IMG/VR virus record: IMGVR_UViG_3300042988_000513 | Span: 1-56,126 of that record | Source of the DNA: a virus | Lineage: Duplodnaviria; Caudoviricetes | Reading direction: 5' to 3' (one strand) | DNA length: 56,126 nucleotides | Program-made: the position numbers and the translations under genes | Part shown: positions 1 through 56,126 of the stretch, one piece after another | How positions within the stretch are numbered: position 1 is the first letter of the stretch | How the letters are laid out: each line of letters begins with the position of its first letter | Notes under the pieces: model-generated | Seen by the model: only the letters and a program-made list of their open reading frames with translations | What the model was told of the DNA's origin: nothing | Database searches by the model: none

Positions 1-126
1 ACCAGCAATCTCCTCGACGTTGAGCGAGATGCCAAGCTTCTTGCCGGCGAACAGCAGAATCGGCGTCAGAACAACAAGCAAGAACGACTTGTCAGCATAG
101 AAAGGCGTGTTGGCCTTGGTCTCCAT
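1..126 (-). CDS. Holin-like membrane protein (partial, runs off the window)
   Basis: Manual translation METKANTPFYADKSFLLVVLTPILLFAGKKLGISLNVEEIAG; hydrophobic segment; ATG overlaps HNH stop (TAATG); not in ORF track. Confidence 0.6.
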   Translation of the reverse strand, partial: METKANTPFYADKSFLLVVLTPILLFAGKKLGISLNVEEIAG

Positions 127-620
127 TATTGCACTTCCTTCCAGTTCCTTCCGATGTCAATGTAATAAATCGCCTGATAGGTGACACCGAACGACCTTCC
201 AAGCGAAACAAGCGTTTCTCCGCTGGCCCTTCTCCTTCTGATCTCGCGAACCTGCTCGGCCGTCAGCTTTGCCGCATTGTTTCCCTCTCCACACTGAATT
301 AACCCGCGATGCTTCCTCGCCATGTCCCTCATGTTGTCAGCGTTCGTTCCAAGAAACAGATGGTCCGGCCTGACGCACAGCGGATTATCGCAATGGTGGC
401 ATACGAACATTCCGGCTGGAATTCCTCCGAATTTCATCTCCCACGAAACCCTATGGGCTTTCGTCGTTTTCCAGCGACCGCACCTTTTTACCCGCGTTGA
501 TCCGTACCCCTTGCTCTGCGCCCCAATCCACTCCCAGCACCCATCCCCTTCGCACACTCTCACCTTGCGCCAAAACAGCGGTTCATTGACTATCTGATCT
601 GATGGAAGTGGACGGCTCAC
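126..620 (-). CDS. HNH homing endonuclease with C-terminal DNA-binding helix domain
   Basis: CWEW..G..GYG, AHR, VCHHCDNPLCVRPDHLFLGTNADN, GE.N..AKLT motifs. Confidence 0.92.
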   Translation of the reverse strand: MSRPLPSDQIVNEPLFWRKVRVCEGDGCWEWIGAQSKGYGSTRVKRCGRWKTTKAHRVSWEMKFGGIPAGMFVCHHCDNPLCVRPDHLFLGTNADNMRDMARKHRGLIQCGEGNNAAKLTAEQVREIRRRRASGETLVSLGRSFGVTYQAIYYIDIGRNWKEVQ

Positions 621-1093
621 TTTTTGAACGCCTCCAGAATGTGCAGCACTCCGCTCACATAGTTGCGAGTGGTAATCGCATCCAGCTTTACAATCTTCTC
701 CTCTTCGCTTGTCTGCGAATTCAAGCCTAGCAACAATCTAGAAGCTTTTCGTGGCCCGCAGTTATAGGCAGCAATCATGGCCGGCAGATATCCGCCAAGC
801 ATTCGATTACTGGACGCAAATATCTCAGCGCCCTTGTCTATATTGATCGACGGTTCCCACCATGCGTGCGTCTTCAGCCAGTCGCCATGCCAGCGGTCGT
901 CAATGCACATCAGACCGTAGGCGTGGCCGCCGTCCCCTCTTCCGCTAGGCCCCGGCTTGTCTAGCAGCGGAGACGTTCCGCAAGCGGTTTCCCGCTCACA
1001 CAGGGAGGCCAAAACGTATGGGTCAAGCTTCCACTTTGTCCCAGACGCCTCAAAGCATGGCAGGTATTTAATAGCTCGCGATGGCAGCGGCAT
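617..1093 (-). CDS. Endolysin, lytic transglycosylase/goose-lysozyme-like
   Basis: Catalytic RET motif, GLMCID, IAAYNCG. Confidence 0.85.
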   Translation of the reverse strand: MPLPSRAIKYLPCFEASGTKWKLDPYVLASLCERETACGTSPLLDKPGPSGRGDGGHAYGLMCIDDRWHGDWLKTHAWWEPSINIDKGAEIFASSNRMLGGYLPAMIAAYNCGPRKASRLLLGLNSQTSEEEKIVKLDAITTRNYVSGVLHILEAFKK

Positions 1094-1095
1094 GG

Positions 1096-1326
1096 CTACT
1101 GCTCGACGGAGCCGCTACGATCCAGGGCCCTGGCAAACTCGGCCTCAGTCATGCACACTTCCTCGGTCATGCACGCCAGGCCCCTGGCGCTAGGCTTGCA
1201 CTGCGCATCCTCGACGCACATGACGCCCAACTCTTCGTTATGGCGGAACTCGATACGACGCGAGGAGGAAACCGAGGCGCAACTGGACAGCAAAACGAAC
1301 GCTACAGCGACAAACCGCATGACCAC
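1096..1326 (-). CDS. Small lipoprotein, possible o-spanin
   Basis: Signal peptide with lipobox-like LSSC, Cys-rich, inside lysis cassette. Confidence 0.55.
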   Translation of the reverse strand: MVMRFVAVAFVLLSSCASVSSSRRIEFRHNEELGVMCVEDAQCKPSARGLACMTEEVCMTEAEFARALDRSGSVEQ

Positions 1327-1335
1327 TCCAAGGCT

Positions 1336-1569
1336 CTAACGGCGCTTGACCAACTCTTTGATTTCCTGCAACTGATCTCTAATGTACCTGTGATCTGAGC
1401 GGTTTTCTGCGGCTCTCTCCTCCAGTTCCCTGACGCGCTCCTCCTGCTTATCGACAACGCTAGCAGTCGAGCGCCCCTGGGCAACCGAGACAGCGCCGGT
1501 ACACAGCGCGCCTACGATTGCCAGCATTACCGGCCAGCACTTTAGAAGGCTTTCAATCTCGCGGCTCAC
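1336..1569 (-). CDS. Small membrane protein with coiled coil (holin/antiholin-like)
   Basis: One N-terminal TM helix then a charged coiled coil; first gene of lysis cassette. Confidence 0.55.
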   Translation of the reverse strand: MSREIESLLKCWPVMLAIVGALCTGAVSVAQGRSTASVVDKQEERVRELEERAAENRSDHRYIRDQLQEIKELVKRR

Positions 1570-1579
1570 TGGCTCACCT

Positions 1580-2848
1580 CTACGTGATGTCTGCCAAGAC
1601 GAAGGAAAAGGTCATCGCGTCCAAGTCGATTGGCGCCGCAGTGTTGTTCACAAGGATCAGATTGATCGCATCTGCAGAACATATGACCGAGAAAGACAGC
1701 CCGGCAGTAAGCGTTCCACCCGTCGCAACCAGTGCCGCGAAGTCTCCAGCCGCAACACCAGTAAGCGAGAAGGCTGTAGACGCCTGCTCTCCGGCAGCGA
1801 TAGATCCGATGTCCGTGGAAGCCGACGTCCAGGTCATGATGCCCTTGATGGTCGCCAGCGTGGCGCCAGAGATGGCGGCTCCGACCCGAGCCCCACTCGT
1901 AAGCGCAACCTCCCCGGTAACGGCGTTGGCCGTGGAGTTGGCTGACGGGGCAGCAGCGCCAGCGCCGTCGGCGGACGTGTCCGAGTACGTGGTTGCCGTA
2001 TTGTTGGCAATCGTTGCAATCAGCTTCCAGTCGCCAGCGTCGCCCGCATCGGTACGGTAGACCTTTCGAGCCGTGCAGCGAGCCGATCCAAGCGGAATTC
2101 CGGTAAGTCCAACCGTGCCGTTTTCTTCAGACGTTGTAACGACGTTGCTCTTTGCGCACGGTAGGCTCTCGCCTTCCGGCGAAACGAGCGTCACCTTGTA
2201 GCTGTGCGTTCCGGCCGTGATAGAACCGCCAGCGGAAGGCGCCCCGGCAACCGGCGTAACTGGCTGCGCCTCCGCCGGGTACAGACGAAACGCAGAGGTA
2301 GCAGCGATTCCGCCACTCAGCGAGGCCAGGCCGGCAACGGCAAGAGTGCTGGACAGGTCGACTTCCCCTGTAACGCCGAGGGTTCCGGCGATTGCCGTGT
2401 TCCCGGATCCGTCTCCGGAGACCGTAAATTTGTTTGTGTCAACGGTAATTCCGCCATTCAGCGCAGCGGTTCCGCCGACCGTAAGGCTCCCGGTCGTGCC
2501 AACGTTTCCGCTCGTGTCTGCAACGGTGAACGCCGTGCCGTCTACCGCGATGCCGCCATTAAGCGAAGCAGCGCCAGCAACCTGCAGCGTACCGGCAACA
2601 ACCGTATCGCCAGACCCGTCTCCGGCAACCGTGAACTTGTTGGTATCAACGGCGATACCCGCATCGGCGTTAACGACCCCGGTAAACGTCTTGGCGCCGG
2701 CAATCGTCTGCGCGCCGGTCGTCACCAAACCAGCCGCAGACCCGCTGGCAGACGGAAGCTTAGACGCGATATGGTCAACCGACTGTAGAGCGATCTTGCT
2801 AGTGTCGCTCGGGTTCTGCATGACTGGACCACTAAGCCTACCCGACAT
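1580..2848 (-). CDS. Tail fibre-like protein
   Basis: Gly/Ala/Thr-rich; three ~34-aa GI(A/T)VD..F(T)V repeats; QTIAGAKTF motif; FN3-like segment YKVTLVS...RKVYRT. Confidence 0.75.
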   Translation of the reverse strand: MSGRLSGPVMQNPSDTSKIALQSVDHIASKLPSASGSAAGLVTTGAQTIAGAKTFTGVVNADAGIAVDTNKFTVAGDGSGDTVVAGTLQVAGAASLNGGIAVDGTAFTVADTSGNVGTTGSLTVGGTAALNGGITVDTNKFTVSGDGSGNTAIAGTLGVTGEVDLSSTLAVAGLASLSGGIAATSAFRLYPAEAQPVTPVAGAPSAGGSITAGTHSYKVTLVSPEGESLPCAKSNVVTTSEENGTVGLTGIPLGSARCTARKVYRTDAGDAGDWKLIATIANNTATTYSDTSADGAGAAAPSANSTANAVTGEVALTSGARVGAAISGATLATIKGIMTWTSASTDIGSIAAGEQASTAFSLTGVAAGDFAALVATGGTLTAGLSFSVICSADAINLILVNNTAAPIDLDAMTFSFVLADIT

Positions 2849-2863
2849 GGTACTGCCCCTTTC

Positions 2864-5746
2864 TTACTTGCTAGTTTCGCTAGACGACCCGAAGCCGTCC
2901 TTCTGGTAGTGAAAGTCGATTGCGATTGCAGGAACGCGCTCGGCAATGTGCGCCTCAAGAACAGGCCTATAGAAGCGACACAGTAGGACGTTTGAAATCC
3001 CGATATCCGTTCCAGCTCGCGAACCGGCAATTGTCCCAAGGTCCGTAACGATATGCTTCCAGCGGCTATCGCTCCCCAGAACCTCGTTGGCCTCGATGTG
3101 GATCGTGTAGCCGTATACGACAACGCCAGTGTCTGCGGCCTCTGCGATATCCGCGTGGGTCACGGCATAGGAGATCGTGTACACGCCACCAGTGTCCACG
3201 ACGGCCGTGATTCGGTGGTTACCATCGTATGTGCCCTCGTCGGCGTCGCTAACCACGATATTCTGCCCGACCTTCAATCCGTGCGTCGCGCCGAACGTAA
3301 TTGTCGCGACGTTGCCGGATAGTGATGTTTTCGTAGACGCCGGCGCGGTAACTCGGAAGTTTCCGGCCGTGTTTGCCCACGCATACTCGAGTCCCCAGCG
3401 CACCGTCCCGGTCGTGGTCGTCGGCATCGTCCAATGCACGTGAGCCTTGATGTCCGAGCCAACCTTGTAAGAGTGCGGCATCTGCGCGTTGAAGACCAAG
3501 TCATCTTCGCGCGAGTCCAGGAACCCCCACCCAAAGACGCCGGCAGTCGAACCAGTTCCGGTAGCGTCCATGATCCGCTGCATGACAGGAGTTGTGCCAG
3601 CGCTTGCGGAAAGCCCCGTGAGCTGGAAGCTCAGGTCGTCCCAGCCGCCTGCCGTCTGAGTAAACAGCGGGCTGGTGACGCTAGTGGAGAACGTCTTGGC
3701 CCCGGCGAGAGTCTGTGTGCCCGTGCTGACCTTGCCCGCCGCCGATGCTCCAGCGTCGGGGCAGATGACGGACCACGTGCCGGCCCCGGAGGCGTTAGTG
3801 CAGACCCAGCCGATCTCGGCGCCAGAGGAGGGAGCGGAGTTGTAGACGATACTGCCAACGGTCCACGTTCCAGACGTCGGAGCCGCAGACGCCCACGTCA
3901 CGAGCTGGCCAGTGGTAGAGCCGTCGCCGCCAAAGCGCACCTTCTCGTTAAGCTGGGCCGGAATGGCCTGGATCTTTGCCGTCCTAGTGGACCCGGATGG
4001 CGTTGACACGTAGGGAATACTGAGCGGGTCAATTCCCTTTGGCGGGTTCTTGATCAGCATCAGGTCCGTAACCTTGATCCAGTCTCCAATCTGAGGCTGA
4101 GTAATAGATAGGAACAGGTACAGTCCTGACGTGAAGCTAGTAGTAACGCTGAAATATGCGCTAAATCGTCTCCACGAAGTATCGGCATACGGATACTGTG
4201 CGTTGTCTGGGTATCTTGTTCCGTTTCCCACTGACGCGGTAAGATCCACAGAGAAGCCTGGCTGGGCAAGAGTGCCGCGATACATCGCGGTAGACGCCTT
4301 AACCCATCCGGTAATCAAGAACACATCTCCAGCAACAGGCATGTCGGCCACGTAGAGCAACTTTCCGGCCGACGCCATGCTTGTGCTTAGAGCCGCAAGC
4401 TTCATGGACGTTCCGGTAGACACACCGTCTGCAGGCTCGTGAGTGATGTCGCTCTTGGCCGCGTCTACCTCGTAATACTCCAAGATGTCTGCCGCAGCAC
4501 TGAATGACGATCCTGGAAGCTGATTTGTCACCAGGCAGTCTGGCGCGTGTCTTCCAACAACACCACTTCCCAGTGGGGCGCGAGTGTTAATTCCGTTGTC
4601 TATAACATCAGAACAGGCAGACCCGCCCCACACGTCGCTAGCATCAACGCTAAACGAGGAGGGAGAATCTACCTTCAACATCGTTCTGGCGTTACCGCCG
4701 CTAGTTGGCTCGTAGTATCCGGAGAACGTGTTCTGAAGACCCGCCTCGTGCCAGATCCCGCCAAGCGCGTTGTTGCTAATGTCTCCTAGCCACTTGTTGG
4801 TAACTCCTCCAACTACATGAATACCCCAAGCCCGATTTCCGGCAGTCTGACAGTGCCTAAACGTGTTATAGTTTCCGTCAATCTTGATTCCGTCCCCTAC
4901 GGCATAGTACGCCTTGCACGATTCAAACTTGTTGATGTAGGCGTCTTCGATGTAGATGCCCTGGGATCCCTTGTACGTGTAGACGTTGTCGAACTCGTAC
5001 CTAGAACCGTTGTAAACGTGCAGGCACGGGCCAAGCCCAACGTCTCCCTCTTCAACTACATCGTCGTTTCCTAATATGTAAACGTTTCGCATAGCGAAAC
5101 CGCTGTCGCCACGGCTAGTTCCGTCGATCTTGACGCCAGCAGTACCGTCTCTGGCGGTGCAGTTTAGGCACGCAGGCTGTATGTTTAGACCGACGCCATA
5201 CGCTCCCTCAACAACAATAGGAGTCGTCGGAAACGTCAGCGTAGTTTTGCAGATGTACGCATTTCCGGGTAGCAACCTGAGCCGGCCCCCACCTCCTGCG
5301 TGCAGAGCGGCAAGAGCTTGGTCGATGTGTGGCTTGTCGTCGTTCCACCCGTCAACGTGCGCACCGAACTGGTTGGGCGTAACCGTCTTCTTTTCGGCGT
5401 AACCGGAAGGGCTGTCATACGCACCAAGCGTAAGACCAGAGTCCCATCCGCTGAATATCTGCGCGTCCTCTGGGGCGTCGAGCTGGCCGGCAATCGCCAG
5501 CGTTCCTCCGGACGCGTACAAGAACATCGCGCCGCGCTCCATGCGCAGAGCAACCGTCATCGGGAACGCTACTGCGCTGGCGATCTTGTAGGTCCCCGGA
5601 GGCATGAACACGGTAGCGCCGGCCGCAGCAGAGATTGCTGCGTTGATCGCAGCAGCATCGTCAGCGGAGCCAAGTCCCGTAGCGCCATAAGACTTGACAT
5701 TGAAGACGCCTGGAGGTGAGACCGTCGAGCCGAGTTTGATTGACAT
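2864..5746 (-). CDS. Tail spike/depolymerase with beta-helix and carbohydrate-binding-like domain
   Basis: FNVKSYGATG..DD.AAINAAI..VFMPPGTY pectate-lyase-like start; Asn-ladder beta-helix; CBM-like middle. Confidence 0.8.
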   Translation of the reverse strand: MSIKLGSTVSPPGVFNVKSYGATGLGSADDAAAINAAISAAAGATVFMPPGTYKIASAVAFPMTVALRMERGAMFLYASGGTLAIAGQLDAPEDAQIFSGWDSGLTLGAYDSPSGYAEKKTVTPNQFGAHVDGWNDDKPHIDQALAALHAGGGGRLRLLPGNAYICKTTLTFPTTPIVVEGAYGVGLNIQPACLNCTARDGTAGVKIDGTSRGDSGFAMRNVYILGNDDVVEEGDVGLGPCLHVYNGSRYEFDNVYTYKGSQGIYIEDAYINKFESCKAYYAVGDGIKIDGNYNTFRHCQTAGNRAWGIHVVGGVTNKWLGDISNNALGGIWHEAGLQNTFSGYYEPTSGGNARTMLKVDSPSSFSVDASDVWGGSACSDVIDNGINTRAPLGSGVVGRHAPDCLVTNQLPGSSFSAAADILEYYEVDAAKSDITHEPADGVSTGTSMKLAALSTSMASAGKLLYVADMPVAGDVFLITGWVKASTAMYRGTLAQPGFSVDLTASVGNGTRYPDNAQYPYADTSWRRFSAYFSVTTSFTSGLYLFLSITQPQIGDWIKVTDLMLIKNPPKGIDPLSIPYVSTPSGSTRTAKIQAIPAQLNEKVRFGGDGSTTGQLVTWASAAPTSGTWTVGSIVYNSAPSSGAEIGWVCTNASGAGTWSVICPDAGASAAGKVSTGTQTLAGAKTFSTSVTSPLFTQTAGGWDDLSFQLTGLSASAGTTPVMQRIMDATGTGSTAGVFGWGFLDSREDDLVFNAQMPHSYKVGSDIKAHVHWTMPTTTTGTVRWGLEYAWANTAGNFRVTAPASTKTSLSGNVATITFGATHGLKVGQNIVVSDADEGTYDGNHRITAVVDTGGVYTISYAVTHADIAEAADTGVVVYGYTIHIEANEVLGSDSRWKHIVTDLGTIAGSRAGTDIGISNVLLCRFYRPVLEAHIAERVPAIAIDFHYQKDGFGSSSETSK

Positions 5747-5755
5747 GGCTTATCC

Positions 5756-7885
5756 TTACAGGCTGATGGGCCCGAATTCTTTCCAGGTTCCTGAACCGGT
5801 TGCGTCTACGCAGACCCAGCCGACGCTTCCGCCTGCCGAGGGGGAGGAGTTGTAGACGATATCGCCGACAACCCAGGTTCCTGTCGTCGGGGCTGCGGCC
5901 GCTACATTTGGAGTGCTGGCCGGACGCCAGTTGTAACTTCCGTCAGCGTCCTTTAGACAGACATAAAGCCGATCTGGGACGCCTGTGCCTCCGGCGACAG
6001 CCGCCAGTGTGTCTCTATACGTTGCTCCTGCGGCCGGAAGTGCTCCGACATGAAGAACAGACACGCCGCCATCAAACGAGCCACGTCCTGAAGCGTAGAT
6101 TCTTGCAGCCTCTGACGATCGCCATCCGGCATAGAAGGCGTGAATCTTCGCAGTTGCGTTCGTTAGTGTTTCAGCGTTAGACGACCTGCACGCGACGGCC
6201 GATGCCCCATCGGTGGCTGTTCCAACCAGGCCAGTTGCCACGCTTGCGGACTGCCCGATTACTTCGTTTGCGTAGACTGTGCCATTTGACGTGAGCGCGT
6301 CGCCGAGGAGTAGTCCTCCGGCGAAGTATCCCTTCCCATCCTTGTTGATGTACGCCTTTTCAGTTGAGAGGTTGTCGTTGTACCACGAGACAATCTTGTC
6401 GCCAGTCGTGCTTAGCGACGTGGCATTGCCAACCTTGTTGGCGATTGCCGTCCCGCTGCTAGTCGCCGTTCCTACGATTCCGCCGGAGGCCTTGATCGGC
6501 CACTTGAACGATGCACTTGACGCTCCACCTGCGGCGTTATCATGCAGATAGACGACATCCGGAAGAAGCGTTGAGTCAATCGTACCGGCGGCGAGGAAGA
6601 GACCGTCAAACAGCACGGCCGGAATAGATGTAACGCCAGCGTCGGAGCTACCAAGGAACTCGTCGCCACCCGTCGCGTTTACATAGCACGAGCCCTTGAA
6701 GTTGATCGTGTGCGCAGATGTGCAGCAGTCAACATATGGGTAGTCTCCGGCCGCTGTATTACAGTTCTCCCAGTAGCAGCTATCGAACGTCACAGCATAC
6801 GCGTTCTGGATTCGAACTGCCTGGCGCGCAATGCTCTCGAACACGCAGAATCTGAACAGGAAGCCTTCTAGCGAGATGCTTTCTCCGTATAGCGAGCACG
6901 CCGGAAGCGCGGCCGTGATTCCAGACCAGCGGCACCGGTCGAAGCAGATCGTGTTGCTCGCCTCCGTTGACGATAAAGCAATAGGTGCGTTGTTAAACTG
7001 GACGGCCTCAAACTTACAGCCAGTCATCTCGACAGCTTTCCCGCTGCAGTCGAACACTTTGATGTTGTTGAACTCGACGTCGTCGAAGAGCGCCCCAAAC
7101 TCCATTTTCGTGATCGGAGCAGTAGGGGCCGGAACCGTGATTGCGAACTCGGCTGGCGTAGTGGCAGCCTGACCCTGAATCATCAGCCGCCGAAAGCGCA
7201 GTCCGTGTCGCCCAATCTGGCCGTCTCCGCCAGGTACCGCGAACGCCTTTACCGATGCATCCGCTTTAATGACCGACCCGCCGGACCCAACGCCTTCGAA
7301 CGTTGTATAGTGGTTTGTCAAGCTGAGCGACGATGCTACGCGGTAGGTGCCGACAGGGAAAAATACAGTTCCAGCGCCTGCTGCAGAGATTGCGGCCTGA
7401 ATTGCGCCAGCGTCATCTGCCAATCCATCCGCAGAGGCGCCCCACCATTGCGGAAAAACGCAATCAACGTGTCCACCGCCAATCGACACTCCAGACGTAA
7501 ACCCGGAGAACACTTGAATTAAAGGCGCTGTGAGTGGTCCGTTGATCGCGACAGTGCCGGAGCCGCTCTTGGTCAATACCGCCCCGACCTCGATAACAAG
7601 ATGGACGTTCGCCGGAACAGTGACCGCTGCGTCAATGGTCCACGTGCCCGGAATCAGGTGAAGCGTGGCCTTGGCGGAGGCAATAGCCGTTAGCTGCGTG
7701 TTGATTGCGGCGGCGGTAAACGCGGTAGGGAAGCAGTGGCTGAACACCAGGCCTGGCGCCGCCTTGCCGGACTCGTAGCCAGTAGCCAGGCTGGTAACGG
7801 CAGACGCAATCCCGCTACCAGACCAAACGCCCTCTTCGGACGGATTCGTTGGGTTCTTCAGAAATGGGCCGCCGAACCTTGCCAT
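5756..7885 (-). CDS. Second tail spike with beta-helix
   Basis: PQWWGA..DG.ADD.GAIQAAI..VFFPVGTY; CYWEN-type beta-helix; C-terminal APTTGTW..GDIVYN..GWVC module. Confidence 0.8.
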   Translation of the reverse strand: MARFGGPFLKNPTNPSEEGVWSGSGIASAVTSLATGYESGKAAPGLVFSHCFPTAFTAAAINTQLTAIASAKATLHLIPGTWTIDAAVTVPANVHLVIEVGAVLTKSGSGTVAINGPLTAPLIQVFSGFTSGVSIGGGHVDCVFPQWWGASADGLADDAGAIQAAISAAGAGTVFFPVGTYRVASSLSLTNHYTTFEGVGSGGSVIKADASVKAFAVPGGDGQIGRHGLRFRRLMIQGQAATTPAEFAITVPAPTAPITKMEFGALFDDVEFNNIKVFDCSGKAVEMTGCKFEAVQFNNAPIALSSTEASNTICFDRCRWSGITAALPACSLYGESISLEGFLFRFCVFESIARQAVRIQNAYAVTFDSCYWENCNTAAGDYPYVDCCTSAHTINFKGSCYVNATGGDEFLGSSDAGVTSIPAVLFDGLFLAAGTIDSTLLPDVVYLHDNAAGGASSASFKWPIKASGGIVGTATSSGTAIANKVGNATSLSTTGDKIVSWYNDNLSTEKAYINKDGKGYFAGGLLLGDALTSNGTVYANEVIGQSASVATGLVGTATDGASAVACRSSNAETLTNATAKIHAFYAGWRSSEAARIYASGRGSFDGGVSVLHVGALPAAGATYRDTLAAVAGGTGVPDRLYVCLKDADGSYNWRPASTPNVAAAAPTTGTWVVGDIVYNSSPSAGGSVGWVCVDATGSGTWKEFGPISL

Positions 7886-7894
7886 TGTCTACCT

Positions 7895-10516
7895 CTACTT
7901 GCAGGCCGAAGCCCTGGCGTTCTTGCACTCGAGAACCTTGGAGACGTGGCCACCAAACGCGCTAGCGCCGGCAGCGGAGCCGCTACCGATGTACATGGTT
8001 CCGACGCTGGCGGGGCCCGTGCCACTGCCGCTAACCGTTGACGCCTGGAGAGCGCCATCCACGTACAGGCTAGGCGAGCTTCCGTCCCAGCAGCACAGCA
8101 GCGCCTTAGACGAGTTTGCGGCAAACGCCTGGGCAACTATGGCCTTCTTCTGGGTCGCCCCCGCGTCGTAGCTATCACAGACGAGGTTGTTCGAGGCGTC
8201 GAGCCCTAACGATAGCGAGTTGGCGCCTTCCGCCGTTCCTTGCGACAACAGCCAGCGCTTTGCTGACGTGCTCCAGTTTGGCGACGAGAACGTGCCCCCG
8301 ATGCAGCCCGGACCGGCCGCGCGCTGACTGGAGACGCTTGCGACTGTTACGGGCCTAGTCGTAAGCGTTCCAGCCTGGTAGATCGGAGGAGTTGCGTAGG
8401 AGCCGCGCTCGTTCTGCGCTCGCCACAGGTATACGGTTCCAGCTCCGTCGCCGTTGTAGTTAATTGAGCCGTCAACCTTGGACAGTCCGACGGTAACATA
8501 CGTGTTAGACGTGTTAGGCATTGTCTTCGTAAGCCCAACGCGACACCAATCTCCGCCAATGTCTTCTGCGAACGGTGTATTTCCGGACCCGGTTGTTCCA
8601 GCAGAACACGAAGACAGATCAAACCAAGTCCAAGACGTACCGTAGTCAATCGACAGGGCTATGATTGAAATAGTTCCAGCCTTGGCGTACACGGAGTATG
8701 TCATCGGCTCGGCAAATGGCGTATACAGATACGCGAGATATCTGTCGTACGTACCGGCGTCGTCTGTAACAAGCGAAGCGGAGCCCCCGTTTGGAGCAAG
8801 AGTAGTAGCCTCCGTAATTGTAACGTGTGACTTTGCTAGCCCACCTCCACTCCATTCGTACGGCTCGCTATATGGAGCCTCGTTCCTTCGCGCCGGCCAA
8901 ACTCCCGCCCCATACTGGCCGATAGCCGGAGTACCAGCAGCAACCGTGTAGCACGCACCGTCAGACACGGGGCACACGGTCTCCGTCGCAGCGCGAGTCC
9001 ACACTACCTTGAGCCCCGGGTCCGTCTTCGCCAGAAGGTACGACCTATAGAAGGCCACCATTTCACTAAGCTCATCAGCAGAGGCCGCAACCCCCTTCCA
9101 GAACGTGGCGCGCGAGATTCCTCCAGTGAACTTGTTCTGTCCCCCAATCAACAGGGGCCCGTCAGCGTCTGCCACAATTGACTTTGCTGACGTCGCAGGA
9201 GACGGGACGGTTGAGTCAACCTGCATGCGCATGACGCCGGTATCTCCGGCTCCGTATAGGTAGCTGGCGCAAAGAACGTGCCAGGTATTTAGCGCTACCG
9301 TTGACGCGCCAGAGTCAAGACGAGTAAACGAAGATCCGTCAGCCGCTCCGTGAACATAGAAGTAGGCCTGGTCACTGTTGTACCAAAGAGTGAACTGCAT
9401 GTGACCCGGATTTATGAACTTGCTAATAATGTCGGAGGCGGCAGCGGTTGGGTAGAACACCGTGCAGAACGTAAACGACGTAAGCGGGTCAACCGTATCG
9501 CCGGCGCTCCAGTAATCCGTTGATCCGTTTGTTACGGCCGAATATCCAGGGTAGTAGCTTGAGGTTGACGTAGTCTGTGCTCCGCCCTCCTTGCTAACGG
9601 ATAGCCCTGAGCACGCCAGGTCTCCGCCAGAGCTGGCAGCGACGCAGTCAACGGTAGGCGTTCCGGCCCTTGGCCATGCCGTAGATGCGATAGTCGGCTT
9701 GCTCGCGATCAGCGACTGGTAGCCAGCGACCATCTGCGCGAGCTGCGAGGCGGAGGCAACGCCAAGGCCCAGCGTTACTCGCTGGATTTCTCCATCCCAC
9801 CCGTCTCCACCCCAGCCGTACTGACCAATAAGAAGGGGCGCATTGGACGACTGTGCAGGCGAAATTGCCGTTGTGCTTGGGGTACCTACGGTCGTATTCG
9901 CTTGCAGCCTAATAATTCCGGAGCCGTCTCCACCCGACCCGTCGAATGTTCCGCATACTACATTCCATGCGTTGATGGATCCTGCGGCTGTTACAGTGGT
10001 GTATTCGGCATCTGTCTTGAATACTCTGAATAGAAAGCTTGTTCCATCGTACCTGAGATAGTACGACCTGCTTGTTCCTGCGCTTGGAGCATTTGCGTCC
10101 TTGGCAAATATTACTCCTGCCGCTGTAGGTCTGGCGACGGCGCAAAACCATAGAGACGTTGTAACGTCGGCAACGTCCCCAAGGTCCCAATAGTTTGAGT
10201 TGTTGCTAACAGTGTTTGATGTGAGTTGGGCGCCGGAGAATCCGCTAGGGTAGTATGGGCTGGCCGAAGTTGTAGGAGATCCCTGTTTGCTTGCCGTTGC
10301 GCCAGAACACGTGAATGCCCCGTCTGTGGCTGCGGCCGAGCAATCAATCGTAGGAGTCGGCGCCCCGCTCCAGCTGGAAGCTCCGCTAGTCGTCCAGTCG
10401 ATTTTTCCGACCACGGGAGGAGGCTGTCCGGGCGTGAGCTGCATCGACGTGTCGATGCTGTAACCCATCCCAGACAGCAGGAAGACCGCCGTCGCCGCAA
10501 CGATTAGTCGGCGCAT
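7895..10516 (-). CDS. Signal-peptide-bearing Cys-rich protein with LamG/concanavalin-like domains
   Basis: Likely start ATG at 10516 (MRRLIVAATAVFLLSGMG); duplicated module ending W.VVCG/W.VLCA..PLLIG; phage head-spike-like T.SVYAKAG..WCRV..AQNE segment; third LamG-like C-terminus. Confidence 0.75.
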   Translation of the reverse strand: MRRLIVAATAVFLLSGMGYSIDTSMQLTPGQPPPVVGKIDWTTSGASSWSGAPTPTIDCSAAATDGAFTCSGATASKQGSPTTSASPYYPSGFSGAQLTSNTVSNNSNYWDLGDVADVTTSLWFCAVARPTAAGVIFAKDANAPSAGTSRSYYLRYDGTSFLFRVFKTDAEYTTVTAAGSINAWNVVCGTFDGSGGDGSGIIRLQANTTVGTPSTTAISPAQSSNAPLLIGQYGWGGDGWDGEIQRVTLGLGVASASQLAQMVAGYQSLIASKPTIASTAWPRAGTPTVDCVAASSGGDLACSGLSVSKEGGAQTTSTSSYYPGYSAVTNGSTDYWSAGDTVDPLTSFTFCTVFYPTAAASDIISKFINPGHMQFTLWYNSDQAYFYVHGAADGSSFTRLDSGASTVALNTWHVLCASYLYGAGDTGVMRMQVDSTVPSPATSAKSIVADADGPLLIGGQNKFTGGISRATFWKGVAASADELSEMVAFYRSYLLAKTDPGLKVVWTRAATETVCPVSDGACYTVAAGTPAIGQYGAGVWPARRNEAPYSEPYEWSGGGLAKSHVTITEATTLAPNGGSASLVTDDAGTYDRYLAYLYTPFAEPMTYSVYAKAGTISIIALSIDYGTSWTWFDLSSCSAGTTGSGNTPFAEDIGGDWCRVGLTKTMPNTSNTYVTVGLSKVDGSINYNGDGAGTVYLWRAQNERGSYATPPIYQAGTLTTRPVTVASVSSQRAAGPGCIGGTFSSPNWSTSAKRWLLSQGTAEGANSLSLGLDASNNLVCDSYDAGATQKKAIVAQAFAANSSKALLCCWDGSSPSLYVDGALQASTVSGSGTGPASVGTMYIGSGSAAGASAFGGHVSKVLECKNARASACK

Positions 10517-10518
10517 GG

Positions 10519-11748
10519 TTATTGGACCGGGCAGACGTTCCAGACGGCCGTGCCCGTATACGCGCAACACGAGAAGATCGGCACCCCACCGTCTGCGTAT
10601 GCCTGGGGCCGGAAGGGCTCGGTCGTGGCCTCGTTCTGGACCATGTTGCCGGCAGTTGTAAACGAGGTGCAGGCCCCGCCGTTATTGATAGCAATGGCGC
10701 TGGTGCTAGTAACGGCGCTGCGGTAGGTCGTGCCGGCCGCCAGCGTGACAACGCCACCGTCGCCAACGGTCGAGCAGGAGGTGGTAACGCAGCTGCCAGT
10801 AGTCGGGCTGTAGCCGCTGGAGTTGGCGCCGCTTATGCCGGTAATCACGCCGGAAGAAACAATCGGGTTGGACGACGTGCCAAGCGCGCCGCCATCAGGA
10901 GCCCCATCGGAGAGCTGAACAATGGAGTGCCCGAACTCGTTCGAGGCGGCCCAGACAGCCGTGGTACCGTCCACCCTGGAGATCAGCTTGACCTTGGCCG
11001 AGATGTCGTCCTGTATGTCGATGGGCATGCGCTCGACAACGCCGCCGTCCGGGGTGGCGATGTAGACTCGCTGCGGAGTGGCGAACGTAACAGCCCCAGA
11101 GACGGGGAACGGGCCTTCCACAACTCCACCGTCCGGAGTGGCGATAAAGAACGACTGGTTGGACACGCCAACCGTGCCAGATGCCGTAACGCTACCGCTG
11201 ACGGTAACGGAGCCGCTTACCGGGAACGGGCCCTCGACCACGCCGCCATCGGGGGTTGCCAGGAAGAACGACTGGTTACTGACGCTAACGCTCCAGGGAC
11301 CCTCTTGAACGCCACCGTCCGGCGTTGCAAGGAAGAAGCTTTGGTTGGACACCGCAACAGTGCCGGAGGCGGTAACACTTCCGCTGATGGGGAACGGCCC
11401 CTCGACGATGCCACCGTCCGGAGTCGCAAGCCAGACAGACTGGTGCGCCCCGATAGTCACTTCACCGGCGACGGGCAGCGGATATGGCATCGCTCCGCCA
11501 TCAGGAGCCAGGAGCTTGCTCGACACAAACCCGCTAATCGAGGTGGTAGCAGTGCCGCTGACCTCGACCTCGAGCTGACCCGCATCGTTCACGCGCATCG
11601 GCCTGGCGACGCTACCGCCAGTAAGGCCGTACTGCGGCACCTTCCCGGAACCAGGAAGGCTAGCAGCATCAACGACTTGCGGAATCGCTACATAGGCAAC
11701 AGCGCACAGCGTAAGACCAGCAAGAGCAAGGGCCCGGATTCGGGACAT
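10519..11748 (-). CDS. Signal-peptide-bearing PDGG-repeat protein
   Basis: MSRIRALALAGLTLCAVAYVA N-terminus; repeated (F/L/I)ATPDGG.VEGP; Cys-rich C-terminus; AAGGAGG RBS. Confidence 0.8.
   Translation of the reverse strand: MSRIRALALAGLTLCAVAYVAIPQVVDAASLPGSGKVPQYGLTGGSVARPMRVNDAGQLEVEVSGTATTSISGFVSSKLLAPDGGAMPYPLPVAGEVTIGAHQSVWLATPDGGIVEGPFPISGSVTASGTVAVSNQSFFLATPDGGVQEGPWSVSVSNQSFFLATPDGGVVEGPFPVSGSVTVSGSVTASGTVGVSNQSFFIATPDGGVVEGPFPVSGAVTFATPQRVYIATPDGGVVERMPIDIQDDISAKVKLISRVDGTTAVWAASNEFGHSIVQLSDGAPDGGALGTSSNPIVSSGVITGISGANSSGYSPTTGSCVTTSCSTVGDGGVVTLAAGTTYRSAVTSTSAIAINNGGACTSFTTAGNMVQNEATTEPFRPQAYADGGVPIFSCCAYTGTAVWNVCPVQ
11030..11520 (-). repeat. Coding tandem repeats encoding ATPDGG(V/I)(V/Q)EGP units
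   Basis: Six PDGG units, five of them ATPDGG, visible in protein and DNA. Confidence 0.85.
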
Positions 11749-11785
11749 GGGGAGGCCTCCTTACAGGCTAGGCTCTCCCCGGATC

Positions 11786-11799
11786 GCCGCAAGCTATAC
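11786..11799 (-). promoter_or_regulatory. Conserved late-promoter-like motif GTATAGCTTGCGGC (copy 3)
   Basis: Identical to 32738-32751, 13/14 to 38606-38619; intergenic, upstream of 11748. Confidence 0.7.
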
Positions 11800-11802
11800 T
11801 GG

Positions 11803-14800
11803 CTAGTCGCTCAGCGGCCTAAGCGGATTCAGAGGCTGGTTGTCGCGCTTGCCGTACAACAGGCCCTCAATGAACTCTACAGGCTCGTCAACGACCTCAA
11901 ACTCTCCTTCCATGAGGTAGTCGGCCATCCTGACGTTCTGCACGCCAAGCCCGAGCGACCCGGCAGCCCGGAGCCACGCCTTGGAGGCCCTATCTTGGTC
12001 GTCTCCGTTCTTGGACTCGTTGACGGCCTCCCAGAATGAATAAATAGCGGCAACGCCAGGGGATGCCCTTGGAGACATCTTTCTTGGGCTCAAGCCAGAC
12101 TCGGCAATTGGGCCAACGATTGGAACGGTAAGTAGCGGAGCCATGGCCGTTTTCCGCAGGAACCAGTTGCGGTAGCGCTCCCAGTCGTCGTCTCCGTCCT
12201 CCGGCTCCGGCCCTCGACCGCTCAACCACTCTGACAATGGACCGTAGATCATGGCCATGGCAATCCCCGTAGCGACGGCCTTGGCGACCTGCTTTGCGGC
12301 CTCCTTGCCCTTTATGTGGCCGGTCGAAGCCAGGTAGACAACGTGGGCCAACTCGGCGTTGCGCTGGAAGGCCCTATTGAAGAATCCTCCCATGAACACG
12401 ATCATGCCAACTGCACCCTTATCCCTGAGAAGGGCCGACTTCTCGTAGCCGTACTTGGGCGGAACCCACCTACTGGCCTTGTCCTCCGCGAAGTCAACTG
12501 CAATCCGATCCATGTCATCAACCGACAGGTCGGTGCGCCCGGCCAACTCCTTGAGCTTGATTCGATACGCCGCCAGCCACGCCGGCCGAAGGACAGCCTT
12601 CTCAATGGCTTCGGCGACTACATATCCGTATTTCTTCTGGAATGTCATGTACGGGTTGTTGGCAAACGACATTCCAGCAAAGGCGCGGTTGATCTCGTCG
12701 GACAGTTCGCGCGACCATCCCTCTTTGCGGCTACGCATCCATCCAGACTTCTGGTCGATGAAGTTCCCCCAGTAGCCCCAGCCGCCTGCAACATCCTTGA
12801 TTGCCATAGCGTAGTCGGTCTTGCTTAGGCCGAACGAGTTCAGGACGATGCCTGGCGTATCGCCGAAGAACGTCTTAAAGTTGAAGGCCATGATTTGAAG
12901 GCCAAGTCCGGCCTTGGCCATCCGAAGGGCCCTGGCGATAGTAAAGGCTCCATGCGTCATGACCTCCATATTCCTATCGTTGCCAATGTCCTTCAGCCAC
13001 GGCAGGAACTGACGCTGCCACTCGGTACCCAGGCGCTCCTTGAACTCGCGCTGCAGGTCGGAGTCTAGCAGCAGACGGCTGACGCTCATTAGCGGCTCGC
13101 GGAAGGCGATATCGTGAGCGGCCTGGGAGATGTGAGCCTGGAACACGGACGGATCCAGCGCAATCACATCGGCAAAGTTCTCGGCGCGTGACTTTGTGTT
13201 CGAGTGAGACGTGTGCGCAGTGCTATAGGACTGGTCAAGCACGTCTGCCGCATACTCGACGGCTTGGCGCTCGGCCACAGAAGAGTTTCCGCGACGGTCG
13301 TACACGGCCGGGATGTACCCGCCGCGATACGTTCCGTGCCTGGTAACAATCTGGCGGGCCTCGATCTCGTCCGGCCTGATGCCAGACACGCGCTCTTCAA
13401 CGTCAAAGGCGAGCGGCTTTAGCGCCTCGTTGGCGTCCCAAATTGACTGGACCCAGTCCCACTCTTCCTTGGTCAAAGCATACGGCCCGTCAAGCAACGC
13501 ATTCCACACCTCGGCCTCGGTAATGCCCCTACCCTTGGTCAGGCGATCCATGTTGCTTGAGTTTCCAGAGTTGGCAGCCATCATAAGAAGCTCAAAGCGC
13601 TTTGTCGGCGCCTTGATGTCGGCAGAGCCATCTGACCTAGCGCCACTTCTGTGCGTTGGGAACAGCTTATTCCCGTCGATGCTGTCGCCAAGATGCCGCT
13701 TAACCTTATCTGGCATCCTGTCCATCGCGTCCAGGATGCTCTTGCAGGCCCCGTTAATCAGGTCGTTCTCGCGGGCCTGGGCTTCCTTGAGCGGCTTGAA
13801 GATTGCCCGGTTAAGCCAGGACTCTGACCAGTTGTTTCCGGCCGCGAAGCCAAGCTTTGTCCGTGCCTCAAGCGCGTCCCCTGCCATCTTGCGGAGCGTC
13901 GGCTTCCTTCCCTCGGTTGGAGTCGAACTTGACAGCGTAGGGCGCATCGGCAGAGCGGCGCGGATCTCGTTTGTGATGCGCGCCTTGATCTCGTCCTTCT
14001 CGTACTTCTTGCCGTCAACGATGGTTGTCTCTGCGTTTCTGAACGCCTGCTGGAACTGCTTGAGGGCTGTAAGAGCGTTACGCATTTCTCCAACAGACAG
14101 CACGCGCATGTCTCTCGGCTTGTACAGAATCATCGCCAGAGCATCGGCGTCGAACTTGGCAACGATTCCCTCGTTCTGCTCCATGGCGCGAACGGCCTCA
14201 TGGATCGAGTGCGGCTGCTTGTCGCGCTCCTGGGGCTCGGCTAGATTCAGAGCCTCAAAGATCGTCTCGATTGCGTCGCGATACGCAACAGCGGCTTTGG
14301 CGGCGTTTGTTGGCTTTCCGTTCTCGTCCCTGGCGGCAGCAGCCTTTCCCATGCGCGACTGCCACCTGTCGCCAGCCATGTCCTCGGCAATTTTCAGAAC
14401 CCGGTCAAAGTCGTCCTTTGCATCCTCCAGCTCCCTCGCAAGGTAGAAGTTTAGCAGTTGCTGCTGCTTAGCGAAGACGGCCCGCTCCACGTCACCCTTG
14501 GCTGCCGCCTCCATGGCACGCTTGGCAGCCATCCGCTCCGCCTGACGAGCCCGGCCAACGTTGATGGCGCCAGCCTGGGCGTCGTTCGCCAGCTCTCGCG
14601 CCGCACGCTTGATGGACTCGAGCGGGACAGACGGCTTGCCTGGACGCGCCTTGCGCTCAAGAGCGCGCCACTCCGCGATAAGCCAATCAGCCGTATGGTC
14701 TCCGTGCAGGCCCTTGGAGACCTCGGCCGCCAGGGCGTCCCTGTCCGTCAGCATCGGCCCTAAGCGCTCCTCGAGAATCGCCTTGCTTCGCGCCGCAACA

Positions 14801-17800
14801 TAACTATCCCTATCGGGATGATTTTCCAGCGCGTCTGCCATCGCCTTCCCGTCAGGGAATCCCAGAACTCCGGCCATCTCGTCGAGCGAGGGGCCTTCCT
14901 CGCCGGGTCCGCGCCATAGCCCAGATGGCGGACGAATCTCGGCCCCTGACTGCGCCTTGCCCTTCTTGGCCGGCTCATCCTTTGGGGCCGGAGGCATACG
15001 CTCGACGCCATCGAATAGCACGTCCTCTGCGAACTCGAGCGTAGCAGGCTTCTCGAACATCGTGGCCTGACGCGGATCGACTGCGGCAACCGACGCCCAG
15101 CGCTTGAACGCCTCAGAAACCTTCTTCTGCGTGGCTCCGTCGAGAAGCGAAGCCATGGTCCTGGCATCGTCTCCGAATACGGTAGCTTCCCCGAACAGTC
15201 CGGGCTGACGAAGCAGATCCTGCAGCGACAGCTTGCGCCGCTTGGCGTCGGCCAGCAAGTCCATGGCCTGCTGTACCGTCTCAATCTCGTCAAGCGCACC
15301 ATTAATTCCGGCCACCCGGATCAGGTGTGGAACGGCCCGCTCAATCTTCTTTAGAAGCTCGGGAGCGGCAGCAGCAAGCCTATCTCCGGTTCCAACGACA
15401 CGCCCCAGGAACATGCCCTCAATTCGGTCCTTGGCCTCGTCGGTTAGATTTCCCCCGGCAAGCCACTGTGCCTGGTTCTGGTCGGTAACTATTCCGTCTC
15501 GTCGCAGAATCTTGGCGATGTCCTGCGGCCTGTCGCGCATTGCGTCGCGCAACGAGGAGTCATCCGACAGGAGCCCGGCAAGGTCCTGAACGCTATCCGA
15601 AGACAGCATGCGAGCCTCGGCAACAGCCTTGGCCCTTGGAGACAGTGCCTGCGTCATGCCCTCGTTAAAGCGCCGAACGGCGGCCTGTAGATCCGACTTA
15701 GGAGCATCGGAAGACACGCCGTCGATAACGCGCACCAGGACCGGAGCGTCCATCCTGGCGATTTCCTTGGCCGACATGCCGAAAGATGACGCCCGGTCAA
15801 TCAGCGCAGACCTGTAGGCCTCGAGCTGCTCCTTGTTGGAGAAGCCTCGCAGCATCATCATTGACCGGCCGTTTCCGCCAAGAACGAGATGTTTCTTGCC
15901 GGACGTGACGAGCGGCGGGCCATCCACGGCAGACGGAGTATTAGCGAGCAGGAGCGAGGGATTAAGCGCCTGGGCGCCAGAAACAACCTTGGCCTGCTCC
16001 TCGGGCTGGCGATGATACTCGCGTTCCTGGACTTCGGCGGGATAACCTTTGGTCGGCTGGAACGTAGTCGGGCTGTGGGACGGAAGCAGATCCTTGGCTT
16101 CGATGACCTTGTAGGTGGCCGCCTCTCCGGACTTGTTCTGTGGAGTAATGACGGAAGTCGAGCGCGAGCCGCGCTTTCCGCGTCTAGCCAGGCGCTTCTC
16201 GGCAATGGCGTCTCTAAGTTTCTCCTCTATCGCTGCGGCGGCCTCCTCTCCGACAGACTCAACAACGTCCTGACGGTCAAGCTTGCCGGCTTCAATTGCA
16301 GAGCCGTCTTCTCCGATAACGCGCCCGGTCTTGACATACTCGGCGGCGCGAGTCTCCGGAAGCGCATCAAACTCCTTCGCGGCCTCGGCCACCGCCGAAG
16401 CCTCGTGAGGCCTAAGATTCTCGTTGGCCTCTCGAAGCTCCGCCTTCAGCTCGCGCAACCGGGCAGCCAGCTCCGCCTTGGAGTGCGCGGCTTCCTGGGC
16501 TTCGAGATACGCCTGCCACTCGCCGGGCTGCATTCCGGCCTCTTCCGGCGAGCGGAACATGGGACGCATGCCGGCCTCGTCCTTGGCGGCCTCGATCTCC
16601 TCGTCTGTCGCAAGCATCCGGTCGAAGACGGCTCGGACCTCGTCGTTAAGACCGGCGTCTTTCAGCGACCCATAGATGCGCTTGAGCCAGTTGCTGAAGC
16701 GCTTGAATGCGCCCTTGAGAGACAGCGACGGAGCCTTCCCCTCTAACAGGTACGCCTCGAACAGCTTCGCGAACTTCTCGTGCTGCTCGGTCCCGACTTC
16801 CGCCCTTGACTGAACTCCGAACTCTCGGAGAATGGTCGCGTAGTCGTCCTTGATCTGCTGCGGAGCGTCGGCGCGCTCGCTCAGGTCTCCAAGCATCTCC
16901 AGGTAGATGTGGCCGCTTTCATGGAGGAACGTAGAGAGATCGCTGTTCTTCTTCAGGAAGACGTTGCTGATCAACTGCCCGGCCTTGCGCACGAACTGGA
17001 CGTAACCGCGAGAGTCAGACTCCTTGCCCTCGTAGTACGTCTTGATGTCGCGGATCTCGTTCTCGTCCCAGATGACGAAGTTGTAATTGCCCTCGCCGGA
17101 GCCTCGTGAGTTGCCGTCCAGGTAGCGCAGTCCGGGGATTCCAACTTTGTTCAGCGCCTCGGATGCAGCCTGCTCGTTTCCCCATCGCTCGGAAAGGGCC
17201 CGATAAACCATGGCCCCGGTCGCCTCTTCGGACTCGACTCGCTCACCGTTTGCCAGCCTAATTTTCTCCCGTCCAGATTCGTCGTCGATACGAACAGCGA
17301 GTCCTGCTTCTCGAAGCGCCTTGAGCACCGAAGGCGGCTGCTCAGCCATCGGCCTGTCGTAGTCCAGCAGCCGGTCGCTCTCTGGCACGTCAACGGAGTA
17401 GAGTTGGCCCTGCGCGTCTTGGATCTGGTCAACGGTCGTGCGGTCTGCTAGCGCCTTGGCATTGCCCCACAGTCTGACCATTGCCTCCGCGTCGGCAAGG
17501 TCTAACTCCGATCCGACCTTGGTTACCGAAACTGGGTTGTTCGCTACCTTATCGTATCGCTCCTTAGCCCTCTTGTACTCGCGATCAGCCTTGAGCCGAG
17601 CCTCAAGCAGGGCGTCACCCTTGCTGGCGCCACTGTTTAGCTGAGTGTGCAGCTCTTGCGTAAAGTAGTTGTGATTCGGACCATAGGTGCGCTCGCCATC
17701 ATTTATAACCGGTGCGCGATTCGCCAGTGTCTTTCGGTAGAACTCGCCGACGGCCTTATCGCCAGCGAAGTACATGCCCCAGCCGTAGGCCTGGGCGCCC

Positions 17801-20800
17801 TCTCCGGTCCCGATCTTCTGGAGGCTAAAACCCGTCTGCTCAATCCCGCGATGGGGAGAGCCGTGCCAGGCGGGCTGCTCGTAGATGTTGGGGGATGGCT
17901 GGAACAGCATGTGAGGGCGGCCGGGCCCTCGGGGGTCAACTTGGCCGACTTCTTCGTCGAGTCCAGACAGCTCGTGCGCTAGATAAGTCGCTCCCCGTCC
18001 CCCAGCGTCAAGCTCAGGATTCGGACGACCCTTCGCTGCTTCGGCGCGGAGCTGCTTTGCTCGCTCGCTGTCGGGGGCGTGGATTCGGGACTTGGCAGCG
18101 TAGTAGGCCTTTCCTCGGCCGGCTGCTTCCTCTCGCTGCTTGGCTGCTGGGAGTTCAACCCCATCGGCTTGGTGTTCGGCATCTGCTCCTCCGGCAAGTC
18201 CATAGGCATAGTGTAACCCTTCCTGCTCCAAAATGCTACTATCGTCCAACTCCATGACTTCGTGCGCGTTTCCGAGCAGGCTTCTGACTTCCTCAAAGAA
18301 TGCCTTTAGTTCCTGCTCGCTGTTTCCCTGCGCGCGAATCTCGTCACCACTAACGTGCGCCACGTCAAAGCGGTTGCCGCCTCTGCGAACCATGCTGCGG
18401 ACGACCTTGCGCACCATTTCATCTGTGATCTCGTGTCCAAACAGCACATCCATGGCCTTGACTGCGCGGATGTCTGCCGAGACAACGAAGTCCTTTGGAG
18501 CGCGGCGTCGAACCTCGTCCCAGCCGGCCTTGGTCAGCGCCCCGGTCTCCTTCTCAAAGTACGCCTCCTCGGCCGCCTTGCGAGCGTTGAACGTGCCGTG
18601 GCGCTCGACCAGCGGCACTTGTAGGGCTCGGCCCTTGGTTCCAAGTCTTGTCTTTGACGGCTGGACGTTGGCTGTTTCAGGGAGCCTGTCTTCGCGCTTG
18701 GGGAACTTGCCTTCGGATCGCTTGGTGTCCGTGTGGGCAGACAACGTGTCGCCGCCACGGTGCTTGGTTGCGGTCCAGTCCTCGCCCGCCTTGCGCTCCA
18801 TGACCGTGCCGACGAGCGGAATGTCCTTGAGGCCCTCGGGCAGCTTGGAGCGGAGTTGCTCAATGAGCGCATCCATCTCGGCCTGGTCACCGAAGGCAGG
18901 AAGCCACAAGTCCCCTCCGACCTTTCCGGCGTTCGGATCAATCTCGTGCAGCGCCTTGGCGATGTCCCTGAAGACGTCGTCTGCGAAGTCGTGCCCCTTT
19001 CCCTTAACGTCGTTCAGATCCTTTTTGTATCCGAAGCTAAGAACGCCGTAGTTCGGCCGCGCCTCGTCGGCGGGCATGTCCCTGATTCCGCGCTCGTGCA
19101 GTAGGTCTGTTGTGGCGTCCCGGTAATACAGGTTTCGCTTTCCCTCGTCGTCCATCTCGCGATAGGCCCGCTCCAGAATGCCGGACGCCTCGGTGCGATT
19201 AACTGGAGGCTGCTGCTGGGCCGCCTCGGCCTGCTGGGCGCCGTCCTGGTGCCGCTGGACCGTGACGACGTACTGACGCATCATGTCTTCTACTGGCACG
19301 CCGCTACGCTTCGCCATCGTGACGACTACCGAAGCCAGCTGCTCAACGCTGGCAGCGCTGTCCTCGACCTTCATGTGCTGCTTGCGAGTCTTGCCGTCCT
19401 TGCCGGTCTGCTCTCGCTCGTAGGACTTTAGCAGCTGCGACTGGACTACCTGCATGAACTCGCGCTCTGCGTCGGTAGCCTGCTCAGACTTGGCGCGCTC
19501 GACCAACGCCTTTGCCTCGGTCTGAATCGAGGCCTGCTTCTGCGCGGCCTGGGCCGGAGTGTCCATGAATGCATGGCCGATGACGTGCCCGCCGTTAACC
19601 AGAGCGTCGCCAAGCGGCTTCGTGGCAATCTTCGCGGCCCACTCGCCAACAGGGATCTCGAGCTTCGACCCGGTAACGATGGCGGCGTTGATTCTCTTGT
19701 ATCCGTCCGGCCCGAGCAGATCGGTGGCGGCCTGCTCGAGCGGCTGGCCGGCCTCTTGGAACAGCGTCAGCAACTGCTCGGCGTCGGCGTACATATGCGT
19801 TACTGGGGCGCCAGACTCGCCGGTGGCCTTCTCGACTACCTTGGCATAGCCAGCCGGGCTGGCCTTCGCGAGCTGCGTTTGCGTGCCCTTGTGGACTGCG
19901 GAGACTTGCTGCGCGGAGCTGGACTGCTGGGCGCGCTCGATGGACATACCGACAACATGGCTGCCATATCCGATTGGCCCAAGGCCTGCGGCGCCAATCC
20001 CGCCAGCGACAAAGGCTCCGCCCGCGTCACCAAGCATGGCTGCAACGTCAGGGCCGGACGTCTCGCCCATCTTGAGCTTTAGAGCGTAATCAATAACGTT
20101 CTGCAGCGTCTGCTGCTGGGCCTCCTCCTTGCCCTCCGCATACATGCCAGCCACAAGTCTGGAACTCCAACGCTTGCCAGCCTCCTTGAGCAGCGTCCTG
20201 AACTTGCCATCTGAGGCCAGCCAGCGCGCAACCTCCTTTTTCTCAAGCCCAACCAGCTTGTCGCCGATTGGCCCCAGCATCCTGAGTTCCGCCTCGTTGC
20301 CGCCAACCTCGATGGCGGAGGCGATTGCCGCATAGAAGATGGTCGCGCCAATCAGCGTAGGCTCGTCGAGTTCTCCGTCTGGCCCCTTGACCTTCTTGAA
20401 CTGTCGATAGGCGCTTCCGCCCTCCGCAACGAAAGAAGCCGTGTATCCAAGAGCCCTGCCTACAACCTTGGCAGCCTTTCTGCCAGCCATGGGCCCGAAC
20501 ATCCTACCAACGCCAAGTCCTGCGGCAGCGCCAAGGGCCTGCGCTCCAAGGCTTTCCGGGTTAGAGGCGAACGCCTGAACCGCATCAAGCCCAAGCTGCA
20601 TGGCCGGACCCTGGCCGTACCACGGAACGTCGCCAAGCTCTTGCTCCATAGCGACGAGCTTCTTTTCGTTCTCGAAAACATCCTGTCCACGGATCTTGCC
20701 AATCATTACCTTGAAAGCCGTAACGCTTGCATCGTGGTCCCTGCGATAATACTTGTATGCAGCAGGCAGAATCTTCAGGCGCTCGACGCCCTCAAGCTTC

Positions 20801-21573
20801 GCCTCGGGAGCCGTAACAGTCTGGATGATGTTTGGCTTCCTAGCCTCGGGAACAGACTCAAGGGTAGAGATGGCCTTATTGGCGCTCTCTTCGGAAGCGG
20901 CCTGCATCTTCTTGGCTTCGCCGGCCAACTTCTCGTCGCCGAACAGGGCGGCAGAGCCAGCCATCTTTCGGCCAACCTCGGCCTGAGACGACGCGGCAAA
21001 GCCAGACTCCATGGCGGATCCGAGCTTTCCGACTGCGTCAGCCGCGAAAGTGAGCCCCCGCTTGACGAAGCTACCAGGCTCAACCCGAGACGCAACTTCG
21101 CCAGTTCGCAGTTCTTCGGAAATATCCCTAAGCGCCGGATCCTTCAGAATCGGCCCGGCCAGGTGCTGATGCTCAAGTAGCGTCTCGACCAGGTCTGGAT
21201 AGTCACGCTCAAGCCTGTCCGTGTCGTACTCGGAGACCTCGGCGGCCTTGCTGAACTTGTCCAGGTTTGCGTCGATGACGTCCGGATGTAGGCCGGTCTT
21301 CTCGGCCATTCTGATGACGCGCTGTCCACGCTCTCCGATTCCGAATCGGTCGGCTTCGTACAGGGCCTTGATGCGATTGCTCCTAATGGACTTCTGCTCC
21401 CGGCGTTGCAGCGCATCAGCAATGTCCGGATCAACGGCGTCCTGCGGCTCTGTCTGCCCGGAGCTTCGCCTTGCTACTGCCTCAAGAATATCCGGATCGT
21501 TCTCAAGCGCAGAGGTGTCTTGCGCCGATTCCTGGTTGTTATCGGCGCCAGCGAGGTCGTTTTCCTGTGCCAT
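11803..21573 (-). CDS. Giant internal virion/ejection polyvalent protein (two GGDEF-like, ART-PolyVal-like, HExxH metallopeptidase-like, DdrB-like ParB domains)
   Basis: 3256 aa, third of three ejection genes; motifs LND..GH..AD/GGDLW, DI..VK..GH..TD/SGDEI, WHGSPH..IGTGEGAQAYGWGMYF, TFLHESGH, DLLPSH..VQEREY..GGNGR. Confidence 0.85.
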   Translation of the reverse strand: MAQENDLAGADNNQESAQDTSALENDPDILEAVARRSSGQTEPQDAVDPDIADALQRREQKSIRSNRIKALYEADRFGIGERGQRVIRMAEKTGLHPDVIDANLDKFSKAAEVSEYDTDRLERDYPDLVETLLEHQHLAGPILKDPALRDISEELRTGEVASRVEPGSFVKRGLTFAADAVGKLGSAMESGFAASSQAEVGRKMAGSAALFGDEKLAGEAKKMQAASEESANKAISTLESVPEARKPNIIQTVTAPEAKLEGVERLKILPAAYKYYRRDHDASVTAFKVMIGKIRGQDVFENEKKLVAMEQELGDVPWYGQGPAMQLGLDAVQAFASNPESLGAQALGAAAGLGVGRMFGPMAGRKAAKVVGRALGYTASFVAEGGSAYRQFKKVKGPDGELDEPTLIGATIFYAAIASAIEVGGNEAELRMLGPIGDKLVGLEKKEVARWLASDGKFRTLLKEAGKRWSSRLVAGMYAEGKEEAQQQTLQNVIDYALKLKMGETSGPDVAAMLGDAGGAFVAGGIGAAGLGPIGYGSHVVGMSIERAQQSSSAQQVSAVHKGTQTQLAKASPAGYAKVVEKATGESGAPVTHMYADAEQLLTLFQEAGQPLEQAATDLLGPDGYKRINAAIVTGSKLEIPVGEWAAKIATKPLGDALVNGGHVIGHAFMDTPAQAAQKQASIQTEAKALVERAKSEQATDAEREFMQVVQSQLLKSYEREQTGKDGKTRKQHMKVEDSAASVEQLASVVVTMAKRSGVPVEDMMRQYVVTVQRHQDGAQQAEAAQQQPPVNRTEASGILERAYREMDDEGKRNLYYRDATTDLLHERGIRDMPADEARPNYGVLSFGYKKDLNDVKGKGHDFADDVFRDIAKALHEIDPNAGKVGGDLWLPAFGDQAEMDALIEQLRSKLPEGLKDIPLVGTVMERKAGEDWTATKHRGGDTLSAHTDTKRSEGKFPKREDRLPETANVQPSKTRLGTKGRALQVPLVERHGTFNARKAAEEAYFEKETGALTKAGWDEVRRRAPKDFVVSADIRAVKAMDVLFGHEITDEMVRKVVRSMVRRGGNRFDVAHVSGDEIRAQGNSEQELKAFFEEVRSLLGNAHEVMELDDSSILEQEGLHYAYGLAGGADAEHQADGVELPAAKQREEAAGRGKAYYAAKSRIHAPDSERAKQLRAEAAKGRPNPELDAGGRGATYLAHELSGLDEEVGQVDPRGPGRPHMLFQPSPNIYEQPAWHGSPHRGIEQTGFSLQKIGTGEGAQAYGWGMYFAGDKAVGEFYRKTLANRAPVINDGERTYGPNHNYFTQELHTQLNSGASKGDALLEARLKADREYKRAKERYDKVANNPVSVTKVGSELDLADAEAMVRLWGNAKALADRTTVDQIQDAQGQLYSVDVPESDRLLDYDRPMAEQPPSVLKALREAGLAVRIDDESGREKIRLANGERVESEEATGAMVYRALSERWGNEQAASEALNKVGIPGLRYLDGNSRGSGEGNYNFVIWDENEIRDIKTYYEGKESDSRGYVQFVRKAGQLISNVFLKKNSDLSTFLHESGHIYLEMLGDLSERADAPQQIKDDYATILREFGVQSRAEVGTEQHEKFAKLFEAYLLEGKAPSLSLKGAFKRFSNWLKRIYGSLKDAGLNDEVRAVFDRMLATDEEIEAAKDEAGMRPMFRSPEEAGMQPGEWQAYLEAQEAAHSKAELAARLRELKAELREANENLRPHEASAVAEAAKEFDALPETRAAEYVKTGRVIGEDGSAIEAGKLDRQDVVESVGEEAAAAIEEKLRDAIAEKRLARRGKRGSRSTSVITPQNKSGEAATYKVIEAKDLLPSHSPTTFQPTKGYPAEVQEREYHRQPEEQAKVVSGAQALNPSLLLANTPSAVDGPPLVTSGKKHLVLGGNGRSMMMLRGFSNKEQLEAYRSALIDRASSFGMSAKEIARMDAPVLVRVIDGVSSDAPKSDLQAAVRRFNEGMTQALSPRAKAVAEARMLSSDSVQDLAGLLSDDSSLRDAMRDRPQDIAKILRRDGIVTDQNQAQWLAGGNLTDEAKDRIEGMFLGRVVGTGDRLAAAAPELLKKIERAVPHLIRVAGINGALDEIETVQQAMDLLADAKRRKLSLQDLLRQPGLFGEATVFGDDARTMASLLDGATQKKVSEAFKRWASVAAVDPRQATMFEKPATLEFAEDVLFDGVERMPPAPKDEPAKKGKAQSGAEIRPPSGLWRGPGEEGPSLDEMAGVLGFPDGKAMADALENHPDRDSYVAARSKAILEERLGPMLTDRDALAAEVSKGLHGDHTADWLIAEWRALERKARPGKPSVPLESIKRAARELANDAQAGAINVGRARQAERMAAKRAMEAAAKGDVERAVFAKQQQLLNFYLARELEDAKDDFDRVLKIAEDMAGDRWQSRMGKAAAARDENGKPTNAAKAAVAYRDAIETIFEALNLAEPQERDKQPHSIHEAVRAMEQNEGIVAKFDADALAMILYKPRDMRVLSVGEMRNALTALKQFQQAFRNAETTIVDGKKYEKDEIKARITNEIRAALPMRPTLSSSTPTEGRKPTLRKMAGDALEARTKLGFAAGNNWSESWLNRAIFKPLKEAQARENDLINGACKSILDAMDRMPDKVKRHLGDSIDGNKLFPTHRSGARSDGSADIKAPTKRFELLMMAANSGNSSNMDRLTKGRGITEAEVWNALLDGPYALTKEEWDWVQSIWDANEALKPLAFDVEERVSGIRPDEIEARQIVTRHGTYRGGYIPAVYDRRGNSSVAERQAVEYAADVLDQSYSTAHTSHSNTKSRAENFADVIALDPSVFQAHISQAAHDIAFREPLMSVSRLLLDSDLQREFKERLGTEWQRQFLPWLKDIGNDRNMEVMTHGAFTIARALRMAKAGLGLQIMAFNFKTFFGDTPGIVLNSFGLSKTDYAMAIKDVAGGWGYWGNFIDQKSGWMRSRKEGWSRELSDEINRAFAGMSFANNPYMTFQKKYGYVVAEAIEKAVLRPAWLAAYRIKLKELAGRTDLSVDDMDRIAVDFAEDKASRWVPPKYGYEKSALLRDKGAVGMIVFMGGFFNRAFQRNAELAHVVYLASTGHIKGKEAAKQVAKAVATGIAMAMIYGPLSEWLSGRGPEPEDGDDDWERYRNWFLRKTAMAPLLTVPIVGPIAESGLSPRKMSPRASPGVAAIYSFWEAVNESKNGDDQDRASKAWLRAAGSLGLGVQNVRMADYLMEGEFEVVDEPVEFIEGLLYGKRDNQPLNPLRPLSD

Positions 21574-23531
21574 TAGAAGCCCCTGCGTTTCATTTCAACG
21601 AAGAACTCTTTAGACAGCTTTCCGTCTTTATCCTTATACTCTGGATGCTCGTCTAGAATAGCATTTACTGCCGCCTCTTTCTCGGCCTTGCGCGCATTAT
21701 TCTTGGCCCCGGAAGACACCTTCTTGCGCAGGCTATTAAGCGCCTTGGCTGAGTCTTCCTTGCTCGGCGCCGGTTCGTCTCCAAGCTTCATGTCCCGAGG
21801 CATTGGCTCGGCGGAAGGCCTGTCCTCATTCGAAAGCCTGCTCTTCTGCTTTTCCTTCGCATACGGAACGAACTTGTCGCCCGGCTTGGTCTCAAACTTG
21901 TACTTAGCAGACCCGCCAAACCACTCGTCTCCGTTTTCGTCACCAAGGACAAGGCCTGACGCAACAGCTTCTCGAACCTCGTCGCGCGTAGGATTGCGCT
22001 TGTTCTTTGTCCTGAACGAGTCGTAATAGTCGCGTACCCATCCCTGGAAGGACTCAAGACGCTTCTTGTTGGCAGACCCCTTGACGGTAAATCCGAGTCT
22101 GCCGGCCTCTTCTTCGGCGATTGACTTCGTATCCGAGTAGCCAACCCGGCCGCCGCCGCTAACGTTGTTCTTGTCCTTCTGCTGTGCGGCCCTGATGCGC
22201 TGGGCCATCTTCGGAGATGCAGACGGGAACTCCTCTTCAACGTTGGCCTCGGAAGCCTCGGCCTCGTTTTTTGAAGACATCTCCTGATAGCGATACCAGG
22301 CCTCCTGGTCCTGCTCCTCCTGCCAGCGCCTATCCTCTGCCGAGCCGCGAATTCGCCTGTTGGCGCGCTCGTCTGCAGCCTGCGCCTTGCGCTCGATTGC
22401 CTCCCACCTGTCGGGGGCATGCTCGACGAGCCACGTTCTGGTCTCGGGAGGAATCGCACGAAGCCCGGCCGCGCCCCTGGTAGGGCTTCTAAGGTAGTCC
22501 GTCATGGCAGACTCATAAACGGCCTGCTGCTGCTTCGACCACTGACCCTCGGTTGCCGTGGCAATGCTACGAGCCAGGGTTCTAAGGCGCTCCTTCTCCT
22601 TCTCTGGCAACTTCAGCTGCTCGGCGGCATCAACGATTGCAGGACCGTCAACCTTGGCAATCAGATTCCCATTTGGTAGCCGAACGCCTTCGGAGTGCTT
22701 TCCGAGAAGCCCGGAGACGTGCTCCTCAACGCGCTGGCGGAATCCGATCTCGCGAACGACCTCGCCAAGCTGCTCGGCATCCTTGGGATCCAGGTCCTTC
22801 TTGTGGGCCTCAAAGAACGCCTGCACGCGGTCTGGCCTGGGCTCCTTCCCGTCGGGGGGACGAATCATGGCCCGGAGGGCCTCTCCGTATGCCTTGGCCT
22901 TCCACTCGGCCTCGACCAACGGCCTGGCCTCATAGGACAGTCCACGCCTCTCGTGAGACGCTCCAAGCTCGTTCTGAGCAAACTCTCCAATAGCGTCCTG
23001 GACGGCCGAGATATCATCGTTCGCACTGAGCCTAATCGAATCCAGAACGGATGCCTCGCGCGCCTTGAACTTCTGATCTTCAAGCGCACCAATCTGCTCG
23101 GACTGGTGTAGAACCATGGAGCGGTCAACGCGGTTGGCCTCGAGGCCAGCCCTTCGGTTGAACAGAGCACGCTGCCTATCGTTGCCAAGGCGCTGGGAGA
23201 TGGCCTGCTTGTGGCTCTCCATCGCCGTCAGCGTGTCGTCATAGTGCTTGAGAGCGTTCTCGCCCTGCAGGCTCTTATACGACGCGAGGGCCTGGTTGAG
23301 ACCGTTTCCGTACTCGGCAAGGGCTCCCTCTACGGCCGAGTTGTCGGCCCGGTCCTGGTGGGCCTGGTACTGCTGGAGGCCGTGGCTCAGGTTGCTGAGG
23401 CCAGCGCCGGCGTTCATGAGGCCTTTGGCGGCAGCCTCCCCGAACGCTCCGGCAGGGGCGTCAGCCGCGCCGGCCATGCGCGGCCCCTCTGAAACCTGCT
23501 GTGGGGCCTCGGGAACCGGAATCCTAGGCAT
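21573..23531 (-). CDS. Internal virion (ejection) protein, T7 gp15 position
   Basis: MPRIPVP N-terminus, helical Ala/Glu-rich, synteny. Confidence 0.65.
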   Translation of the reverse strand: MPRIPVPEAPQQVSEGPRMAGAADAPAGAFGEAAAKGLMNAGAGLSNLSHGLQQYQAHQDRADNSAVEGALAEYGNGLNQALASYKSLQGENALKHYDDTLTAMESHKQAISQRLGNDRQRALFNRRAGLEANRVDRSMVLHQSEQIGALEDQKFKAREASVLDSIRLSANDDISAVQDAIGEFAQNELGASHERRGLSYEARPLVEAEWKAKAYGEALRAMIRPPDGKEPRPDRVQAFFEAHKKDLDPKDAEQLGEVVREIGFRQRVEEHVSGLLGKHSEGVRLPNGNLIAKVDGPAIVDAAEQLKLPEKEKERLRTLARSIATATEGQWSKQQQAVYESAMTDYLRSPTRGAAGLRAIPPETRTWLVEHAPDRWEAIERKAQAADERANRRIRGSAEDRRWQEEQDQEAWYRYQEMSSKNEAEASEANVEEEFPSASPKMAQRIRAAQQKDKNNVSGGGRVGYSDTKSIAEEEAGRLGFTVKGSANKKRLESFQGWVRDYYDSFRTKNKRNPTRDEVREAVASGLVLGDENGDEWFGGSAKYKFETKPGDKFVPYAKEKQKSRLSNEDRPSAEPMPRDMKLGDEPAPSKEDSAKALNSLRKKVSSGAKNNARKAEKEAAVNAILDEHPEYKDKDGKLSKEFFVEMKRRGF

Positions 23532-23533
23532 GG

Positions 23534-24055
23534 CTACTCCTTCTTAGACTGCATGGCGCCGATCTGGCCGATGATGTCTCCGCCAGTATTGGCGCTTGCC
23601 CCAAAGATGTTGGCGATTCCGCCGACCCACAGGGCCTCTCGACCGGCCTCCAGCATCTGCTTGCGCTGAAGAGCCTGGGTGCGCTGCGAGCGATACCCCA
23701 GGGCCTCGCGGTAGGCGTTGTTCTTGATGACTGCCGCGTCGTACTCGCCAAGGGCCCGCGTCTGGGCAATCGCAGCAGCGGCCGAGCCAGAGTTTGCAAC
23801 CACTCCAGACGCACCGTAGGCGGTCTTCTGCTGGCCTACCAGCGAGCCGTACTTTTGCTGCGACTGAAACTCCTGCTGGCGGCCCTTCTGGAGCGCGACC
23901 TTGGCGGCAATGCTGGCAATGTCCGCATTGTGCTGGGCCTGGTTCTGCTCGTAGTCGTTATTCTTCAGGGACGCTTCGCCCTGTGCTCGCGTGCCAACGG
24001 CATTTGAAATGCCACCGACGGCGGAAGTAATGATTGAACCAATGGCCGAGCCCAT
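23534..24055 (-). CDS. Internal virion (ejection) protein, T7 gp14-like
   Basis: Gly/Ala-rich hydrophobic ends, GQQKTAYGASGV..SGS motif. Confidence 0.75.
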   Translation of the reverse strand: MGSAIGSIITSAVGGISNAVGTRAQGEASLKNNDYEQNQAQHNADIASIAAKVALQKGRQQEFQSQQKYGSLVGQQKTAYGASGVVANSGSAAAAIAQTRALGEYDAAVIKNNAYREALGYRSQRTQALQRKQMLEAGREALWVGGIANIFGASANTGGDIIGQIGAMQSKKE

Positions 24056-24057
24056 GA

Positions 24058-24519
24058 CTACCTCTCAATCTCGATCTTGCAGAACAGCATATTTAGAGGC
24101 CCGAACTCAGAAGGCGGGTGGACACGAAATCCGAGCCTGGCGGCCCACTTGAGGCTAACCTCGTAGCGGACATCTACCCAGTTAATCAGGCGGCCCCAGC
24201 TATACAGGAAGCGGCCCAGCTCGCTGTAGCACAGCTCTAGAAACTCGTACTTATTGGCGCGAATAAGCGGAGTCCCAAGAAGCCACGGAATACCGAGCAA
24301 GCGCCCGTCCAGAGACTGGATGCCCCACATCATTGCCGGCTCGCCGTCCACGGTCCAACACAGGGCCGGCTCCCCGTCGCTCATGGAGATGGAGACCTGG
24401 AGGGCCTCTAGCGGACGCTGGCCAATCGCGTGGACCTCGGCTACGTCCTCGGCGCGCATGTTCGGCGCCATGCGTTCGGCAAGCTCCATCGTAGCAGGAA
24501 TGATATCGTAGGCTGGCAT
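24058..24519 (-). CDS. T7 gp13-like (GNAT-fold) virion assembly protein
   Basis: Start MPAYDII overlaps nozzle stop (TAATG); MR.ED..EV, PWLLGT, LINWVD..SLKW..LGF. Confidence 0.75.
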   Translation of the reverse strand: MPAYDIIPATMELAERMAPNMRAEDVAEVHAIGQRPLEALQVSISMSDGEPALCWTVDGEPAMMWGIQSLDGRLLGIPWLLGTPLIRANKYEFLELCYSELGRFLYSWGRLINWVDVRYEVSLKWAARLGFRVHPPSEFGPLNMLFCKIEIER

Positions 24520-27500
24520 TACGGATTCCTGAACTCTATCTCTCGGATAACGGACAGAATCGTCAGAGGATAGGGAAGCGTCTGCCGCACGATGCCAACT
24601 GCGCCCTTGGTCCAGCGATTCGCCGGCCTGCACTCAACCAGCTCCTCCACCATCTCGAGCGGGTCCGTGGAGTCAGCAGTCATAGAGACCGACTGCATGT
24701 TGTCTTCGTCCTGGCCCACCTGGAGGCCGCCGTATCCAATGGCCTCGACGAACATCCTGGTCAGCGTGCAGAACAGCGGGCGAACTTCCTTGGACGAGGA
24801 GGCAGGCGGCAAGAACGAGACTTCTTGGACGTAGTCGTTCCCGAGTAAAGCCGAGACAATCTTTGTCCCGGTTACGGTCGCGTATACCTGGATGGCCTCT
24901 GGGGAGATGCTACTGATTGTTACCGTCCCTCCGTTATCAATTACGATGCTGTTGTCTTCGGACTGTGTTCCAGAAATATCGGCCTGAGTCCGAGTGCGCG
25001 ACCACGACGAAAGTGCCTGCCCGCTGGTAAGCGTCCCAGTCTTGGACGTAACGCGGAACAGCATTGCCGTTGAGCTAGAGCGACCAGTTGAGCTGTCTCC
25101 GGTATCCAGGACGGCCGTTCCAGTAGACGTTGCAATCGACAGCGTCACGCGCCTTGCGGCAGCAGCAACGGACGTCCATACGCTTGGATGGGTTGACGGA
25201 GCCTCGTTAGTTGAGCTTGCAACGATGCATTTGTATATGGTGGGCGTAGAGCCACTAAGCGTGAAGACATACGCTCCCAAGCTGTAGGTTACGCCAGAAG
25301 ACCACTCGTAAAACCTAGTCCACCCGACGTGGGGCTCTCCGGGAGAATCGGAGTCCGCCCTGTAATATCTCGTTCCGTATCGAACCCAGTCCAAAGCCTT
25401 GTATAGAATATCGTTTCGCCAGTCGATGGAGCGCGCGGCCTCGCACGCCTCCCAGCAGTCGGTTGCGGCAGTCAGCGTCACCAGGGATCCGGCCGAGATT
25501 GCCCCACCGCTAGTCAGCGTCAGAGCCGGATACTCGTAGTTTGTCAGGCTGTGGCCGTCCAGCAGCGGCAGGCTGTCCAGCCTGGTCTCGATTCCGAACG
25601 ACGCCATGCGCTCTAGCCTAGTCGTAGAGTCCCGCTCAACGAGCAGATACAGCGCGTCCTCGCTTCCCTCGGGGATGCTGCACACGTCCAGGACATCTCC
25701 GTCCGTATCGTGCAGCGCCCAGGCGTTGACCTCCTGCTCCTTCTGGTAAGTCATGCTTACCAGCTTGCCGTCCGATCGGACCATCCAGACGCACCGGTGC
25801 GGCTTGTGCGTAAACGTCCAGGCTACGATTGAGTAACCGTCCAAGAAGTGGTCGGCGAAGATGTTGAGCCCGGTCGCGTCATAGTTGGCCGTAGTGTCTA
25901 GGTAGGAGACGGACAGAACGTTGGGGCCGCGCTCCTGGACGAACAGAGCCTCGTTGCCAACCTGGAGAGGCATCAAGTGCGCCGAGCCGTTGTTGCCCTG
26001 GACCTTGGCGTCAATGCTATCGAACGCCAGCGCACCGCCAGACCCGCTAACCGCCCACTCATTTTCCGAGGTGAAGACCATCAGCCGGGAGACCGGCAAC
26101 AGCCCTCGGATCTCCTCAAAGCGCATGCTGGCAAGCTCGAACTCGCAGGCATCGTCGCTCGTCTGGATTAGCTTTCGGTCGAAATTGCTATAGTCTCCCG
26201 TCTTTGAGGCGAACAGCCAGCCTGGACGCCCGCCAGTCGTATCGCTGTGGGGAGCGCCAAAGATTCTGCGCTGCTCGTAGTACGACACTACGGCCGGATT
26301 CTCGGTCGCGGTCAGCGTACCGGACAGGTCGTAGACCGCAAACGGATTCTCGCCGCTTGGCGGAGTAATCGTGTAGTCCGGCGTCTGGTTTGTGTCGTAG
26401 AAATACTGTAGTGGGTAATAGTGGAACGGGCGCCAGTATGGCTCAACCCCGGCTCCAGCCCCGTAGTTCTCAACCGGAGTCACACCAGTTGCGGCCCTGC
26501 AGCATATCCACTCCGATCCCCCATATACGCACAGATCTCCTCGCTCGTATGCAAACGACGCAGAATAGTCGGCAGGGGGATCCCCCTCTGCCTCTGAGTC
26601 TCCAATCCATCCCCAGGAGTCATACCCTACCGGGTTTGTAGAGTCGTCGCCTGACCCGCCATTCCCGGCAGCAGCCCTTCGGTACATTCTATAGTACAGA
26701 ATCGAGTAGTCAGAAGACGTAGACGCCTGTGGGAAGACGAAGCGAAGGCCCGGCGACTGACCGAGACTGATTGACGTCTGTAAGTCGCTATCGTAGGCAA
26801 CATCTCCATCCGTGTGAACCGACCAGTATCCGGTACTAAATTCAGGATCCTGTCCAGGGGCCCCATGATTCTGTGTGCAGTACCAGAATGTCCCGCTAAT
26901 GTTGTCCTTTCGGACCGCGTCGTCTACCCCGTATGTTGCAGTTGGGTCCCAAACAGTGCAACCATCGACGCATACAATCTGCCGGATATGCTCGATCTCC
27001 TTCGGGGCAGTCTCGAAAATGACGCCGTCTGCGCGCTTTACGACTGCGGTAACGCACCACTTCCACTGGTAGGCCGGATAGTCTGTGGTCTCGGTAGGGT
27101 AGTTGGCATCCATCGTCCATTGCATCAGGACGGGGTCGGAGTCATAGGACCAGTCATCAAAAGCGCTGGCGTCAAACGAGAGATTGGCAATAGTCCAGTC
27201 TGTGTCGCTGTTGCGGGTCAGCTCCTGGGGGACGTAGTCCGGATGGCAGAGGGTCATTACGTTGCCAAGCTGGGCGTACTTCAGCCTAGCCAGGTCGTCC
27301 TTGTCCCAGGGCGTTACGACTGTATCTTGTAGTACGCCATCCTTGTATACGCCAAGAGTCTCGTCTCCCAGGACAAGAACGAAGCTGTCGCCCTGGCTGT
27401 AGACGAACGGGATGATGCGATACGTTCCGCTACCGGCAGACACGATATGCTCGAGACCTGGCCGGCTAGTGACCGGTCCCTGCTTGAGCGGAATCATGTT

Positions 27501-27608
27501 TCGGCACGTCAGCAGCGAGGAATGGTACTTGCCGACGTCGGACCGCCCCTTGAGTGTAGGGGAAATCTCGCCACCGCTAAAGCTGTTCTGCCTGAAATGG
27601 GCTGGCAA
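24519..27608 (-). CDS. Tail tubular protein B/nozzle (T7 gp12-like) with inserted CBM5/12-like repeats
   Basis: QNSFSGGEISP..GR.D, SRPG, YEQR..F, SKTGDYSNF, V.AWALH motifs. Confidence 0.88.
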   Translation of the reverse strand: MPAHFRQNSFSGGEISPTLKGRSDVGKYHSSLLTCRNMIPLKQGPVTSRPGLEHIVSAGSGTYRIIPFVYSQGDSFVLVLGDETLGVYKDGVLQDTVVTPWDKDDLARLKYAQLGNVMTLCHPDYVPQELTRNSDTDWTIANLSFDASAFDDWSYDSDPVLMQWTMDANYPTETTDYPAYQWKWCVTAVVKRADGVIFETAPKEIEHIRQIVCVDGCTVWDPTATYGVDDAVRKDNISGTFWYCTQNHGAPGQDPEFSTGYWSVHTDGDVAYDSDLQTSISLGQSPGLRFVFPQASTSSDYSILYYRMYRRAAAGNGGSGDDSTNPVGYDSWGWIGDSEAEGDPPADYSASFAYERGDLCVYGGSEWICCRAATGVTPVENYGAGAGVEPYWRPFHYYPLQYFYDTNQTPDYTITPPSGENPFAVYDLSGTLTATENPAVVSYYEQRRIFGAPHSDTTGGRPGWLFASKTGDYSNFDRKLIQTSDDACEFELASMRFEEIRGLLPVSRLMVFTSENEWAVSGSGGALAFDSIDAKVQGNNGSAHLMPLQVGNEALFVQERGPNVLSVSYLDTTANYDATGLNIFADHFLDGYSIVAWTFTHKPHRCVWMVRSDGKLVSMTYQKEQEVNAWALHDTDGDVLDVCSIPEGSEDALYLLVERDSTTRLERMASFGIETRLDSLPLLDGHSLTNYEYPALTLTSGGAISAGSLVTLTAATDCWEACEAARSIDWRNDILYKALDWVRYGTRYYRADSDSPGEPHVGWTRFYEWSSGVTYSLGAYVFTLSGSTPTIYKCIVASSTNEAPSTHPSVWTSVAAAARRVTLSIATSTGTAVLDTGDSSTGRSSSTAMLFRVTSKTGTLTSGQALSSWSRTRTQADISGTQSEDNSIVIDNGGTVTISSISPEAIQVYATVTGTKIVSALLGNDYVQEVSFLPPASSSKEVRPLFCTLTRMFVEAIGYGGLQVGQDEDNMQSVSMTADSTDPLEMVEELVECRPANRWTKGAVGIVRQTLPYPLTILSVIREIEFRNP

Positions 27609-27617
27609 GGGGGCCTC

Positions 27618-28637
27618 CTAGAGGGGCAGCCAGCCCCAGCCGAGCGGATACGTTGAGCCCTGGTAGGGATTCCAGGCGTCTCCGCGCGCAGCAACAACCT
27701 CGGAGTCGGGAGGCATATCCTCCTGAAACTCGATGAAATCGACAGAGCGGGCCTCGTTGACTGCCAATAAGTACGCCTGCATCAGCGCCTGCGGGGCGGG
27801 CTCGGCCTTGAGCGGGCCGCTAATCTCGTAGGCCAGCTTCCATGCCAGCGCATCCGCGAAGCCGGCAGGGAAGCGCGAGGCGTCCGTCACGTCTTCGACG
27901 TAGATAATCTTGGGCGTGTCGGACGGGTCGATATCGGTCCACAGCACGTTCAGGCTGCCAAAGTTTCCACGCTTGAACGGGATGCGCTGGTCCGGACGAA
28001 TCGAGCGGGCGCCGGACCAAATGTACCGCCCAATCAGCATGTCGGCCGGCAAAAGAAAACCGTAGTTATATTCGAAGCTCAGGCCATCCGTAGCCGTAAA
28101 CCTGTATATGTCGCCGGCAACCAGCGTTTGCCCACTAGCCAGAGTGACCTCGATTGTCCCGGTCATCTCGAGGCCGGAGCCGCAAGCCAACTCAACGCCG
28201 GTTCCGCCGCTGTTTCCGATGGTCTGCGCTCCGGACGAATAGACGACGGGAGAGCCAAACGAGATGCCGCCGTCAACGCTCCACTTGATGTAGCCCGTAG
28301 ACGTTCCGCCAGCCGCAGTCACCTGGCCGACCACGTTATAGCTGCCCTCGAGGTCGCTAGAGGCAGCCAGCGCCGTAATCATCGTGGAGCCGGCAGGCCC
28401 CGTCCCGATGCGTTCAACGGCCGAGCATGCCGGAGCGAACTCCTCGAGAGGGGCCTGGCGAATCGCAAACTTCCAGGGGAACGCCCCAAGAAGCTGCTGC
28501 CGGACCTGGTCCCAGAACATCATGCTAACGATGGCCTCCTGGGACGTGTCCGTTGTCGCGGTAATAAACTGCTTGATGCCGCAGCGAGCCAGCGCGCGGT
28601 TGATGATTCCCACCTGTGTCTGTGCGCTCGTGTACAC
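27618..28637 (-). CDS. Tail tubular protein A/adaptor (T7 gp11-like) with beta-rich insertion
   Basis: IINRALARCG, FPWKFA, LPADML, F..ALAWKLAYEI. Confidence 0.85.
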   Translation of the reverse strand: MYTSAQTQVGIINRALARCGIKQFITATTDTSQEAIVSMMFWDQVRQQLLGAFPWKFAIRQAPLEEFAPACSAVERIGTGPAGSTMITALAASSDLEGSYNVVGQVTAAGGTSTGYIKWSVDGGISFGSPVVYSSGAQTIGNSGGTGVELACGSGLEMTGTIEVTLASGQTLVAGDIYRFTATDGLSFEYNYGFLLPADMLIGRYIWSGARSIRPDQRIPFKRGNFGSLNVLWTDIDPSDTPKIIYVEDVTDASRFPAGFADALAWKLAYEISGPLKAEPAPQALMQAYLLAVNEARSVDFIEFQEDMPPDSEVVAARGDAWNPYQGSTYPLGWGWLPL

Positions 28638-28667
28638 GCTGGCTCCTGTCTACGCTTCGCTGCTACG

Positions 28668-29081
28668 CTACTGGCGGCGGCCCTGCTGTCGGCCCTGGCT
28701 CTGCGGCTGCGGCTCCGGCTCCTCGGGCCTCGTAAACGCGGCCGGCTCCGGCTGGGGTCCGGCTCGAGAAGAGATGCGCAATCCGGCAAGGCGGCTCTTC
28801 ATCGCCCCGATTCGGCCGTTCAGCGCAGCAAGCGATCTAAGGCCAGCCGGGTCGCCCGGAATGAACTTACGTGTTTCCTCGGAGTTGGCGATCCTCTTCT
28901 CAATGAGGGCCCTCATGGCGTCAACGGCCTCCTGATTAAGGGGCTCCCATCGCGTAGAAGGCTCGCCAGCGTACGCAATCTCCTTGCCAGGGGCGTGGTA
29001 CTCATGGCTCGGCTGCCCATCGCCCATCATCGGACCGGTCGGAAGAAACGCAGAGTGATTAATCCAGTATCGCGCAACCAT
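28668..29081 (-). CDS. Hypothetical head-associated protein
   Basis: Dense ORF in head-tail region; YAGEPS..WEPLN.EA motif. Confidence 0.6.
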   Translation of the reverse strand: MVARYWINHSAFLPTGPMMGDGQPSHEYHAPGKEIAYAGEPSTRWEPLNQEAVDAMRALIEKRIANSEETRKFIPGDPAGLRSLAALNGRIGAMKSRLAGLRISSRAGPQPEPAAFTRPEEPEPQPQSQGRQQGRRQ

Positions 29082-29102
29082 CGTAGTTCGTTCCTCGGAT
29101 AT

Positions 29103-29124
29103 GGCCCCCGCGTTAACGGGGGCC
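29103..29124. other. GC-rich intergenic hairpin GGCCCCCG-N6-CGGGGGCC without U-tract
   Basis: Perfect 8-bp inverted repeat. Confidence 0.5.
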
Positions 29125-29141
29125 GGTTAACTGCACTGCTG

Positions 29142-29699
29142 CTAATACGTCATCGGGATAACGTGGAAGAACGTTCGGACATACAGCACGCTTGTTGCAG
29201 CTGCGCCAGACGGATCCGTTGAGGCGACGTTCAGCACAAGCGCCGCAGCGGAAACAGGAACAATCGCAGCCGTGCTGGCCGGGTACACATACCGAAGCTG
29301 GTCAGACGTGGCAGTCAGGAAGCCGCTGGACGCCACCGTAGCAACCAACTGCCCGGCCTCGTTTGTATACTTGACGAGCGCATTTCCAGACGTGAAGGCG
29401 CCGCCGCTGTAGTCCAGGAACAGCAGCGCGCCGTCAAACACGTTGGCATAGCCGGCTGCGGGAGCTGCAACCAGCGTGTACGGGGTCGTGTGAAGAGCCT
29501 TTACCTGGGCAGCAGTAAGCGATACGTCTGCATAGTTGCCGTACAGTTCGGAAGACAGGTTGGCTTCCGCAAGCGTAATTGCAGACGGAAGAGCGCCAGT
29601 CGCCAGCTTAGACGTAGCAATCGAGGCGCTGGCGTGGAAGTCGGCGTTAACGTATCCGGTCTTCTTTTGAGTTCCAGCCGGGCTAGGTAGATTCGCCAT
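29142..29699 (-). CDS. Virion decoration/fibre-like protein, paralog A
   Basis: Beta-rich; paralogous to 29709-30272 (SKLATGAL, EANL, GNYADV, VRTFFHV.P). Confidence 0.65.
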   Translation of the reverse strand: MANLPSPAGTQKKTGYVNADFHASASIATSKLATGALPSAITLAEANLSSELYGNYADVSLTAAQVKALHTTPYTLVAAPAAGYANVFDGALLFLDYSGGAFTSGNALVKYTNEAGQLVATVASSGFLTATSDQLRYVYPASTAAIVPVSAAALVLNVASTDPSGAAATSVLYVRTFFHVIPMTY

Positions 29700-29708
29700 G
29701 GTCGCCCC

Positions 29709-30272
29709 TTAGAACGAGGTAGGAACGACGTGGAAGAACGTTCGAACGTGGAAGTGCCCGCCGCCTGTAATCGGATCCGCCGAAGCGCAAGTCAGCCACA
29801 GCGCGCCATTGGTTCCGGACGCACCGCCAGCAATCGGGGTGATTGCAGCCGTGCTAGTCGGATACGCAACCCGAACGCCATCGGCAGACTCGCTGTCGCC
29901 GAAGAACGACGTTTTGGCGATGGTCGCGATTGCCGCAGAGTCGATTGCGGAGCCTGTGTGGTAGTTGACGGTAATATTTCCGTTCGAGGCAAAAGCGGCA
30001 GACGAGTAGTCGTAGAAGATTTCGACACTGTCCAAGATGTTGGCGTAGCCGGCGCCAGGATTCGCAACCAGCTGCTTGCCAACGCTGTTCAGCGTCAGCA
30101 GATCGGAGTTGGCAACCGTGACGTCGGCATAGTTGCCAATCAGTGCAACCGTAAGATTCGCCTCGGCAATCGTGATATCAGTATCGAGCGCGCCAGTGGC
30201 AAGCTTGGAAAGCGCAATCGCCGCGCTGTCGTGAACGTCGCCGTTAATCAGCTTTCGAAAGATTCGCAGCAT
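29709..30272 (-). CDS. Virion decoration/fibre-like protein, paralog B
   Basis: Paralogous to 29142-29699; AAGGAG RBS. Confidence 0.65.
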   Translation of the reverse strand: MLRIFRKLINGDVHDSAAIALSKLATGALDTDITIAEANLTVALIGNYADVTVANSDLLTLNSVGKQLVANPGAGYANILDSVEIFYDYSSAAFASNGNITVNYHTGSAIDSAAIATIAKTSFFGDSESADGVRVAYPTSTAAITPIAGGASGTNGALWLTCASADPITGGGHFHVRTFFHVVPTSF

Positions 30273-30286
30273 TGCGTCTCCTTTGC

Positions 30287-30316
30287 AAAAGGCGGCCCAG
30301 CCGAAGCCAGGCCGCC
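30287..30316 (-). terminator. Intrinsic terminator after capsid/cement genes
   Basis: GGCGGCCTGGC-TTCG-GCTGGGCCGCC followed by TTTT on minus strand. Confidence 0.75.
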
Positions 30317-30332
30317 ATTGCTATCGCTTCAA

Positions 30333-30800
30333 TTAGGCCAGATACGAGGGCTGCGTATAGAACAGCGGGCTCGGGGCGCAATCGGCCAGGAAGCTACGCA
30401 CAACATAGCTATTGTCCGCGTTGCCAAGGTGATACTCAACCCGCCAGTACCGGTATCCGATGCTCGGAGGAACCGGCAACACGATGATCTGGTTATCAGC
30501 GAGAAGCGCGTTGGCGATGTCGCCAGTTTGGGCAATGATACGCGAAGACGTGAACGCCGTATCAGTGGCAGCAACAAGCTTGATGTTCAGCGTCGGAGTG
30601 GTGTGGCCGGTGTCCTTGGTCACAACCTGAGTGATCAGGTACATCGGGGCGCCGTTGCCAAGCTGGCGTGTCGGAGTAGAAGCAGCGGCCCCCTGGCCAA
30701 GGTCAAGCTGGTTGTAGGAGACGTTATCGGCGTCCGCGATGGTCTGCGAGTCATCCGTAGCGCTGGTGTAGGTGAAGGTCAGTTCCTTATCGAGCAGCAT
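30333..30800 (-). CDS. Capsid cement protein (Bbp16-like)
   Basis: MLLDKEL.F, S.N.LDLG, G.G.PMYL, YRYWRVEY; directly after MCP. Confidence 0.78.
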   Translation of the reverse strand: MLLDKELTFTYTSATDDSQTIADADNVSYNQLDLGQGAAASTPTRQLGNGAPMYLITQVVTKDTGHTTPTLNIKLVAATDTAFTSSRIIAQTGDIANALLADNQIIVLPVPPSIGYRYWRVEYHLGNADNSYVVRSFLADCAPSPLFYTQPSYLA

Positions 30801-30857
30801 TTGATTTTTCTCTTTCTGGGCCTAGGCCCTGATTTGTTAGTTAGTACGGCGCCAGAA

Positions 30858-31898
30858 TTAGCTGACAACAGCCTCGGTGGTGGTGAGGGCATCGCAGAAG
30901 CGAATCGGAATCCCGAACATATGGGGAACGCGCGATCCGCCGCGATCCACGTACTCGAGATAGTTCGCTTGGCGGGCCATCATCTGCTGGCCAACCATGT
31001 TGAACGTGTTGCGCGCCATGTAGAACACGGGCTTGCAGTTGTTCAGATCGTAGATAGCGGTCATCGCGTCCTGCATACGGGCCACAAGATCGGCGCCCGT
31101 GCTCAGGTCGTTGGTCCAGCCGCCAGTCCCGGTGTCAATGTTGCAAACGCGGGCAACATAGCGGTAATCCTTCACGCAGAGACCAACCTGCCAGGTCCAC
31201 TCAGAGACGTAAGCGCGGAACTGGTTGGTTCCACCGCTGTCGGGAACCAGCTGCTCTCCCATGTCAACGTGCTGCAGGCCGCCGACGCTCCCCTTCGGGA
31301 AGATCCCAAACACGGTCTCAGGGCCCCAGCCAATAAGCCAGATGGAGGTCTGATCGCCGCCAGACGCTCCGGAGTCGGCCTTGATGATCTGGCCGGTGCC
31401 GGTAGGACCGCCAGACGCGGCTGGGTTGCCAGACGTCGCAGACAGTCGAGGACTAAGACCCTGGAACTTCTCAGGGTTGCTCGAGTACGAGTGATAGAAG
31501 ATGCCGGTCGCCAGCTCGTTGTTGAACGCGCTAACAAACGCCAGATCCTCGGACGCACGGAAGGCGGCCTCATTGCCGTTCAGCTTGGCAAGGGCGCAAT
31601 CCACCTTCGAATAACCAACGCACTGGCCAATGGGCTCGTCGTGCTGGTCGGTCGTGCTCTTTGCAGGAGCAACGCCCTGGTTGAACTTCCGCCAGGTCAG
31701 GGCAGGAAGCGCCGATCGGCTGGTGAAGCGGTGGGCGCTCGGCATGTTCGCCTCAACCCAGCTCATGTCCTGGAGAAGAGGATTCTTTTGCTCGAGAACC
31801 TCAGCGATATTGGCGATCGATCCGTTAGGGTCAAGTCGCTTGGTAACATCGGCCAACGTCGGGAAGGTGTTCCCGATCTGTGCGGTAGAGGCAGTCAT
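30858..31898 (-). CDS. Major capsid protein (BPP-1/epsilon15-type)
   Basis: PTLADVTKRLDP, L.Q.NP.LQDM.WVEAN, WRKFNQGV, KFQGLSPR, TSIWLIGWG, GIPIRFCDAL. Confidence 0.93.
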   Translation of the reverse strand: MTASTAQIGNTFPTLADVTKRLDPNGSIANIAEVLEQKNPLLQDMSWVEANMPSAHRFTSRSALPALTWRKFNQGVAPAKSTTDQHDEPIGQCVGYSKVDCALAKLNGNEAAFRASEDLAFVSAFNNELATGIFYHSYSSNPEKFQGLSPRLSATSGNPAASGGPTGTGQIIKADSGASGGDQTSIWLIGWGPETVFGIFPKGSVGGLQHVDMGEQLVPDSGGTNQFRAYVSEWTWQVGLCVKDYRYVARVCNIDTGTGGWTNDLSTGADLVARMQDAMTAIYDLNNCKPVFYMARNTFNMVGQQMMARQANYLEYVDRGGSRVPHMFGIPIRFCDALTTTEAVVS

Positions 31899-31938
31899 TC
31901 TAATTGCTCCATGTGCCTAGAAGGCGGTAAGTAGTTAG

Positions 31939-32715
31939 TTAGTCGGATTGCTTGTTCATGGACGGGTACAGCGAGCCGGCCAGGTTATCTACAAGCGCGT
32001 TGCCGGTAATTCCTCGCTGATGGTCAACGGCCGGAGCGCTCTTGGCGTTAGCGACGCTAGCAAGAGAATCCTCGCCAAACGCCTTGCCAATAGCGGCAAA
32101 GAACTGCATCGCGGCCGGGTGGTTTTCAAGGCCACCAAGAGCCTCAAGAAGACCAGGAGGCGCGAAACGGTCGATAGCGCGTTGCGCGTGCGCAACGTTC
32201 TGCTCGAACGCCCCGGCCCACTCCTTCTTCAGGCTGGCAATGCTGTCCTGTTTCCACTGCGAAAACGCCCTGGCCTGTTCGGCCTCGCGCGCCTGCGCAG
32301 CCTTCATCTCGAGGTCAAAGAACTTCTGAGCGTTCTTGGAGTCCAGACCCGCCTCCTTGGCGATGGCCTTGAACTCAGACAGCACTTCGTCATTGACCTT
32401 GAGCCCCTCGGGGATAGCGATCTCGACATCCGCCTTAACGGATTTCTCCTCGGCAGCTTTGTCTGCTTCGCCCTTCTGTGCGTCGGACTTCTCGGGAGCC
32501 TTGAGAAGTGACGCCACCTCGGCGGGCTTCTCGGCATCCTTGGCCGGCTCTGGAGCCTTGTCCGCCGTCGCGGGCCTGGCTGCTGGAGCTGGAGTTGCGA
32601 CTGGCGCAGCGGCCGGGGTTGAGGCGGCAGCGGCAACAGGTTCAGCGGCCGGAGCGGTCACAGCCGCAGCGGCAGCACTGGATACTTCGGGAGTCGTTTG
32701 GGCTGTGTCGGACAT
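31939..32715 (-). CDS. Capsid scaffolding/assembly protein
   Basis: Ala/Pro-rich N-terminus, LKKEW, GLENHPA..FFAAIGKAFGED, terminal LYP. Confidence 0.8.
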   Translation of the reverse strand: MSDTAQTTPEVSSAAAAAVTAPAAEPVAAAASTPAAAPVATPAPAARPATADKAPEPAKDAEKPAEVASLLKAPEKSDAQKGEADKAAEEKSVKADVEIAIPEGLKVNDEVLSEFKAIAKEAGLDSKNAQKFFDLEMKAAQAREAEQARAFSQWKQDSIASLKKEWAGAFEQNVAHAQRAIDRFAPPGLLEALGGLENHPAAMQFFAAIGKAFGEDSLASVANAKSAPAVDHQRGITGNALVDNLAGSLYPSMNKQSD

Positions 32716-32737
32716 GGCCCAAGAATGGGCCCGACCT

Positions 32738-32751
32738 GCCGCAAGCTATAC
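32738..32751 (-). promoter_or_regulatory. Conserved late-promoter-like motif GTATAGCTTGCGGC (copy 2)
   Basis: Upstream of scaffold/capsid operon, directly after a terminator. Confidence 0.7.
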
Positions 32752-32777
32752 AAAAGGCCCCGGCGATTGCCAGGGCC
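32752..32777 (-). terminator. Intrinsic terminator after tRNA-like gene
   Basis: GGCCCTGGC-AATC-GCCGGGGCC then TTTT on minus strand. Confidence 0.7.
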
Positions 32778-32849
32778 TGCCACTAGCGAGGTTCGAACTC
32801 GCATCTCGCGCTTACGATAACGCGATCCTACCCTTTAGACGATAGTGGT
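32778..32849 (-). tRNA. Atypical tRNA, probably Thr(CGT)-derived, with non-canonical anticodon arm
   Basis: ACCACTA/TAGTGGC acceptor (A1-C mismatch), GTCT/GGAT D-stem, T-arm GCGAG-TTCGAAC-CTCGC, anticodon arm CGCGT-TATCGTAA-GCGCG. Confidence 0.7.
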
Positions 32850-32869
32850 CCTACTAAACGAGCTTCGCT

Positions 32870-33055
32870 CTACGCTTCATGTCCATCGCAGTATCGGCGC
32901 ATGATTGTTTCGTCGAGAACTACCGTAGCCAGGAAGCGGTTTCTGAGGCGCCTTGGGACCGGATACCCCAGGTCAAACTCGATACCGCGCCAGGACTCCG
33001 AGTCCATGCACAGCCCAAGATGGTCGTAGCATTCCCAGCCCGTGCGCCTTGGCAT
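32870..33055 (-). CDS. Hypothetical protein
   Basis: Fills gap in minus-strand operon, starts 2 nt after upstream stop. Confidence 0.45.
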   Translation of the reverse strand: MPRRTGWECYDHLGLCMDSESWRGIEFDLGYPVPRRLRNRFLATVVLDETIMRRYCDGHEA

Positions 33056-33057
33056 GT

Positions 33058-33387
33058 CTACCGTCCGGGGATAATCAGGCTAGACTGCTGTGGGGCAACG
33101 ATTCGAGGGGCCTCGGTCTGGACGGCTTTGGCAGCCTCGCCCTTGAGAACGCGCAGCGTCAGCGTGTCGGGCCCCCTGGTTCCGTCTTCCTTGGCTTCGC
33201 CTGGCTTCACTCCCATTGTGAATACCGCGCCATCGTCGGCCATGGACTTCAGGTCGGCGTCAGCAACAGACTGCTCGCCGCCGAGCCGGTCAACCAGGAG
33301 CCCAACGATTCCCCTGTATTGCGCAACCTGCGCATACAAGAACTGGTTCTCGGCCTTCAGGCGCTCGTTAACCGTGCTCATTACCAT
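33058..33387 (-). CDS. Hypothetical protein
   Basis: Coupled ORF, N-terminal coiled coil, C-terminal LIIP. Confidence 0.6.
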   Translation of the reverse strand: MVMSTVNERLKAENQFLYAQVAQYRGIVGLLVDRLGGEQSVADADLKSMADDGAVFTMGVKPGEAKEDGTRGPDTLTLRVLKGEAAKAVQTEAPRIVAPQQSSLIIPGR

Positions 33388-33542
33388 CCCCTATCTGCCA
33401 GCAAAGACTCGGCGCACTCGATCATGTCTCTACGGTCCCACGTCTGGTGCAGCAGCCTCTGGTCTCGCATGCTGAGACCATCCTCGAAGCAGATGCCGAA
33501 CCAGGGAGGGTTGTCGCGGATTTCCAGGTAGGCTCGTGTCAC
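33381..33542 (-). CDS. Hypothetical small protein
   Basis: GTG start overlapping upstream TGA. Confidence 0.45.
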   Translation of the reverse strand: MTRAYLEIRDNPPWFGICFEDGLSMRDQRLLHQTWDRRDMIECAESLLADRGW

Positions 33543-33751
33543 TTGGACTCCAGCGCATCCAACAGGGCGTCGGCCCATTTAACGGCCACATTGCAAGCGG
33601 ACTCAACTGTTGGCTTGCCGCTCCACTCTGTGTGCCACGAAGCCAGAACGTCCCGAGCAATCTCGTATCGGCGCCGCTCTCGCTCGGCCTTCTCGATAAG
33701 CTCCAGGTCAGCCTTGGACAGCTCGCATCCGCACTCGTCGCTACAGGCCAT
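33539..33751 (-). CDS. Hypothetical small phage protein
   Basis: RRYEIARDVLA..AVKWADALLDAL motif common in phage small proteins. Confidence 0.6.
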   Translation of the reverse strand: MACSDECGCELSKADLELIEKAERERRRYEIARDVLASWHTEWSGKPTVESACNVAVKWADALLDALESK

Positions 33752-34121
33752 CGTCGTCCTCCTGTTCGTCCATCTCGTTAGCCGCACGCTGCCCAGCCGC
33801 GTCTCGCAGCTCCTTGAGACGCTTCCTGGCCTCAAAGAATTCGGTCAGCATTTCAACGTATTGCTCAGTCGCAACGCGCTCGCAGTCGGTTCTGAGATCC
33901 ACGCCAACGGAACGCTGTCCGGCGTTGTGGTACATCTCCGAGCCGGACCAGGACAGCCCGGTTCCGTGGGCGTTGCAGCGACGGTCGATGATGTCCATGA
34001 CGAATCGGCGTCCCTGCTGAGTAGCCATGATGGCGCGCAAGTCGTCGTCGCGTTGGCGCTGGGCCAGCTTCTCCTGCGCCCGTAACTCTTGCTGGGCCTT
34101 GCTGTTTGGCTTGCGAGACAC
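33741..34121 (-). CDS. Bbp19-like protein
   Basis: DLRAIMATQQGRRFV, GQRSVG; follows portal; AGGAGG RBS before GTG. Confidence 0.75.
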   Translation of the reverse strand: MSRKPNSKAQQELRAQEKLAQRQRDDDLRAIMATQQGRRFVMDIIDRRCNAHGTGLSWSGSEMYHNAGQRSVGVDLRTDCERVATEQYVEMLTEFFEARKRLKELRDAAGQRAANEMDEQEDDDGL

Positions 34122-34202
34122 AATGCCTCCTGTTACAAAACGTCGGCCGGCAGCAATGCCGACCGACACAATGCTAGCAACAATGTCTGAGCGTTTCGCG
34201 GG

Positions 34203-36305
34203 CTAGACGCCCGAGTTAGCCGCAGCGGCAGCCTCGGGCCCGAGGTACCCAAGCAGCTGGTCCAAGGCGCTAGAGCCACCCTCTCCGCCGACCTGGGCCT
34301 GGCTCAGATTGCGAGCCGCGCTACCGGCCTGATTGGCGGCCTGAGCCTGCTGCATGGCCATCTGCGCTTGGGCGGCCTGGGCTTCCTGCTGGGCGCGCTG
34401 CTCTCGAATCGCGGCAACCTCATCCTCAGAGCGAAGCATTTCCGGGTCGGTCCCCAGCATCTGGGCGTAGCCGCGAATGGTCTTGTCGATATCAACCAGG
34501 TCGATGGCCTCGGGGCGCTGAGTGGCCTGAGAGACGTTGGCAACAAAGGCGACCTGACGGTCAATGGCGGCCGTGCCAACGAGCTTCTGGGCCTGGGCCA
34601 GGATGCTGATGTACTCGACCCTTAGCTCGTTTTCGCCCTGCTCGGCCGACCTGATTAGCTCCTGCGGCGGAGGAGGAAGCAAGCCGCGCTTTAGCATGAT
34701 GTTGAAGGTTCGGTCAATGAGAGGGTCCAGTAGCTCGTCGTGTAGGCGCTCAAGAACTGGGCCAATCTGAAGCATCTTCTCGTCTTGCCTGGCGCGAACC
34801 TCCTCAGCGGTGGCGCGCTGGGCCCTCTCGTCCTGCGACATCATGAGCCACAGGTCGGCAAAGAATGCGCGGTTGATGCGCATCTCGTGCTCACGGATTG
34901 TTGCTTCCTCGATCTGGATGGCGACGGGGGGAATCTGGATCGCCGGCCGGAACTCGGAGCCGGCCGGCGTCGCGGAGTCAAGGTAGGTCACGTCACCAGA
35001 CAGCAACGAGACTCGCTGGTTGCGCAGCGATGCGGGCGCCACCATGGGAGGGTTAACGATCTTGTCGGCCGTGGCCAGCTTGCGCCGCTCTAGCGTCTGG
35101 AGCGCCTCGGAGTCCCCCAGGGCGTCCATGCCGGGGCTGTAGCCGTAGATGTCCTCTCCGTTCACGTTCCATCGCGGGCAGCAACACGGGAACTCGTCAT
35201 AGCCGCTGAGACGCAAGAACTGGTGCGGGTCCAGCCCGGCCTCCAGCTCGAACCAGACGTTCGACCACGCCTTGTCCTTCTGCAACCCACTCTTGGGATT
35301 CTTTCGCCTGTTGGGCTCGCACGCCTGCCCAAGCAAGATCCACTGGTCCAGGTGGCCACGGTCGTACAGGTCGCGCACCTTCGGGCTGCAGTTCTCATAG
35401 CCAAACGAATCGACGACGGCGCCAACTGGCTGGCTGACGCGGCGGTAGACCGTGTCCACCGTCTGGTCGGCCCCGATGCCCAAGCTATACGAGCCGATAG
35501 GGAAAACATACCCTCTGATAATCTGCGTAGGATGCTCGTCCAGCCACAGGCACGCAGTACCGAAACCGCCCAAATCCCCGTAAACCTGCGGAAGCACATT
35601 ATAAATGTTTGAGCGTGCGTGCACAAGACGCATGCGCTGCTCGACGTCGTGCAGCCAGGAACGAACGGACGGGTTGTCGTTCAGTTCGGGACTGGGAGCG
35701 GTCAGCCTGTACCACGGGCGGGCCGGGCTAGTCAGGCCCGAGTGCATACCAGAACTGAGAGTGCGCAAGGCAAGTGGGGCAGTATTGTTGATGATTTTGC
35801 TGTTGCGCTTAACTCCCTTGTTTCGGTCTGCCCAGTAGCGCCGCTGCCGGCGGGGGGCCATGTAGTCCGCAATCTCGCCCCAGTGAGTAATCCAGCTCGA
35901 GCGCTCCAACTCCAGCGACGCCAGGCGCCGGATGTAGTATTGCCGCGTGCCGTACTCGGCGTCCTTGACTGCCTTGCGCGGCTCCCGCTTGCTGATGCCA
36001 TCGTCCATCTGCGGAGGCTGGTGAAGCAGGGACGCGGGCTCCGAGGCCTCTGGTGCCTTGGCCCGCTTCGCCTTCTTCTGCGCCTTGTCCTTGGGCTGGT
36101 ACTGGGTGGCCCGGTGTGGCGACTTTGGGGCGGCCTCGCGCAACACCCGCTCGGGCGGCGTCGATTCGTGAGCCGACATCGGCCCTGTCTCTACGCGAGG
36201 TCCGCTTCTCTCTGCCGGGTCGCTACCGTTGGCGGACATGGGCCCAACGTCGGGTCTATTGCCCTGCTTGCGGGGCGGCTTGCTCTCATTATGCTGGCTA
36301 GACAT
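34203..36305 (-). CDS. Portal (head-tail connector) protein, T7 gp8/Bbp21-like
   Basis: LSSGMHSGLTSPARPWY, FGTAC, YGYSPGMDALGD, TAEEVRARQDEK, EYISILAQAQK. Confidence 0.93.
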   Translation of the reverse strand: MSSQHNESKPPRKQGNRPDVGPMSANGSDPAERSGPRVETGPMSAHESTPPERVLREAAPKSPHRATQYQPKDKAQKKAKRAKAPEASEPASLLHQPPQMDDGISKREPRKAVKDAEYGTRQYYIRRLASLELERSSWITHWGEIADYMAPRRQRRYWADRNKGVKRNSKIINNTAPLALRTLSSGMHSGLTSPARPWYRLTAPSPELNDNPSVRSWLHDVEQRMRLVHARSNIYNVLPQVYGDLGGFGTACLWLDEHPTQIIRGYVFPIGSYSLGIGADQTVDTVYRRVSQPVGAVVDSFGYENCSPKVRDLYDRGHLDQWILLGQACEPNRRKNPKSGLQKDKAWSNVWFELEAGLDPHQFLRLSGYDEFPCCCPRWNVNGEDIYGYSPGMDALGDSEALQTLERRKLATADKIVNPPMVAPASLRNQRVSLLSGDVTYLDSATPAGSEFRPAIQIPPVAIQIEEATIREHEMRINRAFFADLWLMMSQDERAQRATAEEVRARQDEKMLQIGPVLERLHDELLDPLIDRTFNIMLKRGLLPPPPQELIRSAEQGENELRVEYISILAQAQKLVGTAAIDRQVAFVANVSQATQRPEAIDLVDIDKTIRGYAQMLGTDPEMLRSEDEVAAIREQRAQQEAQAAQAQMAMQQAQAANQAGSAARNLSQAQVGGEGGSSALDQLLGYLGPEAAAAANSGV

Positions 36306-36313
36306 TATGGCTC

Positions 36314-36691
36314 CTACTGGCCGAGCAGGCCCTTTGTTGAGGCAGAAATGGCCAATGGAGTATCTTGGCTGGCCGGAGACGACGAAGGCGGCTTGACGAG
36401 AGCGGGCTTTGGCGCAAAGAACTGCTGGCGACCCTGGCGAGCGGACTTGGCCATTACTGCAGCAATGCGCGCCTTTCTGAGAATCTCGGAAGGATCGTTG
36501 CGATTAAGCGCAAGATCTCTCTCCGCCTCGGACACCTCTCCTTGCTTCTGGTACGGAGTCCTGTCTGGACCGCTGATAATCTTGTTGTCCTTGATAAACT
36601 TGTCTGCATGCGGAGACCACGGAGAAATACCGTGGCTGCTGAGCAGTAGCGATCCGGCGTGTTCCTTCGTCCAGTCCCATGCAGATCCCAT
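36314..36691 (-). CDS. Hypothetical protein between terminase and portal
   Basis: C-terminal TKGLLGQ typical of this syntenic position. Confidence 0.6.
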   Translation of the reverse strand: MGSAWDWTKEHAGSLLLSSHGISPWSPHADKFIKDNKIISGPDRTPYQKQGEVSEAERDLALNRNDPSEILRKARIAAVMAKSARQGRQQFFAPKPALVKPPSSSPASQDTPLAISASTKGLLGQ

Positions 36692-36694
36692 TGT

Positions 36695-38176
36695 CTAGTA
36701 CCTCTCTCGCGAAACGTCGTCTTCGGTAATGCAGCGTCCGCCTGCCGCTCCCTGCGGCTGGTAGGCTGTAATGGAGATTCTCGGAGCGACAGGAGCAGCG
36801 AAGGTCAACGCAAGAGCGTCGGAGATGTCAGGAGAGCATCCAATCGCTTTCTTAATCTCATCCTTGTCTGGAATCTGAACCCTCTGCCGACCGTCGAAGA
36901 AGTACGGAATATGAGTCAGCTCGCGCGCCATGTCTGGCTCATTCGGCAGGCATCCAGACGTCTTGATCCACTCGGCCATTGTCCAGTACATCTCGGCTCG
37001 TTTGTTCTTGAAGCGCTCTGGCTCAAAGGCCTTTCCGCCGAAGAAAACCCCGCGAACGCTAAAGTTGTGGCGCCTGCAGTGGTCGATAACTCCGCCGCCG
37101 TAGCCTCCGCTTTCATCAATGAATATGGCATCTACCGGTCGCTTCTCGGGGTCCTGCTGCACCCAGCGATCTGCGACGCGCAAGACCATGTCGCCAAGCT
37201 CATCGCTACGAAGCTCTCGAAAAATCTCGGGGCGCATTACCATGCGGCCCTGGCGGCAGACGATTACGCTTCGGTCGTCTCCAGTCCGCGCAACGTCGCA
37301 GGATATGATGCGCGGCGCGTTATACAATTCACCAGGAGCGCAATAGCGAGCCATTGCTGACTGCACGTCGTCCGGCCCAAGCATCTTGTCGGACTGTGTC
37401 TTCGGAAACTTTCCGAAGACGTTGACCAGAGCAACGTTGCTATCTGCGCCCCATCGATCAATGACGGAGCGCGCCCACTTGACGTCAACGCGGGGGGCCC
37501 GGTCTGGCGCGTCGGGGTCTCCGGTAATCTCTTTTACATACCAGCTTGAGCGCTCCCTTGTGCAGGCGTCCCACAAAGGGCCATCGGTCCTGGTTGGATT
37601 GCCAGCCATCCAAAGCAGGTTTCGAGTACCTCCTGATAGCGAAGCGTCAGCTGATGCGACAACGCCTGCTGGAATGTCGCCAACCTCGTCAACAATTGCC
37701 AGGGTGTATTCGCCGTGCAATCCGGCAAGCGTGTTGGCTTGCTGGCTAGAGTCAGCATCGCGCGACCAAGAGCGAGCCGACATCCACCACGTTTCAGGAC
37801 GCTCCTTCAGGAAGATTCGGCTGCTCGTCCACTGAAACGCAGCCTGCAGCATCTGAGACCTGTTTTGCCACTTGGCCATTTCCTTCCATAGGCCGTCGTG
37901 CAAATTGTCTCCAGTAATCGAAATTGCCAAGCAGTTTGGCTCTGGATGGCACGTTAGAAACCACCACGCGCCCCACGCCATTAGGCAGGTTTTTCCCGGC
38001 CCCTTGCAGGCCTTCAGGGCAATCTTCTGGTTCCTTGCCATCGCCTCCAGAACTTCGTCCTGCCACACGTCTGGAGCCGCCCCTAGAACTTCGCGGGCAA
38101 ACGCGATTGGCTGCTCTCGCCAACGCCTAATGTTGGCCTGCGCCTTTTCGCGCTTGAGCTGATTGACCGGCGCCAT
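36695..38176 (-). CDS. terL: Terminase large subunit
   Basis: Walker A GPGKT, Walker B IVDE, GNPTR, nuclease DVAR.GDD, SPDISDAL. Confidence 0.95.
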   Translation of the reverse strand: MAPVNQLKREKAQANIRRWREQPIAFAREVLGAAPDVWQDEVLEAMARNQKIALKACKGPGKTCLMAWGAWWFLTCHPEPNCLAISITGDNLHDGLWKEMAKWQNRSQMLQAAFQWTSSRIFLKERPETWWMSARSWSRDADSSQQANTLAGLHGEYTLAIVDEVGDIPAGVVASADASLSGGTRNLLWMAGNPTRTDGPLWDACTRERSSWYVKEITGDPDAPDRAPRVDVKWARSVIDRWGADSNVALVNVFGKFPKTQSDKMLGPDDVQSAMARYCAPGELYNAPRIISCDVARTGDDRSVIVCRQGRMVMRPEIFRELRSDELGDMVLRVADRWVQQDPEKRPVDAIFIDESGGYGGGVIDHCRRHNFSVRGVFFGGKAFEPERFKNKRAEMYWTMAEWIKTSGCLPNEPDMARELTHIPYFFDGRQRVQIPDKDEIKKAIGCSPDISDALALTFAAPVAPRISITAYQPQGAAGGRCITEDDVSRERY

Positions 38177-38601
38177 TACTCGGCGACCTCAGAAGGCTCC
38201 GGCTCGGGCTCGGGCTCGTCTTCCTTGACGCTTCCGGCAACCAGGTCAAGAAGGCCAATCTGTCCGCTGTGCTCAACCTTGTCAGCAACACGGTGCTGGT
38301 ACTTGACCAGCTTCTCGGCGGCGGCAATTCGGTCCCTGGGATCGCCGTGGAGGGCCACGTCGGAGAAGACAGCGAAGCATTCCTCTAGCGATAATCCGGC
38401 CTTGCGGATAACCCTGGCCTTGCCCTCTTCGACGGCATCCGCAATCTTGGGATCCTTTAGCAGCTTGCATCCGGTAACATGGGCGCTCTTCTCGCTATAG
38501 CCGACCTCTTTGGCTGCACGAGTGGCGTTGAAATCCCGTAGGTATTCCTGGACAAATCGCAGATGTCGGGGAGACAGACCCATGCCGTTAGCATGTGGCA
38601 C
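38176..38601 (-). CDS. terS: Terminase small subunit (alternative start 38583)
   Basis: FVQEYLRDFNATRAAKEVGYSEKSA, KVEHSG. Confidence 0.9.
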   Translation of the reverse strand: MPHANGMGLSPRHLRFVQEYLRDFNATRAAKEVGYSEKSAHVTGCKLLKDPKIADAVEEGKARVIRKAGLSLEECFAVFSDVALHGDPRDRIAAAEKLVKYQHRVADKVEHSGQIGLLDLVAGSVKEDEPEPEPEPSEVAE

Positions 38602-38605
38602 GGCT

Positions 38606-38619
38606 GCCGCAAGATATAC
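38606..38619 (-). promoter_or_regulatory. Conserved late-promoter-like motif GTATATCTTGCGGC (copy 1)
   Basis: Immediately upstream of terS. Confidence 0.7.
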
Positions 38620-38625
38620 TCTGGC

Positions 38626-38859
38626 CTACTCGATGCCCACCGCTCGCATTATGGCCAGCTCCCACTCCGTAAGAGCCTTGAGATACTCCTCGTCATTCTC
38701 GGAGTCTGCGCCGGCCAGAGCCAAGCCGGCCTCCAGCAGCCTGGACCCGCCCATGGCGCGCAGCTCCCTGTTGGCTGCTCGCCTAATGCGCCATTCGTGA
38801 ACCAGGCATCTGTCTCCAGCATCACGACAGTTGTGGCATCCGTCTACGCAGCATCGCAC
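38626..38859 (-). CDS. Small C-x4-C...C-x2-H zinc-finger-like protein
   Basis: CVDGC...CLVH. Confidence 0.55.
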   Translation of the reverse strand: MRCCVDGCHNCRDAGDRCLVHEWRIRRAANRELRAMGGSRLLEAGLALAGADSENDEEYLKALTEWELAIMRAVGIE

Positions 38860-39116
38860 GAGTACGCCTCCCGGAGTCGAAGCACGGCCATATTCCAGCG
38901 CCAGACTGCACGCAACAGGGCGAAATCAGACCTATACAGAGCATCGGCCACGCCATGAGCAGAGCGCATTAGCGCGATCTCTGGAGACAGCCGCTCGCGG
39001 ATTGGCGCGGCGATTGGCGTACCGCGCTCCAGCCTGGACATATGGGTCCGGCAAAACTGTCTCCCAGGCTGGCGCAGTCGGTAGCAGTCGGCGACATCGC
39101 AGTACGAGTTACTCAC
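38844..39116 (-). CDS. Small C-x4-C...C-x2-H zinc-finger-like protein
   Basis: CDVADC...CRTH..R..RG. Confidence 0.6.
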   Translation of the reverse strand: MSNSYCDVADCYRLRQPGRQFCRTHMSRLERGTPIAAPIRERLSPEIALMRSAHGVADALYRSDFALLRAVWRWNMAVLRLREAYSCDAA

Positions 39117-39453
39117 AGCGGCGCTCCCAGGGCTTGGCGTTCTCGTCTCGGATGACGTCCAGGCCCCTGAAGGCTACGACCACGTTGTCCAGGTCCAGGT
39201 CAAACCACCGGAAGGCGCCGTGAGCCTTGCTGGCGCGCTGGATGGCCTCAAACATATCGGGGCCGACGATGATCCTGGACGGGGTTCCGTGAGCAGTTGC
39301 CAGCGCAGACAGCTCCTCGACAACGTCCTGGTCTCGGACCTTTGGCGGCCCGAAGATGCGCTCGTGTTCTGCCGCATACGGGTCAGACGGGCCACTGGAG
39401 CCCACTCCGATGCGCGTCGATGGGAAAGTCCCAGGCTTAATGCGTGGTCCCAT
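39109..39453 (-). CDS. Hypothetical protein
   Basis: Likely start MGPRIKP with GAGG RBS after ssb stop. Confidence 0.55.
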   Translation of the reverse strand: MGPRIKPGTFPSTRIGVGSSGPSDPYAAEHERIFGPPKVRDQDVVEELSALATAHGTPSRIIVGPDMFEAIQRASKAHGAFRWFDLDLDNVVVAFRGLDVIRDENAKPWERRCE

Positions 39454-39463
39454 GGATTCCTCG

Positions 39464-39868
39464 CTAGAAAGGCAAGTCCTCGTCATCAACAACCGGCTTG
39501 CTGGGCGGGCCGCGATACGCGCCGGGGTCCTTGGACTCGCTCTTGCCGCCGACAAACCGAACGTCGCTGGCCACGATCTCTGTGCTGTACCGCTTCTGTC
39601 CGTCCTTCTCGTACTCTCGCGTCTCGATCCTGCCCTCGACATAGACGCCGGAGCCCTTCTTGAGATACTTGCCGCAGTTCTCGGCCTGCTTACCGAAGAC
39701 CGAGATTCGGTGCCACTCGGTCTTCTCCTGCATCTGCCCGGACTTGTCCTTCCACTTCTCGGTGGTGGCCACGCTGAGACGGCAGACCGCGTTGCCATTC
39801 TGTCCGAACTTGGTCTCCGGGTCCTTGCCGAGATTGCCCAGGATAATCGCCTTGTTAACGCTTGCCAT
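39464..39868 (-). CDS. ssb: Single-stranded DNA-binding protein
   Basis: [25 protein letters not shown], acidic tail DDEDLPF. Confidence 0.96.
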
Positions 39869-40049
39869 TTTCGATCCTTTCGCAACCGAGCATCTTGGCC
39901 ACTTCGCTCGGATCGTCCTTGTCGCCAACCACCAGATTCCCGCCAGCCTGATATCGGACTACCCGTACAATTCCCGCGTCCGACTGCATCCAACAGGGCC
40001 CATTATTGCAGCTAAGAGCCAAGAATGCTCCGGCAAGGGCGGCCCTCAT
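39855..40049 (-). CDS. Small lipoprotein
   Basis: [14 protein letters not shown] signal peptide II pattern. Confidence 0.55.
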
Positions 40050-40414
40050 CGTCCCATTGCCTCGTCCAGCGCGGCATTCAGCCTGCCGTGGTGCGAGGCC
40101 GCCTCCTCGAGTTGGGCCTTGAGTTTGCGGACCTCAACGCCAAGGGACTCGGCACGGCTGCGCGCGTCCTCGTACAGGGACTGTAAATCAAGGTAGTCCT
40201 CCAGTAGGTCGGCCCGGTCGCGCTCCATTGTCTCGGCTCGGGCCTCGGCTACCCACAGCTTGTAGCGAAGCGAGGCCTCGGTATCTGGAGTTACCTCGAA
40301 CGTGTCGCTCCTGCGTCCGCCAAATGTTTGCTCCCATCGGCGGTCCATCTCGTCGGATGATACCGACCCGCTGGACGTGGCTACCATGAAAGACGGCTCG
40401 CTATACCTGGTCAT
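40046..40414 (-). CDS. Hypothetical coiled-coil protein
   Basis: Coupled ORF with heptad C-terminus. Confidence 0.6.
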   Translation of the reverse strand: MTRYSEPSFMVATSSGSVSSDEMDRRWEQTFGGRRSDTFEVTPDTEASLRYKLWVAEARAETMERDRADLLEDYLDLQSLYEDARSRAESLGVEVRKLKAQLEEAASHHGRLNAALDEAMGR

Positions 40415-40595
40415 TGGCGTCCCTCATTTCCTTCAGCAGACTCTGGATAGACTCCTTGCGCCGGCAGAACGCGCAGAGGTATCCGATGGGGGAAACATAC
40501 TCAACAGGGTCTTCTGCCCCGCAAGCATCGCAGCCCATTGTCCACACGGATTCATTAGGCATCTTGGTCATCCTCGTTGCGCATTCCGCCGCCAT
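40401..40595 (-). CDS. Small CxxC..CxxC zinc-binding protein
   Basis: CDAC..CAFC. Confidence 0.5.
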   Translation of the reverse strand: MAAECATRMTKMPNESVWTMGCDACGAEDPVEYVSPIGYLCAFCRRKESIQSLLKEMRDANDQV

Positions 40596-41010
40596 GCTTG
40601 GCGCGCCACATGCAGTCGAGCGCCAACAAGAACAGCGCGTTAGTCGCGACGTGCGCTAAGATTGGCAAGCCGGAATCATTGTCCGTCGTTGCACCAAGGC
40701 GCCACTCTGCGAAATGCCTAGTCAGGGCTCCAGCATACCGTTGAATATCCTGGCATTTCCTCCAGTTATCGGGCTGCGGGTACTTCTTGGCGCCATACGT
40801 CAACACTCGCCCAACCTCCCAAAGCGCATCCCACGGCAACAGCTCCAGCCTGTTCTTGTCGGAGTCGTGCTTTACGAACCCATCGGAGTTCAAAACCTTC
40901 AGGCACGCCGGGCAGTTGACGCGTCCACGATTGACGGAGAACTCGTCATTTGCCCCGAGCGGAAATCCGCACACGGTCCCGCTGGACTCCTTCCCATTTG
41001 CATGGATCAC
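40555..41010 (-). CDS. dATP/dGTP diphosphohydrolase-domain (DUF5664-like) protein
   Basis: KHDSDK.RLELLP, VLTYGAKKY..NWRK, ALTRH, SGLP.LAH..NALFL. Confidence 0.82.
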   Translation of the reverse strand: MIHANGKESSGTVCGFPLGANDEFSVNRGRVNCPACLKVLNSDGFVKHDSDKNRLELLPWDALWEVGRVLTYGAKKYPQPDNWRKCQDIQRYAGALTRHFAEWRLGATTDNDSGLPILAHVATNALFLLALDCMWRAKHGGGMRNEDDQDA

Positions 41011-41171
41011 TTTGCGGCCCTCCTGGACAATCTCCTGGCCCTGCTAGAATTCGGATTGGCGCGCTGGCGCTGGCGCTTCTCTGCCTTGGTCCGGGCCAGG
41101 TCCGCCTTGCGCTGCTGCCTGTTCCTAAGCCGCTTACGACGTCCACCCGTTCCAACAAGCTTGCCGCTCAT
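41007..41171 (-). CDS. Arg/Lys-rich 54-aa peptide
   Basis: Manual translation MSGKLVGTGGRRKRLRNRQQRKADLARTKAEKRQRQRANPNSSRARRLSRRAAK; ATGA and GTGA overlaps on both sides; not in ORF track. Confidence 0.65.
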   Translation of the reverse strand: MSGKLVGTGGRRKRLRNRQQRKADLARTKAEKRQRQRANPNSSRARRLSRRAAK

Positions 41172-41281
41172 TGCATCATCCCCTTTGCCTCTAGCGCAGC
41201 AATGTCGTGTGACATCGCCAGGCTATTAAACCCAAGTCGGTACAGGAACCTAGCCATGGCAACGTGGTAGTAGTAGCTCAT
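41168..41281 (-). CDS. Hypothetical 37-aa peptide
   Basis: Manual translation MSYYYHVAMARF...; stop overlaps next ATG. Confidence 0.45.
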   Translation of the reverse strand: MSYYYHVAMARFLYRLGFNSLAMSHDIAALEAKGMMQ

Positions 41282-41290
41282 TTGTGGCCC

Positions 41291-41389
41291 TTACATGCCG
41301 CCGAACGCCACGATAATGGCGATGATATAGATCCCAGCCATGCCCAAGAGACAGACAGATGCCATCCACACCTCATCGTATCGATTCAT
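41291..41389 (-). CDS. Small membrane peptide (32 aa)
   Basis: MNRYDEVW followed by a TM helix; ATGA coupling. Confidence 0.5.
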   Translation of the reverse strand: MNRYDEVWMASVCLLGMAGIYIIAIIVAFGGM

Positions 41390-41661
41390 TTCTTCTCCCT
41401 GGCTGCGGCAAGGCGCTTGGACAGGGCCTCCCTCTGGACGTCGCTCATGACTCGCTTGCCGCGCCGGACGCCCCACTTGAACTTTGACGACTCAATCTGG
41501 CAGTACCAGGAAACAACGGTTCCATCCTGAGCCCTGTCATCCGCAGGCTTGCATCCGAGCTTCTTTAGTCGATTTGCAATGGATTTGTGAGCAGTCCAAA
41601 CGTGGACGACGTCTGACCCGGCATCCCATCGAATGATCGTTTCTTGCTCACATTTTGTCAT
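41386..41661 (-). CDS. Hypothetical protein
   Basis: EQETII.WD...V.VWT, basic C-terminus; GAGG RBS. Confidence 0.65.
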   Translation of the reverse strand: MTKCEQETIIRWDAGSDVVHVWTAHKSIANRLKKLGCKPADDRAQDGTVVSWYCQIESSKFKWGVRRGKRVMSDVQREALSKRLAAAREKK

Positions 41662-41689
41662 GAAATCTCACCTCAGAATTGATGTTTGC

Positions 41690-42196
41690 CTACTTGCTGC
41701 CAGTCGATCCAAACCCTCCGTCGCCACGTTCCGTGTCTTCCAGCGCCTCGACGGGCTCCAGCTCGACGCGGGTAACGGGCGCAAAGACCAACTGGGCAAT
41801 ACGTTCCCCACGCTCAGCCTTGAAGACGTTTGGACTGGCGTTGAACAGTACGACCTTGATCTCCCCTCTGTAGTCGCTGTCCACCGTGCCGGGTGCGTTA
41901 AGCACAAACACGCCGTACTTCGCGGCTAGCCCGCTGCGGCTGCGGACCTGTCCCTCAAAACCGTTCGGAATTGATACACAAATGCCAGTCGGGACGACGC
42001 GCCATGTCCCTGGGCCAATAAGAGCGTACTCGTTGGCTCTCAGGTCCATTCCGGAGCTGCCGGCCGTGGCGTAGTCCGGAAGCGCCAGGGGCTCCTTTCC
42101 ATCAACGGCAACCTGCTGGACCTGGACTGACAGGGTCGGCGCCCTTGGCTCAAGCTTGTAGCATCCGTAGCATTCGCCATTGCACTTACACGTCAT
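41690..42196 (-). CDS. dut: Trimeric dUTPase
   Basis: GMDLRA, RSRSGLA, GTVDSDYRGEI, RIAQLV, RGDGGFGSTG. Confidence 0.96.
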   Translation of the reverse strand: MTCKCNGECYGCYKLEPRAPTLSVQVQQVAVDGKEPLALPDYATAGSSGMDLRANEYALIGPGTWRVVPTGICVSIPNGFEGQVRSRSGLAAKYGVFVLNAPGTVDSDYRGEIKVVLFNASPNVFKAERGERIAQLVFAPVTRVELEPVEALEDTERGDGGFGSTGSK

Positions 42197-42356
42197 TCTT
42201 AGCCTCCTCCCGGATTGCCTTAGCAGCGTCGCCGAGAGCCTTGCGCAACCCCTTGGCAATGTGCGCAAGCTCAAAGCCGTAAGGTTCCAGCACCTTCAGT
42301 TCCCGCGCCCACTCCCTGGCCAGGTTAATCGCCTCAAGTGCCTTCTTGTTTGGCAT
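42186..42356 (-). CDS. Hypothetical small protein
   Basis: Likely start MPNKKAL; overlaps neighbours in the operon. Confidence 0.45.
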   Translation of the reverse strand: MPNKKALEAINLAREWARELKVLEPYGFELAHIAKGLRKALGDAAKAIREEAKNDV

Positions 42357-42567
42357 CACAACCACATGTCCTTTCCAGCTCCCTCTCGGCAAGCTCCTTT
42401 GCCTCGGCCAGCGTTCTTGCTGGACCGGCAACGCGCTGCGTTCCGCTGTATTGAGTAACGGACCACACCCATCCGCCGTCAGCCGTTACAGCCCTCATGA
42501 AGGCCTCGGTCGAATCGGACTCGTAGAACCCGTTCGCTAACCGACGCCATCTGCGCCATCTAGCCAT
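42334..42567 (-). CDS. Hypothetical protein
   Basis: WVWSV..G.A.TLAEAKELAE motif common in phage small proteins. Confidence 0.55.
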   Translation of the reverse strand: MARWRRWRRLANGFYESDSTEAFMRAVTADGGWVWSVTQYSGTQRVAGPARTLAEAKELAERELERTCGCDAKQEGT

Positions 42568-42928
42568 CTAGCTCCTCCACTCGCACAACCGCCCTGGGAT
42601 GCTGCCGGTCTACCGACTTGGTTGCGTGAATCTCTACAACCTGGCTGTCGTCAATCCATGCCACGCCATTAAGCCCGTCCGATATCGCCTTGAGCACGTT
42701 GTCAAGGTCCCTGCGCCGGCTGTCACCCATGTAGAAGCTGCACGTCAGCCGAACCGGCCCGGCGCATGGATACGCGCCGGCTACGCCAGCCAGAATGCCA
42801 ACCGTCTTTTCGTACTCGCGGGTACGCTTCGGAGTTACGGCATGGCCGTTGAACATGCGCGGCCTGGCCTTTGGGACGGGCGTTCCAGGAATGCAGAACT
42901 CAACGCAGCGCATTCCCAATGGTCGCAA
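42560..42928 (-). CDS. rusA: RusA-family Holliday junction resolvase
   Basis: PVPKARPR, RRDLDNVLKAISDGLNG..DDSQV. Confidence 0.92.
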   Translation of the reverse strand: MRPLGMRCVEFCIPGTPVPKARPRMFNGHAVTPKRTREYEKTVGILAGVAGAYPCAGPVRLTCSFYMGDSRRRDLDNVLKAISDGLNGVAWIDDSQVVEIHATKSVDRQHPRAVVRVEELDG

Positions 42929-42938
42929 CTATTGGCGG

Positions 42939-44282
42939 CTATGTCTCGGGCTCGGCGTCTTTGTAGTAGTCCGCGACATTCCCTTCGCAGTCCTTGACCA
43001 TCGCTGCGGCCCCAGCAAACCTAAGCTCAACCGTTTTCCCTGCTACTCCGTTCGTGTTTTTGAGCACGCTTACACGAATCGTGTCGCTGTTTCCTTCTCG
43101 CGCCAAGCCAATTGCGACGCGGGCCTTTCGTCCAATCTCTGAGCTGTTGGCGAAGTCGTTGATCGTCGGGTCGTCGCCCGGACCAAGCCCTTGCCTATTC
43201 TTTAGCTGGCTGGCCACGATAACGGGAATCGAGTGTCTCTTTGCGATGTCTCGCAGGTCGGCCAGCGCGTCAGCGATCTCAAGGTCATGCCGGTCCTTGT
43301 GCTTTGTACCAAGCCTAAGTTCTCCAAGGTGATCAAGCACGATAGCCCTACATCCACGATTGACGATCATGTCGCGAGCAGTAAGCGTTACCTCGGACGG
43401 AGACAGTCCTCCACGGTCATCAACCAGCACGTTGTTGGCGTACTTGGAGATCCTAGAGACTCCTCGGCTTGCCGATTCTTGCTGTCCCTGTGTTAGCAGC
43501 CTATTTCGTAGAACGAACTGGTTTACGCCAGCCTCGTCAGACCAAAGTCGGTATGCAAGCCACTTTGCGTCATCCTCGAGAGAGAACAGTCCGACCTTGA
43601 CGTTTGACTTTGCTAGTCCCTGGCAAATTGCCGCCAGAAGCGCAGACTTCCCCGTTCCAGGGAGCGCCCCAACAACAGTCAGAACGCTTCGCTGAAGTCC
43701 TCCTATGACGGCATCAAGTCCAGCAATTCCGGTTGGTATCGGCCCGGATTCCTTGCCTGCCATTCGCTCTTCTAGCTCTTGGAGCGCCTCGTCAAGAACC
43801 TCGGAGAGGCTTTTGATGGATCGCTTCGACAGGCTGATAGACGCCATGGCACCAGAGGCCTTGGAAAGCGCCTCGGCTGGAGCAACTCCAGGATCGCGCG
43901 CGGCCCTAGATGCCTCTGCAGCAATTTCAATAATCTTGCGTCTAAGGGCGGCCTCCCTGATGGCGTCGGCATAGTGCGAAAGATTTGCCGTAGTCGGAAC
44001 GGATCCCTCAAGCTCGGCCAGCCAAGTCGCTCCTCCTGCGCTTTCAAAGGCTGGTGTTTTCGCCAGACTTCTTCGAAGAGTGACCGGATCAACAGGAGAT
44101 CCAGCTCCGGTTAGCTCGTAAATGGAAGCCAGTAGCGCCTGGTGCGCTGGATGCGTAAGGCGGTCTGGCTGAACAAGAGAAGACTCTAGGGCGGATCGCT
44201 GGGCGACGGGGTCATATCCAAGGGCCAGGAGCCCTCCAAGGAACGCGCGCTCTGCTTCTAGGTCTTGGAGCGGATCACGCAT
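42939..44282 (-). CDS. dnaB: Replicative DNA helicase, DnaB family
   Basis: Start MRDPLQDLEAE; PTG..LD..GG, GALPGTGKS, FSLE, LDHL, SQL, KNTNG. Confidence 0.92.
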   Translation of the reverse strand: MRDPLQDLEAERAFLGGLLALGYDPVAQRSALESSLVQPDRLTHPAHQALLASIYELTGAGSPVDPVTLRRSLAKTPAFESAGGATWLAELEGSVPTTANLSHYADAIREAALRRKIIEIAAEASRAARDPGVAPAEALSKASGAMASISLSKRSIKSLSEVLDEALQELEERMAGKESGPIPTGIAGLDAVIGGLQRSVLTVVGALPGTGKSALLAAICQGLAKSNVKVGLFSLEDDAKWLAYRLWSDEAGVNQFVLRNRLLTQGQQESASRGVSRISKYANNVLVDDRGGLSPSEVTLTARDMIVNRGCRAIVLDHLGELRLGTKHKDRHDLEIADALADLRDIAKRHSIPVIVASQLKNRQGLGPGDDPTINDFANSSEIGRKARVAIGLAREGNSDTIRVSVLKNTNGVAGKTVELRFAGAAAMVKDCEGNVADYYKDAEPET

Positions 44283-45120
44283 CGGTGTCCCTCGGTTCGT
44301 CTGGATACAGCTCTTCGGATGGATCGAATAGTTGTAGTCTCGTTGGCCGAGTAGAGGCGTATGCGTTGAAATTGCTACAGAAGTAAGCGAGTGACGCGCT
44401 CTTGTCCCTGAAGAACGAATCACCGAATGCGGCCTCAATGCGCCTGCCGAACTCCGCTACGCTTACGTCAGTTGCCCTCAACAGTCTCTTTAATCCGGAT
44501 CCATCCTTTGGCTGGAAGATGTACTTGTTGCCCTTTGCCTTCTCGTAGGCGTCAAAGAACAGCCTTGTTACTTGGCTGTGCCTTGGATCCGCCATTTCCT
44601 TGGACTTGGCCTTTTCTTCGGAAGCCAGCGGCGCGTCAGCCGCCGCACTAGATCCATTCTCCATTCTCCATTCTCCATTATCCACCGGGCTCGTACTGTC
44701 CTTTTCCCGGCTAGTACTGTCCTTTCCTGGGCTTTCCGCGAAAGGGACAGTACTAGCAATGTCCTTTTCCCGGCTCGTACTGTCCTTTTCCCGGCTCGAC
44801 GGGGGTGGAATCTCTGACGGAGACTCCTTCCTGTGTGGTTTCTGGTGCTTAGAGAATGACGGGATAGCGATGTATCGCTCGCCGTCGGACTCGTATCGGA
44901 CAATGAATCCCGCATCGGCAAGCCTTCCGATGGCTGAGTCAATGTCAACCTCATCGTAAGGGAACAGGGCGGCCTTGATGCGCTTTGGCCTGTCATCCAT
45001 GCGACCGTCTCTGTCTGCAACGGTCCAGAGGCCGATGAACAGCAGGCGGTCGAAGTGCCCAAGCTCCGCCAGGCCCTCGTGGAGGAAGAACTCGTGCTTG
45101 ATGGTTCGCATCCTAGGCAT
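44275..45120 (-). CDS. Phage replication initiator protein
   Basis: MPRMRTIK.EFF, RLLFIGLW..ADRDGR, F.KHQ; internal iterons; upstream of DnaB. Confidence 0.82.
   Translation of the reverse strand: MPRMRTIKHEFFLHEGLAELGHFDRLLFIGLWTVADRDGRMDDRPKRIKAALFPYDEVDIDSAIGRLADAGFIVRYESDGERYIAIPSFSKHQKPHRKESPSEIPPPSSREKDSTSREKDIASTVPFAESPGKDSTSREKDSTSPVDNGEWRMENGSSAAADAPLASEEKAKSKEMADPRHSQVTRLFFDAYEKAKGNKYIFQPKDGSGLKRLLRATDVSVAEFGRRIEAAFGDSFFRDKSASLAYFCSNFNAYASTRPTRLQLFDPSEELYPDEPRDTDA
44653..44797. repeat. Putative replication origin: 21-bp-period iterons GTACTGTCCTTTTCCCGGCT plus (TCCATTC)n repeats
   Basis: Four direct copies (about 44693, 44714, 44757, 44778), one inverted partial copy (44741-44753), three to four 7-mers at 44653-44680. 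Confidence 0.8.
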
Positions 45121-45685
45121 TGGTGGGCCCCTTCCACTGGACGATGTTTCCGGCCTCGGTCCACCGAAGCGTCCAGATGTGACCTTCTGGAATTGCCCAC
45201 ATCTTTGAGTCTTGCACTCCGTTTAGATAGCTATTCGGAGTACACAGGATGTCGCATCTTTCATCTCCGCAGGTTTCAAGTGCAAGAGGTGCCATGCACC
45301 AGCCGGCTCTTGGTATGCACATAATGCCAATACAAGCCAGTTGTCCGATGTGCTTTCCAAGCCCATCGTTTCCGCAGAGGGTCGACCCGACAATAACTGC
45401 AGCTGTCTTCTTCTCCAGAAGAAGAAGGGCGCGCTCGATTTTTGGCATCGTAATATCGAGCGTCGTGTTGGCATTGTATTTCCAGTCAATTGGCTTTACT
45501 TCAATAAATAGTCGCCTCTTCTGGCCGTACAGAACGAAGTCGGGAATCCATCCGTCTAAGTCCAGCGGCTCGTAATCCCATCGCCATCCTGCCAAATCGA
45601 AGAACGCCGCCCACCTTGCCTCAAGCCGTGAACGGAACTGCACTCCTTTGTACTTCGTCGGAATTGCCGGGATTCGCCGCTCCAT
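45113..45685 (-). CDS. PD-(D/E)xK nuclease-like protein
   Basis: FRSRLEARWAAFFD, YEP, PDF, IEVKP. Confidence 0.78.
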   Translation of the reverse strand: MERRIPAIPTKYKGVQFRSRLEARWAAFFDLAGWRWDYEPLDLDGWIPDFVLYGQKRRLFIEVKPIDWKYNANTTLDITMPKIERALLLLEKKTAAVIVGSTLCGNDGLGKHIGQLACIGIMCIPRAGWCMAPLALETCGDERCDILCTPNSYLNGVQDSKMWAIPEGHIWTLRWTEAGNIVQWKGPTNA

Positions 45686-45804
45686 GTTTTCTCCGAAAAT
45701 AAAGGCGCCTCACCGGTCCTGTGGCAGCAGGAACACGGGAGACGCCCGGTGCAGCTAAGTGGAAGTTACCGCCGAAGTCTGCCAACCTCGACGCGCCGAC
45801 ACGT

Positions 45805-46029
45805 CTATGGCTTTGAGGAGCCCCACCACAGCAGCCTCCGAATCTCGCTCGAAACGGAACTGGCGGTTTCCTCTCGTGTCTTGCCTTGGTCGGCGTAGCC
45901 TGCTGACTCGGAGCCGTGGGCGCGCACGACAACCAGAACCTTGCCGGCCGGGGCCTCGGAGCACATAACGAACGGGCGGCACTCGGAGTCTCCGCAAGAG
46001 CACTGCATCCCAAAGTAGAAGTGCCTCAT
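45805..46029 (-). CDS. Hypothetical protein
   Basis: ATGA-coupled; GGAG RBS. Confidence 0.45.
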   Translation of the reverse strand: MRHFYFGMQCSCGDSECRPFVMCSEAPAGKVLVVVRAHGSESAGYADQGKTREETASSVSSEIRRLLWWGSSKP

Positions 46030-46229
46030 GTTTCCTCCGTTTTAACGTGCTCGTACCATTCGCCAACATATGACTCGAATGTCAGTGTTGCGCCCAGCGT
46101 TCGGCCCACGAATCTGCTAGGAGACTCCTCGATAATCTCCAACCAAAACATGCGCTTGATGTCAGCCAGCGTGGTCAGCGGCTTACCTCGATACGGAGGA
46201 CTATTTGTAGAATTCGAACGCCTCGTCAT
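46026..46229 (-). CDS. Hypothetical protein
   Basis: Minus-strand operon packing. Confidence 0.4.
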   Translation of the reverse strand: MTRRSNSTNSPPYRGKPLTTLADIKRMFWLEIIEESPSRFVGRTLGATLTFESYVGEWYEHVKTEET

Positions 46230-46365
46230 CGGGAAGTGGTTCCTCGTCTGGGCGCAGAGTGATCACGCATGTATTCTTTCCGAACTTGCGCCAGACAAGT
46301 CTATGGGGCTTTGGCTCAGGAATCGCGGCCTCCAGGAGCTTCTCCAAGTCGGTCAGGTCAATCAC
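46201..46365 (-). CDS. Hypothetical small protein
   Basis: GTG start overlapping upstream TGA. Confidence 0.45.
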   Translation of the reverse strand: MIDLTDLEKLLEAAIPEPKPHRLVWRKFGKNTCVITLRPDEEPLPDDEAFEFYK

Positions 46366-46703
46366 CGGAAGCGCTCCTCTCGCTTTGCGTGGCAGGAGTC
46401 GCAGAGGGTGGCCATCCAGCCCCGAGAATTGGCGTCGAGCCTGCCCGCCGATCCGCAATCCTCGCAGATGGTCGCCGAGCGTTCCTCGGCCTCGTCAATC
46501 AGGTCCAGATGCTCAATCGTTGGGTTGTGGATGTAGAACCGAAGCTCGCCAAACTTCTCCTTTATTTGCGCGATGTTGTTGACGTCGAAGTCCTTCAGGA
46601 CCAGGTTGGCAATCAGCTCGTCAACAAGCGGAACCCAGCCGGCGCCAATCGACACGCCGCACGGCGCGCGAAAGCCCCACTTCTGCTCCAGGTCGATAGT
46701 CAT
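46362..46703 (-). CDS. Conserved phage protein with QIKEKFG.LRFY motif and zinc ribbon
   Basis: GW.PLV, QIKEKFGELRFY, CEDCG, TLCDSC. Confidence 0.8.
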   Translation of the reverse strand: MTIDLEQKWGFRAPCGVSIGAGWVPLVDELIANLVLKDFDVNNIAQIKEKFGELRFYIHNPTIEHLDLIDEAEERSATICEDCGSAGRLDANSRGWMATLCDSCHAKREERFR

Positions 46704-46975
46704 CGCGCCCACCTCACGTAAAGCTCGCAGTCCTGTCCGATTGAGCATGACATTCCCTCAAGCTGGAGCCTCTCGGCGAGGGCGGCCGCGCGCGACATGG
46801 TGCCTGCGCTACCAAGGGAGATTGCCTGGCCTCCGTCTTCGGCGGCCTCGCGGATGATCTCGAGCGCGTACGGGAGCATTGCGTCGGACCATGCGCGGTC
46901 AGCTGCGCGCAACGTTTCGATTGCCTGGCGCTGAGACTGCAGTCTGGTCTGCTGCATTGCTGTCGCTGCGAGCAT
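46700..46975 (-). CDS. Hypothetical protein
   Basis: AGGAGG RBS, ATGA coupling downstream. Confidence 0.6.
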   Translation of the reverse strand: MLAATAMQQTRLQSQRQAIETLRAADRAWSDAMLPYALEIIREAAEDGGQAISLGSAGTMSRAAALAERLQLEGMSCSIGQDCELYVRWAR

Positions 46976-47005
46976 TTGCTCCTCCTGGCGAATTCCCCTC
47001 AACCA

Positions 47006-47078
47006 AGCCGGCGACGGGAATCGGACCCGCGACCTTCCGCTTACAAGGCGGATGCTCTGCCAACTGAGCTACGCCGGC
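47006..47078 (-). tRNA. tRNA-Thr(TGT)
   Basis: GCCGGCG/CGCCGGC acceptor, TAGCTCAGTTGGCAGAGC D-arm, TCCGC-CTTGTAA-GCGGA anticodon arm; T-loop TCCGATT; CCA not encoded. Confidence 0.93.
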
Positions 47079-47084
47079 GCTCTG

Positions 47085-47327
47085 CTACGGCTCCCTGGTG
47101 CGCTTGCACCCCTCATCTACTCGAGACAGGTCGAAGCCCATACGAACGGAGGCGGCGCCCTGCGTAAACGCGTAGGTGGACAGGCGGTACAGACCCGAGC
47201 TGCGCGCAATTACCGTCTCTCCGTCGTACAGGGCGAACATTGCCTCTGCCGCAGTCTCGTCTCGAATTTCAAGGGTCTTGCCAACGACGTGGGGCTTGGA
47301 GATGACATCGACCGTGGCGATACGCAT
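47085..47327 (-). CDS. Hypothetical protein
   Basis: AGGAGGAG RBS. Confidence 0.6.
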   Translation of the reverse strand: MRIATVDVISKPHVVGKTLEIRDETAAEAMFALYDGETVIARSSGLYRLSTYAFTQGAASVRMGFDLSRVDEGCKRTREP

Positions 47328-47382
47328 GGCTCCTCCTATGCGGCAGGATTGCCGCCGTGTGCTTCGCTTTGATGTCTGGCTG

Positions 47383-47913
47383 TTACGGCTTGTGGTACTT
47401 GCGCGCCTCTATCTGGTCTCCGTACTCGGGCGTAGACGGACCAGGCGGCGACGCGGAGCGGATCCGCTTGGCGGCCTGCTCGGCGATATACTGACGCTGC
47501 CACTCTCGAGTTACGGTGGGCTCGTAGTGGTCATGGCGATGGTCGTACTTAATTGTAGCGTCGATGCCGCCAGCCTCGGCCCCGTAGCACCCGAGTGCTC
47601 GCCTGAGCGCTACAGGCTCAGGCCATCCCTCGGCGACAAGCTGGTCCCTAAACTCAATGATGCGCTTCGAGAAATGCGCAACAGAATCTGAGTGCCGATA
47701 CGGGTCGTCGACCGGAGAGACGTTCTTGGTCCGGCCGCGCTCTGCGCACGCCTTCTCTCGCCAGCGAGCCTCGATATCAAGAATCTCGGTATGGCCAAAC
47801 GATGCACGGCCCTGACGCTGGCGACCACCAATTCCGTTATCGACGAATCCGAAGCCGAGCTGCAGCCCAAACTGGACCTTCTTGTGCGTGAGACCATCTC
47901 GACGGATTCCCAT
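47383..47913 (-). CDS. Hypothetical early protein
   Basis: Likely start MGIRRDG with GGAGGAG RBS. Confidence 0.6.
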   Translation of the reverse strand: MGIRRDGLTHKKVQFGLQLGFGFVDNGIGGRQRQGRASFGHTEILDIEARWREKACAERGRTKNVSPVDDPYRHSDSVAHFSKRIIEFRDQLVAEGWPEPVALRRALGCYGAEAGGIDATIKYDHRHDHYEPTVTREWQRQYIAEQAAKRIRSASPPGPSTPEYGDQIEARKYHKP

Positions 47914-47929
47914 GACTCCTCCAACCGCA

Positions 47930-48124
47930 TTACTGCGGCATGTCTGGACCACGCTGCACGAACGGACGATCGCCGATTCCAACGATGACGACAGGAGAAG
48001 ATGAGACGCTTTCCAGTGCCCGCCGAACCTGGCGCAACGCGATTGCTCGGCCGAGCAGATACCCAACGATGCCTGCCAGCGGCAGGCCGCACGCGAAGAA
48101 GATCATGATGTATGCACCCCGCAC
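47930..48124 (-). CDS. Small membrane protein
   Basis: One N-terminal TM helix. Confidence 0.45.
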   Translation of the reverse strand: MRGAYIMIFFACGLPLAGIVGYLLGRAIALRQVRRALESVSSSPVVIVGIGDRPFVQRGPDMPQ

Positions 48125-48288
48125 TTTTGGGCCTGACCCCCATCACGCCCGGTGCGCAGCATATCCACCGACTGGGGGTGGAACGCTACTGCTCCAGTGT
48201 GCGGGTGGGTGACTGTACGCTCGCTTGCCTCTAGGCCAGATGGCCGAGTCCAGCGTGCGCCTTCTTGTCTCAGTTGCGTTGACCTCAT
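48103..48288 (-). CDS. Possible leaderless first gene of the leftward operon
   Basis: ATG 7 nt after the predicted -10; no recognisable motif. Confidence 0.3.
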   Translation of the reverse strand: MRSTQLRQEGARWTRPSGLEASERTVTHPHTGAVAFHPQSVDMLRTGRDGGQAQKCGVHTS

Positions 48289-48295
48289 GTCAAGA

Positions 48296-48337
48296 ACTTT
48301 ATCAGACACGAGGCGCCGGAGTCAAGCCGGCTTGTCC
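48296..48337 (-). promoter_or_regulatory. Leftward early promoter (TTGACT-18-TAAAGT, extended -10) with palindromic operator CAAGCCGGCTTG
   Basis: -35 at 48320-48325, -10 at 48296-48301, palindrome 48323-48334. Confidence 0.7.
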
Positions 48338-48344
48338 TTGTCGG

Positions 48345-48749
48345 CTATCCCTCCGAGATTTTCTTAGCAATTGCCAGCCAGTCGCTAGCAGCGAGCTTCG
48401 CCTCTGGAGCGCTCTTTCCGATGGACTCTAGAATGTCCTTGATCCTGCCTGGGCGCTCTCCGCTGGCCACCTGTGCCGCAGTAAGACCACCAGACTGAGG
48501 TGGTCCTGGCGTCAAGACGAACACGCCGCTCGCGTCTCTATATAGAAGCTTTCCGTGCTCGCCGAGCGCCTTTTCGGCCTTCTTGGCAAAGTCTAGGCTT
48601 GGACGCCTGGTCGCTCCGGTCTCAACCAGGGACACGGACTGCTTGGTGTAGCCCATCCTCTCGGCAAGCTGCTCCTGGGTTATGCCTAGCTTCTCCCTGG
48701 CTTCCTTCAGCCTCTTGCCAAACCAGCTTTCGCTTTCGTCCATGGCCAC
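48345..48749 (-). CDS. XRE-family HTH regulator (repressor/Cro-like)
   Basis: FGKRLKEAREKLGITQEQLAERMGYTKQSVSLVETG..RPSL; no S24 peptidase domain visible. Confidence 0.9.
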   Translation of the reverse strand: MAMDESESWFGKRLKEAREKLGITQEQLAERMGYTKQSVSLVETGATRRPSLDFAKKAEKALGEHGKLLYRDASGVFVLTPGPPQSGGLTAAQVASGERPGRIKDILESIGKSAPEAKLAASDWLAIAKKISEG

Positions 48750-48769
48750 CCTCCATGTAGCACGTTATA

Positions 48770-48830
48770 CCACCCGGCTTGTCCGCGCAAGCAAGTCGGC
48801 TTGACTCTGACAAGAGCGCTATGGTACGCT
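48770..48830 (+). promoter_or_regulatory. Rightward early promoter (TTGACT-18-TACGCT) with operators CAAGTCGGCTTG and CCACCCGGCTTG
   Basis: -35 at 48801-48806, -10 at 48825-48830; operators 48792-48803 and 48770-48781; divergent TATAAC for the XRE gene. Confidence 0.7.
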
Positions 48831-48985
48831 TCTCTTGTCGTTGGGCACCGGGCGGGCAGCAAGGGCGTCGGCGGGAAGCACGTCAGGCTCCAGCAGGAGC
48901 GACATGACGGCGGGCCAGGCGACGAGGCGAGAGGCGAAGTTTCCTGGCTGTTAGTCCAACACTTAACACTACCTGGGGTGCTGGA

Positions 48986-49288
48986 ATGTATACCGGCTGC
49001 CTGTTCGCGTCCGAATTTGAGCTGACGGCTGCGCTCGGGCGGCCAAGGCCTGATGAGAATCGAAAAGCGGGCGACCCGTCGGGGTCATTGGATGGCCTCG
49101 ACGGGGCGCTTTCCAGGGTCTTCCAGTTGCTCGGTGAGGCGCGCGAAGCGTCGAAGCGTGCCGACGAGGCTTGCCGGCGCCTGCGCAGGGCGCTCGGCGG
49201 CACGTCGCCACAGACCCCAGATCCTGACGATTTGCCCCCGCTCATCCCTGGCGAACCAATCCCCGACTGGCTCAAGGAGACCGAATGA
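48986..49288 (+). CDS. Hypothetical protein
   Basis: First long rightward ORF, ATGA-coupled to next; start uncertain. Confidence 0.5.
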   Translation: MYTGCLFASEFELTAALGRPRPDENRKAGDPSGSLDGLDGALSRVFQLLGEAREASKRADEACRRLRRALGGTSPQTPDPDDLPPLIPGEPIPDWLKETE

Positions 49289-49473
49289 TGATCGCCGCCG
49301 CGTTTGTGAGTGGTTCGCTCCTCGGGGTCATCTTCGGCGCCCTTGCCGCTCGCGAGGTCCACTTTCAGAACATTAAGGAGTCGCTGGACGAGTCTTGGCG
49401 GCACGGCTTTGACAGCGCGCTTATCCGCTTCCGGCGCTCCGGAATCCGCGAATGGCTCGACGAGGAGGTGTGA
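49285..49473 (+). CDS. Small membrane protein
   Basis: AAGGAG RBS, N-terminal TM helix. Confidence 0.55.
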   Translation: MMIAAAFVSGSLLGVIFGALAAREVHFQNIKESLDESWRHGFDSALIRFRRSGIREWLDEEV

Positions 49474-49474
49474 A

Positions 49475-50188
49475 ATGGACGCCACTACCCTAAACGCAAT
49501 ACTCGCCGACCACGCCAAATGGCTAAGTGGCGACCCGACCGGTAATCGCGCGGACCTGAGACGCGCGGACCTGAGCGGCGCGGACCTGAGCGGCGCGAAC
49601 CTGAGCGGCGCGGACCTGAGCGGCGCGGACCTGAGCGGCGCGGACCTGAGACGCGCGGACCTGAGCGGCGCGAACCTGGGCGACGCGGACCTGAGCGGCG
49701 CGGACCTGAGCGGCGCGAACCTGGGCGACGCGAACCTGCACGGCGCGAACCTGGGCGACGCGGACCTGAGACGCGCGGACCTGAGCGGCGCGGACCTGAG
49801 CGGCGCGGACCTGGGCGACGCGGACCTGAGACGCGCGGACCTGAGCGGCGCGGACCTGAGCGGCGCGAACCTATCTCATTTCCAAATATGTCCAGAGGAA
49901 GGCTCGTTTACTGCCTTCAAAAAGGTGACCGGAGCCATACTGACTCTCGAAATTCCGGCCGACGCACAGAGGACGTCCTCCCCTGTTGGGCGCAAGTGCC
50001 GCGCGTCCAAGGCCCGCGTGGTCTCTGCTAGCGCCGAAGGTACGGAGTTCCGATCCGAACACAACTCTAATTTTGTCTACCGCATCGGAGAAACGGTCGT
50101 TCCAGATCCCTACGATCCAGATATCCGCGTGGAGTGTACTCACGGCATTCATTTTTTCATGACGCGCAAAGAGGCGGAGGAATACTGA
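49475..50188 (+). CDS. Pentapeptide-repeat protein with C-terminal DUF5758-like domain
   Basis: Start MDATTL with GGAGG; about 21 A(D/N)L(S/R/G/H)x repeats; LEIPADA.R..RKCRAS, EC.HGIHFFMTR.EA. Confidence 0.9.
   Translation: MDATTLNAILADHAKWLSGDPTGNRADLRRADLSGADLSGANLSGADLSGADLSGADLRRADLSGANLGDADLSGADLSGANLGDANLHGANLGDADLRRADLSGADLSGADLGDADLRRADLSGADLSGANLSHFQICPEEGSFTAFKKVTGAILTLEIPADAQRTSSPVGRKCRASKARVVSASAEGTEFRSEHNSNFVYRIGETVVPDPYDPDIRVECTHGIHFFMTRKEAEEY
49547..49872 (+). repeat. 15-bp coding tandem repeat CGCG(G/A)ACCTG(AGCGG/AGACG/GGCGA)
   Basis: More than 20 near-identical units. Confidence 0.95.
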
Positions 50189-50189
50189 C

Positions 50190-50393
50190 ATGGCCCCGCG
50201 AATCATCGCCCAGTGTCGCAACTGCGGATACGCGCACACCGTCAAGAGCTGGCTCCGGCTCGAGCACATTTCGGCAGACAAGCAGGAGTCCCGGCGACGA
50301 TGCGAATGCGGGCACGACCTCGGAGTTACCATCGTTGAGTTCATGGCGGCGGCATCATACGAACAGCGGCGCGCATTCCTGGAGGGTCGATGA
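50190..50393 (+). CDS. Small zinc-ribbon protein
   Basis: CRNCG..CECG. Confidence 0.6.
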   Translation: MAPRIIAQCRNCGYAHTVKSWLRLEHISADKQESRRRCECGHDLGVTIVEFMAAASYEQRRAFLEGR

Positions 50394-50644
50394 CAAGGAT
50401 TCCTCGCAGCGAATTCGACCCGGATCAAACCTGGTATGTCTTGAGCGTGGACGAGGACGGAGAGCCAGACTTTGAGCGTCAGGACGGCCCGATGACGCGC
50501 GAAGAGGCCGTTGCTTGGAGGAATCGCTGGATTGGCGAGCGGCTGGAAATCGTGAAGGACGATAAGCTCGCAGAGGAGCACCAGTTTCGCGAGCCATGGG
50601 CGGTTGCTGAGGCGCAGCGTCGGAAGGTGTGTGGAGAGCGGTAA
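50390..50644 (+). CDS. Hypothetical protein
   Basis: ATGA coupling, GGAGG RBS. Confidence 0.6.
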   Translation: MTRIPRSEFDPDQTWYVLSVDEDGEPDFERQDGPMTREEAVAWRNRWIGERLEIVKDDKLAEEHQFREPWAVAEAQRRKVCGER

Positions 50645-50663
50645 CTTATCAAAGGAGCTAGTT

Positions 50664-51494
50664 ATGGCTAACGACATTATCCCTTTCGCGCCGAAGAGCC
50701 TTGACGAGGCGCTTACCGTCTCCAAGCAGATCGCCACGTCGGCGCTGATTCCAGGCGACTTGCGCCAGAAGCCGCAGGACGTTTTGGTCACGATCCTCGC
50801 TGGCCAGGAATTGGGCCTCGGGCCCATGCAGAGCATCAGGGGCTTGTATGTCGTCAACGGCAAGCCGGTCATGTCTTCCGATATGATGGTTGCGCTCTGT
50901 CTCAGAAGCTCCGCTTGTGAGTATTTCCAATTGGTTGAGAGTACGCCAGGGAGGGCCACTTACGAGGCCAAGCGTCGAGGGGCCCCGAAGCCGGTTCAGA
51001 TGAGCTTCACAATCGAGCAGGCGCGAGCGGCCGGCCTGACCGGAAAGGGAACCTGGAAGAGCTATCCCGACGCCATGCTCAGGGCCCGCGCGGCTTCGTC
51101 GCTGGCTAGGGCGGTTTTTCCGGATTTGGTTGCCGGCGTCTACGAGCCCGGCGAGGCCGAGGAGTTCAGGCGATCCGATAGGGCTCGGGACGTGACGCCG
51201 ATTCCTGCGGCCCCGGTTGCTCCTACAGTCGTGCCGCCGGAGCCTCCTCCGATTGAAGACGCAGAGGTCGTTGAGTCTGTTGCGCAGCCCGCGCCGGATC
51301 CATCTGTGGAGTCCAGCGTTGCGGACGAGCTAATGGCGATGATCGGCTCGACGGACTCCAGGGATACGCTCAAGGCCGTCGCCCCGAAGATCCAGCAGGC
51401 GAAGGACGGCGGTTTCATTTCGGATGACGAGTTGCAGATCCTGCGTCAGGCATACGGTGAGCGGCAGGCTGCGCTCAAGGCCGGTGGAAAGTGA
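50664..51494 (+). CDS. RecT/Bet-like single-strand annealing protein
   Basis: P..L..KPQDV, G.ELGLGPMQS, VVNGKP, WKSYPDAML.ARA, FPDLVAG.Y. Confidence 0.85.
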   Translation: MANDIIPFAPKSLDEALTVSKQIATSALIPGDLRQKPQDVLVTILAGQELGLGPMQSIRGLYVVNGKPVMSSDMMVALCLRSSACEYFQLVESTPGRATYEAKRRGAPKPVQMSFTIEQARAAGLTGKGTWKSYPDAMLRARAASSLARAVFPDLVAGVYEPGEAEEFRRSDRARDVTPIPAAPVAPTVVPPEPPPIEDAEVVESVAQPAPDPSVESSVADELMAMIGSTDSRDTLKAVAPKIQQAKDGGFISDDELQILRQAYGERQAALKAGGK

Positions 51495-52588
51495 CCACAT
51501 TCAGCAAGTTGGAGCGTCTCAGCGCATGCCTTGGAGAGGCTGTCTTTCCGGGCTGCTCGTCAACGGGAGAGGCCGCTACCAAGGGCAACGCGTATCACGA
51601 TGCCATGGCGACGGCCATCAACACCGCAGATGCCTCCAAGGCTCCGACTGGCTCTGAGGCGATTGCTCATCGGCTAATCGAGGCCAAGGCGACGGCCGAA
51701 GTTGCGTATGCGTATGACCCGGCCAAGGATTCCGCGCGCGTATTGGGCGTGAACATCGGGCGAAATTACCAGCTGAAGCCAGGAGAGATTGCCGGCACGG
51801 CAGACGTCGTTATGGTCAATGGCGACTGCGTTACGGTTTACGACTGGAAAACTGGTCACAAGGCTCTTCCGCATCCAAGCGAGTCCTGGCAACTCAGGGC
51901 GCTGGCGCTAGCAGCATGCAGGACGACTGGAGCCGGCAACGCCATCATCGGATACGGCCGAGTTGCCGACGAAGAGGCTCCGGTTCTTGTGACCGACACC
52001 ATGGACTGCTTCGACCTGGACTGGTTCGCCGGGGAGCTGTTTGGGCTGCTGGCGGCCGCCGACCGAGCACTCAAGGACTACACTGAGCACAATATGCTGC
52101 CGCGTCTGGCCGAGGGTCCCCAGTGCGACTATTGCGAGGCCTTCGCATTTTGCCCAGCCAAGCATGCGCTGGCGCGCTCGATGGCTGCTGACCTGGCTGG
52201 ACTGGAAGCCGGAATTGAGGCTCTGACGCTGGAGCAGGCCGGGTCCGTTTTGGAGAAGGTCCAGGCGGCCGAGGCTGTGCTTGAACGCATCAAGTCTTCT
52301 CTAAAGGAGAGGGCGCAGCGAACGCCGATTCCGCTGCCATCGGGCGGGCGATGGGCGGCAGTCGAGACCAGGCGCGAAAGCGTGGACGGCCGCGTTGCCC
52401 TGGCTGCTCTGGCCGAACATATCGGCTGGGCCGAGGCGTCCAAGGCTGTCAAAACACTAACGAAGGAAGCGATTAAGTCTGCTGCCGGAGAAAAGGCTAC
52501 GGAAATCCTGCAGACTATCCGCAATCGGGGCGGTATCAGGCAGAGCGTTTTTGCTCAGATGCGCACACTGAACGGGGCAAAGGAATGA
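51491..52588 (+). CDS. Cas4-like/DUF2800 PD-(D/E)xK exonuclease, partner of annealase
   Basis: G.AYH, GTADVV, YDWKTG, QL..LAL, G.QCDYC....C. Confidence 0.82.
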   Translation: MTTFSKLERLSACLGEAVFPGCSSTGEAATKGNAYHDAMATAINTADASKAPTGSEAIAHRLIEAKATAEVAYAYDPAKDSARVLGVNIGRNYQLKPGEIAGTADVVMVNGDCVTVYDWKTGHKALPHPSESWQLRALALAACRTTGAGNAIIGYGRVADEEAPVLVTDTMDCFDLDWFAGELFGLLAAADRALKDYTEHNMLPRLAEGPQCDYCEAFAFCPAKHALARSMAADLAGLEAGIEALTLEQAGSVLEKVQAAEAVLERIKSSLKERAQRTPIPLPSGGRWAAVETRRESVDGRVALAALAEHIGWAEASKAVKTLTKEAIKSAAGEKATEILQTIRNRGGIRQSVFAQMRTLNGAKE

Positions 52589-52767
52589 TCTCACTGGCCG
52601 AAACCAGGCGGCTTCTGCGCATTGCGTTCGAGCTGAGCGACTTGCGCGAATCGGGCGACGAGAATGGCGCGGACGCAATTTGTCTGCGCCAGGAGCGCGA
52701 CGACATTCTGGATGGGACGTATGCAGCCAAGGCGGAAGACGCTCGGGAGGCCAGGAATGACCTGTGA
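52585..52767 (+). CDS. Hypothetical protein
   Basis: ATGA coupling. Confidence 0.5.
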   Translation: MISLAETRRLLRIAFELSDLRESGDENGADAICLRQERDDILDGTYAAKAEDAREARNDL

Positions 52768-53461
52768 AACCGGAGGCTGCAAGTATTGGTTCCGCAAGTA
52801 CGAGGAGGCCGAGCGGACACTCGAGACCGAGAAGAACAAGCGCGAGGTTGCCGAGCAGGACAGAGACCGCCTAGCCTCAGAGTGCATGGAGGTGTCAAAT
52901 TGCCGCGACGAGCTGAGCAAAGAGATCAGGGTCCGCACCGAGGAGCGCAACGCGGCGCGAAAGGATGTCGGTCTGCTGCTGGCGGCCCTGGGCTGTACGG
53001 ACGAGTTTGACGTCGCGGCTACCGGAATCGCGGAGGCAGAGCGGCTTCGCTCCAATCGCGGCATCGGCGATGGCGACATCGTAGCGGCACTTGAGGAGCG
53101 CGACGCGCTAAAGAAGCGGCTCGCGGAAGCCGAGAAGGCGACCGAGGACTACCGGCGCGACGCAGAATACTGGATCGAGAGATACGACACGACCAACGCC
53201 CGGCTCGCGGAGTCTGAGCAGAAGGGAATCGAGATGGCGCTAGCCGCGAAGGGCACAGCCGAGAAGCTCGCCGCGTCCGAGGCCCAGGCTGCGGCGATGC
53301 TCGCCGAGCTGCAAGCCGCGCGGAAGGTGGTCGAGGCGGCGGACGCCACGGTGCGGCGTATGGACTCGCCACCGTTCTGGCCGGAGCCGGGAGAGATAGA
53401 CGACCAGCGCGCCGCCCTCTTTGATTACCGCGCCGCGACCGGGAAGGAGAAAAGCGAATGA
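52757..53461 (+). CDS. Coiled-coil protein
   Basis: Likely start MTCETGG with GGAGG; long heptad pattern. Confidence 0.65.
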   Translation: MTCETGGCKYWFRKYEEAERTLETEKNKREVAEQDRDRLASECMEVSNCRDELSKEIRVRTEERNAARKDVGLLLAALGCTDEFDVAATGIAEAERLRSNRGIGDGDIVAALEERDALKKRLAEAEKATEDYRRDAEYWIERYDTTNARLAESEQKGIEMALAAKGTAEKLAASEAQAAAMLAELQAARKVVEAADATVRRMDSPPFWPEPGEIDDQRAALFDYRAATGKEKSE

Positions 53462-53664
53462 GACGAACGCTGATAGCCGAGATTCCGATCCAGGTAACCG
53501 CAGACGGATGGGACGAGAAGGGCATGCGATTGTTGCTGGCACAGGTGCTGCGCGACATCCATTTAGACGTATGTGGAGCCGGGTATTTCACGCCTAGTAG
53601 GTGTATTGGCTACTCGTATAGGGCCCTTGTAGGTGGTCGGAGCTGGAAGGAGCCGAGCGAATGA
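53458..53664 (+). CDS. Hypothetical protein
   Basis: ATGA coupling on both sides. Confidence 0.55.
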   Translation: MRRTLIAEIPIQVTADGWDEKGMRLLLAQVLRDIHLDVCGAGYFTPSRCIGYSYRALVGGRSWKEPSE

Positions 53665-53828
53665 CCCTCTCCGAGTTCGAAGGCCGAGTAGCGCGCCGCC
53701 GACGCATTACGGGAGAGACGCATAGCGCCGCCTCAAAGGCGCTACTCGAGCAGCTCCGGCAGACCAGAGCGATTACCGAGGCGGAGCACGCTGAGTTTGA
53801 GCGGCACGGGAAAGGACGAGCGGCATGA
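53661..53828 (+). CDS. Hypothetical 55-aa protein
   Basis: Manual translation MTLSEFEGRVARRR...; AAGGAG RBS; ATGA overlaps. Confidence 0.55.
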   Translation: MTLSEFEGRVARRRRITGETHSAASKALLEQLRQTRAITEAEHAEFERHGKGRAA

Positions 53829-53980
53829 GCTTCGTTGTCTACGACGCCGCGCTACAGCACATGTCGCTGGTGCTGCGGCACGGCGGGAAGCTAGTGCTAA
53901 TACACAAAGCTACCGGCGAGATAATGGCGGACGTGAAGCCAAGACCGGCGAAGAAGAATAGGAAGACGGGGGCGCGATGA
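53825..53980 (+). CDS. Hypothetical 51-aa protein
   Basis: Manual translation MSFVVYDAAL...; ATGA overlaps. Confidence 0.5.
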   Translation: MSFVVYDAALQHMSLVLRHGGKLVLIHKATGEIMADVKPRPAKKNRKTGAR

Positions 53981-54210
53981 GCTACGGAAAGCGAGACGCG
54001 GAGATTCACAGCAAGATCATGAAGCGCGCCGAAGGAAAGATTAAGACGGGGTACGTCGTGCTATGGCGAGGCAGGGTCCGTAAGGGGTTTGCTTCCATGG
54101 AGGTAGACGTTGAGTTTTTCTCGTCAAAGGAGGACGCCGAGCAGCATGTCTTGGACTGGGACTCGGAACTAACACGTGGCGTCGTCTGCAAGGTCGAGTG
54201 GGAGGAGTAA
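53977..54210 (+). CDS. Hypothetical protein
   Basis: FSSKEDAE motif; coupled. Confidence 0.6.
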   Translation: MSYGKRDAEIHSKIMKRAEGKIKTGYVVLWRGRVRKGFASMEVDVEFFSSKEDAEQHVLDWDSELTRGVVCKVEWEE

Positions 54211-54437
54211 TGGATAAGGCGCTTAACTTCGCGGCCATCGCTCTTGTTTGGATGACCAGATCGATACTAGCGGCTACTGTGGTTGTTTGGTTATGGCTGC
54301 TTACGTTCGGGACGTTTTCCAGGCAGGCAGGGTGGGTCCAGGTTCCGGTTACTGTCGCGTGGCTTGTGTTCGCCTTGGTTATGTTCCTGGCGATGCTCTG
54401 GGCGCACGACAGGGTAAACCGTATGCGAGACAGATAG
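54210..54437 (+). CDS. Two-TM membrane protein
   Basis: Start MDKAL (TAATG overlap, GGAGG); two hydrophobic helices. Confidence 0.6.
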   Translation: MDKALNFAAIALVWMTRSILAATVVVWLWLLTFGTFSRQAGWVQVPVTVAWLVFALVMFLAMLWAHDRVNRMRDR

Positions 54438-54576
54438 TGTTGCGCGCGACGTGCAACGCGCGGTGTTCGGACAACGAGGAAAGGAGCGAGCTTGACGGTC
54501 CGGATCACATGGCGACGAGTTGCTTCCCCAAGGCCAAACCGGCTGATAAGCTGGCTGGCTGACCTGGAGGAACGAC

Positions 54577-56100
54577 GTGGCGCGCTTTGTGGAGCTAATC
54601 CGAGTCTCGACGGTCAAGCAGGCTCAGAAGGACACGCCGGAGAACCAGAGGCAGGCGCTAGACCGCTTGCGCCAGTTCCGGCCAGGAACACTGGTTGAGA
54701 GGATAGAGGCCCCCGGAATATCGGGGGCTTTGTCTTTGCGGGATAGACAAGACCTAACCAGGCTGGCCGAGCTGGCAAAGGCCAAGGCGTTTGATGAGAT
54801 CCGCGTGTTCGCGGTTGACAGACTGACCCGCGCAGAGGACCCGAGGGAGCGCGTGGCGGTCCTTGGGATCGCGCTCGATGCCGGAGCCATCATCGTTGAC
54901 GCCAGCGGTCACACGATCAATCCGGCCGACGACGTCGGGGAGCTGGACTGGTACCTACAGAGCCTGTTCGCCGCCAGGGAGCGCAAGAAGATCCTGGAGA
55001 GGTCTCGGGCCGGGTGCCGACGCGCAGCGCTGGAGGGAAGGCACCCACAGGGCCGACTCCCCTACGGGCTAAGGTACGACAAGGCGGCCAAGCGCTTTAG
55101 CTGGGACGACGCTGAGTCCACGACGGTTCGGCGCATGTACGAGCTGATGTCAGCAGGACATAGCCTTGAGGCTATAGCCAAGGCCTTCGACGTTGACGGA
55201 CTGTCTACCAGGGGCGGATGCCGGTGGACCGCGTCCAGGGTTCTGGAGATTGTTCGCAGCGGTCACGCTCTTGGCGTCTGGCTGCATAGCGGCATCTCGA
55301 TACCTGTCCCAAGGCTCATAGACGACGCCCTGGCGTCCAGGGCTGAGGCCTCCAGAGCCAAGAACAAGAAGCGATCTGGCGGAAGGATACCGCGACACAA
55401 GGCGATACTGCGCGGCATCTTGACGTGTGCCGAGTGCGGATCGGCCGTCCGGGTCATTGTCAGGCCCACTAGGCGCCGTGGAACTACGCTGTACTACGCA
55501 TGCGGGGCCTGGGTGTCTGGCCGGAAGGAGGGTCACGTACGGATATCCTACAGGCGAGTCTCCGATATTGACTCCGAGGTCGTCTCCAGCATCAAGGAGG
55601 CCCTGGCGGACCCTGGAGAGATAGAGGCGACGCTGCGGGCAAGAACGAGACAGGCGCCTACTAGGGCGAAGGCGTCCGAGGCAGACGACTCCAAGCTGGC
55701 GTCAGAGGAAGACAGGGTTCTGCGGCTTCTGGAGCGCGGAGTGCTGAGCGAGGATCGCGCAGCGGCGAAGCTTCGGGAGCTGAAGGAGCGACGCTCAAAG
55801 GTCAAGGCGGAGTTGGCCGAGGCCAAGCTACAGGCAGCCTCAAGGCCACGCCCGAGCGACGTGGCGCCAAGCGCCGAGCGTATCCTGTCGGCCATCCGGG
55901 AGGCCACTCCAGAGGCCCTGGCAGAGCACGTATCAGGCCTGTTCCCAGGAGGTCTCAGGCTGACGGCAAGCGGAGACGTAGAGGGAGACGGTGTGCTGGA
56001 ACTCGTGTCTACGGCATCCGAATCTGGTTGCAACTCCGCATCCCGTGGACATGCGCCGCTAAGGCTGGTATCGTGTGGTACGCGAACGCAGCTTCACTAA
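54577..56100 (+). CDS. Large serine recombinase (integrase)
   Basis: RVST..Q catalytic motif, ISGA, DRLTR, ER..I.ER, PYG.Y recombinase domain, L.GIL.CAECG zinc ribbon, coiled coil; GGAGG RBS. Confidence 0.93.
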   Translation: MARFVELIRVSTVKQAQKDTPENQRQALDRLRQFRPGTLVERIEAPGISGALSLRDRQDLTRLAELAKAKAFDEIRVFAVDRLTRAEDPRERVAVLGIALDAGAIIVDASGHTINPADDVGELDWYLQSLFAARERKKILERSRAGCRRAALEGRHPQGRLPYGLRYDKAAKRFSWDDAESTTVRRMYELMSAGHSLEAIAKAFDVDGLSTRGGCRWTASRVLEIVRSGHALGVWLHSGISIPVPRLIDDALASRAEASRAKNKKRSGGRIPRHKAILRGILTCAECGSAVRVIVRPTRRRGTTLYYACGAWVSGRKEGHVRISYRRVSDIDSEVVSSIKEALADPGEIEATLRARTRQAPTRAKASEADDSKLASEEDRVLRLLERGVLSEDRAAAKLRELKERRSKVKAELAEAKLQAASRPRPSDVAPSAERILSAIREATPEALAEHVSGLFPGGLRLTASGDVEGDGVLELVSTASESGCNSASRGHAPLRLVSCGTRTQLH

Positions 56101-56126
56101 CCACAGAAGATCCGCACAGACCGAAG

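Follow-up and report, generated by a model that had tools for sequence, protein, structure and literature searches.

A fused pair of GGDEF-fold domains, one catalytically dead and one with an intact catalytic set, in a giant protein at the ejection-protein position of a podophage genome

The giant open reading frame and its gene neighbourhood

The whole stretch of DNA analysed, referred to as the window (56,126 nucleotides), is the complete 56-kb genome of a podophage, probably a temperate one; a serine integrase suggests that lysogens of the group exist. Genes are arranged in the order portal, capsid, tail tube A/B, gp14-like protein, 652-aa protein, giant protein (P0001) and tail fibres. Three of them are relevant here:

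23534..24055, minus strand: 173-aa gp14-like internal virion protein (Pfam T7_gp14, E 2.6e-5)
21573..23531, minus strand: 652-aa protein at the gp15 position, its N-terminus lysozyme-like (residues 1-223 match phrog_1044 'endolysin', E 5.3e-8)
11803..21573, minus strand: 3256-aa giant ORF (P0001), polyvalent-type, in the slot of T7 gp16, the internal core or ejection protein (ORF list and translation)

The T7_gp14 match of the 173-aa ORF scores 24.6 bits, below the cut-off of 27, and spans profile positions 11-169 of 187; the 652-aa protein has no Pfam match. The gene of P0001 follows the gp14- and gp15-slot genes and precedes the tail fibres, which is the position of gp16 in T7. A previous reading of the sequence alone (the sequence-only reading) had placed the domains described below in an ejected virion protein, and gene order agrees with this in that P0001 occupies the ejected-core slot. 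It is from this synteny that we infer the ejection of P0001 and its exposure in the cytoplasm.

Within P0001 the Pfam domain ddrB-ParB is matched with 60.4 bits (cut-off 27.6), phrog_9880 covers residues 2225-3243 with E 3.7e-190, and the translation contains an HESGH motif at residues 1551-1555. The ddrB-ParB hub domain, the GGDEF pair and the structural-gene context together characterize P0001 as a polyvalent protein. NCBIfam gave no match to P0001, and phmmer with the whole protein found no sequence match in the PDB outside the GGDEF region. For the C-terminal module, similarity to T7 gp16 was undetectable in the PDB sequence search and in the Atlas search; the latter, run with the C-terminal 1032 residues, returned only viral 'hypothetical protein' clusters, from which homology to gp16 gains no support. 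Antisense ORFs over the region (e.g. 18233..19051, plus strand, 272 aa) were dismissed, since a GC-rich coding strand commonly gives rise to such frames.

Two GGDEF-fold domains in tandem

The pair spans residues 817-1141 of P0001 (window 18150-19125), each domain being preceded by a short helical stalk. All six peptide strings quoted in the sequence-only reading are recovered when the minus-strand ORF 11803..21573 is translated. The features of the pair, all on the minus strand, are:

18709..19191, minus strand: domain 1 (D1), two stalk helices and a catalytically dead GGDEF fold, approximately residues 795-955
19036..19038, minus strand: Ser846 of D1, where active GGDEF domains have the metal-binding Asp (column composition of 154 relatives)
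18979..19023, minus strand: retained base-pocket segment of D1, K851..N854-D855..G860-H861..D865 (residue counts in 154 relatives)
18904..18918, minus strand: degenerate signature loop GGDLW of D1, residues 886-890 (G[DE]E in 0 of 154 relatives)
18619..18708, minus strand: inter-domain linker, approximately residues 956-985, without regular secondary structure according to DSSP on the AF2 pair model
18124..18618, minus strand: domain 2 (D2), two stalk helices and a GGDEF fold with intact catalytic set, approximately residues 986-1150
18472..18474, minus strand: Asp1034, metal-binding Asp of D2 (154 of 154), aligned with Asp in the 'vDLagFK' segment of T. maritima diguanylate cyclase (4urq)
18448..18450, minus strand: Asp1042 of D2, in place of the Asn that contacts the base (among 154 relatives N 133, D 18, other 3)
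18340..18351, minus strand: signature loop of D2, S1075-G-D-E1078 (SGDEI; G, D and E each in 154 of 154)

The motifs of D1 lie at residues 819-828, 846-865 and 884-890 (window 18904-19119) and those of D2 at residues 1007-1015, 1033-1051 and 1073-1079 (window 18337-18555). The presence of two adjacent GGDEF-fold domains, as originally proposed, is borne out by profile matches, by hhalign, by AF2 and by structure comparison with Foldseek and VIA-align. A five-sequence profile of the pair yielded 47 PDB matches at E<=10, the top 45 of which are GGDEF proteins; the two halves were matched separately (best E 3.6e-8), with T. maritima diguanylate cyclase among the matches of D2. A 30-sequence profile restricted to D1 gave 48 PDB matches at E<=0.01, the best being a diguanylate cyclase (4.3e-12). 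Alignment of D1 with D2 by hhalign resulted in a probability of 99.3% and an E-value of 2.7e-20; judged by their sequences, D1 and D2 are paralogues. The Pfam GGDEF profile (PF00990) reaches 12.6-12.8 bits on D2, under the cut-off of 23.8, and does not match D1, and phmmer with the whole of P0001 finds only weak diguanylate-cyclase matches in the PDB (E 0.046-0.086). The Pfam threshold is reached by a relative, P0005, with 26.3 bits.

AF2 models of D1 alone (pLDDT 95.1, pTM 0.87) and of the pair (371 residues, two domains, pLDDT 93.1, pTM 0.89) are of high confidence, and the block containing the linker has pLDDT values of 83-93. Foldseek with the D1 model gave 54 PDB matches at E<=1e-3, and those listed are all GGDEF proteins. 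In VIA-align against 48,161 chains, D2 (model residues 198-364) superposes on GGDEF domains with Z 14-17 and an rmsd of about 2-2.7 Å over about 140 residues; in the same comparison class III cyclases reach Z 9-11 and mCpol (9mnr) Z 9.5. A reading of the pair as a polymerase of the Cas10/mCpol type was ranked below the GGDEF reading on these values (Z 9.5 versus Z 14-17), and Cas10 chains are not among the structural matches listed by Foldseek and VIA-align. The GGDEF domains of LapD and FimX appear among the structural matches of both the pair and the D1 model. Both halves of the pair are GGDEF homologues with the palm-type GGDEF fold. Searches with the two-domain model by Foldseek and VIA-align returned mostly single-domain GGDEF proteins and no chain covering both domains in one arrangement.

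Conservation among relatives and predicted packing of the domains

The family to which P0001 belongs is large and uncultivated, and the pair is one of its core modules. In a representative library 196 clusters are found at E<=1e-30, almost all of them giant proteins that carry it near residues 700-1150; the virion proteins surrounding it are 2,000-4,500 residues long. Accessory parts are rare (ParB in 5 of 154 members), and LPD22 is only weakly seen in relatives of P0001. A segment containing HExxH (1560-1800) is common to 125 of the 154. Phmmer with the pair segment of P0001 recovers 145 of the 154 family members. Cultured phages gave no relative when 50,697 GenBank phage records were searched by tblastn with the pair, nor did blastn in distant mode with window 18000-22000 match any of these records, and a search of genome contigs with the single protein found 60 stretches that fit the pattern and 0 relatives. 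With 196 clusters and none in the GenBank phage records, the family represents an unstudied group, probably of temperate T7-like podophages.

Conservation was counted over 154 family members, the sequences being only about 22-50% identical to the window protein. In D2 the metal-binding Asp1034 and the loop residues G1076, D1077 and E1078 are each retained in 154 of 154. The first loop position is variable (H 76, S 75, G 2), as is the last (Y 98, F 49, I 4). Residues 1042 and 1051, Asp/Asp in the window, are ND in 101, NN in 30 and DD in 17 members. The Asp at position 1042, taken in the sequence-only reading as a departure of D2 from the conserved Asn, is therefore correct for the window but not a family trait, since 133 of the 154 carry Asn and the window belongs to a minority of 18. 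With Asp1042, with Ser opening the loop and with Ile instead of Phe/Tyr following GDE, the window copy is among the less canonical ones.

D1 presents the opposite picture. Position 846 is Ser in 67, Thr in 43, Asp in 14 and Glu in 10 members (Ser/Thr 110, acidic only 24 of 154), and the signature G[DE]E occurs in none. The base pocket, by contrast, is kept: K851, N854 and H861 are each found in 150 of 154, D855 in 131 and R869 in 132, and position 865 is Asp in 79 and Asn in 70. The N854/D865 combination of the window (ND) is shared by 77 members, with NN in 70. Ser at the metal position, the GGDLW loop, and the retained N/D and GH residues had been read correctly from the window. Arranged by subfamily, the D1/D2 pocket states are NN/ND, ND/ND, ND/NN and ND/DD, combined with an S-GDE or H-GDE loop. 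An RxxD motif resembling the I-site occurs in 3 of 154 D2 and 0 of 154 D1 domains and is missing in the window.

The description of the two domains as complementarily degenerate holds for D1 only. In the alignment of relatives no complementary pattern was found, because the catalytic set of D2 is invariant in all 154 members; as D2 is not degenerate and only D1 is dead, the sequences present a 'one dead, one live' design rather than two half-broken complementary sites. This also bears on the view that the pair is a structural relic, a duplicated fold retained only to space or pack the internal core and performing no ligand chemistry. Most of the giant protein has no assigned function and NCBIfam gave no match, which would suit such a relic; active-site residues kept in 154 of 154 sequences at about 22-50% identity point to selection on chemistry instead of shape, and we regard a relic as highly improbable.

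In another reading the pair is a sensor or switch: it would bind GTP or a cyclic dinucleotide in the cytoplasm of the host, and this binding, or slow turnover, would gate another activity of P0001, such as autoprocessing by the HExxH module further downstream, the opening of a channel or the translocation of DNA. Like degenerate receptor GGDEF domains, the dead D1 keeps its base-pocket residues, LapD and FimX are among its structural neighbours, the HExxH-containing segment regularly accompanies the pair (1560-1800 in 125 of 154), and the C-terminal part of T7 gp16 has been implicated in controlled genome translocation (PMC8954989). An invariant metal Asp and GDE, on the other hand, are needless for a pure sensor, and the I-site-type motif for c-di-GMP binding is missing from nearly all D2 and all D1 sequences. 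A sensor is therefore considered rather unlikely.

Complex prediction for D1 (model residues 1-166) against D2 (195-371) gave ipSAE values of 0.73, 0.73 and 0.72, compared with 0.01 for the best control; at least 91% of the contacts agree between runs and the partner has a pLDDT of at least 78. Of 80 solved complexes 58 pass the mark applied, as do 2 of 110 mismatched pairs; these rates are only a rough guide here, where an own alignment was used. The predicted interface comprises the stalk helices, the GH segments (72-73 and 258-259, model numbering) and both signature loops (97-98 and 286-289). It is isologous, since 13 of 21 mappable D1 interface residues map onto interface residues of D2 (background 20%, binomial 4e-5). 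The models thus favour an intramolecular pseudo-two-fold dimer of D1 and D2 with the signature loops at the interface. The pseudo-heterodimer suggested from sequence is reproduced in the prediction, both in the confidence of the pair model (pTM 0.89) and in the two-fold-like packing, although the interface could stem from the predictors' memory of solved GGDEF dimers, as the prediction tool itself cautions.

Proposed activity and comparison with known systems

Fold, homology, conservation, gene position and a predicted interface that passes its controls are what the analysis shows; from them we infer, with slightly better than even confidence, that the pair is a constitutive, pseudo-heterodimeric GGDEF nucleotidyl cyclase with a single active site and no I-site, delivered together with the phage DNA. 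D1 and D2 would fold back on each other to form a permanent intramolecular pseudo-dimer, in which D2, with its metal ligand Asp1034 and the S-G-D-E loop, would provide the only catalytic site. D1, having lost metal ligands and catalytic acid while its nucleotide-base pocket was kept, would most likely hold the acceptor nucleotide, whose 3'-OH would attack the α-phosphate of the NTP bound to D2. The product may be a purine dinucleotide, either c-di-GMP made in two sequential steps at one site or linear pppNpN. Because the dimer is hard-wired and the RxxD inhibitory site is absent, such an enzyme should be independent of an activating signal and insensitive to its own product.

As the pair is built into a giant core protein of the gp16 slot, a handful of copies would accompany the DNA into the cell. 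The C-terminal part of T7 gp16 projects into the host cytoplasm (PMC8954989), and P0001, which is probably injected with the DNA, may in the same manner place a ready-assembled signalling enzyme there at the moment of infection. Synthesis would then start in the infected cell before any phage gene is expressed.

Late in infection the producing cell would contain P0001 as well, and the enzyme might act there instead, altering host nucleotide signalling before lysis, with its location in a core protein being incidental to delivery. The gene does lie within the late structural module. Yet the pair occupies a fixed position (about 700-1150) of the gp16-slot protein in nearly all of the best 150 family members, which is hard to explain were delivery irrelevant, and the general view of polyvalent virion proteins is that of delivered effectors (PMC5512222). 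Action in the producing cell is accordingly judged unlikely.

The sequence-only reading had offered binding as an alternative to synthesis, with the pair as a sponge or decoy sequestering immune or signalling dinucleotides of the host. A nucleotide pocket conserved without catalysis in D1 would serve that purpose, and an ejectosome protein has been reported to inhibit CBASS (bioRxiv 10.1101/2025.07.23.666291). T7 gp16 is present in four copies in the core stack and six after ejection (review PMC8954989); by this analogy few copies (4-6) are expected per virion, far too few for stoichiometric sequestration, and the invariant catalytic residues of D2 would be left unexplained. For these two reasons we attach very little weight to a decoy.

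Among enzymatic readings, the one in which the single site makes something other than plain c-di-GMP, namely linear pppNpN or a mixed-base or non-canonical cyclic dinucleotide, is a lesser possibility. It would account for pocket residues and a loop that vary by subfamily while the catalytic residues stay invariant, a variation that may reflect an arms race with cyclic-nucleotide immunity of the host (CBASS, type III CRISPR, Panoptes-type decoy systems). Pre-made in the ejectosome, the enzyme could in that case deliver a 'first-minute' counter-signal or false signal before phage transcription.

If the favoured reading of a delivered single-site cyclase is correct, nature would have provided, in a fused dimer of which one half is dead, a test of how diguanylate cyclases work, showing whether one active half-site suffices and whether the product is cyclic or linear, and a signal-independent, feedback-free enzyme might be of practical use. 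The phage would be injecting a second-messenger synthase along with its genome, so that motility, pili, surface glycans or nucleotide-based immunity could be reset within minutes of the start of infection. Some peptides of phages are known to raise c-di-GMP (PMC8085984), and a pilus inhibitor induced by high c-di-GMP blocks phages that depend on pili (PMC11461919), which makes such an effect on the host plausible.

GGDEF domains in polyvalent proteins of phages and plasmids have been known since 2017, when they were described as 'not very widespread' and the use of cyclic nucleotide signals by invasive elements upon delivery was proposed (Iyer, Burroughs, Anand, de Souza, Aravind 2017, PMC5512222). 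The accessible part of that paper does not mention a tandem pair, the asymmetry of a dead and a live domain, the gp16-slot context or the status as a family-wide core module; its supplementary architectures may list such proteins. In the literature on fused GGDEF-GGDEF proteins the matches listed comprise only GGDEF-EAL tandems or homodimers, and one preprint that had looked relevant deals with a GGDEF/EAL protein. The fusion of a dead with a live GGDEF domain in a protein of the ejection slot appears to be undescribed.

With canonical GGDEF diguanylate cyclases (PleD, WspR, DgcZ, DgcB, DgcR, T. maritima TM1011) both halves of the pair share the fold and homologous sequence. A stalk precedes each GGDEF domain as in cyclases controlled by coiled coils, D2 has the same metal Asp and GDE, and the predicted dimer is likewise two-fold-like with the loops at the interface. 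Diguanylate cyclases are normally turned on when two identical GGDEF domains meet. The pair differs in that it is fused in one chain instead of forming a signal-controlled homodimer, possesses one catalytic half-site, lacks both an RxxD I-site and a sensory input domain, and is located inside a virion protein of 2,000-4,500 residues. The first residue of the D2 loop is His or Ser and not Gly; SGDEF or AGDEF variants can be active.

The combination of a degenerate and an active palm in one chain is also found in Cas10, where Palm1 and Palm2 form one site that makes (cyclic) oligonucleotide signals. Cas10 and mCpol of Panoptes follow the same one-chain logic as the pair and share the palm fold (mCpol 9mnr, Z 9.5), whereas the pair is much nearer to diguanylate cyclases (Z 14-17) and its loop reads GDE, not GGDD. 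Pseudo-heterodimers with one dead site are known among class III cyclases as well (C1/C2 of mammalian adenylyl cyclase, α/β of soluble guanylate cyclase). These too derive one catalytic and one degenerate site from paralogous domains with a related core fold (Z 9-11), but they belong to another family with another dimer geometry and release a cyclic mononucleotide, so that the analogy is one of design only. The degenerate receptor domains of LapD and FimX resemble D1 as GGDEF folds without catalytic residues; they bind c-di-GMP through I-site or EAL features, while D1 is devoid of RxxD (0 of 154) and keeps the substrate-base pocket.

The polyvalent proteins described in PMC5512222 resemble P0001 in GGDEF content and in the ddrB-ParB hub domain. 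The closest parallels for delivery are the T7 gp16 transglycosylase, an internal core protein, giant or multi-domain, which leaves the virion with the DNA and carries an enzyme that acts at once (PMC8954989), and the virion RNA polymerase of N4, likewise an enzyme in an ejected podophage protein. Sequence similarity of P0001 to gp16 or to RNA polymerase is undetectable, and its cargo would, in contrast to both, be a nucleotidyl cyclase of the second-messenger type, as far as its sequence indicates.

Identity of the two GGDEF domains

The two adjacent domains D1 and D2 of P0001 (together the pair, about residues 790-1160) were placed in window 18150-19125, corresponding to residues 817-1141, and every peptide string quoted for them in the sequence-only reading is present in the translation.

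11803..21573, minus strand: ORF of P0001, 3256 aa
18904-19119, minus strand: D1 motifs, P0001 residues 819-890
18337-18555, minus strand: D2 motifs, P0001 residues 1007-1079

The Pfam GGDEF model is not decisive, scoring D2 at 12.6-12.8 bits (E about 0.1) and leaving D1 without a match. For GGDEF identity the decisive evidence comes from family profiles. A pair profile built from 5 sequences retrieved 47 sequences from the PDB at E≤10, of which the 45 best are GGDEF proteins, with separate matches on profile positions 18-159 (D1) and 213-339 (D2) and a best E of 3.6e-8, and a D1-only profile of 30 sequences gave 48 PDB matches at E≤0.01, the best of them (4.3e-12) a diguanylate cyclase. Judged by hhalign (probability 99.3%, E 2.7e-20), D1 and D2 are paralogues.

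AlphaFold2, supplied with an alignment of 30 rows, modelled the pair (371 residues) with a mean pLDDT of 93.1 and a pTM of 0.89, and D1 alone with 95.1 and 0.87, respectively. Each half of the models consists of two short helices followed by an alpha/beta domain of the GGDEF type. Foldseek searches of the PDB returned 86 matches at E≤1e-3 for the pair model and 54 for D1 alone, all GGDEF proteins among the matches listed, and several of those listed for D1 combine a stalk helix with a GGDEF domain (SiaD, DgcB). In VIA-align against 48,161 chains, GGDEF domains superpose on model residues 198-364 with Z 14-17 (rmsd about 2-2.7 Å for ~140 residues), followed by class III cyclases (Z 9-11) and mCpol of Panoptes (Z 9.5), while polymerases and reverse transcriptases score lower. 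The presence of two adjacent GGDEF-like domains, as read from the sequence, is thus confirmed by family profiles, AlphaFold2 models, Foldseek and VIA-align.

Conservation of the pair

A word-indexed search recovered only 5 relatives; in 2 of them a GNAT domain follows the pair, and 1 is annotated as a GGDEF protein at its source. When 1.84 billion cluster representatives were scanned in full by HMMER, the pair profile matched 7293 proteins at E≤1e-3, of which 508 stay at E≤1e-10 and 196 reach E≤1e-30. Nearly all of the top 150 have 2,000-4,500 residues, and in these a single stretch around residues 700-1150 spans the whole 363-position profile. P0001, the 5 word-search relatives and the other 148 of these 150 proteins (P0002 and P0006 occur in both sets and are counted once) make up 154 aligned segments, 147 of which cover the full pair. 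Among IMG/VR contigs 14 related loci (L002-L015) were found; tblastn at E≤1e-3 against 50,697 GenBank phage records gave no match to the pair.

In D2, Asp1034, Gly1076, Asp1077 and Glu1078 are each invariant (154/154). GDE is preceded by His (76), Ser (75), Gly (2) or Gln (1) and followed by Tyr (98), Phe (49), Ile (4) or Leu (3); at the base-contacting position 1042 Asn is kept in 133 segments and replaced by Asp in 18, and at position 1051 the Asp of the window occurs in 121, with Asn in 31. In D1 the metal-Asp position 846 is occupied by Ser (67), Thr (43), Asp (14) or Glu (10), and G[DE]E occurs in the signature loop of none of the 154. Lys851, Asn854 and His861 of D1 are conserved in 150/154 each, Asp855 in 131/154 and Arg869 in 132/154, and position 865 holds mostly Asp (79) or Asn (70). 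Upstream of the loop, an I-site-like RxxD motif is found in 3/154 for D2 and 0/154 for D1. By this conservation, the design throughout the family joins a dead half, its nucleotide-base pocket kept, to one that carries the complete set of catalytic residues. The 'complementary' degeneration proposed earlier does not hold across the family, as Asp in place of Asn in D2 is a minority state (18/154) and the D2 catalytic residues are invariant in 154/154.

The window is of the type D1 ND / D2 DD / Ser-GDE. Classified in this way (D1/D2/loop), the segments fall mostly into NN/ND/Ser (43) and ND/ND/His (41), followed by ND/NN/His (15) and NN/NN/Ser (14), with 17 segments of DD types. Base-pocket residues vary by subfamily, in step with the first residue of the loop, while the catalytic residues are invariant. 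The base-pocket variation may reflect a diversification of nucleotide specificity.

Predicted packing and a possible reaction

With a pTM of 0.89 for the two-domain model the relative placement of D1 and D2 was already confident. Predicted as separate chains (model residues 1-166 and 195-371), they gave ipSAE values of 0.73, 0.73 and 0.72, the best control reaching 0.01, with at least 91% of contacts agreeing between runs and a partner pLDDT of at least 78. The pass mark applied admits 58 of 80 solved complexes and lets through 2 of 110 mismatched pairs, counts that are approximate here owing to the user-built alignment, and the pass may also reflect the predictor's memory of solved GGDEF dimers; the model supports D1-D2 binding without showing it. 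The confident interface comprises three elements per chain, namely the N-terminal helices, the Gly-His segments (72-73 and 258-259) and the signature loops (97-98 and 286-287, 289). Mapped onto D2 by hhalign, 13 of 21 D1 interface residues fall exactly on the D2 interface and 17 within one residue, against a background of 20% (34 of 166 D2 residues; binomial tail 4e-5). Consequently, the predicted interface has pseudo-two-fold symmetry in which the two active-site faces look at each other, and this arrangement is what a catalytically competent GGDEF dimer needs. Of the intramolecular pseudo-heterodimer suggested by the sequence-only reading, the pairing itself is supported (pTM 0.89, ipSAE 0.73, isologous interface), but mutual complementation is not.

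In homodimeric cyclases each half binds one GTP and activates its alpha-phosphate, which the 3'-OH of the other GTP then attacks. In the pair, D2 alone would be capable of phosphate activation, and D1, with base pocket intact and metal ligands absent, would hold out the acceptor nucleotide. A single turnover would yield pppNpN, which could rebind with its triphosphate end in D2 for ring closure at the same site, like in single-site cyclases. Fusion and the stalk bundle would make the dimer permanent, and lack of an I-site would abolish feedback, properties fitting an enzyme that has to act immediately and in very few copies once it has refolded in a new cell. We slightly favour an active nucleotidyl cyclase, a fused GGDEF pseudo-heterodimer with a single active site. 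A nucleotide-sensing switch, a reading to which the retained D1 base pocket is also relevant, appears unlikely beside the invariant catalytic set of D2.

Gene context, modules and known systems

CheckV estimates the 56,126-bp IMG/VR record as 100% complete. A T7-type structural module surrounds P0001, all on the same strand.

Portal: same strand as P0001, Pfam Head-tail_con, 495 bits
Protease/scaffold and major capsid protein: with the portal
Tail tube A and B: listed after the capsid group
191-aa ORF: between tail tube A/B and the 173-aa ORF
23534-24055, minus strand: 173-aa ORF, Pfam T7_gp14, E 2.6e-5, nearly whole profile
652-aa protein: between the 173-aa ORF and P0001, N-terminus lysozyme-like
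Tail and tail-fibre/spike genes: listed next after P0001
Outside this module, 54577-56100, plus strand: large serine recombinase/integrase, phrog_95, E 6e-61, end of record

The 173-aa ORF, at 24.6 bits just below the curated T7_gp14 cut-off of 27, anchors the gp14-gp15-gp16 interpretation, and the gene order (gp14-like ORF, 652-aa protein, P0001, tail genes) places P0001 in the gp16 slot, that of the internal core or ejection protein. A DnaB-type helicase and a replication initiator are also encoded, and given the integrase this T7-like podophage is probably temperate. AT skew is strongly negative (-0.12 to -0.24, plus-strand numbers) in window 16001-24000, over the giant gene and the neighbouring genes upstream of it, exceeding the rest of the genome, with A > T on the coding strand.

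Sharing of P0001 pieces among the 154 proteins (phmmer)
790-1160, pair: 145/154
1160-1560 (window about 16894-18093, minus strand; 'YGWGMYF' motif at 1263-1269): 49/154
1560-1800: 125/154
1800-2000, ddrB-ParB (PF18763, 60.4 bits, at 1818-1950, window 15724-16122, minus strand): 5/154
2000-2225: 4/154
2225-2700, C-terminal: 118/154
2700-3256, C-terminal: 126/154

By sequence sharing, the pair appears to be a core module of the family and not an accessory, and the ddrB-like ParB domain seems to have been inserted recently, as an accessory, into the conserved scaffold. Segment 1560-1800 follows a zincin-like HExxH motif, HESGH (residues 1551-1555, window 16909-16923, minus strand); Pfam gives no match for the motif and downstream to about 1800. 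This segment may correspond to the metallopeptidase hub domain seen in polyvalent proteins, in which case it would be a second core module accompanying the pair. phrog_873 matches residues 1388-1515 (E 4.3e-14), and in relatives P0004 and P0005 a GNAT acetyltransferase replaces the 1160-1560 region. The position after the pair looks like a slot for exchangeable effectors.

Similarity to solved structures is not detectable in P0001 outside the GGDEF region, and the C-terminal 1032 residues match viral hypothetical clusters only. Four moderately hydrophobic 19-residue windows (405-425, 510-528, 3096-3114 and 3143-3161; Kyte-Doolittle 1.31-1.59), two N-terminal of the pair and two near the C-terminus with the enzymatic central region between, may be membrane-inserting segments of an ejectosome; they fit a cytoplasmic central region without showing it. 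For T7 gp16, 4 copies are described in the core stack and 6 following ejection, with the C-terminal part of the protein reaching into the host cytoplasm (PMC8954989). Ejection of P0001 itself is suggested by gene position and the polyvalent-protein paradigm; action of the enzyme in the producing cell we regard as quite improbable.

Polyvalent proteins have been reported to carry GGDEF domains, 'not very widespread', and invasive elements to perhaps use cyclic nucleotide signals against host or rival elements (Iyer et al. 2017, PMC5512222), so the general idea is already in print; the consulted parts of that main text make no mention of a tandem pair, a dead/live asymmetry or a gp16 context. 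In full-text literature, 'GGDEF' was not found together with 'internal virion protein' or 'ejection protein', the sole match to 'phage-encoded diguanylate cyclase' and like phrases was a phage peptide binding a host cyclase, and 'GGDEF-GGDEF', 'tandem GGDEF domains' and 'double GGDEF' are absent from the best 20 of 68 matches. The fused dead/live GGDEF design of the pair recurs as a core module in a large family of gp16-slot virion proteins, all from uncultivated phages. In Cas10 Palm1/Palm2 and in class III cyclase pseudo-heterodimers, one of two paired sites is likewise dead, and by this one-dead-site logic both are design analogues of the D1/D2 pair.
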